Of a stretch of 64,000 nucleotides of DNA, positions 1 to 64,000 are shown piece after piece. The position numbers and the translations under genes were made by a program. Source of the DNA: Naegleria gruberi (lineage: Eukaryota). A model generated the notes under the pieces. The model was not told where the DNA came from and did no database searches. It worked only from the letters and a program-made list of their open reading frames with translations. The stretch lies in NCBI GenBank assembly GCA_000004985.1, contig GG738857.1; one strand, 5' to 3'. Positions within the stretch are counted from its first letter, which is position 1. The number at the start of each line of letters is the position of its first letter.

Positions 1-743
1 ATTTCAGCTTTATTGAGAGAATAAATGAATGTGTAGAAAATGTTATACAACATGGGTTTGTAAAAATGATTTTAGTTTTTGAAAGAAGATTAGGATAAGT
101 GACAAAATGAAATATTTAAGATTGGATTCTTTTGACCATATGTAACATTTCCAAAAACAAAGTTTGAAGACTTGCCAAATGATATTGTTATGGATGCATT
201 GGTGGTTTCAGAAATGGAAATGTTTCGAATAATAGAAAATGAAATGGAAAATATAGCAAAATTCTAATGATTTCTCTTGTACTTGCTTATTATCAGAAAG
301 CTTTCATCGTGTAGGGATTTTGCCCAACAGATATTGCTGTTACTTGATAGCGTTGGATATTTTTATTCGAAATCTTTCCCTCGGTTAACATCGAAAACCT
401 AATAGTTTCGACAACGCTATTTTCAAACCCCTCAATACATTAGAGCATGAATATCCTCTTATTTTCTTGTATCTAAGGTTCAACATCAGGTAAACAAGTT
501 TCGAATAAGTTTTGAAAAGTGCGAAGGGGAAATGCCAGTATACTTTTATAGTAAGAGTCTAATAATTTGGGTTGTGCCTGTTTATGATTGTATTTCGACA
601 AAGTTGTAAATTTACCGTAACTTTCCTTTTTTGCTAAAGTTGGCTTTGTAGTTTGTACGAAACTAATGATGTTGTTGGGTATTGAACATCACTTGTTACA
701 TTTTCACAACACAAAAAATTAAAAACAAAGAACCTCTGCTAAC

Positions 744-1994
744 ATGTCTGCCGAACTTGTTTCGAATGGTGTTTTGAATCTATTCGAAACGTTAGCAAGC
801 AACTCAACAATAACAAACACAACACACGAATCTCTTGCCAGCACCTTTCCTCAATATTCCCAAAACGTTGGTTCGATTGTTGTATCATGTGTTTTCATCT
901 CATGCTATGCCATTGTTGTTGCCATCATGAGTGGTATTCTTATTCGATACAGGAAGGAAATGAAGAGAAACCAAATTCTAGTCTTCTTCTTGGTGTTTTG
1001 GTGCATAGGTCAACAAACTCTTGCATTGATTTTTCGACTTGCCTATAATGGGAGAGCCCTCTGGATAAACTTGACTTATTCAGACTATACCAAGATTGAA
1101 AATTTCAATCAATTACTAATTCCACTCTATGTATTCTCTGCCATAGAGAGTGTTGCTGTATATTTGCAGGGAGCTGTAATTATAGTCATTATTTGTTTCA
1201 TTTTGAATATCTTGTAAGTATTTTCTTCATTGATTCGAATATTTAATTTTGGAAATAGTTTGGACACAGCTCGTGTTGTTAACGCCATGACCCAAAAGGC
1301 CCACAAATTCATCAAATACTTCTTCAACATCATATCTACCCTATTCGCTGTCCTAATCTTCCTACTTGCCTTTGTCCACGTTGGAGTTGTCCTCGCCTCA
1401 AAAGTTGCCACAAATTTCAAAGCCAATGTCATTGCAATTCTCATCGTTATCTTTGTAATCTTTGCAGTTACAATCACGATTGAATCTATCATGTTTGTTT
1501 TTGTAGGAGTTCGTCTAATTCTCTTTGTACGAAAGAATTCTCTTGGAATTTCACAAGCTAGCTCAAATTTCCTTCAAAGACCAGAAGTCAAAATTGGAGC
1601 ATTGATTGTTGGCATGTTGATTAGTGCCTATTTTCAATTACTAGCTTCGATTGTTGCGATTATTACTACGAGTTTCAATCCAGTGTTGCATGTAATTGAT
1701 TATAGTTTGCAAGCTTTGGGAATTTTACTCTTTTCCATATTTGTACTATTAGTTTACAATCCACTAGTTTCGTATAACATGATGAATAATAAGAAGGATG
1801 GGAAAGTGATAGGAAATACTACAAGTGAAATGAAATCTGAAAGATCAACAAATAATTCGAAACGATCAAAAGGTCTTTCACAAATTCCAAATTCACCAAA
1901 ATCACCAGTGGTTGACATTGCTCTTGCTGATTGTGTTTCACCTTCTGCTACCACAACAACTTCTGTTGATCAATCTGTAGAAGAAGATAAATAA
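744..1994 (+). CDS. Putative seven-transmembrane receptor-like (GPCR-like) protein, 2 exons join(744..1213,1259..1994)
   Basis: The ATG at 744 is preceded by an A-rich leader. Two adjacent ORFs (744..1217 and 1230..1994) join in frame across a 45-nt GTAAGT...AAATAG intron (1214..1258, phase 2). The joined protein has about seven hydrophobic helices, an N-terminal segment with N-glycosylation sites (NSTITNTT) and an S/T-rich cytoplasmic tail. Confidence 0.55.
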
Positions 1995-2051
1995 ATTTTT
2001 TAAATATTTTATTTTATTTTTTTATTTTTTTATTTTTATTAAATAACTAAA

Positions 2052-5000
2052 TTAGGCATTGTAAATTTTCTCTAAACGATCAACAATTTCTTGAATATTA
2101 GGACGTGTAGAAGGAACGGGAGACCAACTTTGTCTAATTAATTCAGTCAAATCGAAAATTCTTTCGTACTCATCTGGAGAATCGAATTCCTTACACCATT
2201 CTTTGCATTCCTCCAAATCTGTGAATGGAATAATTGGTCTCAAATTATTTTCACAAATTCCCTTGTGAAGTTGATAGGAAGATTCAACATTGCTTGGTTC
2301 TTCTAATCTTAATTTTTGTAAAACTCGTGAGTTTCTACTCATGTATGGATCGGTACATTCGAATAGTACTTGCCAAATGATAATGGAGAAACTGTAAATG
2401 TCGATTGCTCTGGCATCTTCACCAAGTATATCGCTATTACTGGAAATCATTTCAGGACTTAAATAGTAACAGGTTCCTATTTGACTTGTGACAGAAGTTC
2501 TGTAATTGGATAACATCTTGCTGAGACCAAAATCACAAAGCTTACAAACTCCAAATCTGTCAATCAAAATATTGGCAGGTTTCAAATCTCTATGCAAAAT
2601 TGTTGGAGATAATGTATGAAGATAGAGAATTCCATTAGCAACATTTGTCAAAATTTCCAATTTTTGAGTGAGAGAATACTGAACTGATTGATTTTGCATT
2701 TCTGTTACTAAATTATCCAAACTCTTCTCCAAACACTCCATAGCAATGAATCTCTTTGTAGGACTCGAAGAAATTCCGTAAAATGTGATAATGTTCGGAT
2801 GTCTTAATTTCGAGAGAATGATAGCCTCCATGAGGAAATCCTTTTCAGAAATATTCATGTTGTTCATGTCAAATACCTTGACAGCAATAATGTTATTCTT
2901 CCAACGAGTTTGGAATACAGAACCAATTCCTCCTGAACCCAATCTCTTGATTGGTTTGTCCATGTTTAATTGTTCAATTGGAATAATGAATGAAGAATTG
3001 TCAGAGTTGTTAATGTCCATAAATTCAAAGGTTTCTCCAACTTCAGTTTGAGATAGTAATCTTTCGTCCAACATTTGATCCATTTCAATAATTTTCTTTT
3101 GCTTTCTATACTTGGAAAAGAAGATTACCATTGTTAACATGGAGAAACAAAGTAACAATAAAACAAATATACTAAATCCAACAATGGTTCCAATCAAAAC
3201 ACTGTTATGTTCACATTCCTTTCCAAAGCTATTACTGCATTGACAAATATCTGGAGCAACACACAAATTTCCATTGCATGCATCAGCTCCTGATTTTCCA
3301 AAGCAGGTGACCATTCTGCAATCTGTTCCAATATATCCATAGGAGCAGGAGCAAGTATCTGGTTTAAGACATGTTCCACTAGAATTGGAGCATACAGCCG
3401 AACTAGAACTTGAAATGCCAAAACAAACTGGATACTGACATTGATTTCCACTATATTGAGGGGGGCAAGAACAGGTATCACTATCTAAACATATTCCATT
3501 TCCGCTACATACTTTGGAATCCAAACTGGTCCACTCAAAACATTTTGGAATGCATCTAGTTTTCTCTGGATTAAGCACATAATTATTTTCACAGAATGGA
3601 ACTAGTTGTTTCACTACATTATTCAACGAGTCAGATACGAATATCTTTCCAGTATTATCCACAAATGATACGCCTTCTGGCTTTGAGAGAGGAACTTCCA
3701 CTGCTGTCAATGATGATTCAATAAGATAACTGGCAACAATATCGACAACATCAACTGTTCCGTTACCAGCCATTGAATAAATATATCTCTGGCCATTAAA
3801 ATTAAACACTCTTCGTAATCTTCCATTATTCTTATCACAAAAAACAAATTCTTCATAAGTTGGTGGAAGTAACATTATACATGTTGGTGAATTGATATCT
3901 GCATTGATGGCAAGACCATTATCTCCAGAAAATCCAATATTTCCAGTTCCACAAACTGTACTAATTGTTCCATCTTTGGAAGAAATCTTTCGAATTCTAT
4001 GATTGTTGGTATCGCTGAAATAGATATCTTCATTTAGGGGTGAAACTGCAATTCCAGATGGAAATGCCACAGTAGCACTTGTAGCTGGACCATTCTCTCC
4101 ATGGAATCCATAATCTCCAGTTCCTGCAATTGTACTAATAACTCCAGTCATTCCATCAATCTTTCTAATAATATTATTCAAATTATCTGTTATGTAAATG
4201 TTTCCACTTTTTGCTCTGACCATGCTTAGAGGAATAGCAGATGATTGATTGGCTGGAATATTATCACCAAAACCTCCAGAAATGGTTGTTAGTAAATCAT
4301 CCTTAATTGAGTACTTTCTAATCTTGTTATTCGACGTGTCAGCAATATAAATTACTCCATTTCTATAGTCCAATGCCTTTGGATATTTCAATTTGGCAGA
4401 TCTTCCTCGTGATGGTTCTGTTTCTTGAACATCATTGGCTCCACCAATAATCGTCTTGATTATTTTAGAATCTGCCCATCTTATTCTGCTATTGATAGTG
4501 TCAGCTATTGCGATTGGTTTTGGTAATGCACTAGCATACTGATTTTCGGATGAACTATCAGCAGTAGAAACAACAGAATATGGGTGAAAGAATTTTGCCA
4601 TTAATGGATCACCATTGTCACCACTGAAACCAGCTCCGAGTTGTGAGTCACCTGCAGTTACTGAGTACATCACTGGTCCATCACCATCACTAGTAAATCT
4701 CAATCTCTTAATTCGATTATTGTAAGTATCTGCTACATAAAATGCAAAACATTTATCACATCCGTGCACATCATGAGGTGTATTATAGTATCTACTATCA
4801 CTGCTTGCAACTCCCATTCCAGATATGCTAAGGATAGGGAAAATGGAAGATTCGTTCAGAGTGGCATTGAATTTGATAAATCTAATTCTGTGATTTAAAC
4901 TGTCAGCAAAGAGTATACCTTGTTGTTTTACAGGAATGTTAACTATGGTCATTCCTCTTGGCTAATTAATTATCAATTGATTGGTTGGAAAAAATTGTTT

Positions 5001-7044
5001 CATTTCAACTTACCTCATTCAACAGAGATTGTGTTGCATCATTAGAATTTCCATTATATCCAAATTGATCTGGAATACCAGCTAGTATTGTTATTACATT
5101 GGTTTCTAGATTGATTTTTTTGATGGCATGTCTTCCAGTTTCTGAAAATATTAAATATCTCGCTCCAGTGCTCGTCACATAATAAGCAAGACCAGTTGGT
5201 TTCTTCACATTCTTAACAATTACCTTGACATTATTAGTATTATCAATGAGCTTGATATTGTTATTGTATGTGTCAGATACGAAAATACCCATATCTGTGG
5301 CAACAATTCCCTCTGGCTGATTGTAGGTGACTGAGGAGGCATTCATATAAGTGGGCATTCTTGCAGTATTGTTAGGTCTCAAAGCATTTCCCACCACCAA
5401 TGATATTTGTCTTGCTTTTGAATAAATATTTTGGGAAACTCTGATAATGGCATCACTGTAAACTCCACTTTGTTCATTCAAAATGTAATATTCAATTGTG
5501 TCACCATTGACCACTCCAACACTAAGAGACATTGGTTTGGATGACAGGGAATAGTTTAAAGAAGAATCAATATAAGTGGAAGACTCCAAATTGACAAATC
5601 CAGGATTAAGAGTACGAACAGTTCGAGTTGTCAAATCATAATATCTAACTGCTCCAAAGTTTGATTCACTAATAAATAGTACCTTCTCCAATTTGTTTGT
5701 ATTCTCATTTAAATGATAATCGAAAGTAAGACCAGTTGGCTGTCTCAATGGGAACTTTATCCCTTTCATCCCATCCACTCTCGGTATTTGATCGCCATTT
5801 GAAAATACTGGAGAAATCATCTTGGTTTCCAAATTGAGAATTTTGATATTTTTCGAGTCTACCATTAAAACAGACTTTCCATCTGGAGAAATTATAAAAT
5901 TAGAAGAAAAAACAAAATGACAATCAAATGCTTGAGTTATTCCATCTTTGCATTCTTCTGCTGAGGAATCACTTTTTCCTGCCAGTATTTCCAGCTTTAC
6001 GGATCCATCTGTATTATTGATGGTCAACCTTTTCAATAAGCTCGAAGTATCAGTGAAATAAACCATATCCAATTCGTTCATAGTATAAGCTGATAAATAA
6101 GAGGGACAACTATAATCATATTCATCATCATAAGGACAAGTGGACATTGAAACTGGCAGAAGTGGAAATTCATGCCCATACATTGTTGTAATATTACCAT
6201 TCTGGAGAATCTTTCTGAACCTATTGGATCCCCTTTCTGAAATGTAAATCTCATTCTTGTCATTTAGTGAAATACTGTTAGGGGACAATAATGTTGAACT
6301 AATTGCAGGAAATTCGCTATCTAGATAAACTCCAGCACCTCCACAAATTCTATAAACAGTACCATTTTGAATCTTTCTCAGAATATTCAAATCCAGAACG
6401 ATAACATTCGCCTCTTCCACAGAATTCACCACTTTCGGATAAACAACCATATCACTCAATGAAAGGAATTTGATTTCACTTGCTGGAATCACATCTGGGG
6501 CCGCAAAATTCAAATTACCTGCCAGAATTCCAGCAATATGGTCAATAATTCCTGTCTTGGTTCGAATCCTCCTAACAGAAAACAAATCCACCAAATAAAT
6601 CACATCATACAAGTTTCCACTACTTTCGTCCTTTTCTGCAACCACATACAAATGATTCACAAATATAAACGTTGCATTTTTCACTGGTCCTCCATTTCCC
6701 TCAATACCTCTACCAGGAGATTCACTTCCTGTAATAAATTCCTGTTGTCCAGTTACAAAATCCAATTTAGCAATGACAACCTGATTCACGACATAATAAA
6801 ACGTATTTTCATATTGAACGGAAGGAGCTAACCCAACAAGTGAAAAGGTTTTTGTTTCTAATTTTGATGGGTAATCTAATTTTCCAATAATTGATTCTGC
6901 TTGATATTTAACTTGTGATTTTAAGAATCGGATAGTTTCGTTCAAATTACACGTCGAAAAGTGAGAGAAAATCATCAGAAGGCTGATGAATAAAAACATT
7001 CGGCATAGTGAGAATCGATTCTGCCGTAAACATTGTGTTGACAT
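2052..7044 (-). CDS. Receptor-type protein kinase with signal peptide, at least 9 NHL repeats, tenascin-type EGF repeats, one TM helix and a TKL-like Ser/Thr kinase domain. Exons complement(join(2052..4961,5014..7044))
   Basis: ORF 5005..7044 (signal peptide MFLFISLLMIFSHFSTC, NHL motifs such as IYISERGSNRFRKI) ends LLNE immediately before GTAAGT. A 52-nt intron (4962..5013, GTAAGT...AATTAG, phase 0) joins it in frame to ORF 2052..4952. That ORF has NHL repeats (IYIADTSNNKIRKY, IYFSDTNNHRIRKI), Cys-rich EGF repeats (CxCxxGYxGxxC), a TM segment (IVGFSIFVLLLLCFSMLTMVIFF) and a kinase domain (GSGGIGSV, IAVKVF, HRDLKPANILI, DFGLSK, SPEM). Confidence 0.75.
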
Positions 7045-7911
7045 TTTTTTTAAAATGTTCCTGCGGAGTTTATTGTAATGAAACTCTTTATTTCAATGTT
7101 ATTGGAAAATGGAAGATTAAATGGAAAGATTATTGGAAGTTGGATGGAGTAAGTTGTGATCTATTGGAAAGATACTTGTTTGATTGGCGGAAAACAACTC
7201 CTTGATGGACGGGAGCATTATTCTAAAGGGTTTAGTTTCGTTTAGGATATTTAAAGATTGTTGTGAATGAGTGATCTTTTGTGATGTATTCATGACAGTG
7301 TATTGTTGGGTAATTGGTGTGTGATTCTTTTTGGTGACCTTTCGAATAGAAGTTGAAGGTTGTGAATTTTCTTTCGTAAAGAATAGAACAGATTCATAGC
7401 TCTGTATTGAAACTTTCTTCTTTTTAATGACGCTGAACATTGATTTGTTTGGTGTGTACACAACTCGATCAAAATTATAGTTGTGGTCACCCACCATTTT
7501 ACTTTCGTTTCTATTGACTTTATTCGAAAGCTCACTGTGTTTAGTTTGTTGCTTGTCCATTTTTTCTGTGTGTGTTTATTCAAAATCCCAAGTCACCAAG
7601 AATCAATCTGAAAACACACAACAAATCTGTGGAAGAAATAAATCCATTTCCAGATGAAAAAATTTACCAAAATCTAAGAAAAATTAAAAAATACAAAATT
7701 GTAAATTGAAGACTACTTTAAAAGCCATGAAAATTGATGAGAGATTCTTTGTGAAATGATGATCTTACATCTTCGAATACAAAAAGATGGATTCGAATAA
7801 GATTATTGGAAAGTAAAAACTTTCTTGTAATGGAAAGAAATTGACCTATTTGTAAAGATAAATTCTTTATTCAAACTTTACAATAAAATTAATTGCGTTA
7901 TTCGAAACTAT

Positions 7912-8633
7912 TTATCTAACTCTGTAAACCTTAGTGAACTTCAAATAAGCAGAGTAATAACCCATATCTCTTTGACGAACTCCAGTTCTAGAATTTTCAG
8001 CAGAAACAACTTGATTTCCACCAACATAGATACCAACATGCTAAAATATTCGAAACATTATTCGAAAGAAATTAATTTTTTTGTGAAAATTCAATTCAAC
8101 TTACACCTGGTCTGAACAAGATATCACCAACTTCCATTGGTTGTCCAGTAACTTCATAGATATTTCCATTTGGATAAACTCCAGTAGAAGTTGGAACTGT
8201 CTTTCCTTGAGATTTGTAAGCAGTGTAAACTATTTATCCAATAATAAATAATAAAATGGAGAATTGATGCACGATATTCATGAATTATTGATCAATAATT
8301 CATATAATTTCCATTTCCAAAAATACGAAAATTTGTTAATTTTCTAAATATGGAAAGTGTAAAAAAAAACAAACCTAAACCGGAACAATCAAAACATGGA
8401 TTACCAAGTCTATTTTGTTGAGAGTAACATTTACCAACTTGTTGTTGAGCAAATCTGGCAGCATTGACAGCAGCTGGTGAAGCAGTTGAAATGGCATCTG
8501 ACATTTCGTATTCCTTTTCGAAAGTACCCAAGATGGATTCGATAACGGCATCAGATGGGATAGCACTAGCAACAGCAAAAGTAACCAACAATGCGGCAAC
8601 GATTGCGAGAAGAATGACCTTGGAAATTGACAT
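7912..8633 (-). CDS. Secreted NlpC/P60-family peptidase (cell-wall hydrolase-like), 3 exons complement(join(7912..8040,8105..8229,8375..8633))
   Basis: Exon 1 has a signal peptide and the catalytic-Cys motif GNPCFDCSGL. Intron 1 is 145 nt (GTTTGT...AATAG, phase 1) and intron 2 is 64 nt (GTAAGT...TTTTAG, phase 0). The downstream exons restore the NlpC/P60 core (GDILFRPG|HVGIYVGGNQVVSAENSRTGVRQRDM), giving the Cys...His...His arrangement, and end in TAA. Confidence 0.7.
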
Positions 8634-9527
8634 TTTTTTTTAATGATTTTTTACGTAAAGTCGATTGACAGGTTGAATTTGCTGCAGAAAAAGCATGTTG
8701 AGAGATAGTTATAATCGTGTGAATTTAGAAGGTCATATAGTATTCAAAGTAATTGATTATGTTATTCGAACATTGAGGTTTACAACATTTGTAAATTTTA
8801 AAAGTACAATTTTTCACTTACAGAAACAAAATGCAATTAATCTTTTGAAAGAAGAGAATCATTACAGTATAGAATTGAATCAAGAAATTGTTGAACAACA
8901 AATTAATCAAGCTCACGTGAAAAAGTTTTTTTTTCAATTTTCTAAAAAATCGCAATTTCATCATCACATGAAAACTTGAGCTTGTGCTTGGTATTTCTTC
9001 TTCTATCAACAATAATGGTGGTGAATATAGGGAAGGGTGATGATTGTGGCGTATTGGTATAAAACTTCAACATAAGCTGTTATTGCTCATCAATAATTAA
9101 TAATTAATTAATAATAATAATTATGATGATTTGGAAGGCCTCCTGCTTTATTCCTTTGTGGAAGTTTTAATCCGATTACCAATTTGCAAATCTCTGAATG
9201 TTTTAAACAACCAACAAGATTATTTACATAATGAAGAGGGATATCATGTTGTTGTTGTTGAAGGATTTATTTCTCCTGTTCATCAGCCAACAACATTTTC
9301 AACAATTAGACATGCAAGGATTGAAAAACTCCCTCAAACAGCACTAATTTCAAACTATGGTGATGAAGACTGGCCAAATTCTTGAAATCTATTTGCTGGG
9401 TGGTATTTTTGCTCCAGAGCAAAAACCACATCAACGGACCTTTCAAACTGATCTGAGGAACAACAAATAACTTTAAACTTGATTGTTCTTACTATGATGG
9501 TCATGTAGAAAAGAACAATAACAAAAA

Positions 9528-9803
9528 ATGAGTGCAATAGCAGTTATTCGATTGATCCTTGTCATTCTCTGTCCTCCTCTCGGCTTGTTGTTCATGTATC
9601 ACTTTGAAATGGATGCTGCAAGTAGACAAATATTTGATCGGAAGAATAACAAACCAATGTGGAAAGTCACTCTACTCAATGTTTTATTAACATTATTGGG
9701 ATATCTGCCAGGATTTACTCATGCCTTCTTGTTATCTTCAATAACAGGTACAAGATCAATAGAGGAAAGTCAGGGAATATTCACTCAGTGTGTAATATTG
9801 TAA
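9528..9803 (+). CDS. Pmp3/UPF0057 (YqaE/RCI2)-family small proteolipid with an unusually long inter-helix loop
   Basis: Motifs ILVILCPPLGLLF and LLNVLLTLLGYLPGFTHAF match the two-helix Pmp3 signature. A 26-aa insertion between the helices may hide an intron I could not resolve, and the C-terminal extension is uncertain. Confidence 0.4.
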   Translation: MSAIAVIRLILVILCPPLGLLFMYHFEMDAASRQIFDRKNNKPMWKVTLLNVLLTLLGYLPGFTHAFLLSSITGTRSIEESQGIFTQCVIL

Positions 9804-9831
9804 ATAATGAACCATCATTCTTATAATTTTA

Positions 9832-12800
9832 TTATTTAATTTTCAAGAGTTTGGATTTCAAGAATTGAAGAGGTTGATCTGATTTGGCTCCTAACAATTC
9901 AAATTTAATCTTGACATCTCCTAAATATTCATCTTCTTGATGGAGAGATTCTGGTGAAGGAATGATTTCCTTCTTGATCTTGTAATATTTAGTTCCATTT
10001 TCAATTTCAGAGAAGGGAATGAAAATAAATCCAATAACCTCAGTTGTCAACATGTCTCTATCACTGACAGAGAATAATAATCCATGCCTTTGAATAATTT
10101 CAGAAACATTTCTAGAAGAAGTGAATTAATTTCCAATAGATTCAAATTGATAACTTACAATGTAAACGTTTCATTATTCCAACGAGGATTCAAATTCTTC
10201 TTGATAGTTTTGGTCTTGTAGGTTTTCTTCTTCTTTTTGGAAGTTAATCCCTTCTCATTTTCAATATTGTAAACCTTTACAAAACCATCACAAAGTCCAG
10301 AAATGGCATCCATGACAGGTAAATTCCTTGCTTCCACAATTTGAACTTTGAGTATCTTTGGAATTGGTGCTAAGAATTTAGTCAATTCGCCACCCATTTG
10401 CTTTCGTTGCAGTATTGGATTAATATGCCAAACCTTGCTAGAGTTATCATTGGAGAAGATGGACCTGATACTACAGAGGAACAAGTGAGAATTAATCTTG
10501 GATTGATTTTCACCTGCCTTGTAAGGAATTTGAGAAGCAGGAATTGTAAATCTAAATGCCTCACTCTTAGTTTCCATGTTGTAAACCTTGATGACAGCAT
10601 TAAGCTGAGACAATAATTCAATTACATCTTCAGGTGGAATTTCCTTCGAGTTAATCACAATATAAATCTTCAATAGAATGGAAAAGTGATAAACTGGAAT
10701 TGGCTCAGGTAACATGAAATCCTTGTTTCTTCTGAATGACAGACGAACCATAGATGGGCTCAATGCTTGAACCTTGCTATCATCAACAGAGTCGAGCATC
10801 ATGTAGCATTGAGTCTCATCATATTCTCCTTGCATTGGCCATTGTACTGATGTGGCAGTTGGCAAGGCTCTATCAATGAGAGCAGCAAACTTTGTACTGT
10901 CATCAGCAAGGTACTTTTCCACACTGCCAGATTTTGGCATTGAATTTGAGGAGCTCAGTACCTTGGTAACATCTCCCTTCCAATTATAACAAATTGCCTT
11001 CATTCTTACAATGGTATGATCGATAAGGTTTTTTGTTTTCTGGGCTTTTTTAGTTGTTCCAGCTGTGAGAGGACTCAAATCACTTCTAAATGGAACCTTT
11101 TTGGTTGTATCTTCCAATCTTACACCAAAGCAAATATATTGTGAAGGAGAAGGAATGGGAGCATGAGACAATCTTTCATTGGTCACTCTTTTATACTTGG
11201 AATCTCCCATTAGGAAGAGATCTGACAAGTAATAAACCCATGAATCATCTCTTTTAGTAACGGAGGAATGGTCTACATCTATTGGCATCCATTCACCAAC
11301 GTAGGAAAGTGACCACTCTTCCTTTTGCTTTCTTTCCATTTTGAAAGCCAACAGGTGTTTGTATCCCTCAAAGTCAGCCACCTCCTTTGGGCCATTGTTT
11401 TCATGATTTGAAATCTTGAAGATATCACATAAAGGAAGAGAGAATAATGGTTTTCTTGTAACTGGATCGATAACAAAAATGTTTCGAATAGTTTCATCCT
11501 CTTCCTTTTCGGCAACAGAGTTTCTTGGTAAATCATCTTCATCCTCAAACGTGACAGTTCTGTTATCCTCCCTAACCGCATGTTCTCGGTAGGAAACAAT
11601 ACAAAAGACAATTCCTGCCTTTTCCACCAATCGAGGAATGATTGCCATTGGATCGATTACGCCATCCAAAATTGGGCCTTCTCTTCTCAATTCCACATGT
11701 TGTTTCTTCAAGAAATAGGCTTCCTTATCAAATGTGAATACAGTGAGTTTAACAAGCAAGTCTGAAGGTTTACAAAGATGAGGATGACTAGCTCCTTGAA
11801 ATTGTAACATGATTGGGTGAGAATTTGAAAACTTGACAGGAAAATCATAAGTTGTAATCTCTTGTCCTTCCTGAACTACAGCAGATCTACAAAGGGAATC
11901 AGCTCCCTTATTGAAATGGTAGTGTCTTATGTGTCTCACAATTGTTGAAAAGCAAGTTTGTTTTGGTTTCTTCTCAACTGACATGTGCTCACCAAGGAAT
12001 TTCATCACAAAGGATTGGCCAGTGGCGTGTGAAACCTTCCCCCAGATGATGCAATTACTTGGATGAGGAGGCGTTGGGAAGTTTCTAATGTTAACTTCAT
12101 TGTTTGACTTGTCAATATAACTCAATCCAAACGAAGAATCAAAAAAGAGATAGCTTGAAATGTTATTCGAAGCAGTGTTGGTAAGGCCCATTCGAGGTAA
12201 TTCTGAATGTTCATATCCATCTCCGATCATTGATACGAAATAAATTTCATGAATATGTTTCAAGTTTTCCAGTTTGAGGTCAAAGTAATCGAACGATGAT
12301 TCGAATGAATTATTGTTTCCTACAACACCAACAGCCATGTGACTGGAAATTGTTGGCTCTCCAGAAACAGTATGGTTACTAAATCTCTTATCGTGACTCA
12401 CAACATCAACAACTCCTCCAACAGAATCCATCAAGACACAGAAATGATTAGTTCTAATTGGTCTTATTCCAATAGCTCTATTCTCCTCTGTTATTCTCAA
12501 CCTCAATTTTTCACTGTCCACAAATATGGAGTTGTTTGAACCTGCTGCCTTTGGAGGAGAATTACTTTTCACATCTCTAGTTTCAAGTACAATGTTATGA
12601 TTCTCTCTAATTGGCTCCAAAACTTTAGGTAAATGGAAAAGACAACTATCATTTGGTAGAGGGAATGGCTGACAAGATAGGGAAGAATTATTGATAGAGC
12701 TGAGAGGATCTGCTAAATCAACCTTGTACTCTTTTTTGAGTCTGTCATAGGATAAACTGAATAATGTTGTAATGGTATTGCTCTTATTCATTAGAGAGGG

Positions 12801-14507
12801 TTGATTCACTTCAATATTCAAGTTATGAATGAACTTGGAGGCTGAAACACGATAGGCATTCTCTTCATGAATTTCAGACTTGGTAAATACCATATCATTC
12901 TCAAAGGAGACTTGAATATCACCTTCCAAACAGTTCAGGTCACCTTCTAAGAAGAATATCAGTTTGGTATATTCGCCAAATGGGTTATCACTAAGATAGT
13001 TACTGATTCGCTTTGATTTAGCAACATCATATTTTGTTAACATGACCTTATCGATGGTTTTTTTACAAAATTTGAAATCTTCCTTCTGTACAACCTTTTC
13101 CTCTTCATCATCAGATTGCTTTTGAACTTTCGTTGTTGACATTGTAAAGCTATTCAATAAATTATTGAAATCTGCTGCATAGCCATGGGTAAGATTTTGG
13201 AAAATTCCACTAGATTGATAATTTGTTTCATCATTGGTTTTCCAATCTCTGACTTGGATATTGAATGATTGTTTCAATTTTTCATAGGCCATGTCATCCT
13301 TCACATTTCTTGTATGCATCTCATCTACAATATTTGATAGTTTTTGATGTTTCTTTTCTGGTTGTTTGTTTTCCTCCTCATCAGCATTGGATTTTCTGTT
13401 TGTTCTCAATACAAAACCTCCAATAGTGGTCTTTCCTGATGAAGAAGTTGTTGTTGAGTTAGCTGATGTACTGTTATTGAGTGATCTCATTCCTAAATAC
13501 TTTCTTTGGGAGGAATCAGATAGCAAATCATTCAATTGACATTCCAATGCAACAAGTGGTGTTTGAGTGGTTGTAAGTGCAGAGTTTGCTTTTGCAGATT
13601 TCTTTGATTTACGACCACCACTTTCTTCCACATTATTTACAACTGCTTGATCCAATTCCTCAACATTTTCCATTCCTTTAAGGTTTAGAATATTTTCAAC
13701 ACAAAGTAAACTCTTTGCTTGCTCCACCGTAATGATATCAACAAGTTTTCCTTCAGAATTCAAGACGAAACAACCAACAGAGAGTGGAATCTTTTCAGTT
13801 TCCTTCTTTGATGAACCAGTCTTGGAAACTTGCATAGAAAAGTATCTACCCATTCCTCCCTGCAATAAGGCATTCCTATTTCTTAACATTTCGAATGAGA
13901 ATTTTACCGAGAGAGCCGATGAAGTCAAATTATATTCATCCATATCAACTATTTGATCATTATTATACGAAACTGACATTCTATTATTCGCATTCTTGGC
14001 ACTATTAATCCACAAGGAAGATGATGGAATAGTCACCAAACTGGGAGAATCCTTCTTTCCAATTCTTGACAAATTTCTCTTTTTAATATTTGCAGAGTTA
14101 CTAGGTTTCAATTCGTGTGGTGTTGTATCATAAACACCACTATTCGAACCATTTCCAGAACCATTCGATCTATTACTTCTAGCCGAAAGAGGAGACTTGG
14201 CCAATCTGAAACTCTTTCTATTCTGCTCACTTCCTGGTGAATTTGGAGGTGGCATTCGAATCCTCATTGAAGAGGCACCATTTGGTGATCTTGGCGAAAC
14301 AGGAGGAGAACCTACACTCTGATCATCCTGCACGGCTCGAATATTTGCTGTAGAAGTTGCCTGTGTTGTATGATGATGATTATTTGTTGCTGGTGATGAC
14401 TGATTGGAACTATTACTAGATCCCGAGGTTGATAAATTGTCATCCTCGTTTGTATCTTCTCGATTGTTTGGTTGTTTGTTGGAGGAGAGAGAGGCAGGTC
14501 TACTCAT
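9832..14507 (-). CDS. Large (about 1540 aa) protein with an N-terminal S/N/T-rich low-complexity region and a C-terminal C2 domain. Exons complement(join(9832..10111,10159..14507))
   Basis: ORF 10155..14507 ends in the first half of a C2 domain (LKVQIVEARNLPVMD...KNLNPRWNNETFTL). The stop TAA overlaps a GTAAGT donor. A 47-nt intron (10112..10158, GTAAGT...TTCTAG, phase 2) joins it to ORF 9832..10053, which completes the C2 fold (NVSEIIQRHGLLFSVSDRDMLTTEVIGFIFIPFSEI...). Confidence 0.65.
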
Positions 14508-14710
14508 TGTTTTTGTTTTTTATGAAATGAATTGAATTTGCAGGAGTGAAGTTGAAATGGCGCCAAAAGTTTGATTTCATCAGACATCACGTGCTGGCAC
14601 TTCAGGTGATGAAGAAAGGTGAACTGTATTCATGAATAAGGGTTAATTTAAAAAAAAATGCAACCACATCACCTCCCACACCTTGATAGATTATTATTAA
14701 TTGAAAAAAA

Positions 14711-17699
14711 ATGGCCGATCACAAAATGGTCTGCAAATTGGGTTTGTGTTTTGAGATGCGAGATTTAAAATTATTTATTAAATGTGTGATGATTACAGGC
14801 TGATAGGAAATATGTGTTGGAAGCTGTTAAACAAAATGGGTTGGCACTTGAAAATGCCGATGAATCTGGAAGCTGTTAAACAAAATGGATTGGCAATTGA
14901 ATTTGCTGATTCATCATTAAAAAAGATAGAGAAATTGTATTGGAATCTGTTAAACAAAATGGATATGCATTTAAATATGCCGATGAGTTATTGAAAAAAG
15001 ATGAAGAGTTTATATTGGAAGTTGTTAAACAAGATGGATTGGCAATTAAACATGCTGATTCATCATTACAAAAAGATAGAGAAATTGTATTGGAAGCTGT
15101 TAAACAAAATGTATATGCACTTAAATATGCAGATTCATCATTGAAAAAAGATAGAGAAATTATATTGAAATCTGTTAAGAAAAATGGATTGACACTTGAA
15201 TTTACTGATTCATCATTGAAGAAAGATAGAGAAATTGTATCGGAAGCTGTTAAACAACATGGATTGGCAATTGAGTTTGCTGATTCATCATTTAAAAAAG
15301 ATAGAGAAATTGTATTGGAAGCTGTTAAGCAAAATGTGTATGCAATTGAATTTGCTGATTCATCATTGAAGAAAGATAGACAATTTGTACTAGAAGCTGT
15401 TACGAAAAATGGATTAGTACTTGAATATGCTGATTCATCATTGAAGAAAGATAGAGAATTTGTATTAGAATCTGTTACGAAAAATGGATATGCATTTCAA
15501 TATGCTGTTTCATCATTTAAAAAAGATAGAGAAATTGTATTGGAAGCTGTTAAACAAAATGGAGCAGCGCTTAAATATGCTGATGAATCAGTTAAGGGAG
15601 ACAGAGAAATTGTATTGGAAGCTGTTAAACAAAATGGATTGGCATTTAAATATATTTATTCATCATTGAAAAAAAATAGAGAAATTATATTGGAAGCTGT
15701 TAAACAAAATGGATCAGCACTTAAACATGCTGATTCATTTTTGAAGAAAGATAGAGAAATTGTATCGGAAGCTGTTAAACAAAATGGATTGGCACTTCAG
15801 TTTGCTGATTCATCATTTAAAAAAGATAGAGAAATTGTATTGGAATCTGTTAAAAAAAATGGATCAGCACTTGAATATGCTGATTCATCATTTAAAAAAG
15901 ATAGAGAATTTATTTATTTGCTATTTAAATTGAACAAAGAAAATGCAAGAAACTTCTCACCATCTATATCCAAAACCATTGAAGAATGCTTAAATATTCA
16001 GAGAAAGCTGTCAAGCAATATAACTGAACAATACTCCAAAATATTTATGGATGAAAAGGATTTATATTATGCTATTGAATTAACAAGTCTCTTTAATCCA
16101 ACACCAAAAGGTACAATATTCAATTTCAATTCTATCTATACACCAATATTTATTGAAAAATTGATTATTTTTCAAATATTGAAACAAATGAACCATTCAG
16201 AATTGTCTAATGATATTATTGCTCTTATTGATTTACAAAGTACCAAAGCTAACTATTATTTATATTGTTTCAGATTGGACAAATTTCTTGAAGATAATCC
16301 CTGTCAATCAACAAGAATGAAAGATTTGAAGAATATTGTGGAACAAGTTGCAACAAACTTTGAAACGTCATTTTATACAAAACAGGAAATTAATGAAATT
16401 ATGATTTTTGCCAACAAGTGGTTTGAAAATGAGCAAACATTTGAAAATTACAAACAAATAATTTGTAAATATAATGAGCTGAGAGGAGATTTATCAAAAG
16501 TATTCAAATCTCTTAATTATTTCTATAATTATTTCAAAAATGATTATGATTTCATTTCAGTATTAGGATATGGAGGTGAAGGTGTTGCATTCAAAGTATT
16601 TCATAAAAGTAGTAAATCATTAAGGGCTTTAAAATTGAAATATGACCCAGAGGAATCTGAAGAATCAACAAAAGAAACCATTAATTTATTGAAAAGAACA
16701 GACATTGAAGGAAAGATCAAATGTTTTGATTGTGAAATTATTCAAAATCATTTATATTCAGTGATGGAACTTGGAGAGGAATCATTATCAAATTACATTT
16801 CAAGAAATAATGAAAGTGAAATTTATAGAAATGGATTCATTATTAAGGAAAAACTAATTGAAATTCTTGATATATTTATCAAAGTATTGAACTCAGTTCA
16901 ATCAATTCATGATCACAATATTTTACACAGAGATTTAGATCCTCAAAATATTGTCAAAGTTCAAGATTTATACAAAATTATTGATTTTGAAACATCAAGA
17001 GTGATCAAGACAGGTAATTCAATTACAATTGCTCGTGGAAAGTTTGCATACATGTCTCCTGAAGTTTCACATGATAATTATTCTGATGATTTATTGAAAA
17101 GTGGTAATGATGAAAAGCTTGCTCACAATGTTGGACAAATTACCATTTCATGTGATATATTTTCATTGGGATGTATTTTGTTGAAATTATTAACCAATTG
17201 TCCTTTGCAACTATGTTCAACATTTCTGAATGATTCAGATGTCTCTAAATATAATGATAATTACTTGTATTTTAGTGGACATGGAAAATATTTCTATACA
17301 GTTGTGACAACAACAGAGGGAGAAATGAAATTACATTATGCAATTGAAAAACTAATCAATGAAACAATTAATCCAGATTTAGGAGTGAATAACATATTGA
17401 TTAGAAGCATTATTAGCATGATTCAAAGAGATTCATCAAAAAGATTGGATTGTTATTCTCACAAGTTAACAATTGAGAATATTTTGAAATTTTTGAAAGG
17501 AGAAATCAAAGATATCACTTTCAATATTGAAAAACAAGTTGGAGAATTGAAGAAAATATCACCATTAAGAAGTTACTCTCAACTTGTAGAGGAAAATACC
17601 AAACTATTAGAAAGAATTAAATTATTGGAAGAGAACTCTTTATTGGAACGAATTAAAATGTTGGAAGAGGAAATAATAAATCTAAAAACAGACCAATAA
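14711..17699 (+). CDS. DUF4116-repeat / atypical protein kinase / coiled-coil family, copy A. The 5' repeat region is disrupted; the main intact ORF is 14940..17699
   Basis: It shares the family 5' structure: ATG at 14711, GTTTGT donor at 14742 and a TTACAG acceptor before GCTGATAGG at 14799. The segment 14860-14935 is out of frame because of a 26-nt deletion plus a 1-nt loss in an A-run, giving three in-frame stops. The ORF from 14940 on has about 13 25-aa repeats (LEAVKQNGxALxYADSSLKKDREIV), a helical linker, a kinase domain (LGYGGEGVAFKV, HRDLDPQN, DFETSR, YMSPEV) and a C-terminal coiled coil (LLERIKMLEEEIINLKTDQ). Confidence 0.6.
14799..15903 (+). repeat. Tandem 75-bp coding repeat array (25-aa DUF4116-like repeats) of family copy A
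   Basis: Visible 75-nt periodicity (gctgttaaacaaaatgg...gattcatcattgaagaaagatagagaaattgtattggaa). Alternative sense frames stay open across the array, which produces spurious ORFs such as 15484..15669. Confidence 0.85.
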
Positions 17700-18392
17700 G
17701 TGATAAATATTAAAAAACGAAAGTAAATGCAAGAGAGTTTCCCACACATTCATACTTCTTGCTAGAGATGCTTCCAAAAAGCCCAATTTTATCCTAAACC
17801 ATAAATCTGTGAAATTCTCTGAAAATTTACAAAATTTATTACATTCATTTTTCACAGATTGATTGGTGGCATGTCCAACTAGGTGTCTCTTCCTTCATTT
17901 CTTCCCCGTTACGTTGCACGGATTGAGGGGGGTTCTGGTCAACCTTACTTAAGAAAATGATCAACCAAATACTAAACAAAACCAAACACATAAACAAAAT
18001 TATTCGTCCGTTGCTTGCAGATACCAAACTACAACGTAAGCTAATTTGGTGGATCTGTTGGGAGAGATTCGGCATTAGGTGTTCCATTGAAGCTATGCTG
18101 GTAGATCCTTGTAAAAGGAGAGTTGGCATGTCATCATTTTAAGGTTTAGTTTTGTTTCTTCTTGAAAATATTCGAAAGATATGAGGTGTTGTGGATCTAG
18201 GTCTGGTCATAACTTGATGTTTTTTGAGTTTGCCGCTCAATCCTAATTAAGTAGCTTGTCAGTAATCAACTTTAAAAAAAAATATCAAAAACAAAACGCG
18301 AGTTTTCGTCATCCATTTATCAATTCTGAATACTAGTAGCCTTCTTCAAAGCCTTTAATTTTTTTCCAACTACAAAATAGTCAAACTGCCAA

Positions 18393-19865
18393 ATGCCAAG
18401 TTTCATCAAGAGATTATCGTTACGAAATTCATTTCAACAACGTCAATCCATTCACCAAGATCGTAGAAGAACGATCCGAGCCATTCCCTTCTTTCAAGAT
18501 TTTAAAATTGCCATCATTGGAGATGAATGTGTTGGAAAATCGAATATTGCAATGAGATGTGCTGGAAAGGAGACGTTTGTGCCAGAACATGAACCAACGA
18601 TTGAAGATGAGTATAATTGTAAGGTACAGTTTATGTTTAGGTTGCCAGCACCTTTGGTGGAAGAAATAGTTTCGAATGGTGGTGAAGGAGATTCGAATGA
18701 ATTAATGAGAAGTAATCCCAAAGGTGATATTTATGGATATAAACAATTGGCACATGATTTGGAATTAATACCAATGGAATTGAGAAATTATATGAAATTG
18801 GATAATACTTTGCTATCAATTATTCAACAAAAAAGAGAAAAGGAAGAGGAAATGAAAAAAGCACTTGAGGAGAAACAAAAGAAAATGTTTAGTTTATTCA
18901 AGAAGAAATCAACAACGAGTGATTCTCCACAAAAATCTTCTCATGAGCATGCTGGAAATAATCAATCAGGAGAGGATGGAGATTTTGGAAGAGTAATCAC
19001 TGAGGAAGAGGACATTGATGATTATGTGGATGAATTACTTTCGGATGTGGTTTATAATTTCGAGCAGGACATTATTTGTAGAGTGACCATTGTGGATACG
19101 AGTGGGAGATCGGAAGTGAGAAAGGAAGCAACTGATTTGTCTTCAGTGGATGGATACATGTTGGTTTTTGATATGAATAATAAGGCATCATTTGCCAAGA
19201 TTCAGAATTATATTGATGAGTGTAAATTTGCCTACTATGAAAATCCTGCAAGGAAACATTCGGATGCAGCTGCTTCACACAGTTCGAGTAGTGCTCGATT
19301 GTCCTCTGCAAGTAATAATAGTTCAGCAACAATGAATTCAACCTCCTCAGCAAGTGCTGCCTCTTCCAATGTAAATAGTTCTAAACCATCGACAATTGAT
19401 AATCCTCCAATGGTCCTTATAATGAGTAAATGCGATCAGAAACCATCAGCCCTCAAGACCATTAATGCAGAGTATGGCTATGCTCTTGGAGATACTCATC
19501 ATTTTCCATTCTTTGTCACTAGTGCATGTGAAAATTTGAATATCCAAGAAGCATTAGAAGGTCTCCTGAGTGAAATTATCAAGAAGAACATTGAGGAAGG
19601 AGTTTACGAAACTCAAAACAAATCAATGCCAACACCACTACCATCTGCTGATGAAACTTTAAGCAAGACCAATAGTAGAAACTTTAAATTTGAGAATCAA
19701 AATATCAGTATCAGTAGCAATGCCAGTGATTACACTCCTGAATTGTTAACGTTCAGTGTTGGAAATGGAGTTGTTCCACAGAGTCCTCCTGAGAAGAAGA
19801 TTGTTCGTCAGAGTGTCTCTGCAACTCTGAGAAAGTATGTCGTTCAACAATTTAAAAAGAAATAA
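18393..19865 (+). CDS. Ras-superfamily small GTPase-like protein with large insertions and non-canonical catalytic motifs
   Basis: G1 is IAIIGDECVGKS, switch I is PTIEDEY, G3 reads DTSGRSE (Arg where the catalytic Gln sits) and G4 reads SKCD instead of NKxD. There is a roughly 130-aa acidic/K-rich insert and an S/N/A-rich low-complexity segment. The ATG at 18393 is preceded by caaa. Confidence 0.6.
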   Translation: MPSFIKRLSLRNSFQQRQSIHQDRRRTIRAIPFFQDFKIAIIGDECVGKSNIAMRCAGKETFVPEHEPTIEDEYNCKVQFMFRLPAPLVEEIVSNGGEGDSNELMRSNPKGDIYGYKQLAHDLELIPMELRNYMKLDNTLLSIIQQKREKEEEMKKALEEKQKKMFSLFKKKSTTSDSPQKSSHEHAGNNQSGEDGDFGRVITEEEDIDDYVDELLSDVVYNFEQDIICRVTIVDTSGRSEVRKEATDLSSVDGYMLVFDMNNKASFAKIQNYIDECKFAYYENPARKHSDAAASHSSSSARLSSASNNSSATMNSTSSASAASSNVNSSKPSTIDNPPMVLIMSKCDQKPSALKTINAEYGYALGDTHHFPFFVTSACENLNIQEALEGLLSEIIKKNIEEGVYETQNKSMPTPLPSADETLSKTNSRNFKFENQNISISSNASDYTPELLTFSVGNGVVPQSPPEKKIVRQSVSATLRKYVVQQFKKK

Positions 19866-19913
19866 ATGAATCTCTTATAATATTCCTTTTGTAACATTGT
19901 TAGAGTTTTACAT

Positions 19914-21080
19914 TTAATTTGTACAATTTTGATTAAGCTGTATGGATTCTAATCTAGCCAACGTAGCTCTGTGATTCTCTCTACGTGTGCGTTTCCATTT
20001 GGACTCAAATGAAACCTTAGAGAGCAGGAAAACAAACATTAAGAAATATGCCAAGCAACAACAAATGAACGAAGTTATTGAAGGCAGGAGGGCTTGTGTC
20101 TTATGGCTAATTTCATAATAATTGGATAGATCAGTAGCGACTGGCTGAATATATAATTTAAATAAGCTCAGAAAAACCATGGTAAGGCAAGTGTAGCTAT
20201 AATAGTATAACAATACAGAGTCTAAAATAACCACAGAGAATGCAATTAACAATGCTAATACCCACAGTGATCGTTTGTGATCTATGAATAATAATCTTTC
20301 CTCTTCACTTCCTTTAATCAATTCTTGGATTTTCTTTTCTTCCAACTCTTTCAATTCTTCTTCCAAATTAGTATTGGATTCAACCTTGGTGACACTCGAA
20401 ATCACTATTTCCTCTTCTAAAGCTGCTTGTTTCAATTCATTATTAATTGAATTTAACACTGGTGGCACAACGGCAATATCCTCAACTGCCAGTGTATCTT
20501 GTAATATTGGTTGAGTACTTGTCGAAGGAGTTTGTAGTGCTCTGGCTGGTGTATCAATATTAGGAGTAGAGAAGAGTGACAGAATCTCTGATTGCTGAGC
20601 TGAATTGGGTACAATTGGTGTTGTGGAACCTCTCTTCACTTCCACATAATCCAACTCATCATCGACATCAACAAGAGACGAAGCCATTGGAGGAAGAACT
20701 GAAGTACTAAATCTATTAGGAGTTCTCATGAGTGCCTCATCAGAAATAGGTCTTTCCTCAGCAAAGGAACAAACCCTTCGTGAAGATGAATTTTTAAAGG
20801 TTCTTTCTTCTGGTTGTCTGTGTTGTGTTGGTGTTGCTTGTTGTTCTTCTTGTTCTATTGGTGTTGTTGTTGTTGGTGACGAAGATGGTGATGAATTGTG
20901 CAATTCCTTCTTGACTACTTTGATTTGCATAGAAGTTGGTGATTTCAAGTTGTAATCCTCTAATAATGAACGAAAATCATTGCCAGTCACTGGAGATGAT
21001 ACTTCATCTGTTTCTTCTTCAGTAGCAACAACAGCCTTTCTATTCTTATTCAAAGGAGTGAGGTTCAATTTTCTTTCCAT
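19914..21080 (-). CDS. Hypothetical membrane protein: S/T/P/Q-rich N-terminal region, acidic coiled segment and 2-3 C-terminal TM helices
   Basis: Single 388-aa ORF with low-complexity composition matching neighbouring genes. Hydrophobic stretches are LWVLALLIAFSVVILDSVLLYY and SITSFICCCLAYFLMFVFLL. Confidence 0.45.
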   Translation of the reverse strand: MERKLNLTPLNKNRKAVVATEEETDEVSSPVTGNDFRSLLEDYNLKSPTSMQIKVVKKELHNSSPSSSPTTTTPIEQEEQQATPTQHRQPEERTFKNSSSRRVCSFAEERPISDEALMRTPNRFSTSVLPPMASSLVDVDDELDYVEVKRGSTTPIVPNSAQQSEILSLFSTPNIDTPARALQTPSTSTQPILQDTLAVEDIAVVPPVLNSINNELKQAALEEEIVISSVTKVESNTNLEEELKELEEKKIQELIKGSEEERLLFIDHKRSLWVLALLIAFSVVILDSVLLYYYSYTCLTMVFLSLFKLYIQPVATDLSNYYEISHKTQALLPSITSFICCCLAYFLMFVFLLSKVSFESKWKRTRRENHRATLARLESIQLNQNCTN

Positions 21081-21513
21081 CTTCTTGAATAATTAATGAT
21101 GATGATGAATATTAACCGATCGGGTGATGATGATAATTATCTTTCACGTTGATAATGAAGGTAATGAAGACTTGATAAATTAACAAAACTTGTTCTAGTG
21201 CCTACACGAACTCGAATAATAATACAAAGCCTTTTTCTTCTTAGAATTTTAGCAGCCTTTGCTGTTGTTTTTTTCGAATGATGAATTCAAAGCAAATTTT
21301 GGCGGTTTCACGTTTAACGCATTTTTTATGAAGCACAAGAAAAATTGTTTCCTTCTAAAATTTATGATGAAGACGAAACACCACGTGTTTGATACGATTA
21401 CAATATGAAAATAAGCTTTTTGATATAATACTTTTGAAAAGTTATTAAGTTGATATTTAAATATTAAATATTGAATATTGAATAATTAAAATCGGAAGAA
21501 GAAAAACAAAAAA

Positions 21514-24500
21514 ATGACAAAACTTGTTTCTTGCCTTGCCACGGCCATCAAACTCGGAGTGGTGAGCACGTTTGTGTGCTCTTTTGTTTTGTTTCATATT
21601 TATTTCTTTTTGGAGAGATCTCCACCAGCTAATACAAAGCATTTTGATGATATGAATACTAATCCTTTAAATTTTGCTGATTTGAATTTATTTTCCATTC
21701 ATGATGAGAGTAGTATTGTGAAGGAAGGTTCATCGTCATCACCCGGAAAGAATAGAAGAAGACTTGTTCAACCAAAGAGCTTGAGAAAAATTGCTCTTGA
21801 TGAAATCGGAACTGTAAATTCAACCAAAGTTGTGAATGATGGTATGTAATATTTGTACAATAATTTTCAATTAATAATTAATAATTAACAATAATATAAT
21901 ATACAATGCAATATTCATCAATGAATAACAATAATTTTGGAATACTTGGAAAAATCTTCATCATGTGGATTAACAACAGATGACGAAAAAACATATTATA
22001 CTATTTTCCAAATTCATGGAACTCCTGGATCTAGACGATGGAGGTATCCAGTTGATCATCACTTTGTGAGGACTTTCGGAGGAGACAAAAAGTTGAGAAT
22101 TCTCAGTCTTGATAGACCTGGTATTGGTCAATCTACTCCAATAATATCTAGTATTGACTCGGAAGGTAATCCTGTCTATAATTTGGAACCTTTCAATGTG
22201 GATTATTATGAAGCTAGTGCTTTGGACCTTTTATATGTTGTGAGAAAGTTGAGATTAAAGCACTTTTCACTCTTTGCTTATTCTCAAGGTGCTGCTCATG
22301 CTACAATGCTTTCACACTATTTGGAACAATTAAAGAAGAGAGAACGTGGTGAAAAGGTAACTCATGCTCACTTGAAGAGCACTGAAAGATTCCACAATGA
22401 CTTGATGACCAAGATTTTATTGTCAAAGGATTCCGAAAAGTATTGGACTTTTGAAAATGGAGTTTCAAACTATACATCATCTACTGAATGGTCATGGAAA
22501 GATGTTACCATCGACAGAGTTGTCTTGATGGCACCACAAGGTTTCTATTCAGAAAAGGTCAGACAAGCTCTCTTGAAAGAGCAAGACATGACCATTCCTG
22601 AGCACAAGAGATGGTCTTCAAACCTTCATCAAATTTATTCTTTCCACAATTATCAACCACCACTCGGAACTAATATTGTTCATGCTGTATACAAGATGGT
22701 TTCACAATTGGGATTTATCACTAATATCAAATATTGGGAAGAAAATATGAAATTCATGCTTGATCCTTTGGGAAGAGATTCATTCATTTTCCATGATGAA
22801 GCTACTGGATGGAAGAAGGCTTTTAACAATACCATGATTGATACCTACAGATTTACTACCATGACTTTCCTTGTAGAAGTTTATAATAGTTATTATTTCA
22901 CTGAAAATTATGGACCTAACTTTGATATTTCCTTGAAGAATATTCCAACATGGATTTTGAAAGCTGAGGATGATATTCTTGTTCCAATTGAAGCTTTTAA
23001 TACCTTTGTTGAAAAGGTTTGCACCAATAAGGAAACTTGTAATGTCACTGTTGCTTCCAACACTACCCATTTCCAAATTTTCAAGAATTATTACACACAA
23101 TCTATTCAACACCTTGTGAAGGGAGTTTTTGGAGAAAGTGTCAGCCTTAGAAAGCCAAGAAGAAAGATTATTGTTATTGGTAGTGGTCTTGCTGGCTTGA
23201 CAGCTACTCTCGAATCTGCCTACACCTACGATCAAGATGTCGTTCTCATTGAAAAGGAACCTAGACTTGGAGGAAACAGTGCCAAGGCAACCAGTGGTAT
23301 GAATGCTATCCAAACAACAACACAAAGAAACGTTCTCGTCTTTGATTCATATACTCACTTTTGGAATGATACTATCAAGTCTTTCACAGGAGGAAAGGTC
23401 TTGTCTACCCTCAAGGAAGCTAGAAGAATCATTAGAAATCCAAAGAATAAGAAGAAGGTTGAAGGAGAGGAAAATTTAATTACAGAAAATTCTTGGAGAA
23501 TTTTGGAAACTCTTGTCAAGGATTCCAAGCCAGCCCTCCAATTCTTACAATCATTTGATGTGAAAATGGATGTTGTTTCCCAATGTGGAGGCCACTCAAA
23601 GCCAAGAACTCACAGAAGCATTAACAAGAGTGACAAACCAATTAACATTGGAAGTGATATTATTTCCAAGCTCTCTGCTTTTATTAGAGAAAAATTGGCT
23701 GAGCGTGTTGTCATCAAGACTGAACATCATGCCATTCAATTAATTTCTGAAGAAAATGATCTTGGAGAAACCATTGTCAAGGGTGTCAAGGTTTTGAACA
23801 TTAAGGAAAATACTACTGAAACAATTATGGGAGATTCTATCATTTTGGCAGCTGGTGGTTATGGTCAAGATAGAGATGGTTATTTGAAGCAATTCGCTCC
23901 ACACTCTGTCAATTTACCATCAACTAATGGTTTGTGGGCAACAGGTGATGGTATAAAGATGGCTGTCAGAGATGTAAACGCATCCTTGATTGATATGGGA
24001 GAAATTCAAATTCACCCTACTGCCTTTGTTGATCCAGCCAATCCTACTGCAATGACATTAATTCTCGCTCCAGAATCATTGAGAGGTTATGGTGCTATTA
24101 TTGTCAATCAAGAGGGTAAGAGATTTGTCAATGAATTGGGTACAAGAGATGAAGTCAGTGATGCCATCTTTGAAAATTGTGGAAGGAAGGAAATTATCCT
24201 CACGTTACTGCCTACATGATTATGAATGAATTTGTTATGAAATCATTTGGTGAAAGCTTGACCTCCTTCTATGCCAAGAAGGGTCTCATTCGTAAATATG
24301 AAAACTTTGAAGATTTGTGTCAAAAGGAAGAATTGAACATGTCTGCCAACTTTTGTGCCAACCTCGAAGATACCATTATTGATTATGATTATTCAGTCGA
24401 TTATAGAAGATCAGATCCTAACTATAAGGATTCATTTGGAAAGACAGTTTTCCCATCTAAATTCAATTTGGAAAAGAGTAAGGAAACTACTCCATTCTTT

Positions 24501-24731
24501 GTGGCAAGAATTACACCTGCTGTTCACTACACTCAAGGTGGTCTCTTATTCAACAATAAGGCACAAGTTTTGCGTAGAAAGACTCAAGATACAAACGAAG
24601 TAATTAGAAATCTCTATGCTGCCGGTGAAGTCACTGGTGGATGTCATGGTAAGAATCGTTTGGCAGGTAACAGCTTGTTAGAATGTGTAGTTTTTGGTCG
24701 TATTGCTGCCTCAGAAGCTGCCCAAGAATAA
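21514..24731 (+). CDS. Fusion protein of an N-terminal membrane anchor, an alpha/beta-hydrolase-like domain and a soluble FAD-dependent (NADH-type) fumarate reductase domain. The assembly has a frameshift near 24180-24215. Proposed exons join(21514..21841,21980..~24200) with continuation in another frame to 24731
   Basis: ORF 21514..21849 (TM anchor) ends at a GTATGT donor. A 138-nt AT-rich intron (21842..21979, ...AACAACAG, phase 1) joins it in frame to ORF 21937..24219. That ORF has a hydrolase region (nucleophile elbow FAYSQGAA) and the FAD-binding FRD N-terminus ([14 protein letters not shown]...[14 protein letters not shown]). ORF 24177..24731, in another frame, carries the FRD C-terminus ([10 protein letters not shown]...[33 protein letters not shown]). 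The frame switches within the GGAAGGAAGG tract. Confidence 0.6.
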
Positions 24732-24812
24732 ACTCTTATTAAAAACCCTATTTTATTCTCATTCACTTTCCAAGTATTTTAGAATTTCTTGACCATGACA
24801 AGCACTTGATTT

Positions 24813-25749
24813 CTAACACACGACAATTGAAATCAAGATCATTCCAAGAAACATTGCAATAGACACCAATGAAGAATCAAATAGTCCACTAGTTCCACTG
24901 CTGATATTCCTCGTAACAAACGAACCATACTTGTACGTTTCTCCAAACAATCGAATGGCACAATGTGTACAATTCTGCTTGTTATTATTCAACCAATAAA
25001 TCAAATCAATTGCATCAGCTATTATTCCCTCAACTGTTCCATCCATCACTTCCTGGAATATGCCATCATAATTCTCCTTATAAATAATGGATGCATTTGG
25101 AAAGGTGGCTTGACCCAAAGCAACAAAATAAGATCCCTTCAGAACTGTAAATGCTGGTGAAGGAGCTTTTTGTAAATCTTGAATTGAGGAATAGTTTAAG
25201 GCATGTGCCTTATTCGAAAGTAAAACTCCAGTGGAAGAACTTCCATATCCACAATTAAAATTAACTTTTCGTGCTCTTTCCTGTGAATAAATTGTATTAC
25301 TCGTGACAACATCACACAATCCACTGTCGACTGCTCTTGTCAATGTGTCAAAATATCCCAAAATGGAAGTATTAATAATGATATGATTGGCTTTCAATTT
25401 GGCATCTGGATATTTGGAATTTAAAGTGGAAACTAGTAAGTCACCTGCTTGTTTATAGAAATTTCTCCAGACATCTGTTGGTTCTTCATAACAAATGTTT
25501 AGTTTAGTTTTGGTTGTTGGAAAGGGATTCGAATTGGGATAAGAAGTTGTTCTTTCGACACAAGAAGGGACTTGGAAGGCTACTCACGACATCTGACATT
25601 GCTTTATCAATTGCTTGATAAATGTCATTCGACATGTATTGAGTTTCGGATAATGAGGGAGTAATATAGTCTGCAGAAACTCGGGGAGAAGTGAGTAGTA
25701 CAATAAATGTAAAGCAATAAAACATCAACGACAAGCAAAATAGTTTCAT
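24813..25749 (-). CDS. Secreted, membrane-anchored solute-binding-protein family 3 (amino-acid/glutamate-receptor ligand-binding-like) domain protein. The exon structure or frame between 25398 and 25560 is unresolved
   Basis: ORF 25504..25749 encodes a signal peptide (MKLFCLSLMFYCFTFIVLLTSPRVSA). ORF 24813..25397 is open upstream to about 25585 in the same frame. It carries the SBP_bac_3-like motif LTRAVDSGLCDVVTSNTIYSQERARKVNFNCGY and a hydrophobic C-terminal tail (SLVSIAMFLGMILISIVVC) that could be a GPI signal or a TM helix. A 1-nt indel in the CCCTTTCC run near 25520-25530, or an unmapped intron, would join the two ORFs. Confidence 0.4.
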
Positions 25750-26033
25750 TTCGAATAAGTTTCTCCTAGAGCTAGTTTTGTTATTTTTTTAAGAGCTAAA
25801 TACGATGTACTAGTAGACAATGTTACTGAAGTTTGAATCTTTGATTCTTATCCCTTCCTTTCAGAACATAATTTACAGAAACTAGTCCGCTATACGAAAC
25901 TTCCTTAAACATGTCACTCATTGTCAGTTGGCATATCTCTGTAAGAAATTTGGGCTTAATGTACGAAATACAATTATGAGCTCATCCAACATCATTTATA
26001 GTCATAATTTCCATTCGTTTAACTAATTAAATT

Positions 26034-27705
26034 TTATTCGAAAGTTACTATTTCAGCGTTTTGTAAAGTATCTAATAGAAAAGATTTGGCAATTTCGAAA
26101 GGTGTCGCCTCAGCAAACAAACAAGTCAGTACAATCTTGACATTTTGTTTCCATGCGAAAATACTTGCAAAAATTCTTCCCTCCACAAGAATAATCTTGT
26201 CGAAAGTTGTATTCGAAAGTAGATTCGTAATTTCAGTGGTAGAAATTGGTTTCTTTTCTGCAATTTCTTTCATAAAATCAGAAGAATCGTCCAAATCGCA
26301 TTTTGCATTCAATATAAATCGAATAGTTTCGTATTCTCCAATTAACATGCTTTCAATTCTAGTTTTCTTCTCAACAAATGAAGATAGCAAATGTAATTTC
26401 AGAAACTTTCCAATACTAAACACATTTCTTCCATTCAAGTCAGTTGATTCTCCTTTAGGCCATTCCACTTTCGTCCTTTTTGGCAATTCTTGCATTCCAA
26501 GTTGTTTCGTCTCAGGTATATATTGGAAACGAAACTCGACATGAGCTAAACGATCGATAAATAATTTCTCCTCGTAGATTCTTCCAGGTTCCAAATCTTC
26601 TGGAAAGATTGATAATTTCTCAGTTTCGAATGAAACTTTCTTTCCATTGGACGAATCAGTTCCCATTACGGTAATTCCACCATTCCATCCATTTCCTGAA
26701 AAATTGTAATTCCATTCTCCATTCTTACCACTTTCTGCATAGAAAGATCCATGAGAATTCTTGGAATTATTACAAGCTGAAAGATTAGTGACATTTGAAA
26801 GATTGACAACTCTTTCTACCCAAAAATTCATAATTCCATTTGCAACTCTACTTCTCTTTTCCTTAATTCTCAAATCTTTTGCCAATCTTTGCAAAAATGA
26901 TAAAACTTGTGCAAATTCTTGTTGATTTTCATAATCTTTTAAAACTTGTTTACAAAATCTTACAATGGATTGATCGTATTTTACAAATAAATTATGGAAA
27001 ATTTGATTATTCTGAATAGATTGAGTGTAAATCTCCATTTCATATTTGAATTGTTCACTGAAAATTTGAAATTCCATTACAATTTCATGATGATCAATTG
27101 ATTGATCAATAATCAAGTTTAAATCTTGACGATTATTGTAATGTAAAATGCCAATTCGTTCAAAATCATTTTCTCTAAACCAAACTCTTCCCAAATCTTT
27201 ATCAGATTTTTCCATTGTAAAAGTGGAAGGTAGTTCAATTGACCAAGGATAAGTTTTGTAAAGTTTGAAACCTTCTGTAAGAGTTTCAGGTGGATTTACA
27301 ATAGAAAGTGAACATTCTAAATGTAAAACACCTCCTTTATCAAATGGGAGTTCTATGTATTTGCGCAAACCAGGTTTTAATTGGTCAATTGACAATTGGC
27401 AACTTCCAATCAATTTCTAATAAACTTTCCATCAATTTAAACTAAACTAATTGACTTACATTTGATTGAAAACGATTCCAGTCATATAACCGAAACATTA
27501 TCTGCTCATCATTCTGAAGAGATGTAAATTTCACATTCAAATTCCATTCGGGATTCAAAGTCTCCTTGATTACTGACGTTTTGATTGCATCATTTTCCTT
27601 CTCTGATTTTAAATAACAAGTTAAATAGGGATCACTCGTACCAGATCTATCAGCAGCATGAATATTTGTTGCTTTGATGATTTTTAATTGCAATTCAGTT
27701 GACAT
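26034..27705 (-). CDS. C2-domain protein (N-terminal C2 followed by a domain of unknown function of about 450 aa). Exons complement(join(26034..27416,27460..27705))
   Basis: ORF 27442..27705 (MSTELQLKIIKATNIHAADRSGTSDPYLTCYLKSE...) ends at a GTAAGT donor. A 43-nt intron (27417..27459, GTAAGT...TTATTAG, phase 0) joins it in frame to ORF 26034..27413, which completes the C2 domain (KLIGSCQLSIDQLKPG...YIELPFDKGGVLHLE). Confidence 0.75.
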
Positions 27706-27871
27706 TTTTTTTTTTGATTATTATACTAATCTGACACCTGATATTTCATTACCCAATTACAACAACGTACTATCCTCATGTCAAACCACAAATTTACAAA
27801 CCATTAAACGTGATCGGTAATGAGAAGGAATTAAATTATTAATATTTAAATTATTTTTATTATTTAAAAAA

Positions 27872-30574
27872 AATGTCTGAAGATTGGGTTTGTGTTTTGT
27901 GATGCGATTTTATTAATGGGGGTGTGATGACTATCACAAATAATAGGCCGATAGGACATATGTGTTAGAAGCTGTTAAACAACGTGGAAATGCACTTAAA
28001 TATGCCGATGAAGCATTTAAAAAAGATAGAGAAATTGTATTGGAGGCTGTTAAAAAAAACGGATTAATAATTCAATATGCTGATTCATCATTGAAAAGAG
28101 ATAGAGAAATTGTATTGGAAGCTGTTAAACAGCGTGGATATGCAATTCAATATGCTGATTCATTGTTAAAGAAAGATAGAGAAATTGTATTGGAATGTGT
28201 TAAACAAGATGGATTGGCACTTGAATATGTTGATTTATCATTACAAAAAGATAGAGAAATTGTGTTGGCAGCTGTTAAACAAAATGGATTGGCACTTCGA
28301 TATGCTGATTCATCATTGAAAAAAGATAGAGAAATTGCATTGGAATCTGTTAAACAACGTGGATATGCAATTCAATATGCTGATTCGTTGTTAAAGAAAG
28401 ATAGAGAAATTGTATTGGAAGCAGTTAAACAAGATGGATTGGCACTGCAATATGCTTATTTTCAAAATGACAGAGAAATTGTATTGGAAGCTGTTAAGCA
28501 AAATGGATCAGCAGTTGAATACGCTGATTCATCATTGAAAAAAGATAGAGAATTTATATTGGAATCTGTTAAACAACATGGATTGACTCTTAAATATGCT
28601 GATTCATTATTGAAGAAAGATAGAGAAGTTGTTTCGGAAGCTGTTAAACAAGATATATTGGCACTTAAATATGTTGATTCATCATTTAAAAGAGATAGAG
28701 AATTTATATTGGAAGCAGTTAAACAACATTCATTGGCACTTGAATATGCTGATTCATCTTTACAAAGAGATATCGTTTTTACTTATTCACTTTTTAAATT
28801 GAACAAAGAAAATGCAAGAAAGTTCTCACCCTCTATAACCAAAACCATTGAAGAATCCATTAATCTTCAGAGAAAGCTGTCAAGCAATATAATTGAACAA
28901 TACTCCAAAATATTTATGGATGAAAAGGATTTATATTATGCTATTGAATTAACAAGTCTCTTTAATCCAACACCAAAAGGTACAATATTCAATTTCAATT
29001 CTATCTATACACCAATATTTATTGAAAAATTGATTATTTTTCAAATATTGAAACAAATGAACCATTCAGAATTGTCTAATGATATTATTGCTCTTATTGA
29101 TTTACAAAGTACCAAAGCTAACTATTATTTATATTGTTTCAGATTGGACAAATTTCTTGAAGATAATCCCTGTCAATCAACAAGAATGAAAGATTTGAAG
29201 AATATTGTGGAACAAGTTGCAACAAACTTTGAAACGTCATTTTATACAAAACAGGAAATTAATGAAATTATGATTTTTGCCAACAAGTGGTTTGAAAATG
29301 AGTAAACATTTGAAAATTACAAACAAATAATTTGTAAATATAACGAGCTGAGAGGAGATTTATCAAAAGTATTCAAATCTCTCAATTATTTCTATAATTA
29401 TTTCAAAAATGATTATGATTTCATTTCAGTATTAGGATATGGAGGTGAAGGTGTTGCATTCAAAGTATTTCATAAAAGTAGTAAATCATTAAGGGCATTA
29501 AAATTAAAATATGACCCAGAGGAATCTGAAGAATCAACAAAAGAAACCATTAATTTATTGAACAGAACAGACATTGAAGGAAAGATCAAATGTTTTGATT
29601 GTGAAATTATTCAAAATCATTTATATTCAGTGATGGAACTTGGAGAGGAATCATTATCAAATTACATTTCAAGAAATAATGAAAGTGAAATTTATAGAAA
29701 TGGATTCATTAAGAAGGAAAAGTTGATTGAAATTCTTGAAATATTTATCAAAGTATTGAACTCAGTTCAATCAATTCATGATCACAATATTTTACACAGA
29801 GATTTAGATCCTCAAAATATTGTCAAAGTTCAAGATTTATACAAAATTATTGATTTTGAAACATCAAGAGTTATCAAGACAGGTAATTCAATTACAATAG
29901 CTCGTGGAAAGTTTGCATACATGTCTCCTGAAGTTTCACATGATAATTATTCTGATGATTTATTGAAAAGTGGTGATGATGAAAAACTTGCTCACAATGT
30001 TGGACAAATTACCATTTCATGTGATATATTTTCATTGGGATGTATTTTATTGAAATTATTAACAAATTGTCCATTACAACTATGTTCAACATTTGTTAAT
30101 GATTCAGATGTCTCAAAATATAATGACAAGTATCCATATTTTAGTGGTCATGGAAAATATTTCTATACAGTTGTAACAACAACAGAGGGAGAAATGAAAT
30201 TACATTATGCAATTGAAAAACTAATCAATGAAACGATTAATCCAGATTTAGGAGTGAATAACATATTAATTAGAAGCATTATTAGCATGATTCAAAGAGA
30301 TTCATCAAAAAGATTGGATTGTTATTCTCACAAGTTAACAATTGAGAATATTTTGAAATTTTTGAAAGGTGAAATCAAAGATATCACTTTGAATATTGAA
30401 AAACAAGTTGGAGAATTGAAGAAAATCTCACCATTAAGAAGTTACTCTCAACTTGCTGAAGAAAATAACAAAATTACAGATGAAAAAACCAAACTTTCGG
30501 ATGAAAATAGCAACCTGTTAGAAAGAATTAAAATGTTGGAAGAGGAAATAAGAAAACTCACACAAACCATATGA
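27872..30574 (+). pseudogene. DUF4116-repeat / atypical kinase / coiled-coil family, copy B, interrupted by an in-frame TAA at 29303..29305. Exon 1 is 27872..27886 and the intron is 27887..27945
   Basis: The micro-exon ATGTCTGAAGATTGG (MSEDW) is followed by a GTTTGT...AATAG intron and an exon 2 in frame from GCCGATAGG. ORFs 27962..29305 and 29558..30574 lie in one frame. They are separated only by a TAA where every other copy has CAA (ENE*TFENYKQ against ENEQTFENYKQ). There is also an in-frame deletion in one repeat (YAYFQNDREIV). Confidence 0.7.
27946..28790 (+). repeat. Tandem 75-bp coding repeat array of family copy B (about 11 repeats)
   Basis: Periodic LEAVKQxGxALxYADSSLKKDREIV units at nucleotide level. 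Confidence 0.85.
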
Positions 30575-31190
30575 GACATACATTCACAGCATACCAAAAC
30601 TCCCTTACCTCATATATAGCTATAGATATTTAAATTCTTGCTAGTTGAGTGCCAAGTTGGTTTGATTGCAACGTCAAATCGACTGTCTTAACAATTGAAT
30701 GATCATGTGATTGGTTGTTCTAATTTCATATTATGATAGTAATTCTTCCTTAAATAACATGACAATCATTGTCATCATGATGAATTTATTGTTTTTACCT
30801 TCATTTCTTATTATCCAAACTATTATAGTATTAAGCACTGTGCTTTTAAAACATGATCTTTCAATTAACTATATAAGTAGTTGTTAAAATATTGAATAAC
30901 AGCTATTGACATTTCACCAAAATTATGTAAAATTAATTTCCAAATATTATCATTATATTGAATGGAAAAATAAATTCCAATTTCATGATGATAATTACAT
31001 TCCATTAATCTTTGTCATGAACAAAAGAGCCAATTTTGAAATGTAAAATACCATAACCCATTACTGGAAATGACTTGTGTTTCAAAGATGTAATTGCTAA
31101 ACGACATGCTTCTGGCTCCATTAATTTAGAGGCTCCCAAAAACCATTGTAAGGCACTTTTTCTATTAGATGCTCTTTTCTTGATAACGTG

Positions 31191-31634
31191 TTATCGTTCA
31201 ATTGTTTTTTTTGCCTTTGTTTCGAATACCACAAGAGTACATTCGTAAGCATTTCTCCTAGATGAATATCTTGCATCAACTGATATATCCAAAAATATTG
31301 CATCATGAATGAAGGAGTAAATCAATGCCGGAACTTCTCTTCCCAGTTCAAATGCAGAAATTAAAGGACCAAGCACTTGTTTCATTTTCTGATTTGCAAT
31401 CTTTTCCAATTCCTTGTCCATTTCTTGATTTAATACTTGACTACTACTGCTCCATAACTTGTTTGTTGCTTGATAATATGATTTCTTAATAATTATTGGC
31501 AATCCGACAAGGGTTGTAAATGTTTTAAATGATTCATAGGTAGAGTTCGAGAGTTCAAATGATTGAATAATATGTCTATTCAATTTAAGATTCCTTGGAC
31601 ATGTTCTAAAAACAAATACCGTATTACAAGCCAA
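31191..31634 (-). CDS. Hypothetical protein. It is probably part of a multi-exon gene on the minus strand spanning about 30950-31800
   Basis: A 147-aa ORF with further open segments upstream and downstream in other frames. A candidate GTAATA...TTTTTAG intron lies near 31615-31636. No recognisable domain. Confidence 0.2.
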   Translation of the reverse strand: MACNTVFVFRTCPRNLKLNRHIIQSFELSNSTYESFKTFTTLVGLPIIIKKSYYQATNKLWSSSSQVLNQEMDKELEKIANQKMKQVLGPLISAFELGREVPALIYSFIHDAIFLDISVDARYSSRRNAYECTLVVFETKAKKTIER

Positions 31635-31966
31635 GTAAAACGGAATATCTCTTCAAATCCATTTTTAGTAATTTCTCTTAAATGTATATTTGTGCTCTCA
31701 CAGATTTTACACTGTACTGGTTTCACAATACGAATCAAGTGGTCAGTTGGAATAATGGTAAGGCCGATATTTTGATTTTCTAAACTTTTAAATGGCTGTG
31801 GGTAAAAGGGTAAAATGTTACTTTCATTATTTCTCTGTGAAAGCTAGTATCTATTGATCAAAATTTGAATAATCATATGCGTGAATGCTTAAAATCCAGC
31901 AAAGTATTTGATTTTCAAAACCACAAAAAAAACAACTCTACTTTAAACTGAAAATTTGTGCTTGTT

Positions 31967-32998
31967 ATGAAAGAGTACGATATTGGACATGGTTTGACAA
32001 CTGAAGAGTATGCATGTGGAGTCAAACTTCAATTCAACTCTACTTCACCCGTTCCAATTGCCAGAGTATTCTTAATTTTGCATGCCAATGTCAAAATTAT
32101 TGACATGCATTTTAATACAAGAAAAGCACTTGGTAAACAACAACTAAGTGATTCTCAAATTAACAAATTGAACAAGTCAAAATCAATGCTTGGAATATTA
32201 GATATAGTGAATGAATATGAACCAGTTGATAATTTAATACCAACGGGAGAGTTGACCATTACTTTGGAAGAATTTGGTGGGAAAATATTCGATCTCAAGA
32301 TTTCACTTGCACTTTTCCAAAAAAGAATTGAGAATGGAAAGTCAACTTCTGGTTCATGTAGAGTGACTCAAGTGATTTGTGGCAGTACATGTCACATGTT
32401 CTTATATTCAGAAGTTACAAAGAAGGATAAGAGAGGAGCTGAAAAGAGATTGAAGGAATATTGTTCAGATGATAATATTTCAGTAGATAATGTTGACAGC
32501 TGTCAGACTAGAAGAAAAAAGAAAAAAGTCAATCAAACTCGTTGTAACTCAATTCAAATTAGAAACCAAATTTCATATGTTGAAAGATCAACTCAAATTG
32601 AAAGTGAAAACACTTCAATGAGTTCATACTTTGATGAGAAATTTGAAAATATGTTTGCAGATGCTGAAATTTGCAATACTGTTTTTAATTCGAATCAATT
32701 TAATCCAACTGTAGTGGAAACTAAACAGTCACCATGCGAAAGTTTCATTCTAGAGTCTGGTGAGGTTACTGATTTGGATATGGAACTTTTGAAGCTTTTG
32801 GTTAATAATCTTCCTCCAGTCGAAACTGTGGATTATTCTGATGAGTTTTTATCTGAAAGCGATGTGAATTTAATTAGTCAATCAAGCTTTGATAGTTATC
32901 TCAGTTCCAATAACAGTATGGATGATCTTCAAACAAATTGTTATATCTCACTACCTTGGTGTGATAAGTTTTATCTCTTTGATGTATTAGATCAATAA
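31967..32998 (+). CDS. Hypothetical protein (about 343 aa) with an acidic/Ser-rich C-terminal region
   Basis: The ORF track starts at a GTG (31958). The first in-frame ATG is at 31967 (MKEYDIGHGLTTEEYACGVKLQF...). The composition is coding-like and there is no recognisable domain. Confidence 0.45.
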   Translation: MKEYDIGHGLTTEEYACGVKLQFNSTSPVPIARVFLILHANVKIIDMHFNTRKALGKQQLSDSQINKLNKSKSMLGILDIVNEYEPVDNLIPTGELTITLEEFGGKIFDLKISLALFQKRIENGKSTSGSCRVTQVICGSTCHMFLYSEVTKKDKRGAEKRLKEYCSDDNISVDNVDSCQTRRKKKKVNQTRCNSIQIRNQISYVERSTQIESENTSMSSYFDEKFENMFADAEICNTVFNSNQFNPTVVETKQSPCESFILESGEVTDLDMELLKLLVNNLPPVETVDYSDEFLSESDVNLISQSSFDSYLSSNNSMDDLQTNCYISLPWCDKFYLFDVLDQ

Positions 32999-33080
32999 AT
33001 TCATTTATTCTTATTTAGTTTAATTTAGTTTTAATTAAATAGAATGGACATGTCTTTGAAAAAGCAAACTCTAGAGCTCA

Positions 33081-36000
33081 TTACTCTTTATTTGAAATAG
33101 CCAATGGCTTCAAATGTTGCAAAATCTCATAAATTGAATAAACTCTCTCAATGTGATTTGCTTTGGAAAGTGAATTTGCAACAACCTTAATAGCAAATGC
33201 TCTATAATGCAATTCTGGATCGGATAATAAATAGAACTTGGCACTACAATATTTTCCTTTAGCATCCCATAATAATTGTTCTTCTTGTTTCTTATTTTCG
33301 TATCCGAATCTCAATTGACCTAAATCGAATTTCTTGGTAGATTCGTTTTCTTTTGTGATGGCAGAGTTGAAAAGAATTATTCCTTCACCAGATGGATCGG
33401 CTCTTACTCCAACAAATGAATTAATTCTATTCACATTATCCGAAACTTCAGCAAAGAAATCTTGGTCTCTCAATTTGGCTGTTTCCTTAAACTTTTGAGG
33501 ATCTTGAATTTCTTTCAATTCTGGATGCATATAAACTACTTCTACTGTTTTAGTTTCACCCAAAGAATCGACTAAACTAAACTTAAACGTACTAGGATAT
33601 GGGAAATAATGAGGAACCAAACTAGTAGCATGATTATTGTATTCTGGATTTTCTCCTTCGCAAATCGTCTTACCATTAACGTTATAATTAACAGTTTCGC
33701 CTGGATTAATATTGAAATTACTCAAATGCACATATTCACCTTGATCTGTGCTTTCTTTGTAAACTACTTCAACTTCTTCAGTGAACTTGTTCTTTACAAA
33801 GGTTTTAATGAGAGCTGGTTGCCAATAAGTAACATCTGCTGCATATGTGAAAGGAATCCATTTCTTATCATGATCTAAATATTCGATTTTCATGGAAACT
33901 ACTGAAATAGTTGTGTTGGTTGGGTTGACAAAACGAAGATTGAGAAGTTCGAATTCTACCTTACCAATGTTGATGTAGATTGGAGTGAAGGAGCTTCTGG
34001 TTTGGATATTGGTAGAGGTTGAGCTGTCAGGAAGAATAATATTGATTTGACTTGTTCCCGCCAAAATTGGGTTGACCAATTTGGATAGATCATTGTCAAG
34101 TTGTTTAACTGGACCCATTCCTTCAGAGATTGGTTTGAATTTTTCAGAGACGTATTTGGAATAGTACTTTTCCAAGGCAACCAAATCTTTGATATTGAGT
34201 TTATCGGTGGCAAAATCATGGTTGACTGGACGAAGTGTTCCAGTAACTGTTGGAGCAGCAATAAATTCACCAAAACCGAATAATTTGAAAGTACCTAATA
34301 ATAATACATCTCTTGTTTCAAATTTCCAATATTTTGCCTTAAATCCAGTTGAACTATCACTCAGTTCAAATCTATTCAAATTTGGATAAACTTTTGACTG
34401 TTCCATATTCTTACCAAATGGAATCCAAGGTTCATTAAGTCTAATCTTGTAATAAACTTGAATGTCTGAAGCGAATTTCTTTTGATTCTTTTCATCATAC
34501 AAGGCATGAGTATAATATTCAATATATTTAAAGAATTGAATTTTGTTGTAACCAATAATTAAAGTTCCATATTCAGAACAAATACCATATTCTGCTGAAT
34601 CATCCAATAGACCTGCGATGGTATTCTCAGCCCTTTGCTCAGTTTCAAGGGAGGATGGTTGCTTATTTCCCAAAACTTCATCCTCATCCAATCCAACATA
34701 AATTTCATCAGGAACTAGACAGTTGACTTGATTTCCCTTGTAAGGTGTCAAGTGGGGAGCTTCTTGTTGCTCTCTTGAGAGAATCACTCCGTTCAAACTA
34801 TTGTATGGAACGAAAGGAGCTACTGCAAAGAATTGAATCATGCCAAATGAGAAATCTCCACAAACTCTTTCGAATTTGAAGAATCGAGCATTGATTCCTT
34901 CTCCATCGAATTTGATAATGTTTAGTTTAGGCCAGTGATAGAAATTACCAGAAAGTGGTCGAACACGAGTCCACAGATCATTTTCATTAACTTTGGAGTA
35001 TAAAACGAGTGACGTTTTGAGCTCGTCCGAAAATTGAATCTTTTCATGTTTCATAAATTCAAAATATTTGAATTGGAAGACAGCTTCAAATTCGAGAATC
35101 AAATAATTGTGAACTGATTGAGCTATGGATGTACCGTATTTACCATTATCATCAAGAATACCCTCAATTGAGTTGTTTGCCTTATTTGAATTTTGGGAGG
35201 TGAGAATCTTGATTGGTGCAACAACATTCACATCAGGACAAGTGCTTTCCGTATAGATTGGATCCACAAGATTAGATGGAGAAAGTTTTGTAACTTGTGG
35301 ATTTTCCTTTCTACTCAATTCAACCTTAATCTCCTTATGCAACTCTGAACCAATCTTGACTTGTTGAGCTGGTGCAAATGCATAAAATCTCATCATACCT
35401 GCAGCTAACGTACCAGTCATTCCTTGATGTGGTTTTTGTACAAAACGAATGTGTTTTGCCTTCAAACCAACCTCACCAAAATCCAACATGAAAACTCCCT
35501 TAACACTTGTAGTAAGGGAATAAACTTTTCTGTAAGTAAGCCAATTATCTCTATTGGTGAGCTTGTATTCGACGAGTGTGTCGATGAGGGAGCAGGTTTG
35601 GTATCTTCCTGTGCCATCCTTTTTTTCGTATTGATCACTTTTTTCGTGGTTTCTGAAAGTCATGACTCTGAAATTGTAAACTCTGTCAAATGCCATTTCA
35701 ATGAATGAGGAAGTTCCGGAGCTTGTGCTGAATCCCTCTTTACCATCTGGTTTCGATAAATCTTCAATTGCTTTAGGGTCTGCTTTTTGACGTGCATTAG
35801 AAGTATTTCTATAAAGGGATACAGGTTTAATCAAGTTGATTTCTTGACATCCTGGATAGGGATCTTCCAAAAACTTTGCATATTCTTCTTTTGATAGAAG
35901 TGGACCAGACTTGGTTTTGACTGCTACGAATGGGGCGTATCCAAAAGGTCTAAACATACCAATTTCAAGGCAACTGTCAGCTGCCACCAATCTCAATCTC

Positions 36001-38144
36001 TTGGCCTTAATTGGTTCAGTAAATGTAATGGTATTCACAAGTGGACCAAGTTGAATAGAATCCTTCTCAATAGTACTAACCAAAGTCCATGGATCTGAAT
36101 CTTTTACCTTGGACTCAATCTTTGTACCTTTCAGATAAAAAACTGGATCATTCGAAAGTGACAAGGTCATGTATTCCACATGAGTAAGCAAGTAAACATG
36201 TTCAAATTCCAACTCAATTTCCTTTTGATGACTAGCAGTGGTGTAACCATAATCTCCAGAATCATCTAACAAACCTTCAACGGTATTTTCACGTCTTGAT
36301 TCTCCCTTAGAAATTAATTCCTTAATTGGAATGAGATTTACCTCTGGACCAGTGAATTTAGGTTCCCATTGGGCGAGTGCTTCTTTTACTGATAGGATAA
36401 CACCTCCTTTAGTTTGAATTGGAACATAGTCACAGTAGCCATATAGACGAATCATACCAAAAAAGAGATTTTCATTATCTTCCTTACAGAATCTCCAATA
36501 TCTTGCCTTAATTGGTGTTGTGAATTCAATAGTGTTGACTTGAGGACGTAATTTAATATCACTTCTCTTGATATGTCCATAAATTGTCCATGAATCACTT
36601 TCTTTCACTCTGTATTCGATTCTGACATTTTGTAAACAATCCAATTGCATGTTGTCTCCCAATTTACTGGACTTGTATTCCAAATAAGTGAACAAATACA
36701 CTGCGCCATATTTGATTTCAATGTAATTATTCGAACCTCTTGCTGTGCATGCTCCCAATTTACCAGAATCGTCGAATAATCCCTGGAGTGAGTTATCACC
36801 CCAAGTGTCCTTTGAGGATTGTTTTAATTCGAGAGGTGGAACACAGTTGATTTCACCTGAAGTGAATTTTGGTTCATCAGAAGATACAACAATTGGTTGA
36901 GAAGTTTGTGGTTGTTGAGCTATTACTGGTTGAGTAGTTTGTGGTTTAGGTTGAGTAGTGGTAACTGGAGTTTGTTGAACTACTGGTTGAGCAACTTGAG
37001 GTTTTGGAGTTGCAACCACTGGTTGTGAAACTACTGGTTGAACAACTGGTTGACTTGTTGTTGGTTGACTAGTTACTATTGGAGTTGCTTGAACAACAAC
37101 TGGAACTGAAGTTGTGCCAGATTGAGCATTATATCTAGAAACAACACCAGAAACAGTCTTGATATCAGTATATGGATGATAACCAAATAATTTCAACATT
37201 CCAATAAATAATTGGACGAATCCATTTCCTAATTTGGAGAATTTGAAAGCTCTTGCTTTAACTGGAGTATCAAAGTGAATATAGTTACTTTCTGGATGTT
37301 TCTTAATATCAGATTTCTTGATTTCTCTCAATGGAATCCATTCTTGACTTTCCAATTGTTTATATTCGATTTGGGTATTTTCCAATAACCCAAACTGATT
37401 ATTTTCTCCCAATCTACAAGCCTTAAATTCTAGTAAAGTAAACAAATAAACTCTATTGAACGTGAGAACAACATTCTGCTTCGATCCATTTTGAGTACAA
37501 ACACCATACTTTCCAGTTTCGTCTAACAATCCTTCAATGGTATTGTTTCCCCAAGTATCCTTGGATGATAATACCAATTTAGTAGGAGCTATAACACTAA
37601 TTTCACCTTCTGTGTATTGAGGTTCATCAAGATTATCAACAACTGCTGACTCTTGCACATTCGAAACTTGAATAATCTCACCAGCTTTAGTCTTGATATT
37701 CACAGGAAGAGCATCACTAGCTCTGACCCACAATCTACCAAACGCAACCTCACCCTTTCCAAATCTATCAAACTTAATAAAACGAGCAGCAACATTAAGA
37801 TTAATCAATTGAATACCATTTCCTTCTTTGAAAGAACAAACTGCCTTCCAAGGATCTGTTTCATTCGAACGAACACTAACATCGACACCTCTCAATCTCT
37901 GCTGATCATCAGGATACTTTTTGTTTGAAACACATTCCAATGTTGTGAATTGATAAATTCTATCAAATTTCAACTCGACATTAGGTTTCATAACATATTG
38001 AGTGGAACAACCATGTTGACCACTCTGATCTAATAATCCTTCGAGAGAGTTATCAGATTTCTTGCATGGATCTTTAACAATCAATGCAGTTGGCAAAACA
38101 ATAAAACCATCACTCATTTTTTTTATGTTGTGGTTGACTAACAA
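33081..38144 (-). CDS. 1687-aa protein built from about 8 tandem galactose-binding-like / discoidin (F5/8 type C)-like domains of roughly 180 aa, plus a Q/P/T/V-rich linker
   Basis: A motif recurs once per domain: N(S/T)IEGLLD(D/E)(S/T)GKYG...(F/Y)L(L/F)T..E(Y/F). The linker at about 36850-37130 (TPIVTSQPTTSQPVVQPVVSQPVVATPKPQ...) is also repetitive at nucleotide level (ggttgagtagt / actggttga). Confidence 0.7.
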   Translation of the reverse strand: MLVNHNIKKMSDGFIVLPTALIVKDPCKKSDNSLEGLLDQSGQHGCSTQYVMKPNVELKFDRIYQFTTLECVSNKKYPDDQQRLRGVDVSVRSNETDPWKAVCSFKEGNGIQLINLNVAARFIKFDRFGKGEVAFGRLWVRASDALPVNIKTKAGEIIQVSNVQESAVVDNLDEPQYTEGEISVIAPTKLVLSSKDTWGNNTIEGLLDETGKYGVCTQNGSKQNVVLTFNRVYLFTLLEFKACRLGENNQFGLLENTQIEYKQLESQEWIPLREIKKSDIKKHPESNYIHFDTPVKARAFKFSKLGNGFVQLFIGMLKLFGYHPYTDIKTVSGVVSRYNAQSGTTSVPVVVQATPIVTSQPTTSQPVVQPVVSQPVVATPKPQVAQPVVQQTPVTTTQPKPQTTQPVIAQQPQTSQPIVVSSDEPKFTSGEINCVPPLELKQSSKDTWGDNSLQGLFDDSGKLGACTARGSNNYIEIKYGAVYLFTYLEYKSSKLGDNMQLDCLQNVRIEYRVKESDSWTIYGHIKRSDIKLRPQVNTIEFTTPIKARYWRFCKEDNENLFFGMIRLYGYCDYVPIQTKGGVILSVKEALAQWEPKFTGPEVNLIPIKELISKGESRRENTVEGLLDDSGDYGYTTASHQKEIELEFEHVYLLTHVEYMTLSLSNDPVFYLKGTKIESKVKDSDPWTLVSTIEKDSIQLGPLVNTITFTEPIKAKRLRLVAADSCLEIGMFRPFGYAPFVAVKTKSGPLLSKEEYAKFLEDPYPGCQEINLIKPVSLYRNTSNARQKADPKAIEDLSKPDGKEGFSTSSGTSSFIEMAFDRVYNFRVMTFRNHEKSDQYEKKDGTGRYQTCSLIDTLVEYKLTNRDNWLTYRKVYSLTTSVKGVFMLDFGEVGLKAKHIRFVQKPHQGMTGTLAAGMMRFYAFAPAQQVKIGSELHKEIKVELSRKENPQVTKLSPSNLVDPIYTESTCPDVNVVAPIKILTSQNSNKANNSIEGILDDNGKYGTSIAQSVHNYLILEFEAVFQFKYFEFMKHEKIQFSDELKTSLVLYSKVNENDLWTRVRPLSGNFYHWPKLNIIKFDGEGINARFFKFERVCGDFSFGMIQFFAVAPFVPYNSLNGVILSREQQEAPHLTPYKGNQVNCLVPDEIYVGLDEDEVLGNKQPSSLETEQRAENTIAGLLDDSAEYGICSEYGTLIIGYNKIQFFKYIEYYTHALYDEKNQKKFASDIQVYYKIRLNEPWIPFGKNMEQSKVYPNLNRFELSDSSTGFKAKYWKFETRDVLLLGTFKLFGFGEFIAAPTVTGTLRPVNHDFATDKLNIKDLVALEKYYSKYVSEKFKPISEGMGPVKQLDNDLSKLVNPILAGTSQINIILPDSSTSTNIQTRSSFTPIYINIGKVEFELLNLRFVNPTNTTISVVSMKIEYLDHDKKWIPFTYAADVTYWQPALIKTFVKNKFTEEVEVVYKESTDQGEYVHLSNFNINPGETVNYNVNGKTICEGENPEYNNHATSLVPHYFPYPSTFKFSLVDSLGETKTVEVVYMHPELKEIQDPQKFKETAKLRDQDFFAEVSDNVNRINSFVGVRADPSGEGIILFNSAITKENESTKKFDLGQLRFGYENKKQEEQLLWDAKGKYCSAKFYLLSDPELHYRAFAIKVVANSLSKANHIERVYSIYEILQHLKPLAISNKE

Positions 38145-38482
38145 TGAATGTGAACAAAGTGTTTTATAGGTTTACTAATATGGAAGGTGGACTGGTTAGT
38201 GGAAAGAACAAGTTGCGAACTGGACAATGTTTGTGAAACATTTTGATGAATCAAGTTGGATGTGATCTATTCGCAATGGGCATGATCGTATATTAGAAAG
38301 TTGTAAAGTTGTGATTTACAGTTCTATCTACAGTTCCTAACAGATCCAAAAGACAACAACATTAGGAACATTTCGGAACCCTGCATTGTTACTGTAAATT
38401 GCATTGTATTCGATAACCATGTGTCATTACTGTAAATTTCGAATAGATTTTAAATTTTTAATTAAAATAAAATTAAAAAAAA

Positions 38483-40006
38483 ATGTGTGAACTTGCATTA
38501 CCAGAAGAGATTTTTCATCATCACATATTTCCATTCATCAATGGTGTTGATCTTCTCGCATCGTGTCGGTTAGTGTGCAGAGAGTGGAATTCAATTATTG
38601 GAGAAATTCCGCTCCGACTGATAACTGTCAATGAAACTTTGAAGGAAAAGCAGAAACAATTCTTTATTAATAATTGTGCAAAGGGAAAATTTAATCAAGT
38701 GGTGCAATTGAAAGGAAATTTTGGAAATATTTATAAAGTTTTGAATAGTTTGAAATCCTTGACATGTTTGGATTTAATTTTTGAAGGAGAGAAGGAGGAT
38801 GATTTCAAGTATTTGGCAAAATTAACCAAGTTGAAGGAATTTTCAATTAATTATTGTGATAGTGGCGATGTAATTTTGAAATATATTCATAATTTGAGTT
38901 TAACTCGGCTAGAATTGAAATCTACCAAATTGCGTCCACAAGAAGTTAAGATTATTGGAAAAATCACAACTTTAAAGAGTTTGAACCTCCACCACAACAA
39001 TATTGAAGATGAAGGTGTTGAATTTATATCCGATTTGAAATTAGAGAGCTTGGGATTGTGTAGATGTGCACTGACAAGCAAGTCAACATCTTTTCTGTGT
39101 AAAATTACTAGTTTGAAAAAACTTGATTTATCAGAAAATATTATTAACGATGAATGTGGCTTTTATTTGTCCATGTTGACAGATTTGGAAGAGTTGGATT
39201 TGCACGATAATTCCATAGAAGGGAAATGCTTTAAAGAATTCTCAAGTTTGAAAAAGTTGAAAACTTTAAAATTATGTCAGAACAGAATTTCACAAGAAGA
39301 GGCCATGATATATTTATCTCAAACAGTATCACTCAAAAGCTTAAATCTTTCCCAAAATAATATTGGCCAATCAAGTATTCATCTTTCCAATCTAACTAAT
39401 CTCAAAGAACTTGAATTGAATTTGTGTAAAATTACAAAAGGAGGTCTTTCCTTTTTTTCCAATTTAAAAAAGTTGGAGATTTTGAAAATAAGTCAAAATA
39501 GTCTTGGATATGACGATTTTGAAGAACTTTCTCATTTGGTTAGATTGAGAATTCTTTCAATCTTTGGATGTGGATTAGAAAAAAATTCCACCAATTTTAT
39601 TGGAAACATCAAAACACTTAGAAACTTGGAAATGTTTAGTAATAACATATACGATGCTGGCCTTGCTTCCCTTTCGGGTTTAGTAAATCTACAAATACTA
39701 AAATTAGATTCCACTAGAATTACCGATACTGGAATACAACATTTATCACAAATGAAAGAATTAGAAATTCTCAGGTTGAATTCAAATTCACTCGGAAATG
39801 AAACTTTAATCAAGCTGGCTCAATTTGAATTTAAAAAACTTACTGAATTGGAGATTTCCCATGCAAATATTGACAAGGACAGTATTTCAGTAATTTCTCA
39901 AATGAAATCATTGAAAATCATAAGAATGTTTGGAACAGGATATTCAAGAAATGATCTCATAGATTTGAAGAAGGCATGTCCACATCTAATAGTTTCAGTT
40001 CGATAA
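38483..40006 (+). CDS. F-box / leucine-rich-repeat protein (FBXL-like)
   Basis: N-terminal F-box-like motif LPEEIFHHHIFPFINGVDLLASCRLVCREWNSII, followed by at least 14 LRRs (LxxLxLxxNxI...). Clean ATG and stop. Confidence 0.75.
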   Translation: MCELALPEEIFHHHIFPFINGVDLLASCRLVCREWNSIIGEIPLRLITVNETLKEKQKQFFINNCAKGKFNQVVQLKGNFGNIYKVLNSLKSLTCLDLIFEGEKEDDFKYLAKLTKLKEFSINYCDSGDVILKYIHNLSLTRLELKSTKLRPQEVKIIGKITTLKSLNLHHNNIEDEGVEFISDLKLESLGLCRCALTSKSTSFLCKITSLKKLDLSENIINDECGFYLSMLTDLEELDLHDNSIEGKCFKEFSSLKKLKTLKLCQNRISQEEAMIYLSQTVSLKSLNLSQNNIGQSSIHLSNLTNLKELELNLCKITKGGLSFFSNLKKLEILKISQNSLGYDDFEELSHLVRLRILSIFGCGLEKNSTNFIGNIKTLRNLEMFSNNIYDAGLASLSGLVNLQILKLDSTRITDTGIQHLSQMKELEILRLNSNSLGNETLIKLAQFEFKKLTELEISHANIDKDSISVISQMKSLKIIRMFGTGYSRNDLIDLKKACPHLIVSVR

Positions 40007-40128
40007 ATTTTATCAAAAGATAAATTGGATTTGACTTCCAGGAATATTAATTGTAAAGAGTCATTACAATTTTAAATACTATTTAAAAATCAAATTACAA
40101 AAATATTTAAATTTTAATTGAAAAAAAA

Positions 40129-41330
40129 ATGTCCACAAGTGATATTCAACCTCTCCGTTTTGGCTTCTTCTCCACCTCAAGAATTGGCATCAAAGTCGCC
40201 AAAGCAATTGCTCAATCTCCTTTTGCTTCGTTGTACGCTGTTGCCTCTCGGGATTTGTCCAAAGCTGAAAAATACGCTCAAGAACAAGGCTTTGAGAAGA
40301 GTTTCGGATCCTATGATGAATTGTTGCAATGTGCTGAAGTGCAAGCTGTCTATGTGCCTGTGCCTACAGCAATGAAGGAAGAATTGGTGATCAAGGCAGC
40401 AAAGGCAGGAAAACACGTCTTGTAAGTATTATACTTTAGATGATCAATTTTAATATTTTAATTATTTTAATTATTTTAATTATATTAATTATATTAATTA
40501 TAATCAAATAATGCAATTATTATAATGATGATGAACGATTGGAATATCGGAATAGATGTGATAAGCCATTTCAATCTGCTGAATCTGTTAAAAAGATGAA
40601 GCAAGCTTGTGAGGAAAATGGAGTCTTCTTCATGGACAATACAATGTGGGTTCACAATAAGAGAACTCATCATTTGAAGAATTTATTTAACACTGATGAT
40701 AGATTTAAAAAGCTCGTCAGAGTTAATTCTTCATTTGCTAATTATTTCATGGATGATTTGCATGACATTAGAATGAATACTGATTTGGAAAAGACTGGGT
40801 GTCTTGGGGACTTGGGTTGGTACTCTATTAGAAATATTTTGTGGGCTTTTAATTATGAATTACCACAAAAAGTTGTTGGATATTCAAAGAAATTCGAATC
40901 TGATCAAGAAAATTTGAGAGCAATTATTAACTTTGATGGTCTTTTATTCTTCAGTGGTGGCAGAGTTGCTACATTGAATTGTAGTTTTGAGGAAGCACAA
41001 AGACAAACCTCTGAAATTGTCTTTCCACGTCACAGAATTATGATTGATGATTTTGTTTTAACTTGGGACAATGAAGATATTTACTTCCCAAGAGAAACTT
41101 ACGATAAGAAAGGTAAATTCAGAATTCATGCTGAACATGGCAGATTTGAAACTATTACTTGTGAAGAATCAACTCAACATGTGGAATTATTTGAAAGTTT
41201 CTATAAGGGAGCTAAGAATCCAACAGAAAACAAACATTGGGGAGACGAATCTGAAAAGACAATGATTGTATTGGATGCATTATTAGAATCCTCTGAGAAG
41301 GATGGTACTCCTATCGTCATCCAACAATAA
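40129..41330 (+). CDS. Gfo/Idh/MocA-family NAD(P)-dependent oxidoreductase, 2 exons join(40129..40421,40556..41330)
   Basis: Exon 1 has the Rossmann N-terminus (RFGFFSTSRIGIKVAKAI...VYVPVPTAMKEELVIKAAKAGKHVL). A 134-nt AT-rich intron (40422..40555, GTAAGT...AATAG, phase 2) restores the conserved KAGKHVL|CDKP (EKP-type) motif with ORF 40539..41330. Confidence 0.75.
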
Positions 41331-41683
41331 AATGGATACAACAGTGAAAGTTGTATAGCATTTGATACAATCAATCTCCTCTTTATGCGGCAGATTTCCT
41401 CATTCCCTTAGAGATAGTACCGATGCAAGAGATTCGAATAGAAAACAGTAAGTCAAACATCCAAAATATCAATTTTAGAAACGTAAAATTTATTTGATGT
41501 CAATTGAAATCATTTGGAATATTGGAAAATTCGAGAAGAATATCATCCTACTTGGTTTGTTCTCAAAATAGATTAAATCCAAACTTTCATTTTTTCCAAA
41601 TTTGTAATTTGCTTATCACGCTTTAATATTCACTTTAAAAGTACTTTGGCAGTACTCCAAATCATTGAAAAAAACGACACAAA

Positions 41684-43981
41684 ATGATAGTTTCCAAGCA
41701 ACAACAGCACTCTCAAACCTTTTCATTCAAGACGAAAGATCATAATCAAACGGATAATGCTTCCTCCATGCAATTCCTTCCAATGATCCGATCATTCTTC
41801 TATGGAGTTATTACATTATCCTATTCTGTTACCTTGTATCCTTTCGTACGTCTGTTCCAATGGTGGTTCTCAATTGTAAAGTACTTGTTATTCGAAATTC
41901 CGAAAATGATTACCAAGAAGGCAAGTCAATTCATGATGAGATATCAATGGTTTGGAAATATTACATTACCAATTATCAAATTAATATTTGTTGACTTGTT
42001 GAGAATTCCAGACAAGGATGTTTCCAATTATTTGAGAATTGATGTTTCAAGGTTGAGAGCACAAGATACTCACAAAGCAAAGAATGTCATTGATAATATC
42101 ACTAATAAGGTAACTCCTGTGGTTAATAAGGTTTCAGATAAGGTTTCTTCCAGTGTTGAAAAGATTATTCCTAAACAATTGATTCCTCCAACTTTACAAA
42201 AGATTATCGTCCCAGAACAAGAGCAATCCATTTCTAAGGATCAAGAAAAGTTACAAAAGCAAATTGATACTTTGAATTTGGTCATTTCCAAGCAAAAATC
42301 CAAAATTGAGAAACTCCAAAAAAGTCAAGATAACAAAACCAAAGTTGATTTGGAAAAGCTTGAATCCATGAGAAAGGAAAGAGATGCTCTCGTTCATGAA
42401 AAGAATCGCCTCGAACATACCACTTTGACTCAACTCCAAATGATGCAAGAAGTTCAAGTCATGTTAAATAATCAAGCAAAGAAAATCCATGAATTTGAGG
42501 CATTGAAGGAGAATCTCAATGGTCAAGTTCACACTTTACAAAGTGAGAATCAAGTATTGAAGACTGAAATATTGAAAGAAAAGGAAAGGATTAGAAAGTT
42601 CAACTCTGAATTCGATCGTTGGAATAATTTAAAGCAGAATCTCGAAGATCAAATCATCTTGCTCAACAGAGATTTGCAATCTGTAAATGAAGATAATCTC
42701 AAGCTGAAGGAGAAAAACTATTCTCTCGAAAAGGGACAGAAGGAACACACTCAAAGGTTGGATGCATTTGAGAAGATTAAGCATGATTTCCATGATATTT
42801 CCATCAAGTTATCTCAAAAGGAAGATGAAATTGATCGCTTGAATGATTCAGTTAAGGATAAGACTAGAGAGAATGAATTGTTAAAGAATCAGGTTGGCGA
42901 TTTGGACTCTGAATTGAGAAAGATTTCACTTGATTATTCCAAATTGAAGAAGCAACAATCTCAAGTTCCACAAAAGTCAGTTCAAAAGCAAGAACAGGTG
43001 ATTGAGAAGCAACAACCAGTTCAAAGCGTCACTCCAAAGAAGGATGAAATCAAGGAACAACGAGACAAACTAGGTAGTGTCGATAAGAAGGATTTACCAG
43101 CAGATGCTGGCTCTCAAGAAGCTGCAGTGATGGAAATGGACAGTGACAGAGTAAGCAAATCGAAAATTCCTGAGAAATCAGATAAATCCAAAGGTGTTTC
43201 CAAGCAAGCCATTCCATCAGAAAAGCAAGTTGAGAAGAAGGAACCATTCTATGATAAAAATCTAGAAAAGAAAAAGAAAACCAAGGTTGTCGAACAAGTC
43301 AAACCAAAGGTCCAAGCTCAGCAACACCACGAAAAGGAAACCTACATGACTCCTTCATGGGAAGAAGAAACCATCATTGAAGCTAACAAGCCACTCACAA
43401 GGAGAAAATCCCAGCAACAACTCAAGGAAGGTGAAGAATCTCAAGTCTACCAAGTTAGTGATAGTTACGTTGAAGAGTTGAATTACATGCTCGATGATAT
43501 TGAAAAGGGAGAAATTGAGAATGTCCAATTCCAATCCATCATTTCCAATCCAAAGATTAATGGAAGTTTATCCAAGTTGGATCCTGAACAAGTGGATGAT
43601 TTACTCGATGTTCTGGAAAAGAGTGATAATGTATCCTTTGTAGACTTTTCTAATTGTGGTATGGACAATTCACTCACTCAAAAGATTCTTCACTCCTTGT
43701 CCAAGAATAATTCGATTGAGGTTGTGGATTTGGCAACCAATTGTGTCGAACCTAATCAACTTGTGGATAACGTTGTTGAATTTATTGAGAGTAATCACGC
43801 TTGTAACAAGTTACTGATGAAGGATTGGAAATTCTCAGATGAAAATTTGTCCAAGATTCTCCATTCAATCGAATTGAAGAACAAGTCAATTGTAGATTTG
43901 AAACTGGACGATTCTGAAAATAGTGAGGAAAATCACAAATTGTTGCATCAAGTGATCCATAACAACATTCTTGCCAAGTAA
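41684..43981 (+). CDS. Coiled-coil protein with an N-terminal hydrophobic segment and a C-terminal tropomodulin/RNI-like LRR cap
   Basis: 765-aa ORF. Residues about 200-450 are heptad-rich (LQKQIDTLNLVISKQKSKIEKLQK...). The C-terminus reads FSNCGMDNSLTQKILHSLSKNNSIEVVDLATNCVEPNQL... Confidence 0.65.
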   Translation: MIVSKQQQHSQTFSFKTKDHNQTDNASSMQFLPMIRSFFYGVITLSYSVTLYPFVRLFQWWFSIVKYLLFEIPKMITKKASQFMMRYQWFGNITLPIIKLIFVDLLRIPDKDVSNYLRIDVSRLRAQDTHKAKNVIDNITNKVTPVVNKVSDKVSSSVEKIIPKQLIPPTLQKIIVPEQEQSISKDQEKLQKQIDTLNLVISKQKSKIEKLQKSQDNKTKVDLEKLESMRKERDALVHEKNRLEHTTLTQLQMMQEVQVMLNNQAKKIHEFEALKENLNGQVHTLQSENQVLKTEILKEKERIRKFNSEFDRWNNLKQNLEDQIILLNRDLQSVNEDNLKLKEKNYSLEKGQKEHTQRLDAFEKIKHDFHDISIKLSQKEDEIDRLNDSVKDKTRENELLKNQVGDLDSELRKISLDYSKLKKQQSQVPQKSVQKQEQVIEKQQPVQSVTPKKDEIKEQRDKLGSVDKKDLPADAGSQEAAVMEMDSDRVSKSKIPEKSDKSKGVSKQAIPSEKQVEKKEPFYDKNLEKKKKTKVVEQVKPKVQAQQHHEKETYMTPSWEEETIIEANKPLTRRKSQQQLKEGEESQVYQVSDSYVEELNYMLDDIEKGEIENVQFQSIISNPKINGSLSKLDPEQVDDLLDVLEKSDNVSFVDFSNCGMDNSLTQKILHSLSKNNSIEVVDLATNCVEPNQLVDNVVEFIESNHACNKLLMKDWKFSDENLSKILHSIELKNKSIVDLKLDDSENSEENHKLLHQVIHNNILAK

Positions 43982-44235
43982 ATATATTGTAATAAATACA
44001 AACATGCATTATTGATATTTAAAATCGATATTGAGATGACATTTAAAGTAAACTAATTTGGTCAATATTAATCAAAATTATGTCATAATTGTAAAAATAG
44101 AATTTTCTTCGAAACGTTCCTTTCAACAAAAAACAAAAGCCTGCAAACAACCACTGTCATTATTTCTTGTGAATACCATTGATGCTAGCTTTCGTACACA
44201 TTCCTTTTCGGTGAATTAGAAACTATCTTTAAAAA

Positions 44236-45747
44236 ATGTATAAACTAACTCATCTTCCTCCTGAAATTATCATTAAAATCATCGAGTATCATGTAGAAGG
44301 CTTGGGTATTTCCCTCCTCGGAAACAAACTTGTTATTCTCGAATCAATTCAATCAGCCTTGTTGTGGGAAAGAATTTGCAAAGCCTTTTCGAATGAGTCA
44401 CTTATACGAAACTATTTGACTGACAACTTTTGGAAAAAGATTATTCTTGAAAACTTTGTGAGGGAAACTATCGGATTGGACAGCCAAACTCTGAAATCAA
44501 CACCTAGGAGGAAAATTATTGAACATATCAAATCAAAACAAGATGTAAAAACACTCTTGGTCAATTATCGAGAATTCTTAAAATTAATTACTGACTTTCC
44601 ACACTCAATTTCAATCTATCAACGATACTTCACTAGAAAGGATGTATTGGAAACATTTCAAATTGTAGTATTGGGACATCATCAAGCAGGAAAATCACAA
44701 CTCGTCAATTCATTTCTTCAAATTGAAACAAATCAATTGACCTCTCACAATAATGAAGTTTACACTCGTGTTGAGAAACATCCAATGACTCCTAATCAAA
44801 TGTTTCGAATGCAAGTAATGGACACTCACTTTCTTCATACCTGTTCTCAGCATATTTCACAAGCTCATGCCATTCTACTGGTTTGTTCACATTGTCAATT
44901 GGAGGAAACCTTGTTCGAAACTGAGCAAATTCTCAAACGATGCATTGAAATTAAACAATCATCTTCCTTTCCACTCATTGTAGCCTTGAACAAATCCGAC
45001 GAATCCAGAAAGAGTCTCAAGAAGAGACGTTCCAACAATGATTACAACAATAACTCGAGTCCTTCAACACCTAAATCACCAACCTCTAATAACTGCTGTC
45101 ATGGCTCATACCTACTTGCAGATCCATTCCTATCTTCACCCCCACCAATGTCCTCTTCATCCTCTCCATCATCGACGATATTCAGCAGTCCTCCTCCAAT
45201 ATGTTGTTTCTCTGCTCCAATCATTACAGGAAACAGCCTTCTACTGAGCAATAGTTATAATAACAATAGCAACTGTACTCATCACTTGATGAATACGAGT
45301 TCTGCGACCTTATCTACCATAGCCACAACAATAACAACAACTACAGCCATGAGTACTTCCAATATTTCTTCATCATACAATGGAACACCAACAAGCCTTC
45401 TATTGGGTTCTTCTTCTTCCTTCATTCAAAACAACGTTGGAGGAGGTAATTCTTCAACATGTTGTTCTCATCATCAGCATCATGTAAGAACAGAGGAGGA
45501 TGAATACAAAATGATGGAAAATCTATTAATTCGCTACGGAATGATCAATTATCGAATCATTAGAACGAGTGGTAAGGAGAGGTCGAATGTTGTGGAGGCT
45601 TTTGATGAGTGTGTGTTGCGAGCTAGCTTGAATCATGCCAAGTTGATGGTCGATGTGATTGATGCGGCTGTTGTTCATCACGTTGAAGCAACAGAAAAAT
45701 TCTTTAAAGCAGGCATGCTACAGAGAAAACGATGTGATTTATTGTGA
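44236..45747 (+). CDS. F-box-like N-terminus fused to a Ras-superfamily GTPase-like domain, with an S/T/N-rich low-complexity region
   Basis: LPPEIIIKIIEY is F-box-like. G1 is GHHQAGKS and G4 is LNKSDE. The G3 region is MDTHF. Followed by poly-S/T/N tracts. Confidence 0.6.
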   Translation: MYKLTHLPPEIIIKIIEYHVEGLGISLLGNKLVILESIQSALLWERICKAFSNESLIRNYLTDNFWKKIILENFVRETIGLDSQTLKSTPRRKIIEHIKSKQDVKTLLVNYREFLKLITDFPHSISIYQRYFTRKDVLETFQIVVLGHHQAGKSQLVNSFLQIETNQLTSHNNEVYTRVEKHPMTPNQMFRMQVMDTHFLHTCSQHISQAHAILLVCSHCQLEETLFETEQILKRCIEIKQSSSFPLIVALNKSDESRKSLKKRRSNNDYNNNSSPSTPKSPTSNNCCHGSYLLADPFLSSPPPMSSSSSPSSTIFSSPPPICCFSAPIITGNSLLLSNSYNNNSNCTHHLMNTSSATLSTIATTITTTTAMSTSNISSSYNGTPTSLLLGSSSSFIQNNVGGGNSSTCCSHHQHHVRTEEDEYKMMENLLIRYGMINYRIIRTSGKERSNVVEAFDECVLRASLNHAKLMVDVIDAAVVHHVEATEKFFKAGMLQRKRCDLL

Positions 45748-45789
45748 TTTTTTTTAATTTGGATTTTTCAAATATTTTTTAAAACGTAA

Positions 45790-45836
45790 CGGTTATGAGC
45801 GGGAATAAAATTGTAAATGAAGATTAACACATTGAG
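45790..45836. repeat. 47-bp conserved non-coding motif, copy 1 of 2. The second copy is at 49340..49386
   Basis: aacggttatgagcgggaataaaattgtaaatgaagattaacacattg here, against aacggagcgcgggaataaaattgtagatgaagcttaacatattg at 49340. Both are in the same orientation. They flank family copy C, one beyond each end of the gene, about 3.5 kb apart. Confidence 0.4.
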
Positions 45837-46000
45837 TTTGACTTAATGAATCAATATCACCTGCTTACTCAACTGCCACTCAACTCAATTGCTACAAAAC
45901 AGGTTCAAAGAAAAAAAGTTGAGCGGGATAAGAAGGGAAATCAAGTTGGGCTAAATTTCGAATAGTTGTTTGTAGAACTTACATTTTGTGTGTTGGGAGT

Positions 46001-48516
46001 TTATTGTTTGAGTTTTCTATTTTCCTCTTCCAATATTTTAATTCTTTCTAACAGGTTGCTATTTTCCATGGTGTTTTCATCCAAAAGTTTATATAGGTTG
46101 GTGTTTTCCTCTGCGAGTTTGGTATTTTCATCCGAAAGTTTATCAACTTCCTCTGCAAGTTGAGAGTAACTTCTTAATGGTGATATTTTCTTCAATTCTC
46201 CAACTTGTTTTTCAATATTCAAAGTGATATCTTTGATTTCACCTTTCAAGTATTTCAAAATATTCTCAATGGTTAACTTGTGAGAATAACAATTCAATCT
46301 TTTTGATGAATCTCTTTGAATCATGCTAATAATGCTTCTAATCAATATATTATTCACTCCTAAATCTGGATTAATTGATTGATTGATTAGTTTTTCAATT
46401 GCATAATGTAATTTCATTTCTCCCTCTGTTGTTGTCACAACTGTATAGAAATATTTTCCATGTCCACTTAAATATGGATACTTGTCATTATATTTAGAGA
46501 CATCTGGATCATTAACAAATGTTGAACATAGTTGCAGAGGACAATTTGCTAATAATTTCAATAAAATACATCCCAATGAAAATATATCACATGAAATGGT
46601 AATTTGTCCAACATTGTGAGCAAGCTTTTCATCATTATCACTTTTCAATAAATCATCAGAATAATTATCATGTGAAACTTCAGGAGACATGTAGGCAAAC
46701 TTTCCACGAGCAATTGTAATTGAATTACCTGTCTTGATAACTCTTGATGTTTCAAAATCAATTATCTTGTATAAATCTTGAACTTTGACAATATTTTGAG
46801 GATCTAAATCTCTGTGTAAAATATTGTGATCATGAATTGATTGAACTGAGTTCAATACTTTGATAAATATATCAAGAATTTCAATCAACTTTTCCTTAAT
46901 AATGAATCCATTTCTATAAATTCCATCTTGATTATTTCTTGAAATATAATTTGATAATGATTCCTCTCCAAGTTCCATCACTGTATACAAATGATTTTGA
47001 ATAATGTCACAATCAAAACATTTGATCTTTCCTTCAATGTCTGTTCTTTTCAATAAATTAATGGTTTCTTTTGTTGATTCTTCAGATTCCTCTGGGTCAT
47101 ATTTTAATTTTAATGCCCTTAATGATTTACTACTTTTGTGAAATACTTTGAATGCAACACCTTCACCTCCATATCCTAATACTGAAATGAAATCATAATT
47201 ATATTTGAAATAATTATAGAAATAATTGAGAGCTTTGAATACTTTTGATAAATCTCCTCTCAGCTCATTATATTTACAAATTATTTGTTTGTAATTTACA
47301 AATGTTTTCTCATTTTCAAACCACTTGTTGGCAAAATTCATAATTTCATTAATTTCCTGTTTTGAATAAAATGATGTTTCGAAATTTGTTGCAACTTGTT
47401 CCACAATATTCTTCAAATCTTTCATTCTTGTTGATTGACAGGGATTATCTTCAATAAATTTGTCCAATCTGAAACAAAATAAATAATAGTTAGCTCTTTC
47501 TGAAAGAACATTTTCAGTGGATAATTCTGAATGGTTCATTTGTTTCAATATTTGAAAAAAAATCAACTTTTCAACAAATATTGGTGTGTAGATAGGATTA
47601 AAATTGAATATTGTACTTTTTGGTGTTGGATTAAAGAGACTTGTTAATTCAATACCATAATATAAATCCTTTTCATCCATAAATATTTTGGAGTATTGTT
47701 CAATTATATTGCTTGACAGCTTTGTCTGAAGATTAATGGATTCTTCAATGGTTTTGGTTATAGAGGGTGAGAACCTTCTTGCATTTTCCTTGTTCAATTT
47801 AATTAATAAATAAATAAATATACTATCTTTTTTAAATGATTCATCAGCATGCTTAAGTGCCAATCCAGCTTGTTTAACAGATTCCAATATAAATTCTCTA
47901 TCTTTTTTCAATGATGAATCAGCATATTCAAGTGCATATCCATCTTGTTTGACAGACTCCAATACAATTTCTCTATCTTTTTTAAATGATGAATCAGCAA
48001 ATTCAAGTGCCAATCCATCTTGTTTGACAGATTCCAATACAATTTCTCTATCTTTTTTAATATTGAATCAGCAAATTCAAGTGCCAATCCATGTTGTTTA
48101 ACAGATTCCAATATAAATTCTCTATCCTTTTTCAATGATGAATCAGCATATTTGAGTGCTGGTCCATAGCGTATAACAGCTTCCAATATAATTTCTCTAT
48201 CTTTTTCCAATGATGAATCAACATATAAAAGTGTCAATCCATTTTGTTTAATAGCTTCCAACACAATTTCTCTATCTTTTTTAAATGCTGGATCAGCATA
48301 TTGAAGTGCCAACCCATTTTGTTTAACAGCTTCCAATACAATTTCTCTATCTTTTTTCAATGATGAATCAGCATTTTCAAGTGTTGATCCATTTTGTTTA
48401 ACAGCTTTCAACACATATTTCCTATCGGCCTATTGTTGCAATCATGAATCATCACACCAATAAAAATAATTATTTTCTCCACAGCAACAAATACCAACCC
48501 ACTCGTTTTTGTTCAT
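46001..48516 (-). pseudogene. DUF4116-repeat / atypical kinase / coiled-coil family, copy C, with a frameshift near 48058. Exon 1 is complement(48499..48516) and the intron is 48430..48498
   Basis: The micro-exon ATGAACAAAAACGAGTGG (MNKNEW) is followed by a GTTGGT...CAACAATAG intron. ORFs 47908..48414 and 46001..48037 overlap in different frames. A 1-nt loss in tcttttttaatattgaatca (consensus tcttttttaaatgatgaatca) at about 48058 explains the shift. The repeat array is shorter (about 8 units). The C-terminal tail has extra LxEEN(T/S)xL mini-repeats. Confidence 0.65.
47830..48429 (-). repeat. Tandem 75-bp coding repeat array of family copy C (about 8 units)
   Basis: Same unit. Includes the frameshifted unit near 48058. 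Confidence 0.8.
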
Positions 48517-49598
48517 TTTTTTAAAGGTATTCTAGACCATCACATTCCGAATCAACTTGATGATTTTTACACCCAAAAAGAACAGTTTCAACTATTACAG
48601 ATGGGTTTTTTTGTTATTGGACGCCATCACATGATCTGTTAAGATTTGCATCCTCTTCTTGTTGATCCATTATGAATTGCTCCTCATCATCTGATTCCGA
48701 GGATCAGAACCAAGCTCTCTCAATCAAATCATCCACCATTAAATCTTGCTCATCTACTTCTGAATTCAACTTCTTAGTCACTCCTTGTTGTGTTTGATAA
48801 GGAATTTATTGCCTAATTTTTGATATATATTTTCAAATGTATGGAGTGTTCCTTTGTGTTGGTGTTTTCTCTATTTTTTTAGGCTTTGAAATAAGGCGCT
48901 AAGATCCACTCATTGATACTGATGAACCATGATCTCAATGAGGTCGAGGAAGATGGATCGAAGAAGAAGCCTATTGATGAATCATCACATAATTGGCATC
49001 ATGATGAAAATAGCAGTCTGGTTGACAGCTGTGTATGTGTAAATAACATCATTATTACTATTCATCTAGCGTTTACTCAATTCATATTCATTCTTATCAT
49101 GTGATTACATAGCTTATTAACCATTACGAACCGTGTGGTCCCATTCTTGCTCTGAATATAAAATTAAAAACCGATCAAAGTTGGTGGCAAGAATGAAAAA
49201 TTTACAAAATCGATCACAAATAAAATAAAATTCAAGTTTTGGTCACCAAAACGACCAAAACGCAGACCAAACAAGTTATTCAAGTTATTGTTGCTTTGAT
49301 TTTTAAATAATATATTTGATAAAATAAAAAGAATAAAAACGGAGCGCGGGAATAAAATTGTAGATGAAGCTTAACATATTGTAAATTTATTGTAAAGTAA
49401 TCTTTTTATGGTTGCATACTTTAATAACAAGCATCATGAATTGCTAGGCAACTCAAGAGTCACTTTAGGGTTGTAATATTTGGTATTGTTGCTGTGTTAC
49501 TATTATCTTTTTTAGAATGCATCCTTTTTTGTCATTTCCATTTCAGTCTTTGTGAAGAAACCTTTCGAATAGAGAAATTGCAAACAAAGAAACAAAAA

Positions 49599-50726
49599 AT
49601 GGGTGGAAAGCTCTCTTCGAATCACAATCATCATCAACACTCCAACAACACTCCACTTCTGCAACAAACTAAACATTCGAATAACAATGACAATCATCAG
49701 AGAATAGTTTTACTGGGAAATACTTCAAGTGGAAAGTCAACTATTTGTGAAATGATTCAATATCAGAAACAACATCAAGCAGATAAATCATGCAATACTT
49801 ACAACCTATTCTATAAGGTAGATTCGAATACAATTTCAAAAACTATTATTGAACAGATATTGTTTGCATCAAAGGATATATCTATTGAGGCAATTATTCG
49901 AGAATATACAAATGATTGCAATAATTTTGATAATTCTACACTTTTTGCATTGTGGAATGATCAGAAATTTAGAAATATTTATCAGAGCTGTCAAGATTCT
50001 CTCAATTTATTCGAAAATGTTGACATTTTTGTAAGGAAACTTAAGAATCATGAAAGTTTCATTCCAGATATTTACATTAAGGGAAATTCTTCTGGAATTA
50101 CAGAGTATGACATTAATTTTGATGACAAGAAAGTGACATTTGTGACTGCAGGTGGAAAAACAAGTGAAAGAAAAAAGTGGAATTTCTGCTTGCAAGGAAA
50201 TGTTTCCGTTTTGGTTTATGTTGTTTCGTTGGCAGAATTCAATCAATCAGGTTATGGAGATGAGAAGGTGAATAGAATGGACGAAAGTTTGAAACTTTAC
50301 AAGGAATTGATGACTCGTGTTTCGAATAGTGGTAATAATACGAGAGTTGTCTTACTGTTTACCAAACCAGATATAATGATGAGGAAACTGAGGAGTTACA
50401 TTGAATTTGGAAGATTATTCGAAACTGAAACACTTACTGATCTTTCACGAATTGTAAACGATTATCACGAAAGGGATGTTCTCAATACAATTATATCGAG
50501 TTTTTTAACCGAAACAAATAATATTTATGGGAAAATACCAGAATATCACATTATTCAGTCGATATCAGAATTGGACATTTCACAACTCGCCAAACTAATG
50601 TTGAATAATGAGAAAAATAGACATTATATTTCTAATTGCTTGTTTGAGAAAATATCGCTTGTGAGATGTTATCAATTAGTGATGGCTCAACAATTGACCG
50701 ATTTAACAATTAAGTGTCAATTATAA
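49599..50726 (+). CDS. Heterotrimeric G-protein alpha-subunit-like protein, highly divergent
   Basis: MGGKLSS N-terminus with the myristoylation Gly2. G1 is LLGNTSSGKST (compare LLGAGESGKST). VTAGGKTSERKKW sits where DVGGQRSERKKW belongs. LLFTKPD sits where NKxD belongs. The real start is the ATG at 49599; the ORF-track start at 49494 is a TTG. Confidence 0.8.
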   Translation: MGGKLSSNHNHHQHSNNTPLLQQTKHSNNNDNHQRIVLLGNTSSGKSTICEMIQYQKQHQADKSCNTYNLFYKVDSNTISKTIIEQILFASKDISIEAIIREYTNDCNNFDNSTLFALWNDQKFRNIYQSCQDSLNLFENVDIFVRKLKNHESFIPDIYIKGNSSGITEYDINFDDKKVTFVTAGGKTSERKKWNFCLQGNVSVLVYVVSLAEFNQSGYGDEKVNRMDESLKLYKELMTRVSNSGNNTRVVLLFTKPDIMMRKLRSYIEFGRLFETETLTDLSRIVNDYHERDVLNTIISSFLTETNNIYGKIPEYHIIQSISELDISQLAKLMLNNEKNRHYISNCLFEKISLVRCYQLVMAQQLTDLTIKCQL

Positions 50727-50957
50727 AGTTTAAGGATGAAGTTATGGTTTTCTGTAAAATAAAGTGCATCTAAAATGAGTTTTACTGGGTCTGTATAAGT
50801 TCCTTTCCTTTGAAGATCCATTTGGAGTGAGAATTGATTTATTTCTTGTGTATCATGTCAATGACATTTTGCTGCACAATTTTGATACTTATTTTCAATA
50901 TGAAGTCGCAAATTTCATTGCTAATACAAAGTATAATCTATCAACCAGGTTTGGTGT

Positions 50958-53900
50958 TTAATTTTGTTTGAGTTTTCTATTTTCCTCTTCTAATACTTTA
51001 ATTCTTTCTAATAGGTTGGTATTTTCCTCTACAAGTTGAGAGTAGCTCCTTAATGGTGAGATTTTCTTCAATTCTCCAACTTGTTTTTCAATATTGAAAG
51101 TGATATCTTTGATTTCACCTTTCAAAAATTTCAAAATATTCTTAATTGTTAACTTGTGAGAATAACAATTCAATCTTTTTGATGAATCTCTTTGAATCAT
51201 GCTAATAATGCTTCTAATCAATATGTTATTCACTCCTAAATCTGCATTAATCGTTTCATTGATTAGTTTTTCAATTGCATAATGTAATTTCATTTCTCCC
51301 TCTGTTGTTGTCACAACTGTATAGAAATATTTTCCATGTCCACTAAAATATGGATACTTGTCATTATATTTAGAGACATCTGGATCATTAACAAATCTTT
51401 CACACAATTGCAAAGGACAATTGGTTAATAATTTCAACAAAATGCATCCCAATGAAAATATATCACATGAAATGGTAATTTGTCCAACATTGTGAGCAAG
51501 TTTTTCATTGTCATCACTTTTCAATAAATCATCAGAATAATTATCATGTGAAACTTCAGGAGACATGTATGCAAACTTTCCACGAGCAATTGTAATTGAA
51601 TTACCTGTCTTGATAACTCTTGATGTTTCAAAATCAATAATTTTGTAATGATCTTGAACTTTGACAATATTTTGAGGATCTAAATCTCTGTGTAAAATAT
51701 TGTGATCATGAATTGATTGAACAGAGTTCAATACTTTGATAAATATTTCAAGAATTTCAATCAACTTTTCCTTATTAATGAATCCATTTCTATAAATTCC
51801 ATCTTGATTATTTCTTGAAATATAATTTGATAATGATTCCTCTCCAAGTTCCATCACTGAATATAAATGATTTTGAATAATTTCACAATCAAAACATTTG
51901 ATCTTTCCTTCAATGTCTGTTCTGTTCAATAAATTAATGGTTTCTTTTGTTGATTCTTCAGATTCCTCTGGATTATATTTTAATTTTAATGCCCTTAATG
52001 ATTTACTACTTTTGTGAAATACTTTGAATGCAACACCTTCACCTCCATATCCTAATACTGAAATGAAATCATAATTATATTTGAAATAATTATAGAAATA
52101 ATTGAGAGCTTTGAATACTTTTGATAAATCTCCTCTCAGCTCATTATATTTACAAATTATTTGTTTGTAATTATCAAATGTTTTCTCATTTTCAAACCAC
52201 TTGTTGGCAAAAATCATAATTTCATTAATTTCCTGTTTTGTATAAAATGACGTTTCAAAGTTTGTTGCAACTTGTTCCACAATATTCTTCAAATCTTTCA
52301 TTCTTGTTGATTGAGAAGGATTATCTTCAAGAAATTTATCCAATCTGAAACAAAATAAATAATAGTTAGCTTTGGTGCTTTGTAAATCAATTAGAGCAAT
52401 AATATCATTAGACAATTCTGAATGGTTCATTCGTTTCAATATTTGAAAAATAATCAATTTTTCAACAAATATTGGTGTGTAGATAGGATTAAAATTGAAT
52501 ATTGTACTTTTTGGTGTTGGATTAAAGAGACTTGTTAATTCAATAGCATAATATAAATCTTTTTCATCCATAAATATTTTGGAGTATTGTTCAATTATAT
52601 TGCTTGACAGCTTTTTCTGAATATTTAAGCATTCTTCAATGGTTTTGGATATAGAAGGTGAGAACTTTCTTGCATTTTCTTTGTTCAATTTAAATAGCAA
52701 ATAAATAAATTCTCTATCTTTTTTAAATGATGAATCAGCGTATTCAAGTGCTCGTACATTTTGTTTAACAGCTTCCAATACAATTTCTCTATCTTTTTTC
52801 AATAATGAATCAGCATATTTAAGTGCATATCCATCTTGTTTGACAGTTTCCAATATAAATTCTCTATCTTTTTTAAATGATGAATCAGCGTATTCAAGTG
52901 CTCGTACATTTTGTTTAACAGCTTCCAATACAATTTCTCTATCTTTTTTCAATAATGAATCAGCATATTCAAGTGTCAATCCATTTTGTTTAACAGTTTC
53001 CAATATAATTTCTCTATCTTTTTTAAATGATGAATCAGCATATTCAAGTGCCAATCCATTTTGTTTAACAGCTTCCAATATAATTTCTCTATCTTTTTTC
53101 AATAATGAATCAGCATATTCAAGTGCCAATCCATTTTGTTTGACAGCTTCCAATATAAATTCTCTATCTTTTTTAAATGATGAATCAGCATATTGAAGTG
53201 CTCGTACATTTTGTTTAACAGCTTCCAATATAATTTCTCTATCTTTTTTCAATGATGAATCAGCATATTGAAGTGCTCGTCCATTTTGTTTAACAGCTTC
53301 CAATATAAATTCTCTATCTTTTAGAAATGATGAATCAGCATATTTAAGTGCATACCCATCTTGTTTAACAGCTTCCAATATAAATTCTCTATCTTTTTTA
53401 AATGATGAATCAGCATATTTAAGTGCATATTCATTTTGTTTAACAGATTCCAATATAATTTCTCTATCTTTTTTAAATGATGAATCAGCATATTTAAGTG
53501 CCAATCCATTTTGTTTAACAGCTTCCAATATAATTTCTCTATCTTTTTTCAATATTGAATCAGCGTATTCAAGTGCCCACCCATTTTGTTTAACAGCTTC
53601 CAATATAAATTCTCTATCTTTTTTAAATGATGAATCAGCATATTGAAGTGCCAATCCATTTTGTTTAACAGCTTCCAATATAATTTCTCTATCTTTTTTA
53701 AATGATGAATCAGCATATTCAAGTGCCAATCCATGTTGTTTAACAGCTTCCAATACAATTTCTCTATCTTTTTTAAATGATGAATCAGCGTATTCAAGTG
53801 CATATCCATTTTGTTTAACAGCTTCCAATATAATTTCTCTATCTTTTTTCAATAATGAATCAGCGTATTCAAGTGCTGGTCCATAGCGTTTAACAGCTTC

Positions 53901-54533
53901 CAATACAATTTCTCTATCTTTTTTAAATGATGAATCAGCATATTGAAGTGCCCACCCATTTTGTTTAACAGCTTCCAATACAATTTCTCTATCCTTTTTA
54001 AATGATGAATCAGCATCTTCAAGTGCCGATCCATTTTGTTTAACAGCTTCCAATATAATTTCTCTATCTTTTTTAAATGATGAATCAGCAAATTCAAGTG
54101 CCAATCCATTTTGTTTAACAGCTTCCAATATAATTTCTCTATCTTTTTTAAATGATGAATCAGCGTATTGAAGTGCCAATCCATAGTGTTTAACAGCTTC
54201 CAATATAATTTCTCTATCTTTTTTCAATAATGAATCAGCGTATTCAAGTGCTGGTCCATAGCGTTTAACAGCTTCCAATACAATTTCTCTATCTTTTTTA
54301 AATGATGAATCAGCATATTGAAGTGCCCACCCATTTTGTTTAACAGCTTCCAATACAATTTCTCTATCCTTTTTAAATGATGAATCAGCATCTTCAAGTG
54401 CCGATCCATCTTGTTTAACAGCTTCCAACACATATTTCCTATCGGCCTATTGTTGTGATCATGATCATCACATTTTATATAATAATTATTTCACCACACA
54501 GCAACAAATACCAACCCACTCGTTTATGTTCAT
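50958..54533 (-). CDS. DUF4116-repeat / atypical kinase / coiled-coil family, copy D, the only apparently intact member. Exons complement(join(50958..54446,54516..54533))
   Basis: The micro-exon ATGAACATAAACGAGTGG (MNINEW) is followed by a 69-nt GTTGGT...AATAG intron (54447..54515). The exon-2 ORF encodes about 23 25-aa repeats, a linker, a kinase domain with the same atypical motifs as the other copies, and a coiled coil (LLERIKVLEEENRKLKQN). It ends in TAA followed by the 3' flank ttgtttgagttttctattttcc shared with the other copies. Confidence 0.8.
52715..54446 (-). repeat. Tandem 75-bp coding repeat array of family copy D (about 23 units, highly homogenised)
   Basis: Near-identical 75-nt units. 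Both alternative sense frames and one antisense frame are stop-free, which gives spurious ORFs 53321..54433 and 52840..53196. Confidence 0.9.
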
Positions 54534-57500
54534 TTTTTTTAAAGCTGTTCTCGCCCATCACATTCCGAATCAACTATCAAGATTTTTACACCAAGATTCA
54601 AAGAGATAAAACTTTGTGAAAAATGTATTCTCTTGATTTATTTTGAAATATTTATAAATTAGAACTAGTAAGTTAAGGGAAGTCATCAAAATTACACTTG
54701 GAGTAGGATGGTTTGAAAACGTCGAACATGAGGGTTGTTGAGAAAAATTAAAAAAGGAAATAATTAATAATATTAATAAATAATATAATTACAAAATAAA
54801 ATAATTAATAATACTACTAATTCAAAGTCAGGAAATTGATTGTTTGTTCAGGTAGATTTTCGATGAAACGACCGAAATTTTGGTTGTTGCTCCCAATACA
54901 GCACCTAGATGGCTGTGAGATTGGATGAAATTGTAGGTGGAGAACCTACCCTCAACTTTAACCTTTGGGAATTTGGGTAGGAACTCAGTAAGAGGAGAAC
55001 TTTCTGTAATTTCACAATGCACTCAGTTGTATTGTGTTACATGCTGTTCAACATTTACTGCTTTCATCTCGGTAAGCAGCATTCTCTGTCAATCATTAAA
55101 AACATACGATTTTCAAACATCTATTTTAGTAAGATTTCCTAATTGAAAATGCAAAACATACCAACATTAAAGCTAAATTATTGGATAAGGTGAACATTGT
55201 AATAATTCTGTTTAGCCAACAAGAACTTGGAACAATATTGGATCAACATCAGGTACATCACGACTCTGTTGATTCTTGGAGTGATTTCACATCTATTAAC
55301 TCCAAGAATTTCACCACATCATCTCATCATGATTTAAATAATAGCAATAATAGTAATTTTTGGAATTTAATCCTTCATCATGATTTGGAAATAATTTTAT
55401 TATTTGGAAAAATTCAAGTTGGTACATCATCATCGGAACAACTACCAACCATCATCATTGTTATTTATCATCATTATAATAGTAATATTTGTGGAAATAA
55501 ATCTGATAATAGTAATATTTTAGTGAAATTCAATATTTTCACTAAAATCATCATCACAGATTTATATATGATAATTTGGAAAATTTTCAATCTAGTATTG
55601 TTCAGCATGGTCAATTCCATCAGGTAAAATCACTTCCGAACATTTCCCTATTGGTTATCATGTATCTCAACATAATAAACAATATATTTATTATCAGATT
55701 TTCATAGTTTTGTGTTTTTACCAACTTCGGGGTATTCATGGTCACCAATCATGATTCATGCCAAAAGAACATAGCCAATCATCTTGAAACATTAATAAAC
55801 TTTTATTAGTACTATTGTAGATGTACTATATCAATTATTTCGTCTTGTTTCGTTGAAATCATGATTTTTCTGTTTTTAATTTCACATCACATACACCATA
55901 TTTGTTGATGTAAATTAGAAATGTAAATAATCCATTCTTGATTCTCTAATCGTGTTTTATTGTGTTTTGGTGTATTTAGGATTTTGAAATTATTCTGAAG
56001 TTATTCTTCATATAAATATGATTCTTCACTTCATGATATGAGGAGGGATTGATATCATGATTGTTTGGAAGTGTTGTACAAATTTTGGACACAACCTGAA
56101 TTGAAATCAGGAAGAAAGAGTCAAATCTTTATCACCATATAAAATAAGATCAATGGTTGTTTCCTCAAACATTGTGCTTCTTTGAAGAATTGAAATATCG
56201 CCATCAATTCTTTCACGTTGATTGATGAATCTATTTCGAACTTGCCTACGACGATAGTTTTTGAGGAGTGGATTGCAAATCCTTCCAGAGAGGCATCTGA
56301 ATTGATTATTATTGACTCTGGAGCGTCGAGCTCTAACCAAGAGCCTTCGGATTATTGGATAATTTTTCGTTATACCCTCAGATCTTTGGCAGGGCCTCGA
56401 TTCACTAGTATAGTTGAATTCCATCCTTTTGAATCTTGTAAACAAGAAAGGAAGTTCACAAAGGAAACAACACACTGTATCATCTCCATCTCATCCTAAA
56501 TAAAGAGTGGACACACCACTTCCTCCCAAAAACTGTTGCGCTCATTAATCTTTGGTAAGGGATTAATTTCTGAGTGAGGTTTTTCATCAATGTTTTTTTC
56601 TTATCCATGTTTTGAAGATCCAACTATTGATAACTTTTTTTTTACATCCTTCAAAGCAGGTTCCAGGCTGTTTCACCATTAAGGTGGTTCAGCCCCCGAG
56701 CTTTAATACCCAATTGTCTAAATATTATATGAACTGTATTTTGTGCGTTTACTATCGAAACATGCCATCGTTTATCTTTCCAAGATAAACCTGTATTCGT
56801 CTTTGGGACAACGTTGATAGGATTTAAAGAATAGGTTATAATTTGGTTTTGTAACATAGAGTCTATCTCTCTCCTTATCCATGTTTTCTCTTTCTGAGAG
56901 AACTTCTGTAGCCGTAAAGATGTTTCCTCTGTCTTTCCAGGAAAGAGTATCGCTGAAAAATGTTGATTCATCCTTATTTGAGTTGTTTTATTACCATAAT
57001 GGCAAAGGTTACTGTATGTGAAGAATCCACCTTAATTTGTAATTTTTTGTTCTGAAGCAGCAAACCAATGACGGAAAATAATATTAGGAAAAGACATCAT
57101 GTTTACTATTTTATTTGATGAAATCAAGTGGAGAATACATAAAACAGATGTTGCTACAAGAAAACACAATGTTAATAATAAAAATATAATTAATTATTGA
57201 AATAATTCAAGGAACTGGCTTTCCATCATGCATAATCTTTACGTAATTGCTCAGCAAAGAGCTTGGAAATTGTTTCACCAATCTTTCCCTTTTCTTGATT
57301 GATATATCTCAACAATAATTCAAGGTGGAAAATCAGCAAGATTTCCAACCTTGAAATTTACCTTGTTGGAAAATTTACCATTAGTGAATTTTATTTATGG
57401 TGCAATGATGATGACCATTAAGATATTTTCCTTAATGATCGGAAGTGAACTTGTTGATGATATTGATGATAAAAGATATGATGAAGCGAAAATTCCACAA

Positions 57501-58279
57501 CTCGATGAATACTAAGTGGAAAAATTCCAACTCTCTTGATGGTGATATTAGACATCCCTACTAATGATACTATGTTGTTGAAATTGATGATGATTCACCA
57601 ACTTGAATTTGTCCAATATCAAAATTACTATCTAATTCCATAACGATAAACTTCCACATAAAACTACTATTATTACTATTATATTGATGATGTATAGATG
57701 ATGAGGTTCCATTCTTGGAGTGGGAAGTTGAAGAACCACTCCGAAAATAAGCTACTCATAAAATTGATATTTTTTTTTGAATGCAAGATACGTCTTGGTT
57801 GAGTTTACTATTCTTTCGATGTCTTTGAGGCTCAAAACTGTGCAATTGGCTTCAGACTCAATATTAAGGAAGTATTGCTTCCATTTTTATTTTGCTTACT
57901 GGATTTTCCAGGAAAGATTTCTCTTAATATTGATAGACGTGGTACTGATAATTTTATAACTGTTAATGGTTTTGGTCCAAAATATGTCAGTAGTGGTACT
58001 GTTATTGCACGAGATAATTCTAAAGGTTATGAAATTTTTAATGCAAATAGAATTTATGATTTATTGTAAATACAAAATGAAGAAAATCAATAAAACTATT
58101 AAATAAATATTTTGTGAAATTGTTATGGCTGATGAAACACTTCTAGTAGTAGTACTTCCATATCTATTAATTGAATTGTTTACGGGAGGAAAAAAAAAAC
58201 TACTTTCATCAAAATTAACGCCTCCAGATGTGCATCCACAGCGCTGGCTATAACAAGAAAATGGACTTGTTGTACAATA

Positions 58280-58825
58280 CTACTCTTGTTGTGTAGAATA
58301 TTTTTGGAACTTTGGTTTGATAGTAATTGTCAAAGGATAATACTCATCAGGAATAGTAGAATTGTCTACCAATCCGAATCCGGTATGCATTATCGCAAAG
58401 AACTTTGAACATCCACAAATACTCTGAACAGCATCAGCATAAGGGTACAAACTGAAAGATGTACCAGGATTAATACATTGATTGTCTGTGTATCTGTAGC
58501 GAACACGATCTGCAAAGAAAATATTTTGAATATCTGTTCTAATTGAAGAATTTCCTCTGTAATAAGGTTTGTCAAGTGAAACATCAAAAGTATAAATTTT
58601 ACATCCTACTGATGAATCCACAAATTTTTTGACTCCATCAAGTTTTAAACTAAAAGGTGTAGTGTAACTTCTATTGGGAATAATAATAGTAATTGGGTTA
58701 TCACCAGAAATCTCTATTACAGAATCTGTTGGAAGATCTTTAACATTGATCAACACATTCGCACAACTCACACATACAAACAATAGCAAGAGCAATAAAA
58801 GAGTGTTAAGAAGACTTCTAGGCAT
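58280..58825 (-). CDS. Hypothetical small secreted Cys-containing protein
   Basis: N-terminal signal peptide (LLNTLLLLLLLFVCVSCA) followed by about 155 aa with 6 Cys. No recognisable domain. Confidence 0.4.
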   Translation of the reverse strand: MPRSLLNTLLLLLLLFVCVSCANVLINVKDLPTDSVIEISGDNPITIIIPNRSYTTPFSLKLDGVKKFVDSSVGCKIYTFDVSLDKPYYRGNSSIRTDIQNIFFADRVRYRYTDNQCINPGTSFSLYPYADAVQSICGCSKFFAIMHTGFGLVDNSTIPDEYYPLTITIKPKFQKYSTQQE

Positions 58826-59099
58826 TGTTTTCTTGTTTGTTGACTCATCTCAATTTGCCACCGCAACTAAATAGAATTGCAAAGAAGAAATGGGTGACCT
58901 TTCATGTCCACTTAAACAAAAAAGATCAATAAAAATGATCCCAAAACGATTATTATAACATATCAGGTAGTTAAATCCAAAGTGAAAGGACGTCCATACA
59001 GTCAAATGATCCACAAACATGTCAATCCCCATTGATTCTGTGTCACCCACATAAAATAATATTCGTAATTAATAATTTGTATATTTGGGTCTATTTGTC

Positions 59100-60540
59100 A
59101 GATATTTGAGTACCTCTTTTTGAGTTATTGTATTGTTGTCAAGCTTTGTAAATTCTCATGAAAGACTCAATGATAGTAGATGTTACTGAACTATATGCTG
59201 TGGTAATGTTTTTCGCAAATTCTTTAGATACAACCTGATTTTCTGGTTTTACAGTGTAGAGACTTAAATAATCTCCAATAAAACTACACCAAACACATTT
59301 TAATGTGAAATTCATAGGAGTTGTTCCCTCAAATATATATAGGAATTATCAGATGTATAACTTTCCGAATTTGAGTGATACCAAAATTGGTACCTTATCT
59401 ATCATAGGTTGGATCTACAGTACAATATCTAGATATTCCAACTAAATCTGGTTCAGATATCTGGACCATTCAAACATAATTTTTTTCTACATTGATTTAC
59501 AATTTTGATTACACTGCGCTTGGTGCACCTCTTACTAAGAAACTCTTTCCTGGAACTTCCTCTGGTGGTAGTTTTTCCATTAGCTGGAATCTGATTCCGT
59601 TTTTTATCCAATCCACAATTATTTCTGAGACGACGAATTCTGTCCAACGTTGATGGAAATGAGAGAGTCTACCACCTAGAGGAACCTGCTTGTCACTGGT
59701 GGAGGAATTGGAGTTGTTAGAACCGGATCCATGGCTATTGAATTGTCTTCTTCCATTATAAGTGGTTGGTGTTTGCTCTATTGAAATGGTCCGAGTCGTA
59801 TGGGACGAAGTGGTTAGACCTTTGATTAAATCTTCTCTTTTGAAGGTTGCTACTACTTTTCTTTGTCTCTGGGTTTTAACCAAGGTATTAACAATTCCTT
59901 TGCAGTTTCAAAACCACCAGAACCGGTTCACCCAATTTAATGGCAATACAATTTAAGTCAGCAATATTCTGGATGAATTCAATAGCTTGAAGCCATTCAA
60001 CTAAATCAAAAGAGTTACCATTTCTCAATCTTTTACAAACTTGTACAATACTTCTAAATTCTTTTCCACCATAAACATCAGGAACAGGGGCGTCAACTTC
60101 TCTGAAGAGTATTTGTAGCAAAGCCATTCTATTCTTGTGTGAAGAGAGTCTGCTGAATATTGTGCATTAGAAGTTGACAATATCAAATCAAATATATCAT
60201 CTGAAGATAACTCGTCATTAATTGACTCTCCAGTGATTGATTGATAGCAATCACGTAGATATTCCTTCAATGAAATACCTTCAGAAACCTTCACCCTTTT
60301 ACCAGTACCGAAATTGTTGTTCGAATCAGATTGTTTAAGATTAAGAATTTAGCGAGAGCAGCACACCTGAAGATACAAGACCGGAATTTTGAGAGGTTTT
60401 CAGGGTTGGCGATACGGTCTTGGCTTTGTTGATATGTAGTGGTTGAATCACCATCAGCATCTGTTGTGTCGGTAGCAGAAGATGAATCAGATGTGCTGAA
60501 TACTTCCACTCTTTGTTTAGTCGCCTATTAAGCATATCGG
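59100..60540 (-). other. Decayed coding remnant, possibly mobile-element derived, broken into four frame-shifted ORFs. It abuts the truncation point of the G-alpha pseudogene
   Basis: ORFs 59509..59883, 59888..60127, 60025..60294 and 60291..60509 are collinear on the minus strand in three different frames, which points to accumulated indels. There is no match to host-gene families recognisable by eye. Confidence 0.3.
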
Positions 60541-61170
60541 AATATTCACTTCTGGAATTACAGAGTATGACATTAATTTTGATGACAAGAAAGTGACATT
60601 TGTAACTGCAGCTGGAAAAACAAGTGAAAGAAAAAAGTGGAAATGTTTCCGTTTTGGCAGAATTCAATCAAACAGGTTATGGAGATGAGAAGGTGAATAG
60701 AATGGATGAAAGTTTGAAACTTTACAAGGAATTGATGACTCGTGTTTCGAATAATGGTAATAATACAAGAGTTGTCTTACTGTTTACTAAACCAGATATA
60801 ATGATGAGGAAATTGAGGAGTTACATTGAATTTGGAAGATTATTCGAAACTGAAACACTTACTGATCTTTCACGAATTGTAAACGATTATCACGAAAGGG
60901 ATGTTCTCAATACAATTATATCGAGCTATTTGAATGCAATAAATAATATTTATGGGAAAATACCAGAATATCACATTATTCAGTCGATATCAGAATTGGA
61001 CATTTCACAACTCGCCAATGTTGAATAATGAGAAAAATAGACATTATATTTCTAATTGCTTGTAATTGCTTGTTTGAGAAAATATCGCTTGTGAGATGTT
61101 ATCAATTAGTGATGGCTCAACAATTGACCGATTTAACAATTAAGTGTAAATTATAAAGTTTAAGGATGAA
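60541..61170 (+). pseudogene. Truncated duplicate of the 3' two-thirds of the G-alpha gene at 49599..50726
   Basis: Near-identical nucleotide sequence to 50088-50760 (acttctggaattacagagtatgacattaattttgatgacaagaaagtgacatttgt...). Internal deletions remove NFCLQGNVSVLVYVVSLAEF-coding segments. The 5' end stops abruptly at 60541 and there is no upstream start. Confidence 0.7.
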
Positions 61171-61284
61171 GTAATAGTTTTCTGCAGAATAAATTGCATC
61201 CATATTGAGTAGGACTGTATGCATCATCTGCCTCTCAACTTTGTTCACAAAATAGTTCAAAGCTGATCAACTTGGGAAATTTCC

Positions 61285-61340
61285 AAATGCCACGCAAAAA
61301 GATTGGATTGTTATTCTCACAAGTTAACCATTAAAAGAGA
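61285..61340 (+). pseudogene. About 50-nt relic of a family kinase domain (KRLDCYSHKLTI-coding), in the opposite orientation inside the copy E 3' flank
   Basis: aaaaagattggattgttattctcacaagttaaccattaaaag matches the kinase C-lobe segment of the family genes (aaaagattggattgttattctcacaagttaacaattgagaat). Confidence 0.5.
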
Positions 61341-61465
61341 AATCGAAATGATTTATTGAACCTTTCAAGTGAAATGAACAAACTGTTCAAATTTCAATGG
61401 CCCAGTTTGAAATCAATATATTTCGCATAGTTGTTTGTGGAACTTACATTTTGTGTGTTGGGAGT

Positions 61466-64000
61466 TTATTGTTTGAGTTTTCTTATTTCTTCTTCCAACA
61501 TTTTAATTCTTTCTAATAGGTTGCTATTTTCCATTGAAAGGTTGGTGTTTTCCTCTGCAAGTTTGTCAACATCCTCTAATAGGTTGGTATTTTCATCCGA
61601 AAGTTTATCAACTTCCTCTGCCAGTTGAGAGTAACTTCTTAATGGTGAGATTTTCTTCAATTCTGCAATTTCCTTTTCAATATTCAAAGTGATATCTTTG
61701 ATCTCACCTTTCAAGTATTTCAAAATATTCTCAATTGTTAACTTGTGAGAATAACAATCCAATCTTTTTGATGAATCTCTTTGAATCATGCTAATAATGC
61801 TTCTAATTAATATGTTATTCACTCCTAAATCTGGATTAATTGATTCATTGATTAGTTTTTCAATTGCATAATGTAATTTCATTTCTCCCTCTGTTGTTGT
61901 TATAACTGTATAGAAATATTTTCCATGACCACTAAAATATGGATAATTATCATTATATTTCGAGACATCTGAATCATTAACAAATCTTTCACACAATTGC
62001 AAAGGACAATTGGTCAATAATTTCAATAAAATACATCCCAATGAAAATATATCACACGAAATGGTAATTTGTCCAACATTGTGAGCAAGCTTTTCATTGT
62101 CATCACTTTTCAATAAATCATCAGAATAATTATCATGTGAAACTTCAGGAGACATGTATGCAAACTTTCCACGAGCAATTGTAATTGAATTACCTGTCTT
62201 GATAACTCTTGATGTTTCAAAATCAATAATTTTGTATAGATCTTGAACTTTGACAATATTTTGAGGATCTAAATCTCTGTGTAAAATATTGTGATCATGA
62301 ATTGATTGAACTGAGTTCAATACTTTGATAAATATATCAAGAATTTCAATCAACTTTTCCTTATTAATGAATCCATTTCTATAAATTCCATCTTGATTAT
62401 TTCTATAAATATAATTTGATAATGATTCCTCTCCAAGTTCCATCACTGTATACAAATGATTTTGAATAATTTCACAATCAAAACATTTGATCTTTCCTTC
62501 AATATCTGTTCTTTTCAATAAATTAATGGTTTCTTTTGTTGATTCTTCAGATTCCTCTGGATTATATTTTAATTTTAACGCCCTTAATGATTTACTACTT
62601 TTGTGAAATACTTTGAATGCAACACCTTCACCTCCATATCCTAATACTGAAATAAAATCATAATTATATTTGAAATAATTATAGAAATAATTGAGAGCCT
62701 TGAATACTTTTGATAAATCTCCTCTCAGCTCATTATATTTACACACTATTTGTTTGTAATTATCAAATGTTTTCTCATTTTCAAACCACTTGTTGGCAAA
62801 AATCATNNNNNNNNNNNNNNNNNNNNNNNNNNNNNNNNNNNNNNNNNNNNNNNNNNAGCCATAAATATTTTGGAGTATTTTTCAATTATATTGCTTGACA
62901 GTTTTGTCTGAATATTTAAGCATTCTTCAATGGTTTTGGATATAGAAGGTGAGAACTTTCTTGCATTTTCTTTGTTCAATTTAAATAGCAAATAAATAAA
63001 TTCTCTATCTTTTTTAAATGATGAATCAACATATTTAAGTGCCAATATATCTTGTTTAACAGCTTCCGAAACAACTTCTCTATCTTTTTTAAATGATGAA
63101 TCAGCATATCTAAGTGTTGATCCATGTTGTTTAACAGTTTCCAATATAAATTCTCTATCTTTTTTCAATAATGAATCAGCATATTCAAGTGCTCGTACAT
63201 TTTGTTTAACAGCTTCCAATATAATTTCTCTATCTTTTTTAAATGATGAATCAGCATATTCAAGTGCCAATCCATTTTGTTTAACAGCTTCCAATATAAT
63301 TTCTCTATCGTTTTTAAATGATGAATCAGCATATTCAAGTGCCAACCCATTTTGTTTAACAGCTTCCAATATAAATTCTCTATCTTTTTTAAATGATGAA
63401 TCAGCATATTCAAGTGCCAATCCATTTTGTTTAACAGCTTCCAATATAATTTCTCTATCTTTTTTAAATGATGAATCAGCATATTCAAGTGCTCGTACAT
63501 TTTGTTTAACAGCTTCCAATATAATTTCTCTATCTTTTTTAAATGATAAATCAGCATATTGAAGTGCTCGTCCATGTTGCTTAACAGCTTCCAATATAAA
63601 TTCTCTATCTTTTAGAAATGATGAATCAGCATATTTAAGTGCATACCCATCTTGTTTAACAGCTTCCAATATAAATTCTCTATCTTTTTTAAATGATGAA
63701 TCAGCATATTTAAGTGCATATCCATTTTGTTTAACAGCTTCCAATATAAATTCTCTATCTTTTTTAAATGATGAATCAGCATATTTAAGTGCCAATTCAT
63801 TTTGTTTAACAGCTTCCAATATAATTTCTCTATCTTTTTTAAATGATGAATCAGCATATTCAAGTGCCCATCCATTTTGTTTAACAGCTTCCAATATAAT
63901 TTCTCTATCTTTTTTAAATGATTAATCAGCATATTCAAGTGCCCACCCATTTTGTTTAACAGCTTCCAATACAATTTCTCTATCTTTTTTAAATGATGAA
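61466..64000 (-). CDS. DUF4116-repeat / atypical kinase / coiled-coil family, copy E. It is 5'-partial (runs off the window), is interrupted by an assembly gap, and has an in-frame TAA in the repeat array at about 63921
   Basis: ORF 61466..62806 covers the kinase and coiled coil (tail with extra DKLSDENTNLLE / LAEENTNL mini-repeats). ORF 62803..63894 covers the linker and repeats. The two are separated by 50 N. Upstream, gattaatca stands where the consensus is gattcatca (ADSSF becomes AD*SF). Confidence 0.6.
62807..62856. other. Assembly gap (50 N) inside family copy E
   Basis: Run of n. Compared with copy D, about 480 nt of linker/kinase N-lobe coding sequence is missing here, so the true gap size is unknown. 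Confidence 0.95.
62995..64000 (-). repeat. Tandem 75-bp coding repeat array of family copy E, continuing past the window end
   Basis: Same 75-nt periodic unit as the other copies, with alternative-frame ORFs 63165..63575 and 63612..63974. Confidence 0.85.

What the first reader, a model, noticed from the sequence alone, without database searches (positions are those of the whole stretch)
49599..61170. A G-alpha gene and a family kinase gene form a convergent module that has been duplicated; the second G-alpha copy is a truncated pseudogene
The G-alpha gene (49599-50726, +) lies tail-to-tail with copy D (50958-54533, -), 231 bp apart. Ten kilobases away, a 630-nt near-identical copy of the G-alpha 3' two-thirds (60541-61170, +) lies tail-to-tail with copy E (from 61466, -). 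That fragment has internal deletions and no start codon. The first 60 nt after the G-alpha stop are also shared. The G-alpha fragment begins abruptly at 60541, adjacent to a 1.4-kb block of frame-shattered coding remnant (59100-60540). This suggests a segmental duplication followed by truncation through insertion or rearrangement. Copy C (-) is also divergent from the G-alpha gene across a bidirectional region of about 1.1 kb.
Basis: seen in the sequence. Interest (0 to 1): 0.6.

Follow-up and report, generated by a model that had tools for sequence, protein, structure and literature searches.

The report
Duplicated kinase gene with dead G-alpha relic
In the amoeba Naegleria gruberi, a recent local DNA duplication copied a repeat-rich kinase gene together with just over half of the neighbouring G-alpha gene, leaving a broken G-alpha relic beside retrotransposon debris; this is ordinary gene-family evolution, not a special signalling module.

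Summary
The window comes from the public Naegleria gruberi NEG-M scaffold. The G-alpha gene (49599-50726, NAEGRDRAFT_65329) lies tail-to-tail, 231 nt away, with DUF4116-repeat kinase D (50958-54533, NAEGRDRAFT_65330).

The 3' 57% of G-alpha plus 54 nt of flank recurs at 60549-61210, tail-to-tail with kinase E. Substitution identity is 96.3%, about the same as between the D and E kinase cores (96.4%). The copy has -17, -18, -5 and +10 nt indels, needs three frame switches and has no 5' part anywhere in the window. It is an unprocessed pseudogene. Its surviving 108-aa ORF is annotated publicly as a protein (NAEGRDRAFT_65332).

The "frame-shattered" block beside it is debris of a DIRS1-like retrotransposon. 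That element is itself truncated at the junction, so a rearrangement or partial duplication is more likely than a simple insertion.

Kinase E is still under purifying selection (dN/dS 0.19). Kinase copies A, B and C have unrelated neighbours. The G-alpha/kinase pairing is therefore a by-product of one duplication, and no functional module is shown.

The modules are collinear but mosaic: the middle of the intergenic spacer is unrelated and E's 3' end resembles copy C. A 50-N assembly gap lies inside E. Low interest.

The parts
49599..50726 (+). Intact G-alpha gene (NAEGRDRAFT_65329, XP_002679518.1, 375 aa). The subfamily is divergent: it has no switch-I arginine, TAGGK in place of DxGGQ, and TKPD in place of NKxD.
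   Evidence: Pfam PF00503 at 1.9e-45. Exact match to the public protein. Alignment to yeast Gpa1 (9sh6_E). The unusual motifs are conserved in metagenome homologues P0001 and P0002.
50727..50957 (.). Convergent intergenic spacer of 231 nt. Only its first 54 nt (50727-50780) and last 9 nt are shared with the second module.
50958..54533 (-). Kinase copy D (NAEGRDRAFT_65330, 1168 aa). Exon 1 is 54533-54516, the GT-AG intron is 54515-54447, and exon 2 is 54446-50958. It consists of a DUF4116 25-aa repeat array (75-nt period, 52705-54443), a linker, a protein kinase domain and a coiled-coil tail.
   Evidence: Pfam. Repeat-array limits. Intron read from the sequence. The spliced product is identical to XP_002679628.1.
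54593..60548 (.). Spacer between the two modules. It is mostly transposable-element debris, plus one annotated 181-aa ORF with a signal-peptide-like N-terminus (58280-58825, minus strand, NAEGRDRAFT_65331).
59593..60518 (-). Frame-shifted remnant of a DIRS1-like retrotransposon. It contains gag and the N-terminus of the RT ORF. Gag begins at about codon 24, so it is 5'-truncated where it meets the G-alpha relic.
   Evidence: tblastn matches: P0014 and P0015 (N. gruberi predicted proteins) at 60345-59930 with 61-75% identity, E as low as 1e-35; P0016 (RVT_1 protein) at 59685-59593, E=9e-9. Three-frame read.
56154..56908 (-). Further RT and RNase H remnants of the same kind of element, with the RT core missing. 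A gag N-terminal fragment lies on the opposite strand at 56441-56524.
   Evidence: tblastn matches to P0016: 56908-56792 (E=1e-5) and 56426-56154 (E=2e-23). P0014 aa 5-32 matches 56441-56524 on the plus strand (E=2e-6).
60549..61156 (+). G-alpha pseudogene, a copy of parental 50089-50726. It has -17, -18, -5 and +10 nt indels, needs three frame switches, and has no start codon or 5' half. Its longest ORF (60702-61028) is annotated as the 108-aa protein NAEGRDRAFT_65332.
   Evidence: P0017 is identical to that ORF and equals XP_002679519.1.
61157..61210 (+). Co-duplicated 3' flank of G-alpha, 54 nt with 8 mismatches.
61211..61416 (.). Middle of the spacer, with no homology to the parental spacer. 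It contains a 38-nt inverted copy of kinase coding sequence at 61295-61332, which matches E's own 61733-61770 at 97%.
61417..61465 (-). 3' flank of kinase E. It matches the flank of copy C (45952-46000), not that of D.
61466..64000 (-). Kinase copy E, which runs off the end of the window. The kinase domain and coiled-coil (61466-62806) are intact. A 50-N assembly gap lies at 62807-62856, and the DUF4116 array follows from about 62994.
   Evidence: Pfam. N run. D-E core: 96.4% identity, dS 0.116, dN 0.0215, dN/dS 0.19.

Best explanation
This is a recent DNA-level (unprocessed) segmental duplication inside a locally expanding gene family of Naegleria gruberi.

One event copied kinase gene D together with what lay downstream of it: the short convergent spacer and the 3' 57% of the neighbouring G-alpha gene. 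It placed the copy about 10.5 kb away in the same orientation.

The kinase copy (E) kept an open kinase domain and is still under purifying selection. The G-alpha piece had no promoter, start codon or P-loop half. It was dead on arrival, or died when its 5' part was lost, and has since collected four indels.

Its left edge abuts debris of a DIRS1-like retrotransposon that is also cut at that point. The most economical account (inferred, not shown) is a single partial, roughly tandem duplication with one breakpoint inside G-alpha and the other inside the element. The alternative is a full duplication followed by a deletion that removed the G-alpha 5' half and the element's end.

Later exchange among the kinase paralogues (gene conversion or patch repair) remodelled E's 3' end and the middle of the spacer.

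The G-alpha/kinase adjacency is inherited from that one event. Nothing shows it to be a functional unit, and the relic itself does nothing.
For: Organism and genes:
- The kinase hits are named N. gruberi. Copy A is identical to XP_002679510.1. G-alpha, D and the relic ORF are exact public proteins on one 573,072-nt scaffold.

One event:
- The two modules have the same order, orientation and similar spacing (231 vs 309 nt).
- G-alpha vs relic: 24 mismatches in 651 aligned nt, 96.3%.
- D vs E core: 43 differences in 1181 nt, 96.4%.
- D+E is the best-supported two-copy grouping in the site patterns (11 sites; A+B has 10).

Unprocessed copy:
- 54 nt of non-coding 3' flank were copied with no poly-A tract.
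- The kinase family keeps its 5' intron in D and C.

Pseudogene:
- -17, -18, -5 and +10 nt indels, three frame switches, and no 5' part.
- No trace of the missing 490 nt or the upstream region anywhere else in the window.

E is still constrained:
- dS 0.116, dN 0.0215, dN/dS 0.19.

Retroelement:
- Matches to gag-like N. gruberi proteins P0014 and P0015, and to P0016 (RVT_1 plus a weak Dam-like methyltransferase hit).
- Degenerate DIRS1-like copies in N. gruberi are reported in PMC3266345.

Adjacency is not general:
- Homology among copies A, B and C stops at the gene ends.
- Their neighbours are unrelated Ras-like GTPases.

Both modules lie in one gap-free stretch, 1-62806. The duplication is therefore not a scaffolding artefact.
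Against: - The two modules are not continuously homologous. The middle of the spacer (168 vs 206 nt) shows no similarity above shuffled controls.
- E's coiled-coil tail and its 50-nt 3' flank match copy C, whereas D's end resembles P0005, a copy outside the window.
- In the last ~350 nt of the kinase core, E is closer to B than to D.
- These three points need extra events (gene conversion or patching), which are inferred, not shown.
- All five copies differ by only 3-5.5%, so the D/E sister relationship is only weakly resolved.
- dS for G-alpha vs relic (0.07, from 8 synonymous changes) is lower than for D vs E (0.116). dN/dS of about 0.24 is lower than expected if the relic had drifted neutrally since the split. 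Counts are small.
- The region upstream of E lies outside the window, so one-step and two-step scenarios cannot be told apart.
- Genome-wide adjacency and expression could not be examined.
Confidence: 0.85

Rival explanations
1. Functional convergent module. The G-alpha and the DUF4116 kinase would work together, for example as a G-protein/effector pair or through co-regulation by overlapping convergent transcription. The pair would then be duplicated as a unit because of that link.
For: The pair occurs twice in the same arrangement. Both proteins are signalling proteins. Copy C is also convergent with a GTPase, a Ras-family one, 253 nt away.
Against: Both occurrences trace to one duplication, so they amount to one observation. 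After the duplication the G-alpha half decayed while the kinase stayed constrained, which is the opposite of selection on the pair. Copies A, B and C have no G-alpha neighbour and share no flanks with D or E. The GTPases beside A and C are unrelated to each other and to G-alpha. Short intergenic distances are normal in this window.
Confidence: 0.05
2. Two independent events. Kinase E arose from a C-like copy, and a G-alpha fragment was separately moved next to it, for example captured during repair or carried by the retroelement. Under this reading the resemblance to the D module is coincidental.
For: E's 3' flank and coiled-coil tail are C-like, and the middle of the spacer is unrelated to the parental spacer. 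A 38-nt inverted kinase patch in the spacer shows that template-switch-type repair has acted here. The relic directly abuts retroelement debris.
Against: It would require the fragment to land by chance in the parental orientation, at the parental distance, and on the parental side of a kinase copy. The fragment would also need the same divergence as D vs E (96.3% vs 96.4%). E's 5' 800 nt of the core and its linker are closest to D.
Confidence: 0.07
3. Assembly artefact. Under this reading the second module is a diverged haplotype or a mis-joined read pile from a repetitive family, not a real second locus.
For: A 50-N gap lies inside copy E. The family is 95-97% identical across five copies and contains 75-nt tandem arrays, which are hard to assemble.
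Against: The parental module, the spacer, the relic and E's kinase domain all lie in one gap-free stretch, 1-62806. The relic has its own indels, and its junction with transposon debris has no counterpart at the parental locus.
Confidence: 0.03

Closest known systems
Unprocessed (duplicated) pseudogenes produced by partial segmental or tandem duplication in expanding gene families
   Same: A DNA-level copy that retains its non-coding flank and its neighbouring gene. It is truncated at a duplication or rearrangement breakpoint and has frame-shifting indels. Its surviving short ORF has been mis-annotated as a protein.
   Different: Nothing essential differs. The only local colour is that the breakpoint lies in DIRS1-like transposon debris and that the co-duplicated kinase shows signs of later exchange with its paralogues.
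Lineage-specific expansion of G-alpha genes in Naegleria gruberi (de Mendoza et al. 2014, PMC3971589)
   Same: The parent gene is one of the lineage-specific, divergent N. gruberi G-alpha paralogues. It passes the Pfam G-alpha gathering score.
   Different: This paralogue lacks the catalytic switch-I arginine and the switch-II glutamine, and the DxxG aspartate is replaced by threonine. It probably does not cycle like a canonical G-alpha. This rests on sequence alone, with no biochemistry.
DIRS1-like tyrosine-recombinase retrotransposons (Piednoel et al. 2011, PMC3266345)
   Same: A gag-like ORF is followed by an RT/RNase H ORF. The intact relative P0016 carries RVT_1 and a weak Dam-like methyltransferase region. 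That paper reports N. gruberi copies that are few and riddled with frameshifts.
   Different: Only fragments are present here. No tyrosine recombinase and no clear terminal repeats could be shown.
TTK/Mps1-like protein kinases, the name some sources give to family members
   Same: The kinase domain passes Pfam Pkinase. One family member (P0169) is labelled a TTK family kinase.
   Different: The N-terminus is a long DUF4116 repeat array. The catalytic loop reads HRDLDPQN and the DFG motif reads DFE. Orthology to TTK was not tested.

Membership tests
Heterotrimeric G-protein alpha subunit (PF00503) | Match to the family profile above the curated threshold, covering both the Ras-like and helical domains | tested here: met
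   155.9 bits against a cut-off of 48.8. Residues 22-311 match profile positions 12-306 of 333. 232 solved G-alpha chains match at E<=1e-5.
Heterotrimeric G-protein alpha subunit (PF00503) | P-loop GxxxSGKST | tested here: met
   GNTSSGKST aligns to GAGESGKST of Gpa1.
Heterotrimeric G-protein alpha subunit (PF00503) | Catalytic switch-I arginine and switch-II DxxGQ glutamine (GTP hydrolysis) | tested here: not met
   IKG--NSSGI aligns to LKGRIKTTGI, so the arginine falls in a 2-residue gap. TAGGK aligns to DAGGQ. Both changes are conserved in P0001 and P0002.
Heterotrimeric G-protein alpha subunit (PF00503) | NKxD guanine-specificity motif | tested here: inconclusive
   TKPD aligns to NKID. 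The Lys and Asp are kept but the Asn is lost.
Unprocessed (duplicated) pseudogene | High nucleotide identity to a parent gene together with frame-disrupting lesions or truncation | tested here: met
   96.3% substitution identity. Indels of -17, -18, -5 and +10 nt. Three frame switches. The 5' 490 nt are absent.
Unprocessed (duplicated) pseudogene | Non-coding flank and/or neighbouring gene copied too, with no poly-A tail (distinguishes it from a retrocopy) | tested here: met
   54 nt of 3' flank and the convergent kinase gene are copied. No A-run follows the copy.
Unprocessed (duplicated) pseudogene | No expression, or no selection on the product | not testable with these tools
   No transcript data were available. 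dN/dS of about 0.24 rests on only 16 substitutions and mixes the parent and relic lineages.
Conserved functional gene pair (G-alpha + DUF4116 kinase) | The adjacency recurs independently among paralogues | tested here: not met
   Copies A, B and C have no G-alpha sequence nearby. G-alpha matches only 60549-61210 elsewhere in the window.
Conserved functional gene pair (G-alpha + DUF4116 kinase) | The adjacency is conserved genome-wide or in other species | not testable with these tools
   N. gruberi proteins are not in the gene-position index. The metagenome scan found no related locus. The only contig carrying a homologue is 1572 nt and holds just that gene.
DIRS1-like retrotransposon | Reverse transcriptase and RNase H | tested here: met
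   Window remnants match P0016 at three sites (E=9e-9, 1e-5, 2e-23). P0016 hits RVT_1 at 8e-24. The RT core itself is missing from the window copy.
DIRS1-like retrotransposon | Methyltransferase-like domain after RNase H | tested here: inconclusive
   P0016 residues 490-549 hit Pfam Dam at E=4e-4, 20.5 bits, below the 28.1-bit cut-off. No counterpart was found in the window.
DIRS1-like retrotransposon | Tyrosine recombinase, and inverted or split terminal repeats | tested here: inconclusive
   No recombinase remnant was recognised in the three-frame read. An inverted repeat (55272-55434 / 57586-57748, 73-90%) flanks the RT/RH remnants, but both arms read like coding sequence.
Eukaryotic protein kinase (PF00069) | Profile match and core catalytic motifs | tested here: inconclusive
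   Pkinase 85.9 bits against a cut-off of 31.7. The Gly-loop GYGGEG, the ALK lysine, HRD and SPE are present. However, the catalytic loop is HRDLDPQN and DFG is DFE. Activity is unknown.

The most novel reading that the evidence does not exclude
The G-alpha here belongs to a small conserved subfamily that has lost the catalytic arginine and glutamine, so it may be a permanently 'on' switch or one that does not cycle. It could act together with the convergently transcribed DUF4116 kinase as a lineage-specific signalling pair. In that reading the 108-aa ORF surviving in the relic (NAEGRDRAFT_65332, the C-terminal half of the Ras-like domain) would be expressed as a decoy that competes for the kinase or for receptors.
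Probability: 0.04. Interest if true: 0.45.

Novelty: new member of a known kind. Interest (0 to 1): 0.15.

Why it matters
It matters very little beyond housekeeping.
- NAEGRDRAFT_65332 (XP_002679519.1) should be flagged as a pseudogene fragment, not counted as a protein or as a G-alpha paralogue.
- The model for kinase copy B (NAEGRDRAFT_65322) splices around an in-frame stop codon.
- The locus is a small, datable example of how N. gruberi's large kinase and G-alpha repertoires grow. Growth here is by local DNA duplication with sloppy breakpoints, followed by loss of partial copies and exchange among paralogues.
- The locus gives no evidence that G-alpha and the kinase are functionally coupled.

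Tried and rejected
1. I first concluded that G-alpha and copy D had no public gene model. The exact-product look-ups failed, and the word-indexed searches did not return them. That conclusion was wrong. Exact cluster look-ups show both are annotated. G-alpha was hidden behind its 90%-cluster representative, which is the 108-aa relic ORF.

2. Copy E's apparent ~300-nt deletion and split ORF (61466-62806 / 62803-63894) looked like pseudogenisation. It is a 50-N assembly gap.

3. Pfam scans of the ORF fragments in 55-60.5 kb gave nothing. Identification came only from homologues of a stitched pseudo-protein.

4. I tested for a retroelement insertion splitting a complete G-alpha copy. tblastn and short-word blastn for the 5' 490 nt and the upstream region found nothing, so this was rejected.

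5. I looked for conserved adjacency elsewhere. The metagenome scan with the G-alpha alignment found no related locus. The only contig with a homologue (L001, 1572 nt) has 337 nt of uninformative flank.

6. I asked whether the GTPases flanking copies A and C hint at a general kinase-GTPase pairing. They are unrelated to each other and to G-alpha.

7. Literature searches for DUF4116, for Naegleria G-alpha with kinases, and for related terms turned up no description of such a pair.
Full report
**What the window is.** The window has about 32% G+C and is densely coding on both strands. Homologues of the kinase are named Naegleria gruberi. Copy A of the kinase family is identical to XP_002679510.1 apart from the modelled first exon. 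Exact look-ups place the relevant ORFs on one 573,072-nt NEG-M scaffold:

| Window feature | Public model |
|---|---|
| Copy C | NAEGRDRAFT_65328 |
| G-alpha | NAEGRDRAFT_65329 (XP_002679518.1, 375 aa, identical to 49599-50726) |
| Copy D | NAEGRDRAFT_65330 (XP_002679628.1, 1168 aa) |
| 181-aa ORF at 58280-58825 | NAEGRDRAFT_65331 |
| 108-aa ORF inside the G-alpha fragment | NAEGRDRAFT_65332 (XP_002679519.1) |

An earlier impression that G-alpha and D were unannotated came from how the indexes work. It is withdrawn.

**Checking the observation.** The G-alpha ORF passes Pfam G-alpha (155.9 bits). Copy D carries 18 DUF4116 stretches plus a protein kinase domain. D has a short first exon (54533-54516), a 69-nt GT-AG intron and a long second exon ending at 50958. 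The two stop codons face each other 231 nt apart.

The requested dot-plot shows collinear, same-strand matches:
- 50089-50780 ~ 60549-61210
- 50949-51027 ~ 61457-61532
- 51024-52217 ~ 61613-62806
- 52568-53709 ~ 62859-64000

The copied part is 57% of the CDS. The stop-equivalent position is 61156. Homology starts at 60541-60549.

**The second G-alpha copy is a pseudogene.** Aligned to the parent it has 24 mismatches in 651 positions (96.3%). It also has deletions of 17, 18 and 5 nt and a 10-nt tandem insertion. Following the parental reading frame needs three frame switches. The 17- and 18-nt deletions fall just after the switch-II segment. There is no start codon. The missing 490 nt and the upstream region occur nowhere else in the window. 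Fifty-four nucleotides of 3' flank were copied and no poly-A tract follows, so this is a DNA-level (unprocessed) copy. Its surviving ORF (60702-61028) is P0017, which equals XP_002679519.1. That public "predicted protein" is a pseudogene ORF.

**The block beside it.** Read on the minus strand, 60518 down to 59593 gives, across shifting frames, two recognisable pieces:
- a protein 61-75% identical to two N. gruberi predicted proteins (P0014, P0015; gag-like, no Pfam domain);
- then the motif GGRLSHFHQRW...IVDWIKNGIRFQL, which matches the N-terminus of P0016.

P0016 carries RVT_1 (8e-24) and a weak Dam-like methyltransferase region. That is the RT/RH/MT layout of DIRS1-like elements. Degenerate DIRS1-like copies have been reported in N. 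gruberi (PMC3266345).

More RT and RNase H remnants lie at 56908-56154 on the minus strand. A gag N-terminal fragment lies on the opposite strand at 56441-56524. The 6-kb spacer between the two modules is therefore largely transposon debris from more than one partial copy.

At the junction the gag remnant starts at about codon 24 of P0014, so the element is truncated there too. Both partners are cut and the G-alpha 5' half is absent. This argues against a simple insertion into an intact copy. It favours a breakpoint: either a one-step partial duplication or a later deletion. The window ends inside E, so the two cannot be separated.

**Was it one duplication?** Order, orientation and spacing are the same in both modules. 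Divergence of the G-alpha pieces (3.7%) matches that of the D and E kinase cores (3.6%; 43 differences in 1181 nt). Among informative sites, D+E (11) and A+B (10) are the leading groupings.

The blocks are nevertheless mosaic:
- The middle of the spacer (50781-50948 vs 61211-61416) shows no similarity above shuffled controls.
- That stretch contains a 38-nt inverted patch of kinase coding sequence at 61295-61332.
- E's coiled-coil tail and its 50-nt 3' flank match copy C.
- In the last ~350 nt of the core, E is closer to B than to D.

All five copies are only 3-5.5% apart. I infer later exchange among paralogues on top of a single duplication. That step is inference.

**Fate of the two halves.** For D vs E, dS is 0.116, dN is 0.0215 and dN/dS is 0.19, and E has an open 446-codon kinase/coiled-coil ORF up to the gap. 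The kinase copy is therefore still constrained. E's apparent internal deletion and split ORF come from a 50-N assembly gap at 62807-62856. For G-alpha vs relic, dS is 0.07 and dN is 0.017 from only 8+8 changes. That is too few to read much into.

**Is there a G-alpha/kinase module?** Within the window, no.
- Kinase copies A (14.9-17.7 kb), B (27.95-30.6 kb) and C (46.0-48.5 kb) share homology with D and E only across the gene and a few tens of bases of flank.
- G-alpha sequence occurs only at the parent gene and the relic.
- The neighbours of A and C are two Ras-like GTPases unrelated to each other or to G-alpha.
- Convergent gaps of 49-253 nt are normal here.
- After duplication the G-alpha half was lost while the kinase was kept.

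Genome-wide and cross-species adjacency could not be tested.

**Side observation on the parent G-alpha.** Aligned to yeast Gpa1, it lacks the switch-I arginine, which falls in a two-residue gap. It has TAGGK for DAGGQ and TKPD for NKID. The same substitutions are conserved in the two closest homologues (54-63% identity over the matched regions; P0001 traced to an ENA metagenome contig, P0002 ENA-sourced). More distant relatives are mixed: P0019 keeps DVGGQ, while P0018 and P0020 do not. The protein is probably a poor GTPase. This is a sequence-based inference.

**Verdict.** This is a real, ordinary, recent segmental duplication in a locally expanding kinase family. It left a G-alpha pseudogene abutting DIRS1-like transposon debris. 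There is no evidence for a functional module. Its value lies mainly in correcting the annotation.

Noticed in passing
62807-62856: A run of 50 N (a scaffold gap) lies inside kinase copy E. It produces the apparent ~300-nt deletion relative to D and splits E into two ORFs (61466-62806 and 62803-63894).
   Followed up: yes
60702-61028 (+): The longest ORF in the G-alpha pseudogene is annotated publicly as a 108-aa 'predicted protein' (NAEGRDRAFT_65332, XP_002679519.1). In the 90%-identity clustering it is even the representative that hides the full-length G-alpha.
   Followed up: yes
49599-50726 (+): The parent G-alpha lacks the catalytic switch-I arginine. It has TAGGK for DxGGQ and TKPD for NKxD, and starts with MGGKLSS, which looks like a myristoylation signal. 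The unusual motifs are conserved in two ENA-sourced homologues (54-63% identical over the matched regions). This suggests a constrained, probably GTPase-deficient subfamily.
   Followed up: partly
29303-29305 (+), kinase copy B: An in-frame TAA interrupts otherwise conserved sequence (KWFENE*TFENYKQ), where copy A has CAA and copies C, D and E have AAA. The public model (NAEGRDRAFT_65322, 730 aa) skips the region and resumes at 29429. Copy B may be a pseudogene or may be mis-modelled.
   Followed up: partly
46001-48414 (-), kinase copy C: Copy C is split into two overlapping ORFs (46001-48037 and 47908-48414) inside its DUF4116 array. The public model (792 aa) matches at only 98.4% in one piece, which suggests a frameshift or a modelled intron in the repeats.
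   Followed up: no
50958-52700 (-), and all five copies: The kinase family has an unusual catalytic loop (HRDLDPQN instead of HRDLKPxN) and DFE instead of DFG. These are conserved in every copy, so the proteins may have atypical activity or none. Some family members are labelled 'TTK family protein kinase'.
   Followed up: no
61295-61332: A 38-nt inverted copy of kinase coding sequence sits in the spacer between the relic and copy E. It is 97% identical to E's own 61733-61770. It looks like a footprint of template-switch or patch repair.
   Followed up: partly
55272-55434 and 57586-57748: An inverted repeat of about 160 nt (73-90%) brackets the RT/RNase H remnants. Both arms read as similar peptide (…GKIQVGTSSS… / …GQIQVGESSS…). 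It could be the ends of an internally deleted element or an inverted duplication.
   Followed up: partly
56441-56524 (+), within 56154-56908 (-): A fragment encoding gag residues 5-32 lies on the plus strand, in the middle of minus-strand RT/RNase H remnants where the RT core should be. The transposon copies are nested or rearranged.
   Followed up: partly
58280-58825 (-): An intact 181-aa ORF with a signal-peptide-like N-terminus (NAEGRDRAFT_65331) is embedded in the transposon debris. It has no Pfam match. A 95-aa protein called on a 724-nt ENA contig falls in the same 90%-identity cluster.
   Followed up: partly
44236-45747 (+) and 18393-19865 (+): Two Ras-family GTPase genes lie immediately downstream of kinase copies C (convergent, 253 nt) and A (tandem, about 690 nt). 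They are unrelated to each other, so this looks like coincidence in a GTPase-rich genome.
   Followed up: yes
48433-48573 and 54450-54592: Copies C and D share about 140 nt at 84% identity. The shared stretch covers exon 1, the short 5' intron and about 60 nt upstream of the ATG. Family homology therefore extends slightly into the promoter-proximal region.
   Followed up: no

What the first reader, a model, noticed from the sequence alone, without database searches (positions are those of the whole stretch)
49599..50726. G-alpha-like protein lacking the catalytic Gln and other nucleotide-binding consensus residues
The P-loop (GNTSSGKST) and the SERKKW/switch II context are recognisable. DVGGQ is replaced by TAGGK, so the catalytic Gln becomes Lys and the Mg-coordinating Asp becomes Thr. 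NKxD is replaced by TKPD. A Gln-less G-alpha is predicted to be GTPase-deficient. The Ras-like protein at 18393-19865 in the same window similarly has DTSGRSE, with Arg at the Gln position, and SKCD. Both look like constitutive, non-canonical GTPases.
Basis: partly seen in the sequence, partly recalled or inferred. Interest (0 to 1): 0.55.

Follow-up and report, generated by a model that had tools for sequence, protein, structure and literature searches.

The report
Catalytically stripped G-alpha paralogue of Naegleria
This is an intact, conserved Naegleria gruberi gene for a G-protein alpha-subunit relative that keeps the parts that hold GTP but has lost every residue needed to cleave it, one member of a Naegleria-specific clade of such atypical subunits, a kind of protein already noted in the literature.

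Summary
ORF 49599-50726 (+) encodes a 375-aa protein 100% identical to Naegleria gruberi XP_002679518.1, annotated only as "predicted protein". It is a clear G-alpha family member (Pfam PF00503, E=1.9e-45; AF2 model pLDDT 78, all top PDB fold matches G-alpha).

Four alignment methods, ungapped across switch I and II, place Lys187 at the catalytic Gln, Thr183 at the Mg-linked Asp and Thr255 at the NKxD Asn.
- The arginine finger is Lys161.
- P-loop Gly42 and Glu43 are Thr and Ser.
- G5 Ala is Ser.
- The alphaN helix is absent.
- The receptor-binding tail is replaced by a conserved 40-aa module.

The binding determinants are kept: GxxxxGKS, the GG of G3, and Lys and Asp of G4. TKPD is a normal G4 motif in Mx/dynamin GTPases.

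The gene is under purifying selection (dN/dS 0.36). Its G boxes are its best-conserved blocks. It belongs to an 11-member clade of Naegleria and metagenome sequences sharing [TSV]KxD, no Arg finger and a variable residue at the Gln position.

Best reading, inferred: a myristoylated, GTP-binding but hydrolysis-dead pseudo-GTPase. Deviant catalytic motifs in Naegleria G-alphas are already reported, so novelty is modest.

The parts
49599..50726 (+). Single-exon CDS of the atypical G-alpha paralogue (375 aa plus stop). It equals N. gruberi XP_002679518.1 / NAEGRDRAFT_65329 / UniProt D2V8Y8.
   Evidence: ORF and translation. 100% identity over 375/375 residues to P0151. Pfam G-alpha E=1.9e-45. AF2 pLDDT 78 and Foldseek top hits all G-alpha.
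49599..49619 (+). MGGKLSS, an N-myristoylation-type start (Gly2, Ser6). It is followed by about 30 low-complexity residues in place of an alphaN helix.
   Evidence: MG start in 9 of 14 clade sequences listed, and MGGKLS is conserved internally in P0001, whose called start lies further upstream. The match to the PROSITE myristoylation pattern was judged by eye. Residues 1-30 have pLDDT below 50.
49716..49742 (+). G1 / P-loop GNTSSGKST. Lys46 and Ser47 are kept. Gly42 is replaced by Thr and Glu43 by Ser.
   Evidence: Alignments. 89% identical to the orthologue-like proteins in this block, against 63% and 55% overall.
50070..50099 (+). Switch I / G2, IYIKGNSSGI. Lys161 stands at the arginine-finger position (Gai1 Arg178). 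Ser164 stands at the Mg-binding Thr181.
   Evidence: phmmer alignment to Gi alpha-3. MAFFT and hhalign.
50145..50180 (+). G3 / switch II, TAGGKTSERKKW. Thr183 replaces Asp200 and Lys187 replaces Gln204. The Gly-Gly and ERKKW (including the switch II Trp) are kept.
50361..50372 (+). G4, TKPD (Asn269 replaced by Thr; Lys and Asp kept). This is the clade signature [TSV]KxD.
   Evidence: TKPD is a functional G4 in Mx proteins.
50547..50567 (+). G5 region, HIIQSIS, aligned to H-x-TCATD. Cys325 is replaced by Gln and Ala326 by Ser.
   Evidence: Profile-profile alignment.
50604..50723 (+). Clade-specific C-terminal module (NNEKNRHYISNCLF...LTDLTIKCQL). It takes the place of the receptor-binding end of helix alpha5.
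   Evidence: Pfam and hhalign matches stop at residues 311 and 334. The [FY]IS[PN]C[LI] and L[TS]D[IL] motifs are shared in the clade, with I344 and S345 at 90% or more.
60549..61210 (+). 5'-truncated, frameshifted duplicate of the 3' two-thirds of the gene (from codon ~164). It is a pseudogene relic lying next to a duplicated DUF4116-kinase gene.
   Evidence: tblastn pieces fall in different frames. blastn: 50089-50780 matches 60549-61210 at 89.5%. The alignment shows 17-, 18- and 5-nt deletions and a 10-nt insertion. A 108-aa piece is annotated as NAEGRDRAFT_65332.

Best explanation
This is a functional, lineage-specific paralogue of the heterotrimeric G-protein alpha subunit in Naegleria gruberi. 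It has become a pseudo-GTPase.

Shown: it has the complete G-alpha fold (Ras-like domain plus helical domain). It keeps the residues that hold a guanine nucleotide: P-loop Lys46 and Ser47, the Gly-Gly of G3, and Lys256 and Asp258 of G4. It keeps the switch II surface ERKKW. It has lost every cis-acting catalytic element: Gly42 to Thr, Arg178 to Lys, Gln204 to Lys. It has also lost the Asp that holds Mg through a water.

Inferred: the protein is anchored to membranes by N-myristoylation. It loads GTP without a receptor, because the N269T and A326S-type changes favour low affinity and fast exchange, and the receptor-binding tail and alphaN helix are gone. It cannot hydrolyse GTP at a useful rate. 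It would therefore sit in a GTP-type conformation and engage switch-II partners constitutively. Control would come from abundance, localisation or modification rather than from a GTPase timer.
For: - Family and fold: Pfam PF00503 E=1.9e-45. AF2 pLDDT 78, pTM 0.77, with P-loop, switch II, G4 and G5 blocks at pLDDT 85-93. The 50 best Foldseek hits listed are all G-alpha chains, aligned over 329-365 columns. hhalign to canonical G-alpha gives probability 100%.
- Catalytic losses.
- Binding residues kept and constrained: K256 and D258 are at least 90% conserved in the 12-sequence clade alignment, and GK[ST] is present in 10 of 11 P-loops. G boxes are 71-89% identical to the orthologue-like protein P0001, against 63% overall and 54% in the helical domain.
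- Gene maintained: dN/dS is 0.36 against the P0001 gene, whereas the partial duplicate in the same window has decayed by frameshifts.
- The residue at the Gln position varies freely in the clade (K, R, Q, D, T, S) and no member has Arg at position 178. Hydrolysis therefore appears to be unselected.
- Precedents: in N. fowleri Galpha1, non-Gly and non-Glu P-loop residues slow hydrolysis, speed activation and abolish RGS GAP action. Self-activating G-alphas exist in Naegleria (PMC9283941). Gai1 G42V still binds GTPgammaS (PDB 1as0 is among the fold hits). TKPD binds guanine in Mx proteins.
Against: No biochemical data exist and nothing here measures nucleotide binding. Thr183 removes the Asp that positions Mg. 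Thr42 puts a branched side chain next to the gamma-phosphate. Ser321 and Thr255 are both expected to weaken affinity. Together these could leave the pocket empty in vivo, as argued for XLG2. Expression, myristoylation and partners were not tested.
Confidence: 0.5

Rival explanations
1. It is a nucleotide-free decoy or scaffold. The pocket no longer holds GTP or GDP in the cell, and the protein works through nucleotide-independent binding of G-beta-gamma, RGS proteins or other partners, as proposed for plant XLG2.
For: Asp200 to Thr, Asn269 to Thr, Ala326 to Ser and Gly42 to Thr each weaken Mg or nucleotide binding in canonical G proteins (XLG2 preprint discussion). The review PMC8584482 reads deviant motifs in Naegleria G-alphas as reduced or lost nucleotide-dependent activity. 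The switch II ERKKW surface is retained.
Against: Unlike XLG2 (P-loop Lys to Ala, DVGG to RLNP), this protein keeps GxxxxGKS, the GG of G3 and K/D of G4. These are among its most conserved residues across orthologues and the clade. That pattern is hard to explain if the pocket were empty.
Confidence: 0.27
2. It is still a cycling GTPase. Hydrolysis would use a non-canonical route, for example a partner (one of the many Naegleria RGS or other GAP-like proteins) supplying catalytic residues in trans as RapGAP does for Gln-less Rap, or Lys161/Lys187 partly replacing Arg and Gln.
For: Switch I and switch II are highly conserved (72-80% among orthologues), as expected if they still change conformation. 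The Naegleria genus carries a very large RGS repertoire: 28 7TM-RGS plus 79 others in N. fowleri. GTPases that lack the Gln but still hydrolyse are established knowledge (Rap; hydrophobic-substituted GTPases).
Against: The residue at the Gln position is not conserved in the clade (K, R, D, T, S, Q), so no particular substitute is selected. RGS proteins do not supply catalytic residues; they stabilise the Gln and Arg that are missing here. P-loop changes of this type abolished RGS action in N. fowleri Galpha chimeras.
Confidence: 0.15
3. It is a decaying or functionless gene copy in a recently duplicated, fast-evolving region.
For: The window is full of recent segmental duplicates at about 90-96% identity. 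A truncated, frameshifted copy of this very gene lies about 10 kb downstream.
Against: The 375-codon ORF is intact. dN/dS is 0.36 against a relative of 63% amino-acid identity. All the unusual motif residues are identical in two orthologue-like proteins from other samples. G boxes are conserved above the protein average. A confident G-alpha fold is predicted.
Confidence: 0.04

Closest known systems
Canonical heterotrimeric G-alpha subunits (Pfam PF00503; e.g. human Gi alpha-1; N. fowleri Galpha7, PDB 6ne6)
   Same: Same two-domain fold. P-loop GxxxxGKS, switch II GG-x-SERKKW, NRM-ES and xKxD are shared. There is an N-terminal MG lipidation-type start.
   Different: It lacks Gly42, Glu43, Arg178, Asp200, Gln204, Asn269 and Ala326. 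It has no alphaN helix. The last ~16 residues of the receptor-binding alpha5 helix are replaced by an unrelated 40-aa module.
N. fowleri Galpha1 (P-loop 23-TAQ-25) and self-activating Nf Galpha5/7 (PMC9283941)
   Same: Same genus. Natural replacement of the P-loop Gly and Glu slows hydrolysis, speeds activation and removes RGS sensitivity. Receptor-independent GTP loading occurs.
   Different: From that paper's discussion of these proteins, they still have the arginine finger and hydrolyse GTP. The Gln state was not checked directly. The window protein has lost the Gln, the Arg and the Asp as well, and belongs to a separate clade.
Plant extra-large G proteins (XLG2), 'decoy' G-alpha (bioRxiv 10.1101/795088; review PMC8584482)
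   Same: A G-alpha-fold protein that has lost the arginine finger, the catalytic Gln, the P-loop Gly and the G5 Ala. It is proposed to act independently of a GTPase cycle.
   Different: XLG2 also lost the P-loop Lys and the whole DVGG, and it has a long Cys-rich N-terminal extension. The Naegleria protein keeps GKS, GG and K/D and has no such extension. The two origins are independent, since the clade holds only Naegleria and metagenome sequences.
Constitutively GTP-bound small pseudo-GTPases (Rnd1-3, RhoH) and oncogenic Ras Q61K/R, Galpha Q-to-L and R-to-C mutants (established knowledge, not tested here)
   Same: The same logic applies: the nucleotide pocket is intact and catalytic positions are substituted, giving a GTP-locked state controlled by expression rather than by hydrolysis.
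   Different: These are different families or somatic mutants. The Naegleria protein additionally lacks the Mg-linked Asp.
Mx/dynamin G4 motif TKPD (PMC6408538)
   Same: Identical four-residue guanine-binding motif.
   Different: This is motif-level convergence only. There is no dynamin-family homology; Pfam finds G-alpha.

Membership tests
G-protein alpha subunit family (Pfam PF00503) | Significant match to the family profile above the curated cut-off | tested here: met
   155.9 bits against a cut-off of 48.8, E=1.9e-45, residues 22-311. hhalign probability 100% to a canonical G-alpha alignment.
G-protein alpha subunit family (Pfam PF00503) | Ras-like domain with an all-helical domain inserted between G1 and switch I | tested here: met
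   The AF2 model (pLDDT 78) shows helices at 76-159 between strand 33-40 and strands 168-183. Whole-chain Foldseek matches to solved G-alphas have TM 0.6-0.7 normalised to the target.
G-protein alpha subunit family (Pfam PF00503) | Canonical G1-G5 nucleotide-binding and catalytic motifs (GxGESGKST, RxxTxGI, DVGGQ, NKxD, TCAT) | tested here: not met
   G1 keeps GKS but has T42 and S43. G2 has K161 for Arg. G3 is TAGGK. G4 is TKPD. G5 is IQSI. It is a member by homology and fold, but atypical in its motifs.
G-protein alpha subunit family (Pfam PF00503) | AlphaN helix (G-beta contact) and C-terminal alpha5 tail (receptor contact) | tested here: not met
   Residues 1-30 are low-complexity with pLDDT below 50. 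The profile alignment ends at residue 334, and the last 40 residues are clade-specific.
G-protein alpha subunit family (Pfam PF00503) | GTP binding and hydrolysis; G-beta-gamma, RGS and receptor coupling | not testable with these tools
   Needs biochemistry.
Pseudo-GTPases (catalytically inactive GTPase-fold proteins) | GTPase fold with substitution of residues essential for hydrolysis, conserved in evolution | tested here: met
   G42T, R178K and Q204K are identical in P0001 and P0002. dN/dS is 0.36.
Pseudo-GTPases (catalytically inactive GTPase-fold proteins) | Demonstrated absence of GTP hydrolysis | not testable with these tools
   Inferred only from mutational precedents.
Plant XLG-type decoy G-alpha | Loss of P-loop Lys and of DxxG; long Cys-rich N-terminal extension with NLS | tested here: not met
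   Lys46, Gly185 and Gly186 are present. The N-terminal region is only 34 residues without Cys.
Naegleria '[TSV]KxD' G-alpha-like clade (defined here) | [TSV]KxD G4, no Arg at position 178, SLSEFN, NSIIxEY, YHIVNT, [FY]IS[PN]C[LI] and L[TS]D[IL] C-terminal motifs; grouping in a tree | tested here: met
   Motif table. An NJ clade of 11 sequences from N. gruberi, N. lovaniensis, N. fowleri and metagenomes, with nothing else from the 134 sequences falling inside it. No bootstrap was done.

The most novel reading that the evidence does not exclude
The [TSV]KxD clade may be a distinct, so far undescribed class of G-alpha-derived switch in Heterolobosea. It would be receptor-independent, with the alpha5 tail exchanged for a new conserved C-terminal module and the alphaN helix lost. 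It would be myristoylated and fast-exchanging but hydrolysis-dead. In the window protein's lineage, Lys161 and Lys187 would compensate for the lost Mg-binding Asp, giving a Mg-independent GTP-locked state. Such a protein would report GTP availability or act as a permanent membrane platform rather than as a timer.
Probability: 0.15. Interest if true: 0.6.

Novelty: new member of a known kind. Interest (0 to 1): 0.3.

Why it matters
Naegleria carries one of the largest G-alpha repertoires known: 44 in N. gruberi according to PMC8584482. Only canonical members have been studied biochemically, and those in N. fowleri. A conserved clade that keeps the nucleotide pocket but discards the whole catalytic apparatus and the receptor-coupling tail is a natural experiment. 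It bears on whether G-alpha proteins can signal without a GTPase cycle, the same question raised by plant XLGs, and here it arose independently. For genome annotation, it shows that 'predicted protein' D2V8Y8 and its relatives should be labelled atypical, probably catalytically inactive, G-alpha-like proteins. The general phenomenon is already in the literature, so this refines what is known and is not a surprise.

Tried and rejected
- The word-indexed homologue search returned only 2-3 proteins in all three attempts. The second attempt used too strict an E-value. Family sampling therefore rests on the exhaustive representative search, whose list is limited to the best 150.
- The first structure prediction, from a 3-sequence alignment, was unusable (pLDDT 49). 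The second, with the 12-sequence clade alignment, gave pLDDT 78.
- The AlphaFold-database fold library was not available. Model coordinates are not exposed, so pocket geometry and GTP/Mg docking could not be examined.
- The exact-sequence contig look-up of the window protein found nothing, although the cluster look-up identified it as XP_002679518.1.
- Anantharaman et al. 2011, the primary source on deviant Naegleria G-alphas, is not held. I rely on how PMC8584482 cites it.
- No paper mentions this protein's accession numbers.
- The supplements of PMC9283941 hold no sequences to place the 13 N. fowleri G-alphas relative to the clade.
- Gene neighbourhood as a functional clue was rejected. The contig of the clade member P0020 shares no neighbours with the window. 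The G-alpha / DUF4116-kinase adjacency in the window is explained by segmental duplication.
- 'A Gln placed elsewhere' was rejected, because the switch I to switch II stretch aligns without gaps.
- Pseudogene status was rejected.

Full report
**Source and gene model**

The window is AT-rich (about 32% GC). It is packed with long ORFs for eukaryotic signalling proteins: DUF4116-repeat protein kinases, Ras-like GTPases and an F-box/LRR protein.

ORF 49599-50726 (+) translates to 375 residues starting MGGKLSS. It is 100% identical over its whole length to Naegleria gruberi XP_002679518.1 (NAEGRDRAFT_65329, UniProt D2V8Y8). That entry is annotated only as "predicted protein" and sits on a 573-kb contig. 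The gene has a single exon. The ATG at 49599 is supported because the orthologue-like protein P0001 is conserved from MGGKLS onward but not upstream of it.

**Check of the observation**

Pfam G-alpha (PF00503) matches residues 22-311 at E=1.9e-45.

Four methods agree on the residue equivalences: phmmer alignments to solved G-alpha chains, MAFFT with 150 relatives plus human Gi alpha-1, an L-INS-i alignment of the clade and a profile-profile comparison (probability 100%, E=5.8e-42, 292 columns). It is consistent with the Gi segments printed.

| Element | Gi alpha-1 residue | Window protein |
|---|---|---|
| P-loop | G40-A-G42-E43-S-G-K46-S47-T | G40-N-T42-S43-S-G-K46-S47-T |
| Switch I | Arg178 (arginine finger) | Lys161 |
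| Switch I | Thr181 (Mg ligand) | Ser164 |
| G3 | Asp200 | Thr183 |
| G3 | Gly202, Gly203 | Gly185, Gly186 |
| G3 | Gln204 (catalytic) | Lys187 |
| Switch II | SERKKW | SERKKW (Trp194) |
| G4 | Asn269-Lys-x-Asp272 | Thr255-Lys256-Pro-Asp258 |
| G5 | Thr-Cys325-Ala326-Thr | Ile-Gln320-Ser321-Ile |

The stretch from the switch I Gly to the switch II Trp is 29 residues in both proteins. No gap can therefore move a Gln into the catalytic position.

Among the 150 best cluster representatives, counting those with a residue at the column, 126 of 146 have Gln, 142 of 149 have Asp, 124 of 147 have Asn and 124 of 146 have Arg178. The combination seen here is therefore truly atypical.

**Fold**

A structure prediction from a 3-sequence alignment failed (pLDDT 49). 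With the 12-sequence clade alignment, AlphaFold2 gave pLDDT 78 and pTM 0.77. The P-loop, switch II, G4 and G5 blocks scored 85-93. Residues 1-30 were disordered. A set of helices at 76-159 lies between the first strand and switch I, which is the helical domain.

The 50 best Foldseek matches in the PDB are all G-alpha subunits. They align over 329-365 columns, with TM up to 0.70 normalised to the target.

**Relatives**

The exhaustive representative search found 2620 relatives at E<0.001. Two metagenome proteins are orthologue-like: P0001 (63% identity) and P0002 (55%). Both keep every unusual residue: GNTSSGK, YIKGxSSGI, FVTAGGK and, where present, LLFTKPD and YHIIxSIS.

A further set shares these features with the window protein:
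- [TSV]KxD in place of NKxD
- no Arg at position 178
- SLSEFN, NSIIxEY and YHIVNT
- a C-terminal [FY]IS[PN]C[LI] ... L[TS]D[IL] module

This set comprises N. gruberi NAEGRDRAFT_66226, _49275, _73162 and _67917, N. lovaniensis C9374_003200 and _002998, N. fowleri FDP41_002682, and several metagenome sequences.

In a neighbour-joining tree of 134 sequences, these form one 11-member clade with nothing else inside it (no bootstrap). Other Gln-less G-alphas from chlorarachniophytes, Anaeramoeba and a fungus fall outside the clade, so similar losses have happened repeatedly in eukaryotes.

Within the clade the residue at the Gln position varies: K, K, K, R, Q, S, S, T, T, K, R, D, D, D. The GG of G3, the P-loop GK[ST] (10 of 11) and the K and D of G4 are retained in nearly all members.

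**Selection**

Against the P0001 gene, dN is 0.26, dS is 0.73 and dN/dS is 0.36 (Nei-Gojobori).

Identity to P0001 by block:

| Block | Identity |
|---|---|
| P-loop / alpha1 | 89% |
| Switch I | 80% |
| Switch II | 72% |
| G4 | 71% |
| Helical domain | 54% |
| Whole protein | 63% |

The degenerate pocket and the switches are therefore the most constrained parts of the protein.

A built-in contrast lies in the same window. A 5'-truncated copy of the gene's 3' two-thirds sits at 60549-61210, at 89.5% identity. It carries 17-, 18- and 5-nt deletions and a 10-nt insertion, so it has decayed.

**Interpretation**

Shown:
- It is a G-alpha homologue with the full fold.
- The catalytic residues are gone.
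- The binding residues are kept and constrained.
- The gene is under purifying selection.
- There is no alphaN helix.
- The receptor-binding tail is replaced.

Inferred from established knowledge and from experiments in the same genus:
- Substitution of the P-loop Gly and Glu slows hydrolysis, accelerates activation and abolishes RGS action in N. fowleri G-alpha chimeras. Gi alpha-1 G42V is GTPase-deficient (PMC9283941).
- The arginine finger and the Gln are the two residues that stabilise the transition state.
- An Ala-to-Ser change in G5 weakens nucleotide affinity.
- TKPD is not a defect. It is the functional guanine-binding motif of Mx/dynamin GTPases (PMC6408538). From my own knowledge, not checked here, those GTPases bind nucleotide weakly and exchange without a GEF.

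Taken together, the most likely behaviour is receptor-independent GTP loading without hydrolysis. That makes it a GTP-locked, membrane-tethered pseudo-GTPase, with the MGGKLS myristoylation-type start conserved in the clade. Confidence is about 0.5.

The main rival is an empty-pocket decoy like plant XLG2 (0.27). The loss of the Mg-linked Asp favours this rival. The retention and conservation of GKS, GG and K/D count against it, because XLG2 has lost them. A still-cycling enzyme with trans-supplied or non-canonical catalysis (0.15) and a dead gene (0.04) are less likely.

**Comparison with what is known**

The review PMC8584482 states that N. gruberi has about 44 G-alpha subunits. [quoted passage not shown] It cites Anantharaman et al. 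2011 for this. I could not read that paper.

Lineage-specific diversification of N. gruberi G-alphas is also noted in PMC3971589. No paper mentions this particular protein.

The finding is therefore a real, well-defined member of an already recognised kind, the atypical or pseudo-GTPase G-alpha. What this analysis adds is the clade definition, the extra lost residues, the replaced C-terminus, and the evidence that the pocket is still under constraint.

**The companion remark**

The Ras-like ORF 18393-19865 does have DTSGRSE, with Arg at the Ras Gln61 position, and SKCD. It also has two long insertions.

**Verdict**

Novelty is modest and interest is 0.3.

Noticed in passing
window 60549-61210 (+): A 5'-truncated, frameshifted partial duplicate of the G-alpha-like gene, 89.5% identical and starting at codon ~164. 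GenBank annotates a 108-aa 'predicted protein' (NAEGRDRAFT_65332) from one of its frames. It is most likely a pseudogene fragment rather than a gene.
   Followed up: yes
window 14802-17699 (+), 27962-30574 (+), 46001-48573 (-), 50958-54443 (-), 61466-64000 (-): There are at least five paralogous DUF4116-repeat protein-kinase genes, 82-96% identical at the DNA level. The G-alpha gene and its truncated copy each sit tail-to-tail with one of them, so the pair was duplicated as a block. Some copies (27962-29305 / 29558-30574 and 61466-62806 / 62803-63894) are split into two ORFs. This could mean an intron, a frameshift or a deletion.
   Followed up: partly
window 52705-54443: A 75-bp tandem array of 23.2 copies with 90% matches encodes the 25-residue DUF4116 repeats (EAVKQNGxALEYADSSFKKDREIIL) of the kinase on the minus strand. 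Repeat number differs between paralogues.
   Followed up: partly
window 18393-19865 (+): A 490-aa Ras-family protein with P-loop GDECVGKS and switch I PTIEDEY. It has DTSGRSE (Arg at the Ras Gln61 position), SKCD instead of NKCD, and SAC instead of SAK. It also carries a ~150-aa insertion after strand beta2 and a Ser-rich insertion before G4.
   Followed up: partly
window 44236-45747 (+): A 503-aa protein with an F-box-like N-terminus (LPPEIIIKIIEY) and a weak Ras-family match (E=9e-7). Its P-loop is GHHQAGKS and NKSD is intact. G3 reads DTHFL instead of DTAGQ, and there is a long Ser/Thr-rich insertion. This is a third degenerate GTPase domain in the same 64 kb.
   Followed up: no
protein P0002 (metagenome relative), last 11 residues: The C-terminal KIGRASCRERV appears to be the translation of an Illumina adapter (AAGATCGGAAGAGCGTCGTGTAGGGAAAGAGTG). 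This was recognised from memory of the adapter sequence. If so, the contig is adapter-contaminated and the protein is truncated at about residue 241.
   Followed up: partly
representative hits P0068, P0070 (chlorarachniophytes), P0114 (Anaeramoeba), P0037 (fungus Whalleya), P0072/P0101 (metagenomes): Other G-alpha proteins outside the Naegleria clade also combine TKxD with Met, Ala or Cys at the catalytic Gln position. Loss of the Gln together with the Asn-to-Thr change in G4 seems to recur independently in several eukaryotic lineages.
   Followed up: partly

What the first reader, a model, noticed from the sequence alone, without database searches (positions are those of the whole stretch)
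51440..52050. The family kinase domain has the catalytic-loop Lys replaced by Asp and DFG replaced by DFE, identically in all copies
In every copy the G-loop (LGYGGEGVAFKV), the beta3 Lys (LRALKL), the alphaC Glu region and the HRD triad are present. The catalytic loop reads HRDLDPQN instead of HRDLKPEN. The Mg-binding motif reads DFETSR instead of DFG, and SPE replaces APE. Random pseudokinase decay would not give the same substitutions in all paralogues. This suggests a functional, non-canonical active site, or a conserved pseudokinase scaffold. A negatively charged residue at the gamma-phosphate-contacting position is unusual for an active kinase.
Basis: seen in the sequence. Interest (0 to 1): 0.7.

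Follow-up and report, generated by a model that had tools for sequence, protein, structure and literature searches.

The report
Naegleria kinase family with rewired active site
A gene family found so far only in Naegleria (here five tandem copies in the amoeba Naegleria gruberi) encodes Mps1-like protein kinases in which a catalytic lysine and the threonine it normally touches have been swapped for an aspartate and a lysine, so the active site looks rewired rather than decayed.

Summary
Five paralogues in this Naegleria gruberi window read HRDLDPQN, DFETSR and YMSPE at the catalytic-loop, DFG and APE positions (TTK alignment, Pfam Pkinase).

The motif DNA is identical, the copies are young (dS about 0.13), and one has a stop codon.

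Stronger evidence comes from nine other N. gruberi paralogues, down to 40% identity. All keep the HRD+2 Asp, and dN/dS among the window copies is 0.09-0.23.

The P+1-loop Thr (APE8, PKA T201), which normally H-bonds both the HRD Asp and this Lys, is an invariant Lys here (GKFAYMSPE). Sister Naegleria genes keep Lys and Thr, so K→D and T→K are one coupled swap at contacting positions.

Outside the clade, a basic APE8 occurs in 0 of 231 domains with the catalytic-loop Lys and 3 of 16 without it.

DF[D/E] is older and family-wide. It coincides with loss of the canonical αC Glu and has precedents in MNK and POMK. SPE is an Mps1 trait.

My best reading is a probably active, Mps1-derived kinase with a relocated lysine. 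An ATP-binding pseudokinase remains a serious rival.

The parts
50958..54446 (-). Copy D, main exon. It encodes a DUF4116 repeat array, a conserved helical middle domain, the kinase domain and a coiled-coil tail. The stop codon is included.
   Evidence: ORF; Pfam DUF4116 (18 stretches) plus Pkinase; exon boundary.
54516..54533 (-). Copy D, putative first exon (MNINEW). It is followed by a 69-nt GT..AG intron at 54447-54515.
   Evidence: The N-terminus matches the MNKNEW/MSEDW-ADRxYVL starts of the annotated paralogues P0002 and P0005.
51105..52148 (-). Copy D kinase domain as modelled (348 aa, residues 762-1109 of the ORF). It includes an N-terminal helix and a C-lobe insert.
   Evidence: AF2 mean pLDDT 85.9, pTM 0.86; Foldseek hits to CDK2/cyclin A, Myt1 and TLK2 at E about 1e-15.
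52020..52055 (-). Gly-rich loop LGYGGEGVAFKV.
   Evidence: G33, E37 and G38 are invariant in the family.
51984..51986 (-). beta3 Lys codon (K55 of the domain, in LRALKL).
   Evidence: invariant in the family and in Mps1 orthologues.
51939..51944 (-). alphaC residues E69-T70. T70 sits in the canonical alphaC-Glu column; the Glu is one residue upstream.
51669..51692 (-). Catalytic loop HRDLDPQN. The Asp that replaces the catalytic-loop Lys (PKA K168) is the codon at 51678-51680.
51618..51635 (-). DFETSR. The Glu that replaces the DFG Gly is the codon at 51627-51629.
51555..51581 (-). P+1 loop GKFAYMSPE. The Lys codon at 51576-51578 is the APE8 position (PKA T201, TTK T686). SPE is at 51555-51563.
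   Evidence: the role of APE8 is.
14940..17699 (+). Copy A, an intact ORF whose last 330 residues are an exact substring of the annotated N. gruberi protein P0001. HRDLDPQN at 16926-16949, DFETSR at 16983-17000, GKFAYMSPE at 17037-17063.
27962..30574 (+). Copy B (the gene model is P0005). It has an in-frame stop at 29303-29305 between the middle domain and the kinase domain. HRDLDPQN at 29795-29818.
46001..48414 (-). Copy C (the gene model is P0002). It has a frameshift inside the DUF4116 array near 47908-48037. HRDLDPQN at 46793-46816.
61466..63894 (-). Copy E, interrupted by the assembly gap at 62807-62856. HRDLDPQN at 62258-62281.

Best explanation
The window holds five tandemly dispersed members of a family so far seen only in Naegleria. 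Each protein has a DUF4116 repeat array, a helical middle domain, a protein-kinase domain and a coiled-coil tail.

Shown:
- The kinase domain is a canonical ePK fold. Its closest canonical relatives are Mps1/TTK kinases.
- Its active site differs from the norm through two paired changes that arose in two steps.

Step 1 is family-wide and includes N. lovaniensis. The DFG Gly became Asp or Glu, and the canonical alphaC Glu column lost its Glu.

Step 2 happened once, at the base of a clade of 14 N. gruberi genes. The catalytic-loop Lys (HRD+2) became Asp, and the P+1-loop Thr (APE8) became Lys. In ordinary Ser/Thr kinases that Thr H-bonds both the catalytic Asp and that Lys.

Inferred:
- The APE8 Lys forms a salt bridge with the new Asp. 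This preserves the tie between the P+1 loop and the catalytic loop with reversed polarity. It also places an ammonium group where the catalytic-loop Lys normally contacts the gamma-phosphate. This would be a relocated lysine in the WNK/POMK sense.
- The DFG+2 carboxylate may take over the pairing with the beta3 Lys, as in POMK.
- The domain is probably still an ATP- and Mg-dependent phosphotransferase. It is probably regulated by activation-loop phosphorylation (conserved S-I-T, HRD Arg, DFG+5 Arg/Lys) and by dimerisation through the coiled coil.
For: Placement of the residues:
- Pfam Pkinase hit.
- TTK alignment.
- AF2 model with pLDDT 85.9, and Foldseek hits to cyclin-bound (mostly Thr160-phosphorylated) CDK2/cyclin complexes.

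Constraint:
- dN/dS is 0.09-0.23 among the window copies. The codons between the HRDLDPQN and GKFAYMSPE motifs show only 1 non-synonymous against 6 synonymous variable codons.
- G33, G38, K55, D155, D157, N160, K191 and E198 are invariant across paralogues at 93-48% identity over the kinase domain.
- In all 13 D-clade domains examined, HRD+2 is Asp and APE8 is Lys.

Coupling:
- Sister Naegleria domains (P0025-P0028, P0031) have Lys plus Thr together with DFD, DFE or DLD.
- An NJ tree nests the Asp/Lys clade inside them, with Mps1 orthologues (Lys/DFG/Thr) as outgroup.
- APE8 Thr/Ser H-bonds both the HRD Asp and the HRDxK Lys in substrate-bound kinase structures (bioRxiv 10.64898/2026.02.19.706771). 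The two changed positions are therefore direct neighbours.
- Mutual exclusivity: outside the clade, APE8 is Lys or Arg in 0 of 231 domains that keep the HRD+2 Lys and in 3 of 16 that lack it. Fisher p = 2.3e-4. One case is a mite protein whose two kinase domains read HRDLNPRD + GR and HRDLKPDN + GT (organism).

Precedents:
- Wee1 has the opposite-polarity pair, Lys plus APE8 Asp.
- WNK and POMK have relocated lysines.
- The POMK DLD Asp pairs with the ATP-positioning Lys in place of the alphaC Glu.
- Kae1 supplies a Lys to Bud32 (PMC13519141).
- MNK1/2 are known kinases with DFD (PMC3326643; PMC1821047).

The canonical alphaC-Glu column is Glu in 121 other domains and in none of the 19 Naegleria-family domains.
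Against: - No biochemical data exist, and the model's coordinates could not be read. The Asp157-Lys191 contact, the position of the Lys ammonium relative to ATP, and any Glu174-Lys55 pair are all inferred.
- Three canonical positions deviate at once: HRD+2 Lys, DFG Gly and the alphaC Glu register. The site also gains net negative charge next to the gamma-phosphate, which could abolish catalysis.
- Paralogue P0008 keeps the Asp/Lys pair but has lost the DFG Asp (NFN) and a G-loop Gly, and carries a second, canonical kinase domain. The pair can therefore be maintained without catalysis.
- The swap is a single evolutionary event inside this family, so the 13 of 13 count is one observation. The outside-family association rests on 3 cases and is not phylogenetically corrected.
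- The alphaC alignment lies in a variable region.
Confidence: 0.5

Rival explanations
1. Conserved pseudokinase. The domain keeps the fold, and perhaps nucleotide binding, but no longer transfers phosphate. It would act as a scaffold or allosteric switch. The Asp-Lys pair would be a purely structural salt bridge replacing the Thr-Lys/Asp H-bond network.
For: - Asp sits at the gamma-phosphate-contacting position, the DFG Gly is lost, and the canonical alphaC Glu is absent.
- P0008 retains the Asp/Lys pair despite NFN in place of DFG and is fused to a canonical kinase domain. This is a JAK-like tandem arrangement.
- Purifying selection is equally expected for a functional pseudokinase.
Against: - The formal pseudokinase criteria are not met by the window copies. 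These are loss of the VAIK Lys, the HRD Asp or the DFG Asp (PMC13519141). All three residues, plus the metal-binding Asn and two of the three G-loop glycines (G33, G38), are invariant or nearly so over more than 50% sequence divergence.
- The RD-kinase apparatus is also conserved: the HRD Arg, the DFG+5 Arg/Lys and the activation-loop S-I-T. A dead kinase has little reason to keep it.
Confidence: 0.33
2. An active enzyme with altered chemistry or substrate. Examples would be a different phospho-acceptor (Tyr or dual specificity, or a non-protein substrate), a different metal requirement, or a third metal site formed by the two extra carboxylates.
For: - APE8 and HRD+2 are the positions that distinguish Ser/Thr from Tyr kinases and touch the acceptor hydroxyl.
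- Wee1, which phosphorylates Tyr, also has a charged pair at these positions.
- POMK, with DLD, phosphorylates a glycan.
- Mps1/TTK, the closest relative, is annotated as dual-specificity in PDB entries.
Against: Nothing in the sequence points to a specific alternative substrate. The rest of the peptide-binding C-lobe (APE Glu, subdomain IX Asp, subdomain XI Arg) is canonical.
Confidence: 0.12
3. Neutral decay. The copies are dying pseudogenes whose shared substitutions merely reflect recent duplication.
For: - The copies are young (dS 0.11-0.18) and share identical motif DNA.
- Copy B has a premature stop and copy C a frameshift.
Against: - dN/dS is 0.09-0.23 for all ten pairs.
- The same residues persist in paralogues on other scaffolds at 40-69% identity.
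- Copies A and D are intact, and D has a plausible start exon and intron.
Confidence: 0.03

Closest known systems
Mps1/TTK protein kinases
   Same: - Best solved-structure match by sequence (E = 1.7e-13).
- Next-best group after the family itself in an exhaustive profile search; one such hit is named 'mps1' by its source.
- Shared motifs: VME.GE..L hinge, LK(L/I)IDF, YMSPE, the insert after APE, and SD(I/V)(F/W)SLGCIL.
   Different: - Mps1 has HxDLKPAN, DFG, GT and a canonical alphaC Glu.
- The Naegleria proteins have different flanking domains (DUF4116 repeats, middle domain, coiled coil) and a roughly 50-residue C-lobe insert.
- Orthology was not tested.
WNK and POMK kinases (relocated ATP-positioning lysine)
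   Same: - Same concept: a catalytic Lys missing from its canonical position is supplied from a neighbouring structural element (PMC13519141).
- POMK also has an acidic residue at the DFG-Gly position (DLD). It pairs with the Lys in place of the alphaC Glu.
   Different: - In WNK and POMK it is the beta3 (VAIK) Lys that moved, to beta2.
- Here the beta3 Lys is intact. It is the second, catalytic-loop Lys that appears to have moved, to the P+1 loop.
- There is no homology beyond the kinase superfamily.
Wee1/Myt1 kinases
   Same: Both have a charged pair at the same two positions. Wee1 has HMDIKPSN plus EEGDSRFLANE, that is HRD+2 Lys with APE8 Asp. Myt1 is among the best structural matches.
   Different: The polarity is reversed: Lys/Asp in Wee1, Asp/Lys here. 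Wee1 keeps the catalytic-loop Lys.
MNK1/2 (and plant AGCVIII) 'DFD' kinases
   Same: Asp replaces the DFG Gly in known kinases. In MNK it favours a DFD-out autoinhibited state (PMC3326643; PMC1821047; PMC3499706).
   Different: They are unrelated subfamilies. From my own knowledge of their sequences, not checked here, they keep the HRD+2 Lys, the APE8 Thr and the alphaC Glu.
Bud32/PRPK with Kae1
   Same: [quoted passage not shown]
   Different: The Lys comes in trans from a partner protein, and the activity is ATP hydrolysis within KEOPS, not protein phosphorylation. That Bud32 itself lacks a Lys at HRD+2 is from my own knowledge, not from the passage read.

Membership tests
Eukaryotic protein kinase domain (Pfam PF00069) | Profile match above the curated threshold | tested here: met
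   85.9 bits against a cut-off of 31.7 for copy D; all five copies match.
Eukaryotic protein kinase domain (Pfam PF00069) | Bilobal kinase fold | tested here: met
   AF2 pLDDT 85.9, pTM 0.86; Foldseek E about 1e-15 to CDK2, Myt1 and TLK2.
Eukaryotic protein kinase domain (Pfam PF00069) | GxGxxG loop, beta3 Lys, HRD Asp, catalytic-loop Asn, DFG Asp, APE Glu, subdomain XI Arg | tested here: met
   All are present in the window copies and invariant or nearly so in the family.
Eukaryotic protein kinase domain (Pfam PF00069) | Catalytic-loop Lys at HRD+2 (Ser/Thr kinases) with Thr/Ser at APE8 | tested here: not met
   Asp and Lys respectively in all 13 clade domains.
Eukaryotic protein kinase domain (Pfam PF00069) | DFG Gly | tested here: not met
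   Glu, Asp or Asn in the clade; Asp, Glu or Ser in sister domains.
Eukaryotic protein kinase domain (Pfam PF00069) | alphaC Glu paired with the beta3 Lys | tested here: inconclusive
   By alignment the canonical column is Thr/Ile/Leu/Arg/Lys/Gln, with Glu at -1 or -2. The salt bridge could not be measured in the model.
Mps1/TTK family | Closest canonical kinase family by sequence | tested here: met
Mps1/TTK family | Orthology, Mps1 catalytic motifs (HxDLKPAN, DFG, GT) and Mps1 N-terminal regions | tested here: not met
   The motifs differ. The flanking domains are DUF4116 repeats and a family-specific middle domain. The family forms its own clade outside the Mps1 orthologues. I treat it as derived from or related to Mps1, not as a member.
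Pseudokinase (formal sequence definition) | Absence of at least one of the VAIK Lys, HRD Asp or DFG Asp (PMC13519141) | tested here: not met
   All three are present in copies A-E. The definition is met only by paralogue P0008 (NFN).
Pseudokinase (functional definition) | No phosphotransfer activity | not testable with these tools
   This needs recombinant protein assays.
DUF4116 repeat proteins (PF13475) | Tandem DUF4116 repeats | tested here: met
   18 stretches in copy D and 12 in copy A.

The most novel reading that the evidence does not exclude
These are catalytically active kinases that represent a second kind of 'with-no-lysine' solution. The catalytic-loop Lys (PKA K168) would be functionally replaced by a Lys projected from the P+1 loop (APE8) and held by an Asp left at the old position. 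The alphaC Glu role would be taken over by the acidic DFG+2 residue. The same relocation may recur sporadically in unrelated kinases: a mite eIF2alpha-kinase-like domain, an environmental NEK-like tandem kinase and a bacterial STK.
Probability: 0.4. Interest if true: 0.75.

Novelty: new variant of a known kind. Interest (0 to 1): 0.55.

Why it matters
Kinase activity is routinely predicted from three residues: the VAIK Lys, the HRD Asp and the DFG Asp. This family passes that test yet lacks the catalytic-loop Lys, the DFG Gly and the canonical alphaC Glu. In each case a plausible compensating residue sits at a neighbouring position.

If the domain is active, it would show that the catalytic-loop Lys is relocatable, as WNK showed for the beta3 Lys. 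That would give a simple sequence rule (no HRD+2 Lys, but Lys or Arg at APE8) for re-examining kinases now assumed to be impaired.

If it is inactive, it is a pseudokinase family that the standard definition misses. Either outcome can be tested with one recombinant domain and four or five point mutants.

The biological role in Naegleria is unknown, and the family is so far seen only in Naegleria. The general impact therefore depends on the mechanism, not on the organism.

Tried and rejected
1. The first AlphaFold run used only the nine family sequences. It gave pLDDT 58, with the catalytic and activation segments below 50, and I discarded it. Adding Mps1 orthologues and sister-clade sequences raised pLDDT to 85.9.

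2. The structure tool returns no coordinates.

3. I ran a short-query homologue search (82 aa around HRDLDPQN..SPE) to fish out other HRDLD kinases. It returned no candidates because of the word-index rules, and that search was wasted.

4. The raw HMM-alignment table suggested 4 domains with both the HRD+2 Lys and a basic APE8. Reading the sequences showed these were loop misalignments of ordinary GT motifs. I recounted by anchoring on the APE Glu.

5. Literature searches for a Naegleria kinome description, for DUF4116 function and for a described catalytic-loop-to-P+1-loop lysine relocation found nothing specific.

6. I considered dN/dS on the divergent paralogues but did not run it. At 40-70% protein identity the synonymous sites would be saturated.

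7. I rejected neutral decay as an explanation for the family.
Full report
**What the window is**

The region is AT-rich eukaryotic DNA. The C-terminal 330 residues of copies A, B and C are exact substrings of annotated Naegleria gruberi proteins P0001, P0005 and P0002. All three lie on one 573-kb scaffold.

Five paralogous genes share one architecture:
- an array of DUF4116 repeats (3 to about 20 units)
- a conserved middle region of about 220 residues with no Pfam match
- a Pkinase domain
- a C-terminal coiled-coil-like tail

Copies A (14940-17699, plus strand) and D (50958-54446, minus strand) are intact. D has a probable 18-nt first exon at 54516-54533 and a 69-nt GT..AG intron. Copy B has an in-frame stop at 29303-29305. 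Copy C has a frameshift inside its repeat array. Copy E is cut by a 50-N gap.

**The observation**

- G-loop at 52020-52055
- LRALKL at 51981-51998
- HRDLDPQN at 51669-51692
- DFETSR at 51618-51635
- GKFAYMSPE at 51555-51581

Pfam Pkinase matches all five copies (E about 1e-19 to 1e-24). The best solved relative by sequence is human TTK/Mps1 (E = 1.7e-13). That alignment places HRDLDPQN on HSDLKPAN, DFE on DFG and MSPE on MPPE. The residue assignments are therefore right.

One detail is not. Both phmmer and MAFFT/HMM alignments put Thr (T70 of the domain) in the canonical alphaC-Glu column, with the Glu one residue upstream.

**Why 'identical in all copies' is weak evidence, and what replaces it**

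The DNA of the motifs is the same in all five copies, apart from one synonymous difference in copy C. The copies differ by only dS 0.11-0.18. Their agreement is identity by descent.

Two other results carry the argument.

First, Nei-Gojobori dN/dS over 297 aligned codons is 0.09-0.23 for all ten pairs. The codons between the HRDLDPQN and GKFAYMSPE motifs have one non-synonymous against six synonymous variable codons.

Second, N. gruberi has further paralogues on other scaffolds at 69-40% identity (P0004, P0006-P0011, P0024). In all 13 clade domains examined the HRD+2 residue is Asp.

DFG+2 is Glu in the close members and Asp in the distant ones. It is Asn in P0008, which has also lost the DFG Asp. 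P0007 reads HGD.

The residue eight positions before the end of the activation segment (APE8; PKA T201, TTK T686) is Thr or Ser in almost all non-Tyr kinases. In substrate-bound structures it H-bonds both the HRD Asp and the HRDxK Lys (bioRxiv 10.64898/2026.02.19.706771).

In this clade it is an invariant Lys: GKFAYMSPE, GKYSYMSPE, RKVPYMPPE and GKYTYMAPE.

An exhaustive profile search of 1.84 billion representative proteins found only 15 hits below 1e-30. Those that carry a name, and all the full-length ones, are from Naegleria; the others are unnamed environmental or sequencing-run (ENA, JGI, Logan) proteins and fragments, plus a Mps1 orthologue, an oomycete multi-kinase protein and a very large multi-kinase protein. 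The non-clade Naegleria members are N. lovaniensis P0025 and P0026, N. gruberi P0028, and the environmental P0027 and P0031. They share the family's C-lobe insert and DF[D/E]/DLD, but have the ordinary Lys at HRD+2 and Thr at APE8.

A neighbour-joining tree nests the Asp/Lys clade inside these sisters, with Mps1 orthologues (Lys/DFG/Thr) outside.

The history is therefore two steps. DFG became DF[D/E] first. Then there was a single coupled change, Lys to Asp and Thr to Lys, at two positions that touch each other.

**Is the coupling more than one anecdote?**

I re-read APE8 by counting back from the aligned APE Glu in 260 kinase domains from the search hits. Outside the clade, none of the 231 domains with Lys at HRD+2 has Lys or Arg at APE8. 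They have 207 Thr, 16 Ser, 3 Ala, 3 Asn, 1 Asp and 1 His.

Of the 16 domains lacking that Lys, 3 have a basic APE8. Fisher p = 2.3e-4.

The three cases are:
- one domain of a mite protein, whose two domains read HRDLNPRD + VGRPGYMAPE and HRDLKPDN + VGTSQYMA
- one domain of an environmental tandem kinase, reading HRDLTPDN + LGKHHYIAPE
- a bacterial-type domain, reading HRDVAPDN + IIKAGYSPVE

The sample is small and not phylogenetically corrected. It still fits the idea that a basic APE8 side chain and the catalytic-loop Lys compete for the same space.

Wee1 shows that a charged pair at these positions is compatible with an active kinase. It has the opposite polarity, HMDIKPSN with EEGDSRFLANE.

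**The other two 'substitutions'**

YMSPE is what most Mps1 orthologues have (GTLNYMSPE). SPE is inherited, not novel.

An acidic residue at the DFG Gly is known in MNK1/2 (DFD), where it biases the motif toward an autoinhibited 'out' state (PMC3326643; PMC1821047). It is also seen in the activation-segment motif of plant AGC kinases and in POMK (DLD). In POMK that Asp ion-pairs with the ATP-positioning Lys in place of the alphaC Glu (PMC13519141).

The canonical alphaC-Glu column is Glu in 121 other aligned domains. It is never Glu in the 19 Naegleria-family domains, which have Glu at -1 or -2 instead. A POMK-like hand-over of the Lys partner to DFG+2 is therefore plausible, but it is inference.

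**Structure**

With a 33-sequence alignment AlphaFold2 gives a confident kinase fold: pLDDT 85.9, pTM 0.86, and about 90 to 99 over the catalytic-loop blocks. The tip of the activation loop (181-188) and the post-APE insert (201-219) are low.

Foldseek's best PDB matches are CDK2/cyclin complexes (mostly cyclin A-bound and Thr160-phosphorylated), Myt1 and TLK2. Coordinates are not returned, so no distances could be measured.

**Mechanism**

Shown:
- a conserved ePK fold under purifying selection
- intact G-loop, beta3 Lys, catalytic Asp, Asn, DFG Asp, APE Glu and subdomain XI Arg
- conserved RD-kinase features: HRD Arg, DFG+5 Arg/Lys and an activation-loop S-I-T
- a coupled Asp/Lys swap at contacting positions

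Inferred:
- Lys191 salt-bridges Asp157 and supplies the positive charge at the gamma-phosphate and acceptor site.
- The DFG+2 carboxylate partners the beta3 Lys.
- The coiled coil promotes dimerisation and trans-autophosphorylation.

I put about 0.5 on an active kinase of this kind. I put about 0.33 on an ATP-binding pseudokinase; P0008, with NFN and a fused canonical kinase domain, shows that the pair can persist without catalysis. I put about 0.12 on altered chemistry or substrate, and about 0.03 on neutral decay.

**Comparison and novelty**

The domain belongs to the ePK superfamily and is closest to Mps1/TTK. It is not an Mps1 orthologue: the motifs, the flanking domains and the tree position all differ.

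It does not meet the formal pseudokinase definition. It resembles WNK and POMK in logic (a relocated Lys) and Wee1 in having a charged HRD+2/APE8 pair, but it is homologous to none of them beyond the superfamily.

I found no description of this family, or of a catalytic-loop-to-P+1-loop lysine relocation, in the searchable literature. That library is incomplete.

I rate it a new variant of a known kind, of moderate interest. It is easy to test and could be instructive for predicting kinase activity. For now it rests on sequence inference in a lineage-specific family.

Noticed in passing
window 29303-29305 (copy B): There is an in-frame stop (WFENE*TFENYK) between the middle domain and the kinase domain. 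The other copies have Lys or Gln here. The annotated model P0005 splices across the region, skipping about 140 residues including the start of the kinase domain. Despite the stop, dN/dS between A and B is the lowest of all pairs (0.09). The stop is therefore either very recent or a sequencing error.
   Followed up: partly
window 47908-48037 (copy C) and 62807-62856 (copy E): Copy C changes frame inside its DUF4116 array, and the annotated model P0002 bridges this with an intron. Copy E is interrupted by a 50-N assembly gap. In the single homologue search run with copy D as query, the best hit was 94% identical, so no exact copy-D protein was returned; copies D and E also differ from P0001, P0002, P0003 and P0005 over their last 330 residues. 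They may be unannotated.
   Followed up: partly
protein P0008 (N. gruberi, another scaffold): This is a tandem-kinase paralogue. Its family-type domain has the Asp/Lys pair but NFN in place of DFG and GYEGEG in the G-loop. It is followed by a second domain with HRDLKPQN and GT. The arrangement of a pseudokinase-like domain plus a kinase domain resembles JAKs.
   Followed up: partly
protein P0025 (N. lovaniensis): It has two family-type kinase domains in one protein. The first is degenerate (YRD, DFG lost). The second has HRDIKTSN + DFE + GT. DFE therefore coexists with the ordinary Lys/Thr pair in a sister species.
   Followed up: partly
window 52797-54446 and 52840-54184: The DUF4116 array of copy D has at least 18 near-identical units of about 33 residues. 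It generates long ORFs in other frames and on the opposite strand (52840-53196 on the plus strand; 53549-53809 and 53849-54184 on the minus strand). These are repeat artefacts, not genes. Repeat number differs greatly between copies.
   Followed up: no
window 49494-50726 (+), 18393-19865 (+), 44236-45747 (+), 38483-40006 (+): Signalling genes are interspersed with the kinase copies. There is a G-alpha subunit (Pfam E = 2e-45) between copies C and D, two Ras/Roc-like GTPases and an F-box/LRR protein. Whether this clustering means anything was not examined.
   Followed up: no
window 2052-4952 (-) and 5005-7044 (-): The first is a receptor-type kinase with NHL repeats, EGF-like modules, a transmembrane segment and a fully canonical kinase domain (HRDLKPAN, DFG, GT..YLSPE). 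Next to it is an NHL-repeat ORF. The kinase serves as a useful internal control for what an ordinary Naegleria kinase looks like.
   Followed up: partly
proteins P0074 (mite Medioppia subpectinata), P0035 (environmental), P0124 (environmental, bacterial-type): These are independent kinase domains that lack the HRD+2 Lys (Asn, Thr and Ala respectively) and carry Arg or Lys at APE8. In P0074 the sister domain of the same protein has the ordinary Lys/Thr pair. This hints that the swap recurs elsewhere.
   Followed up: partly
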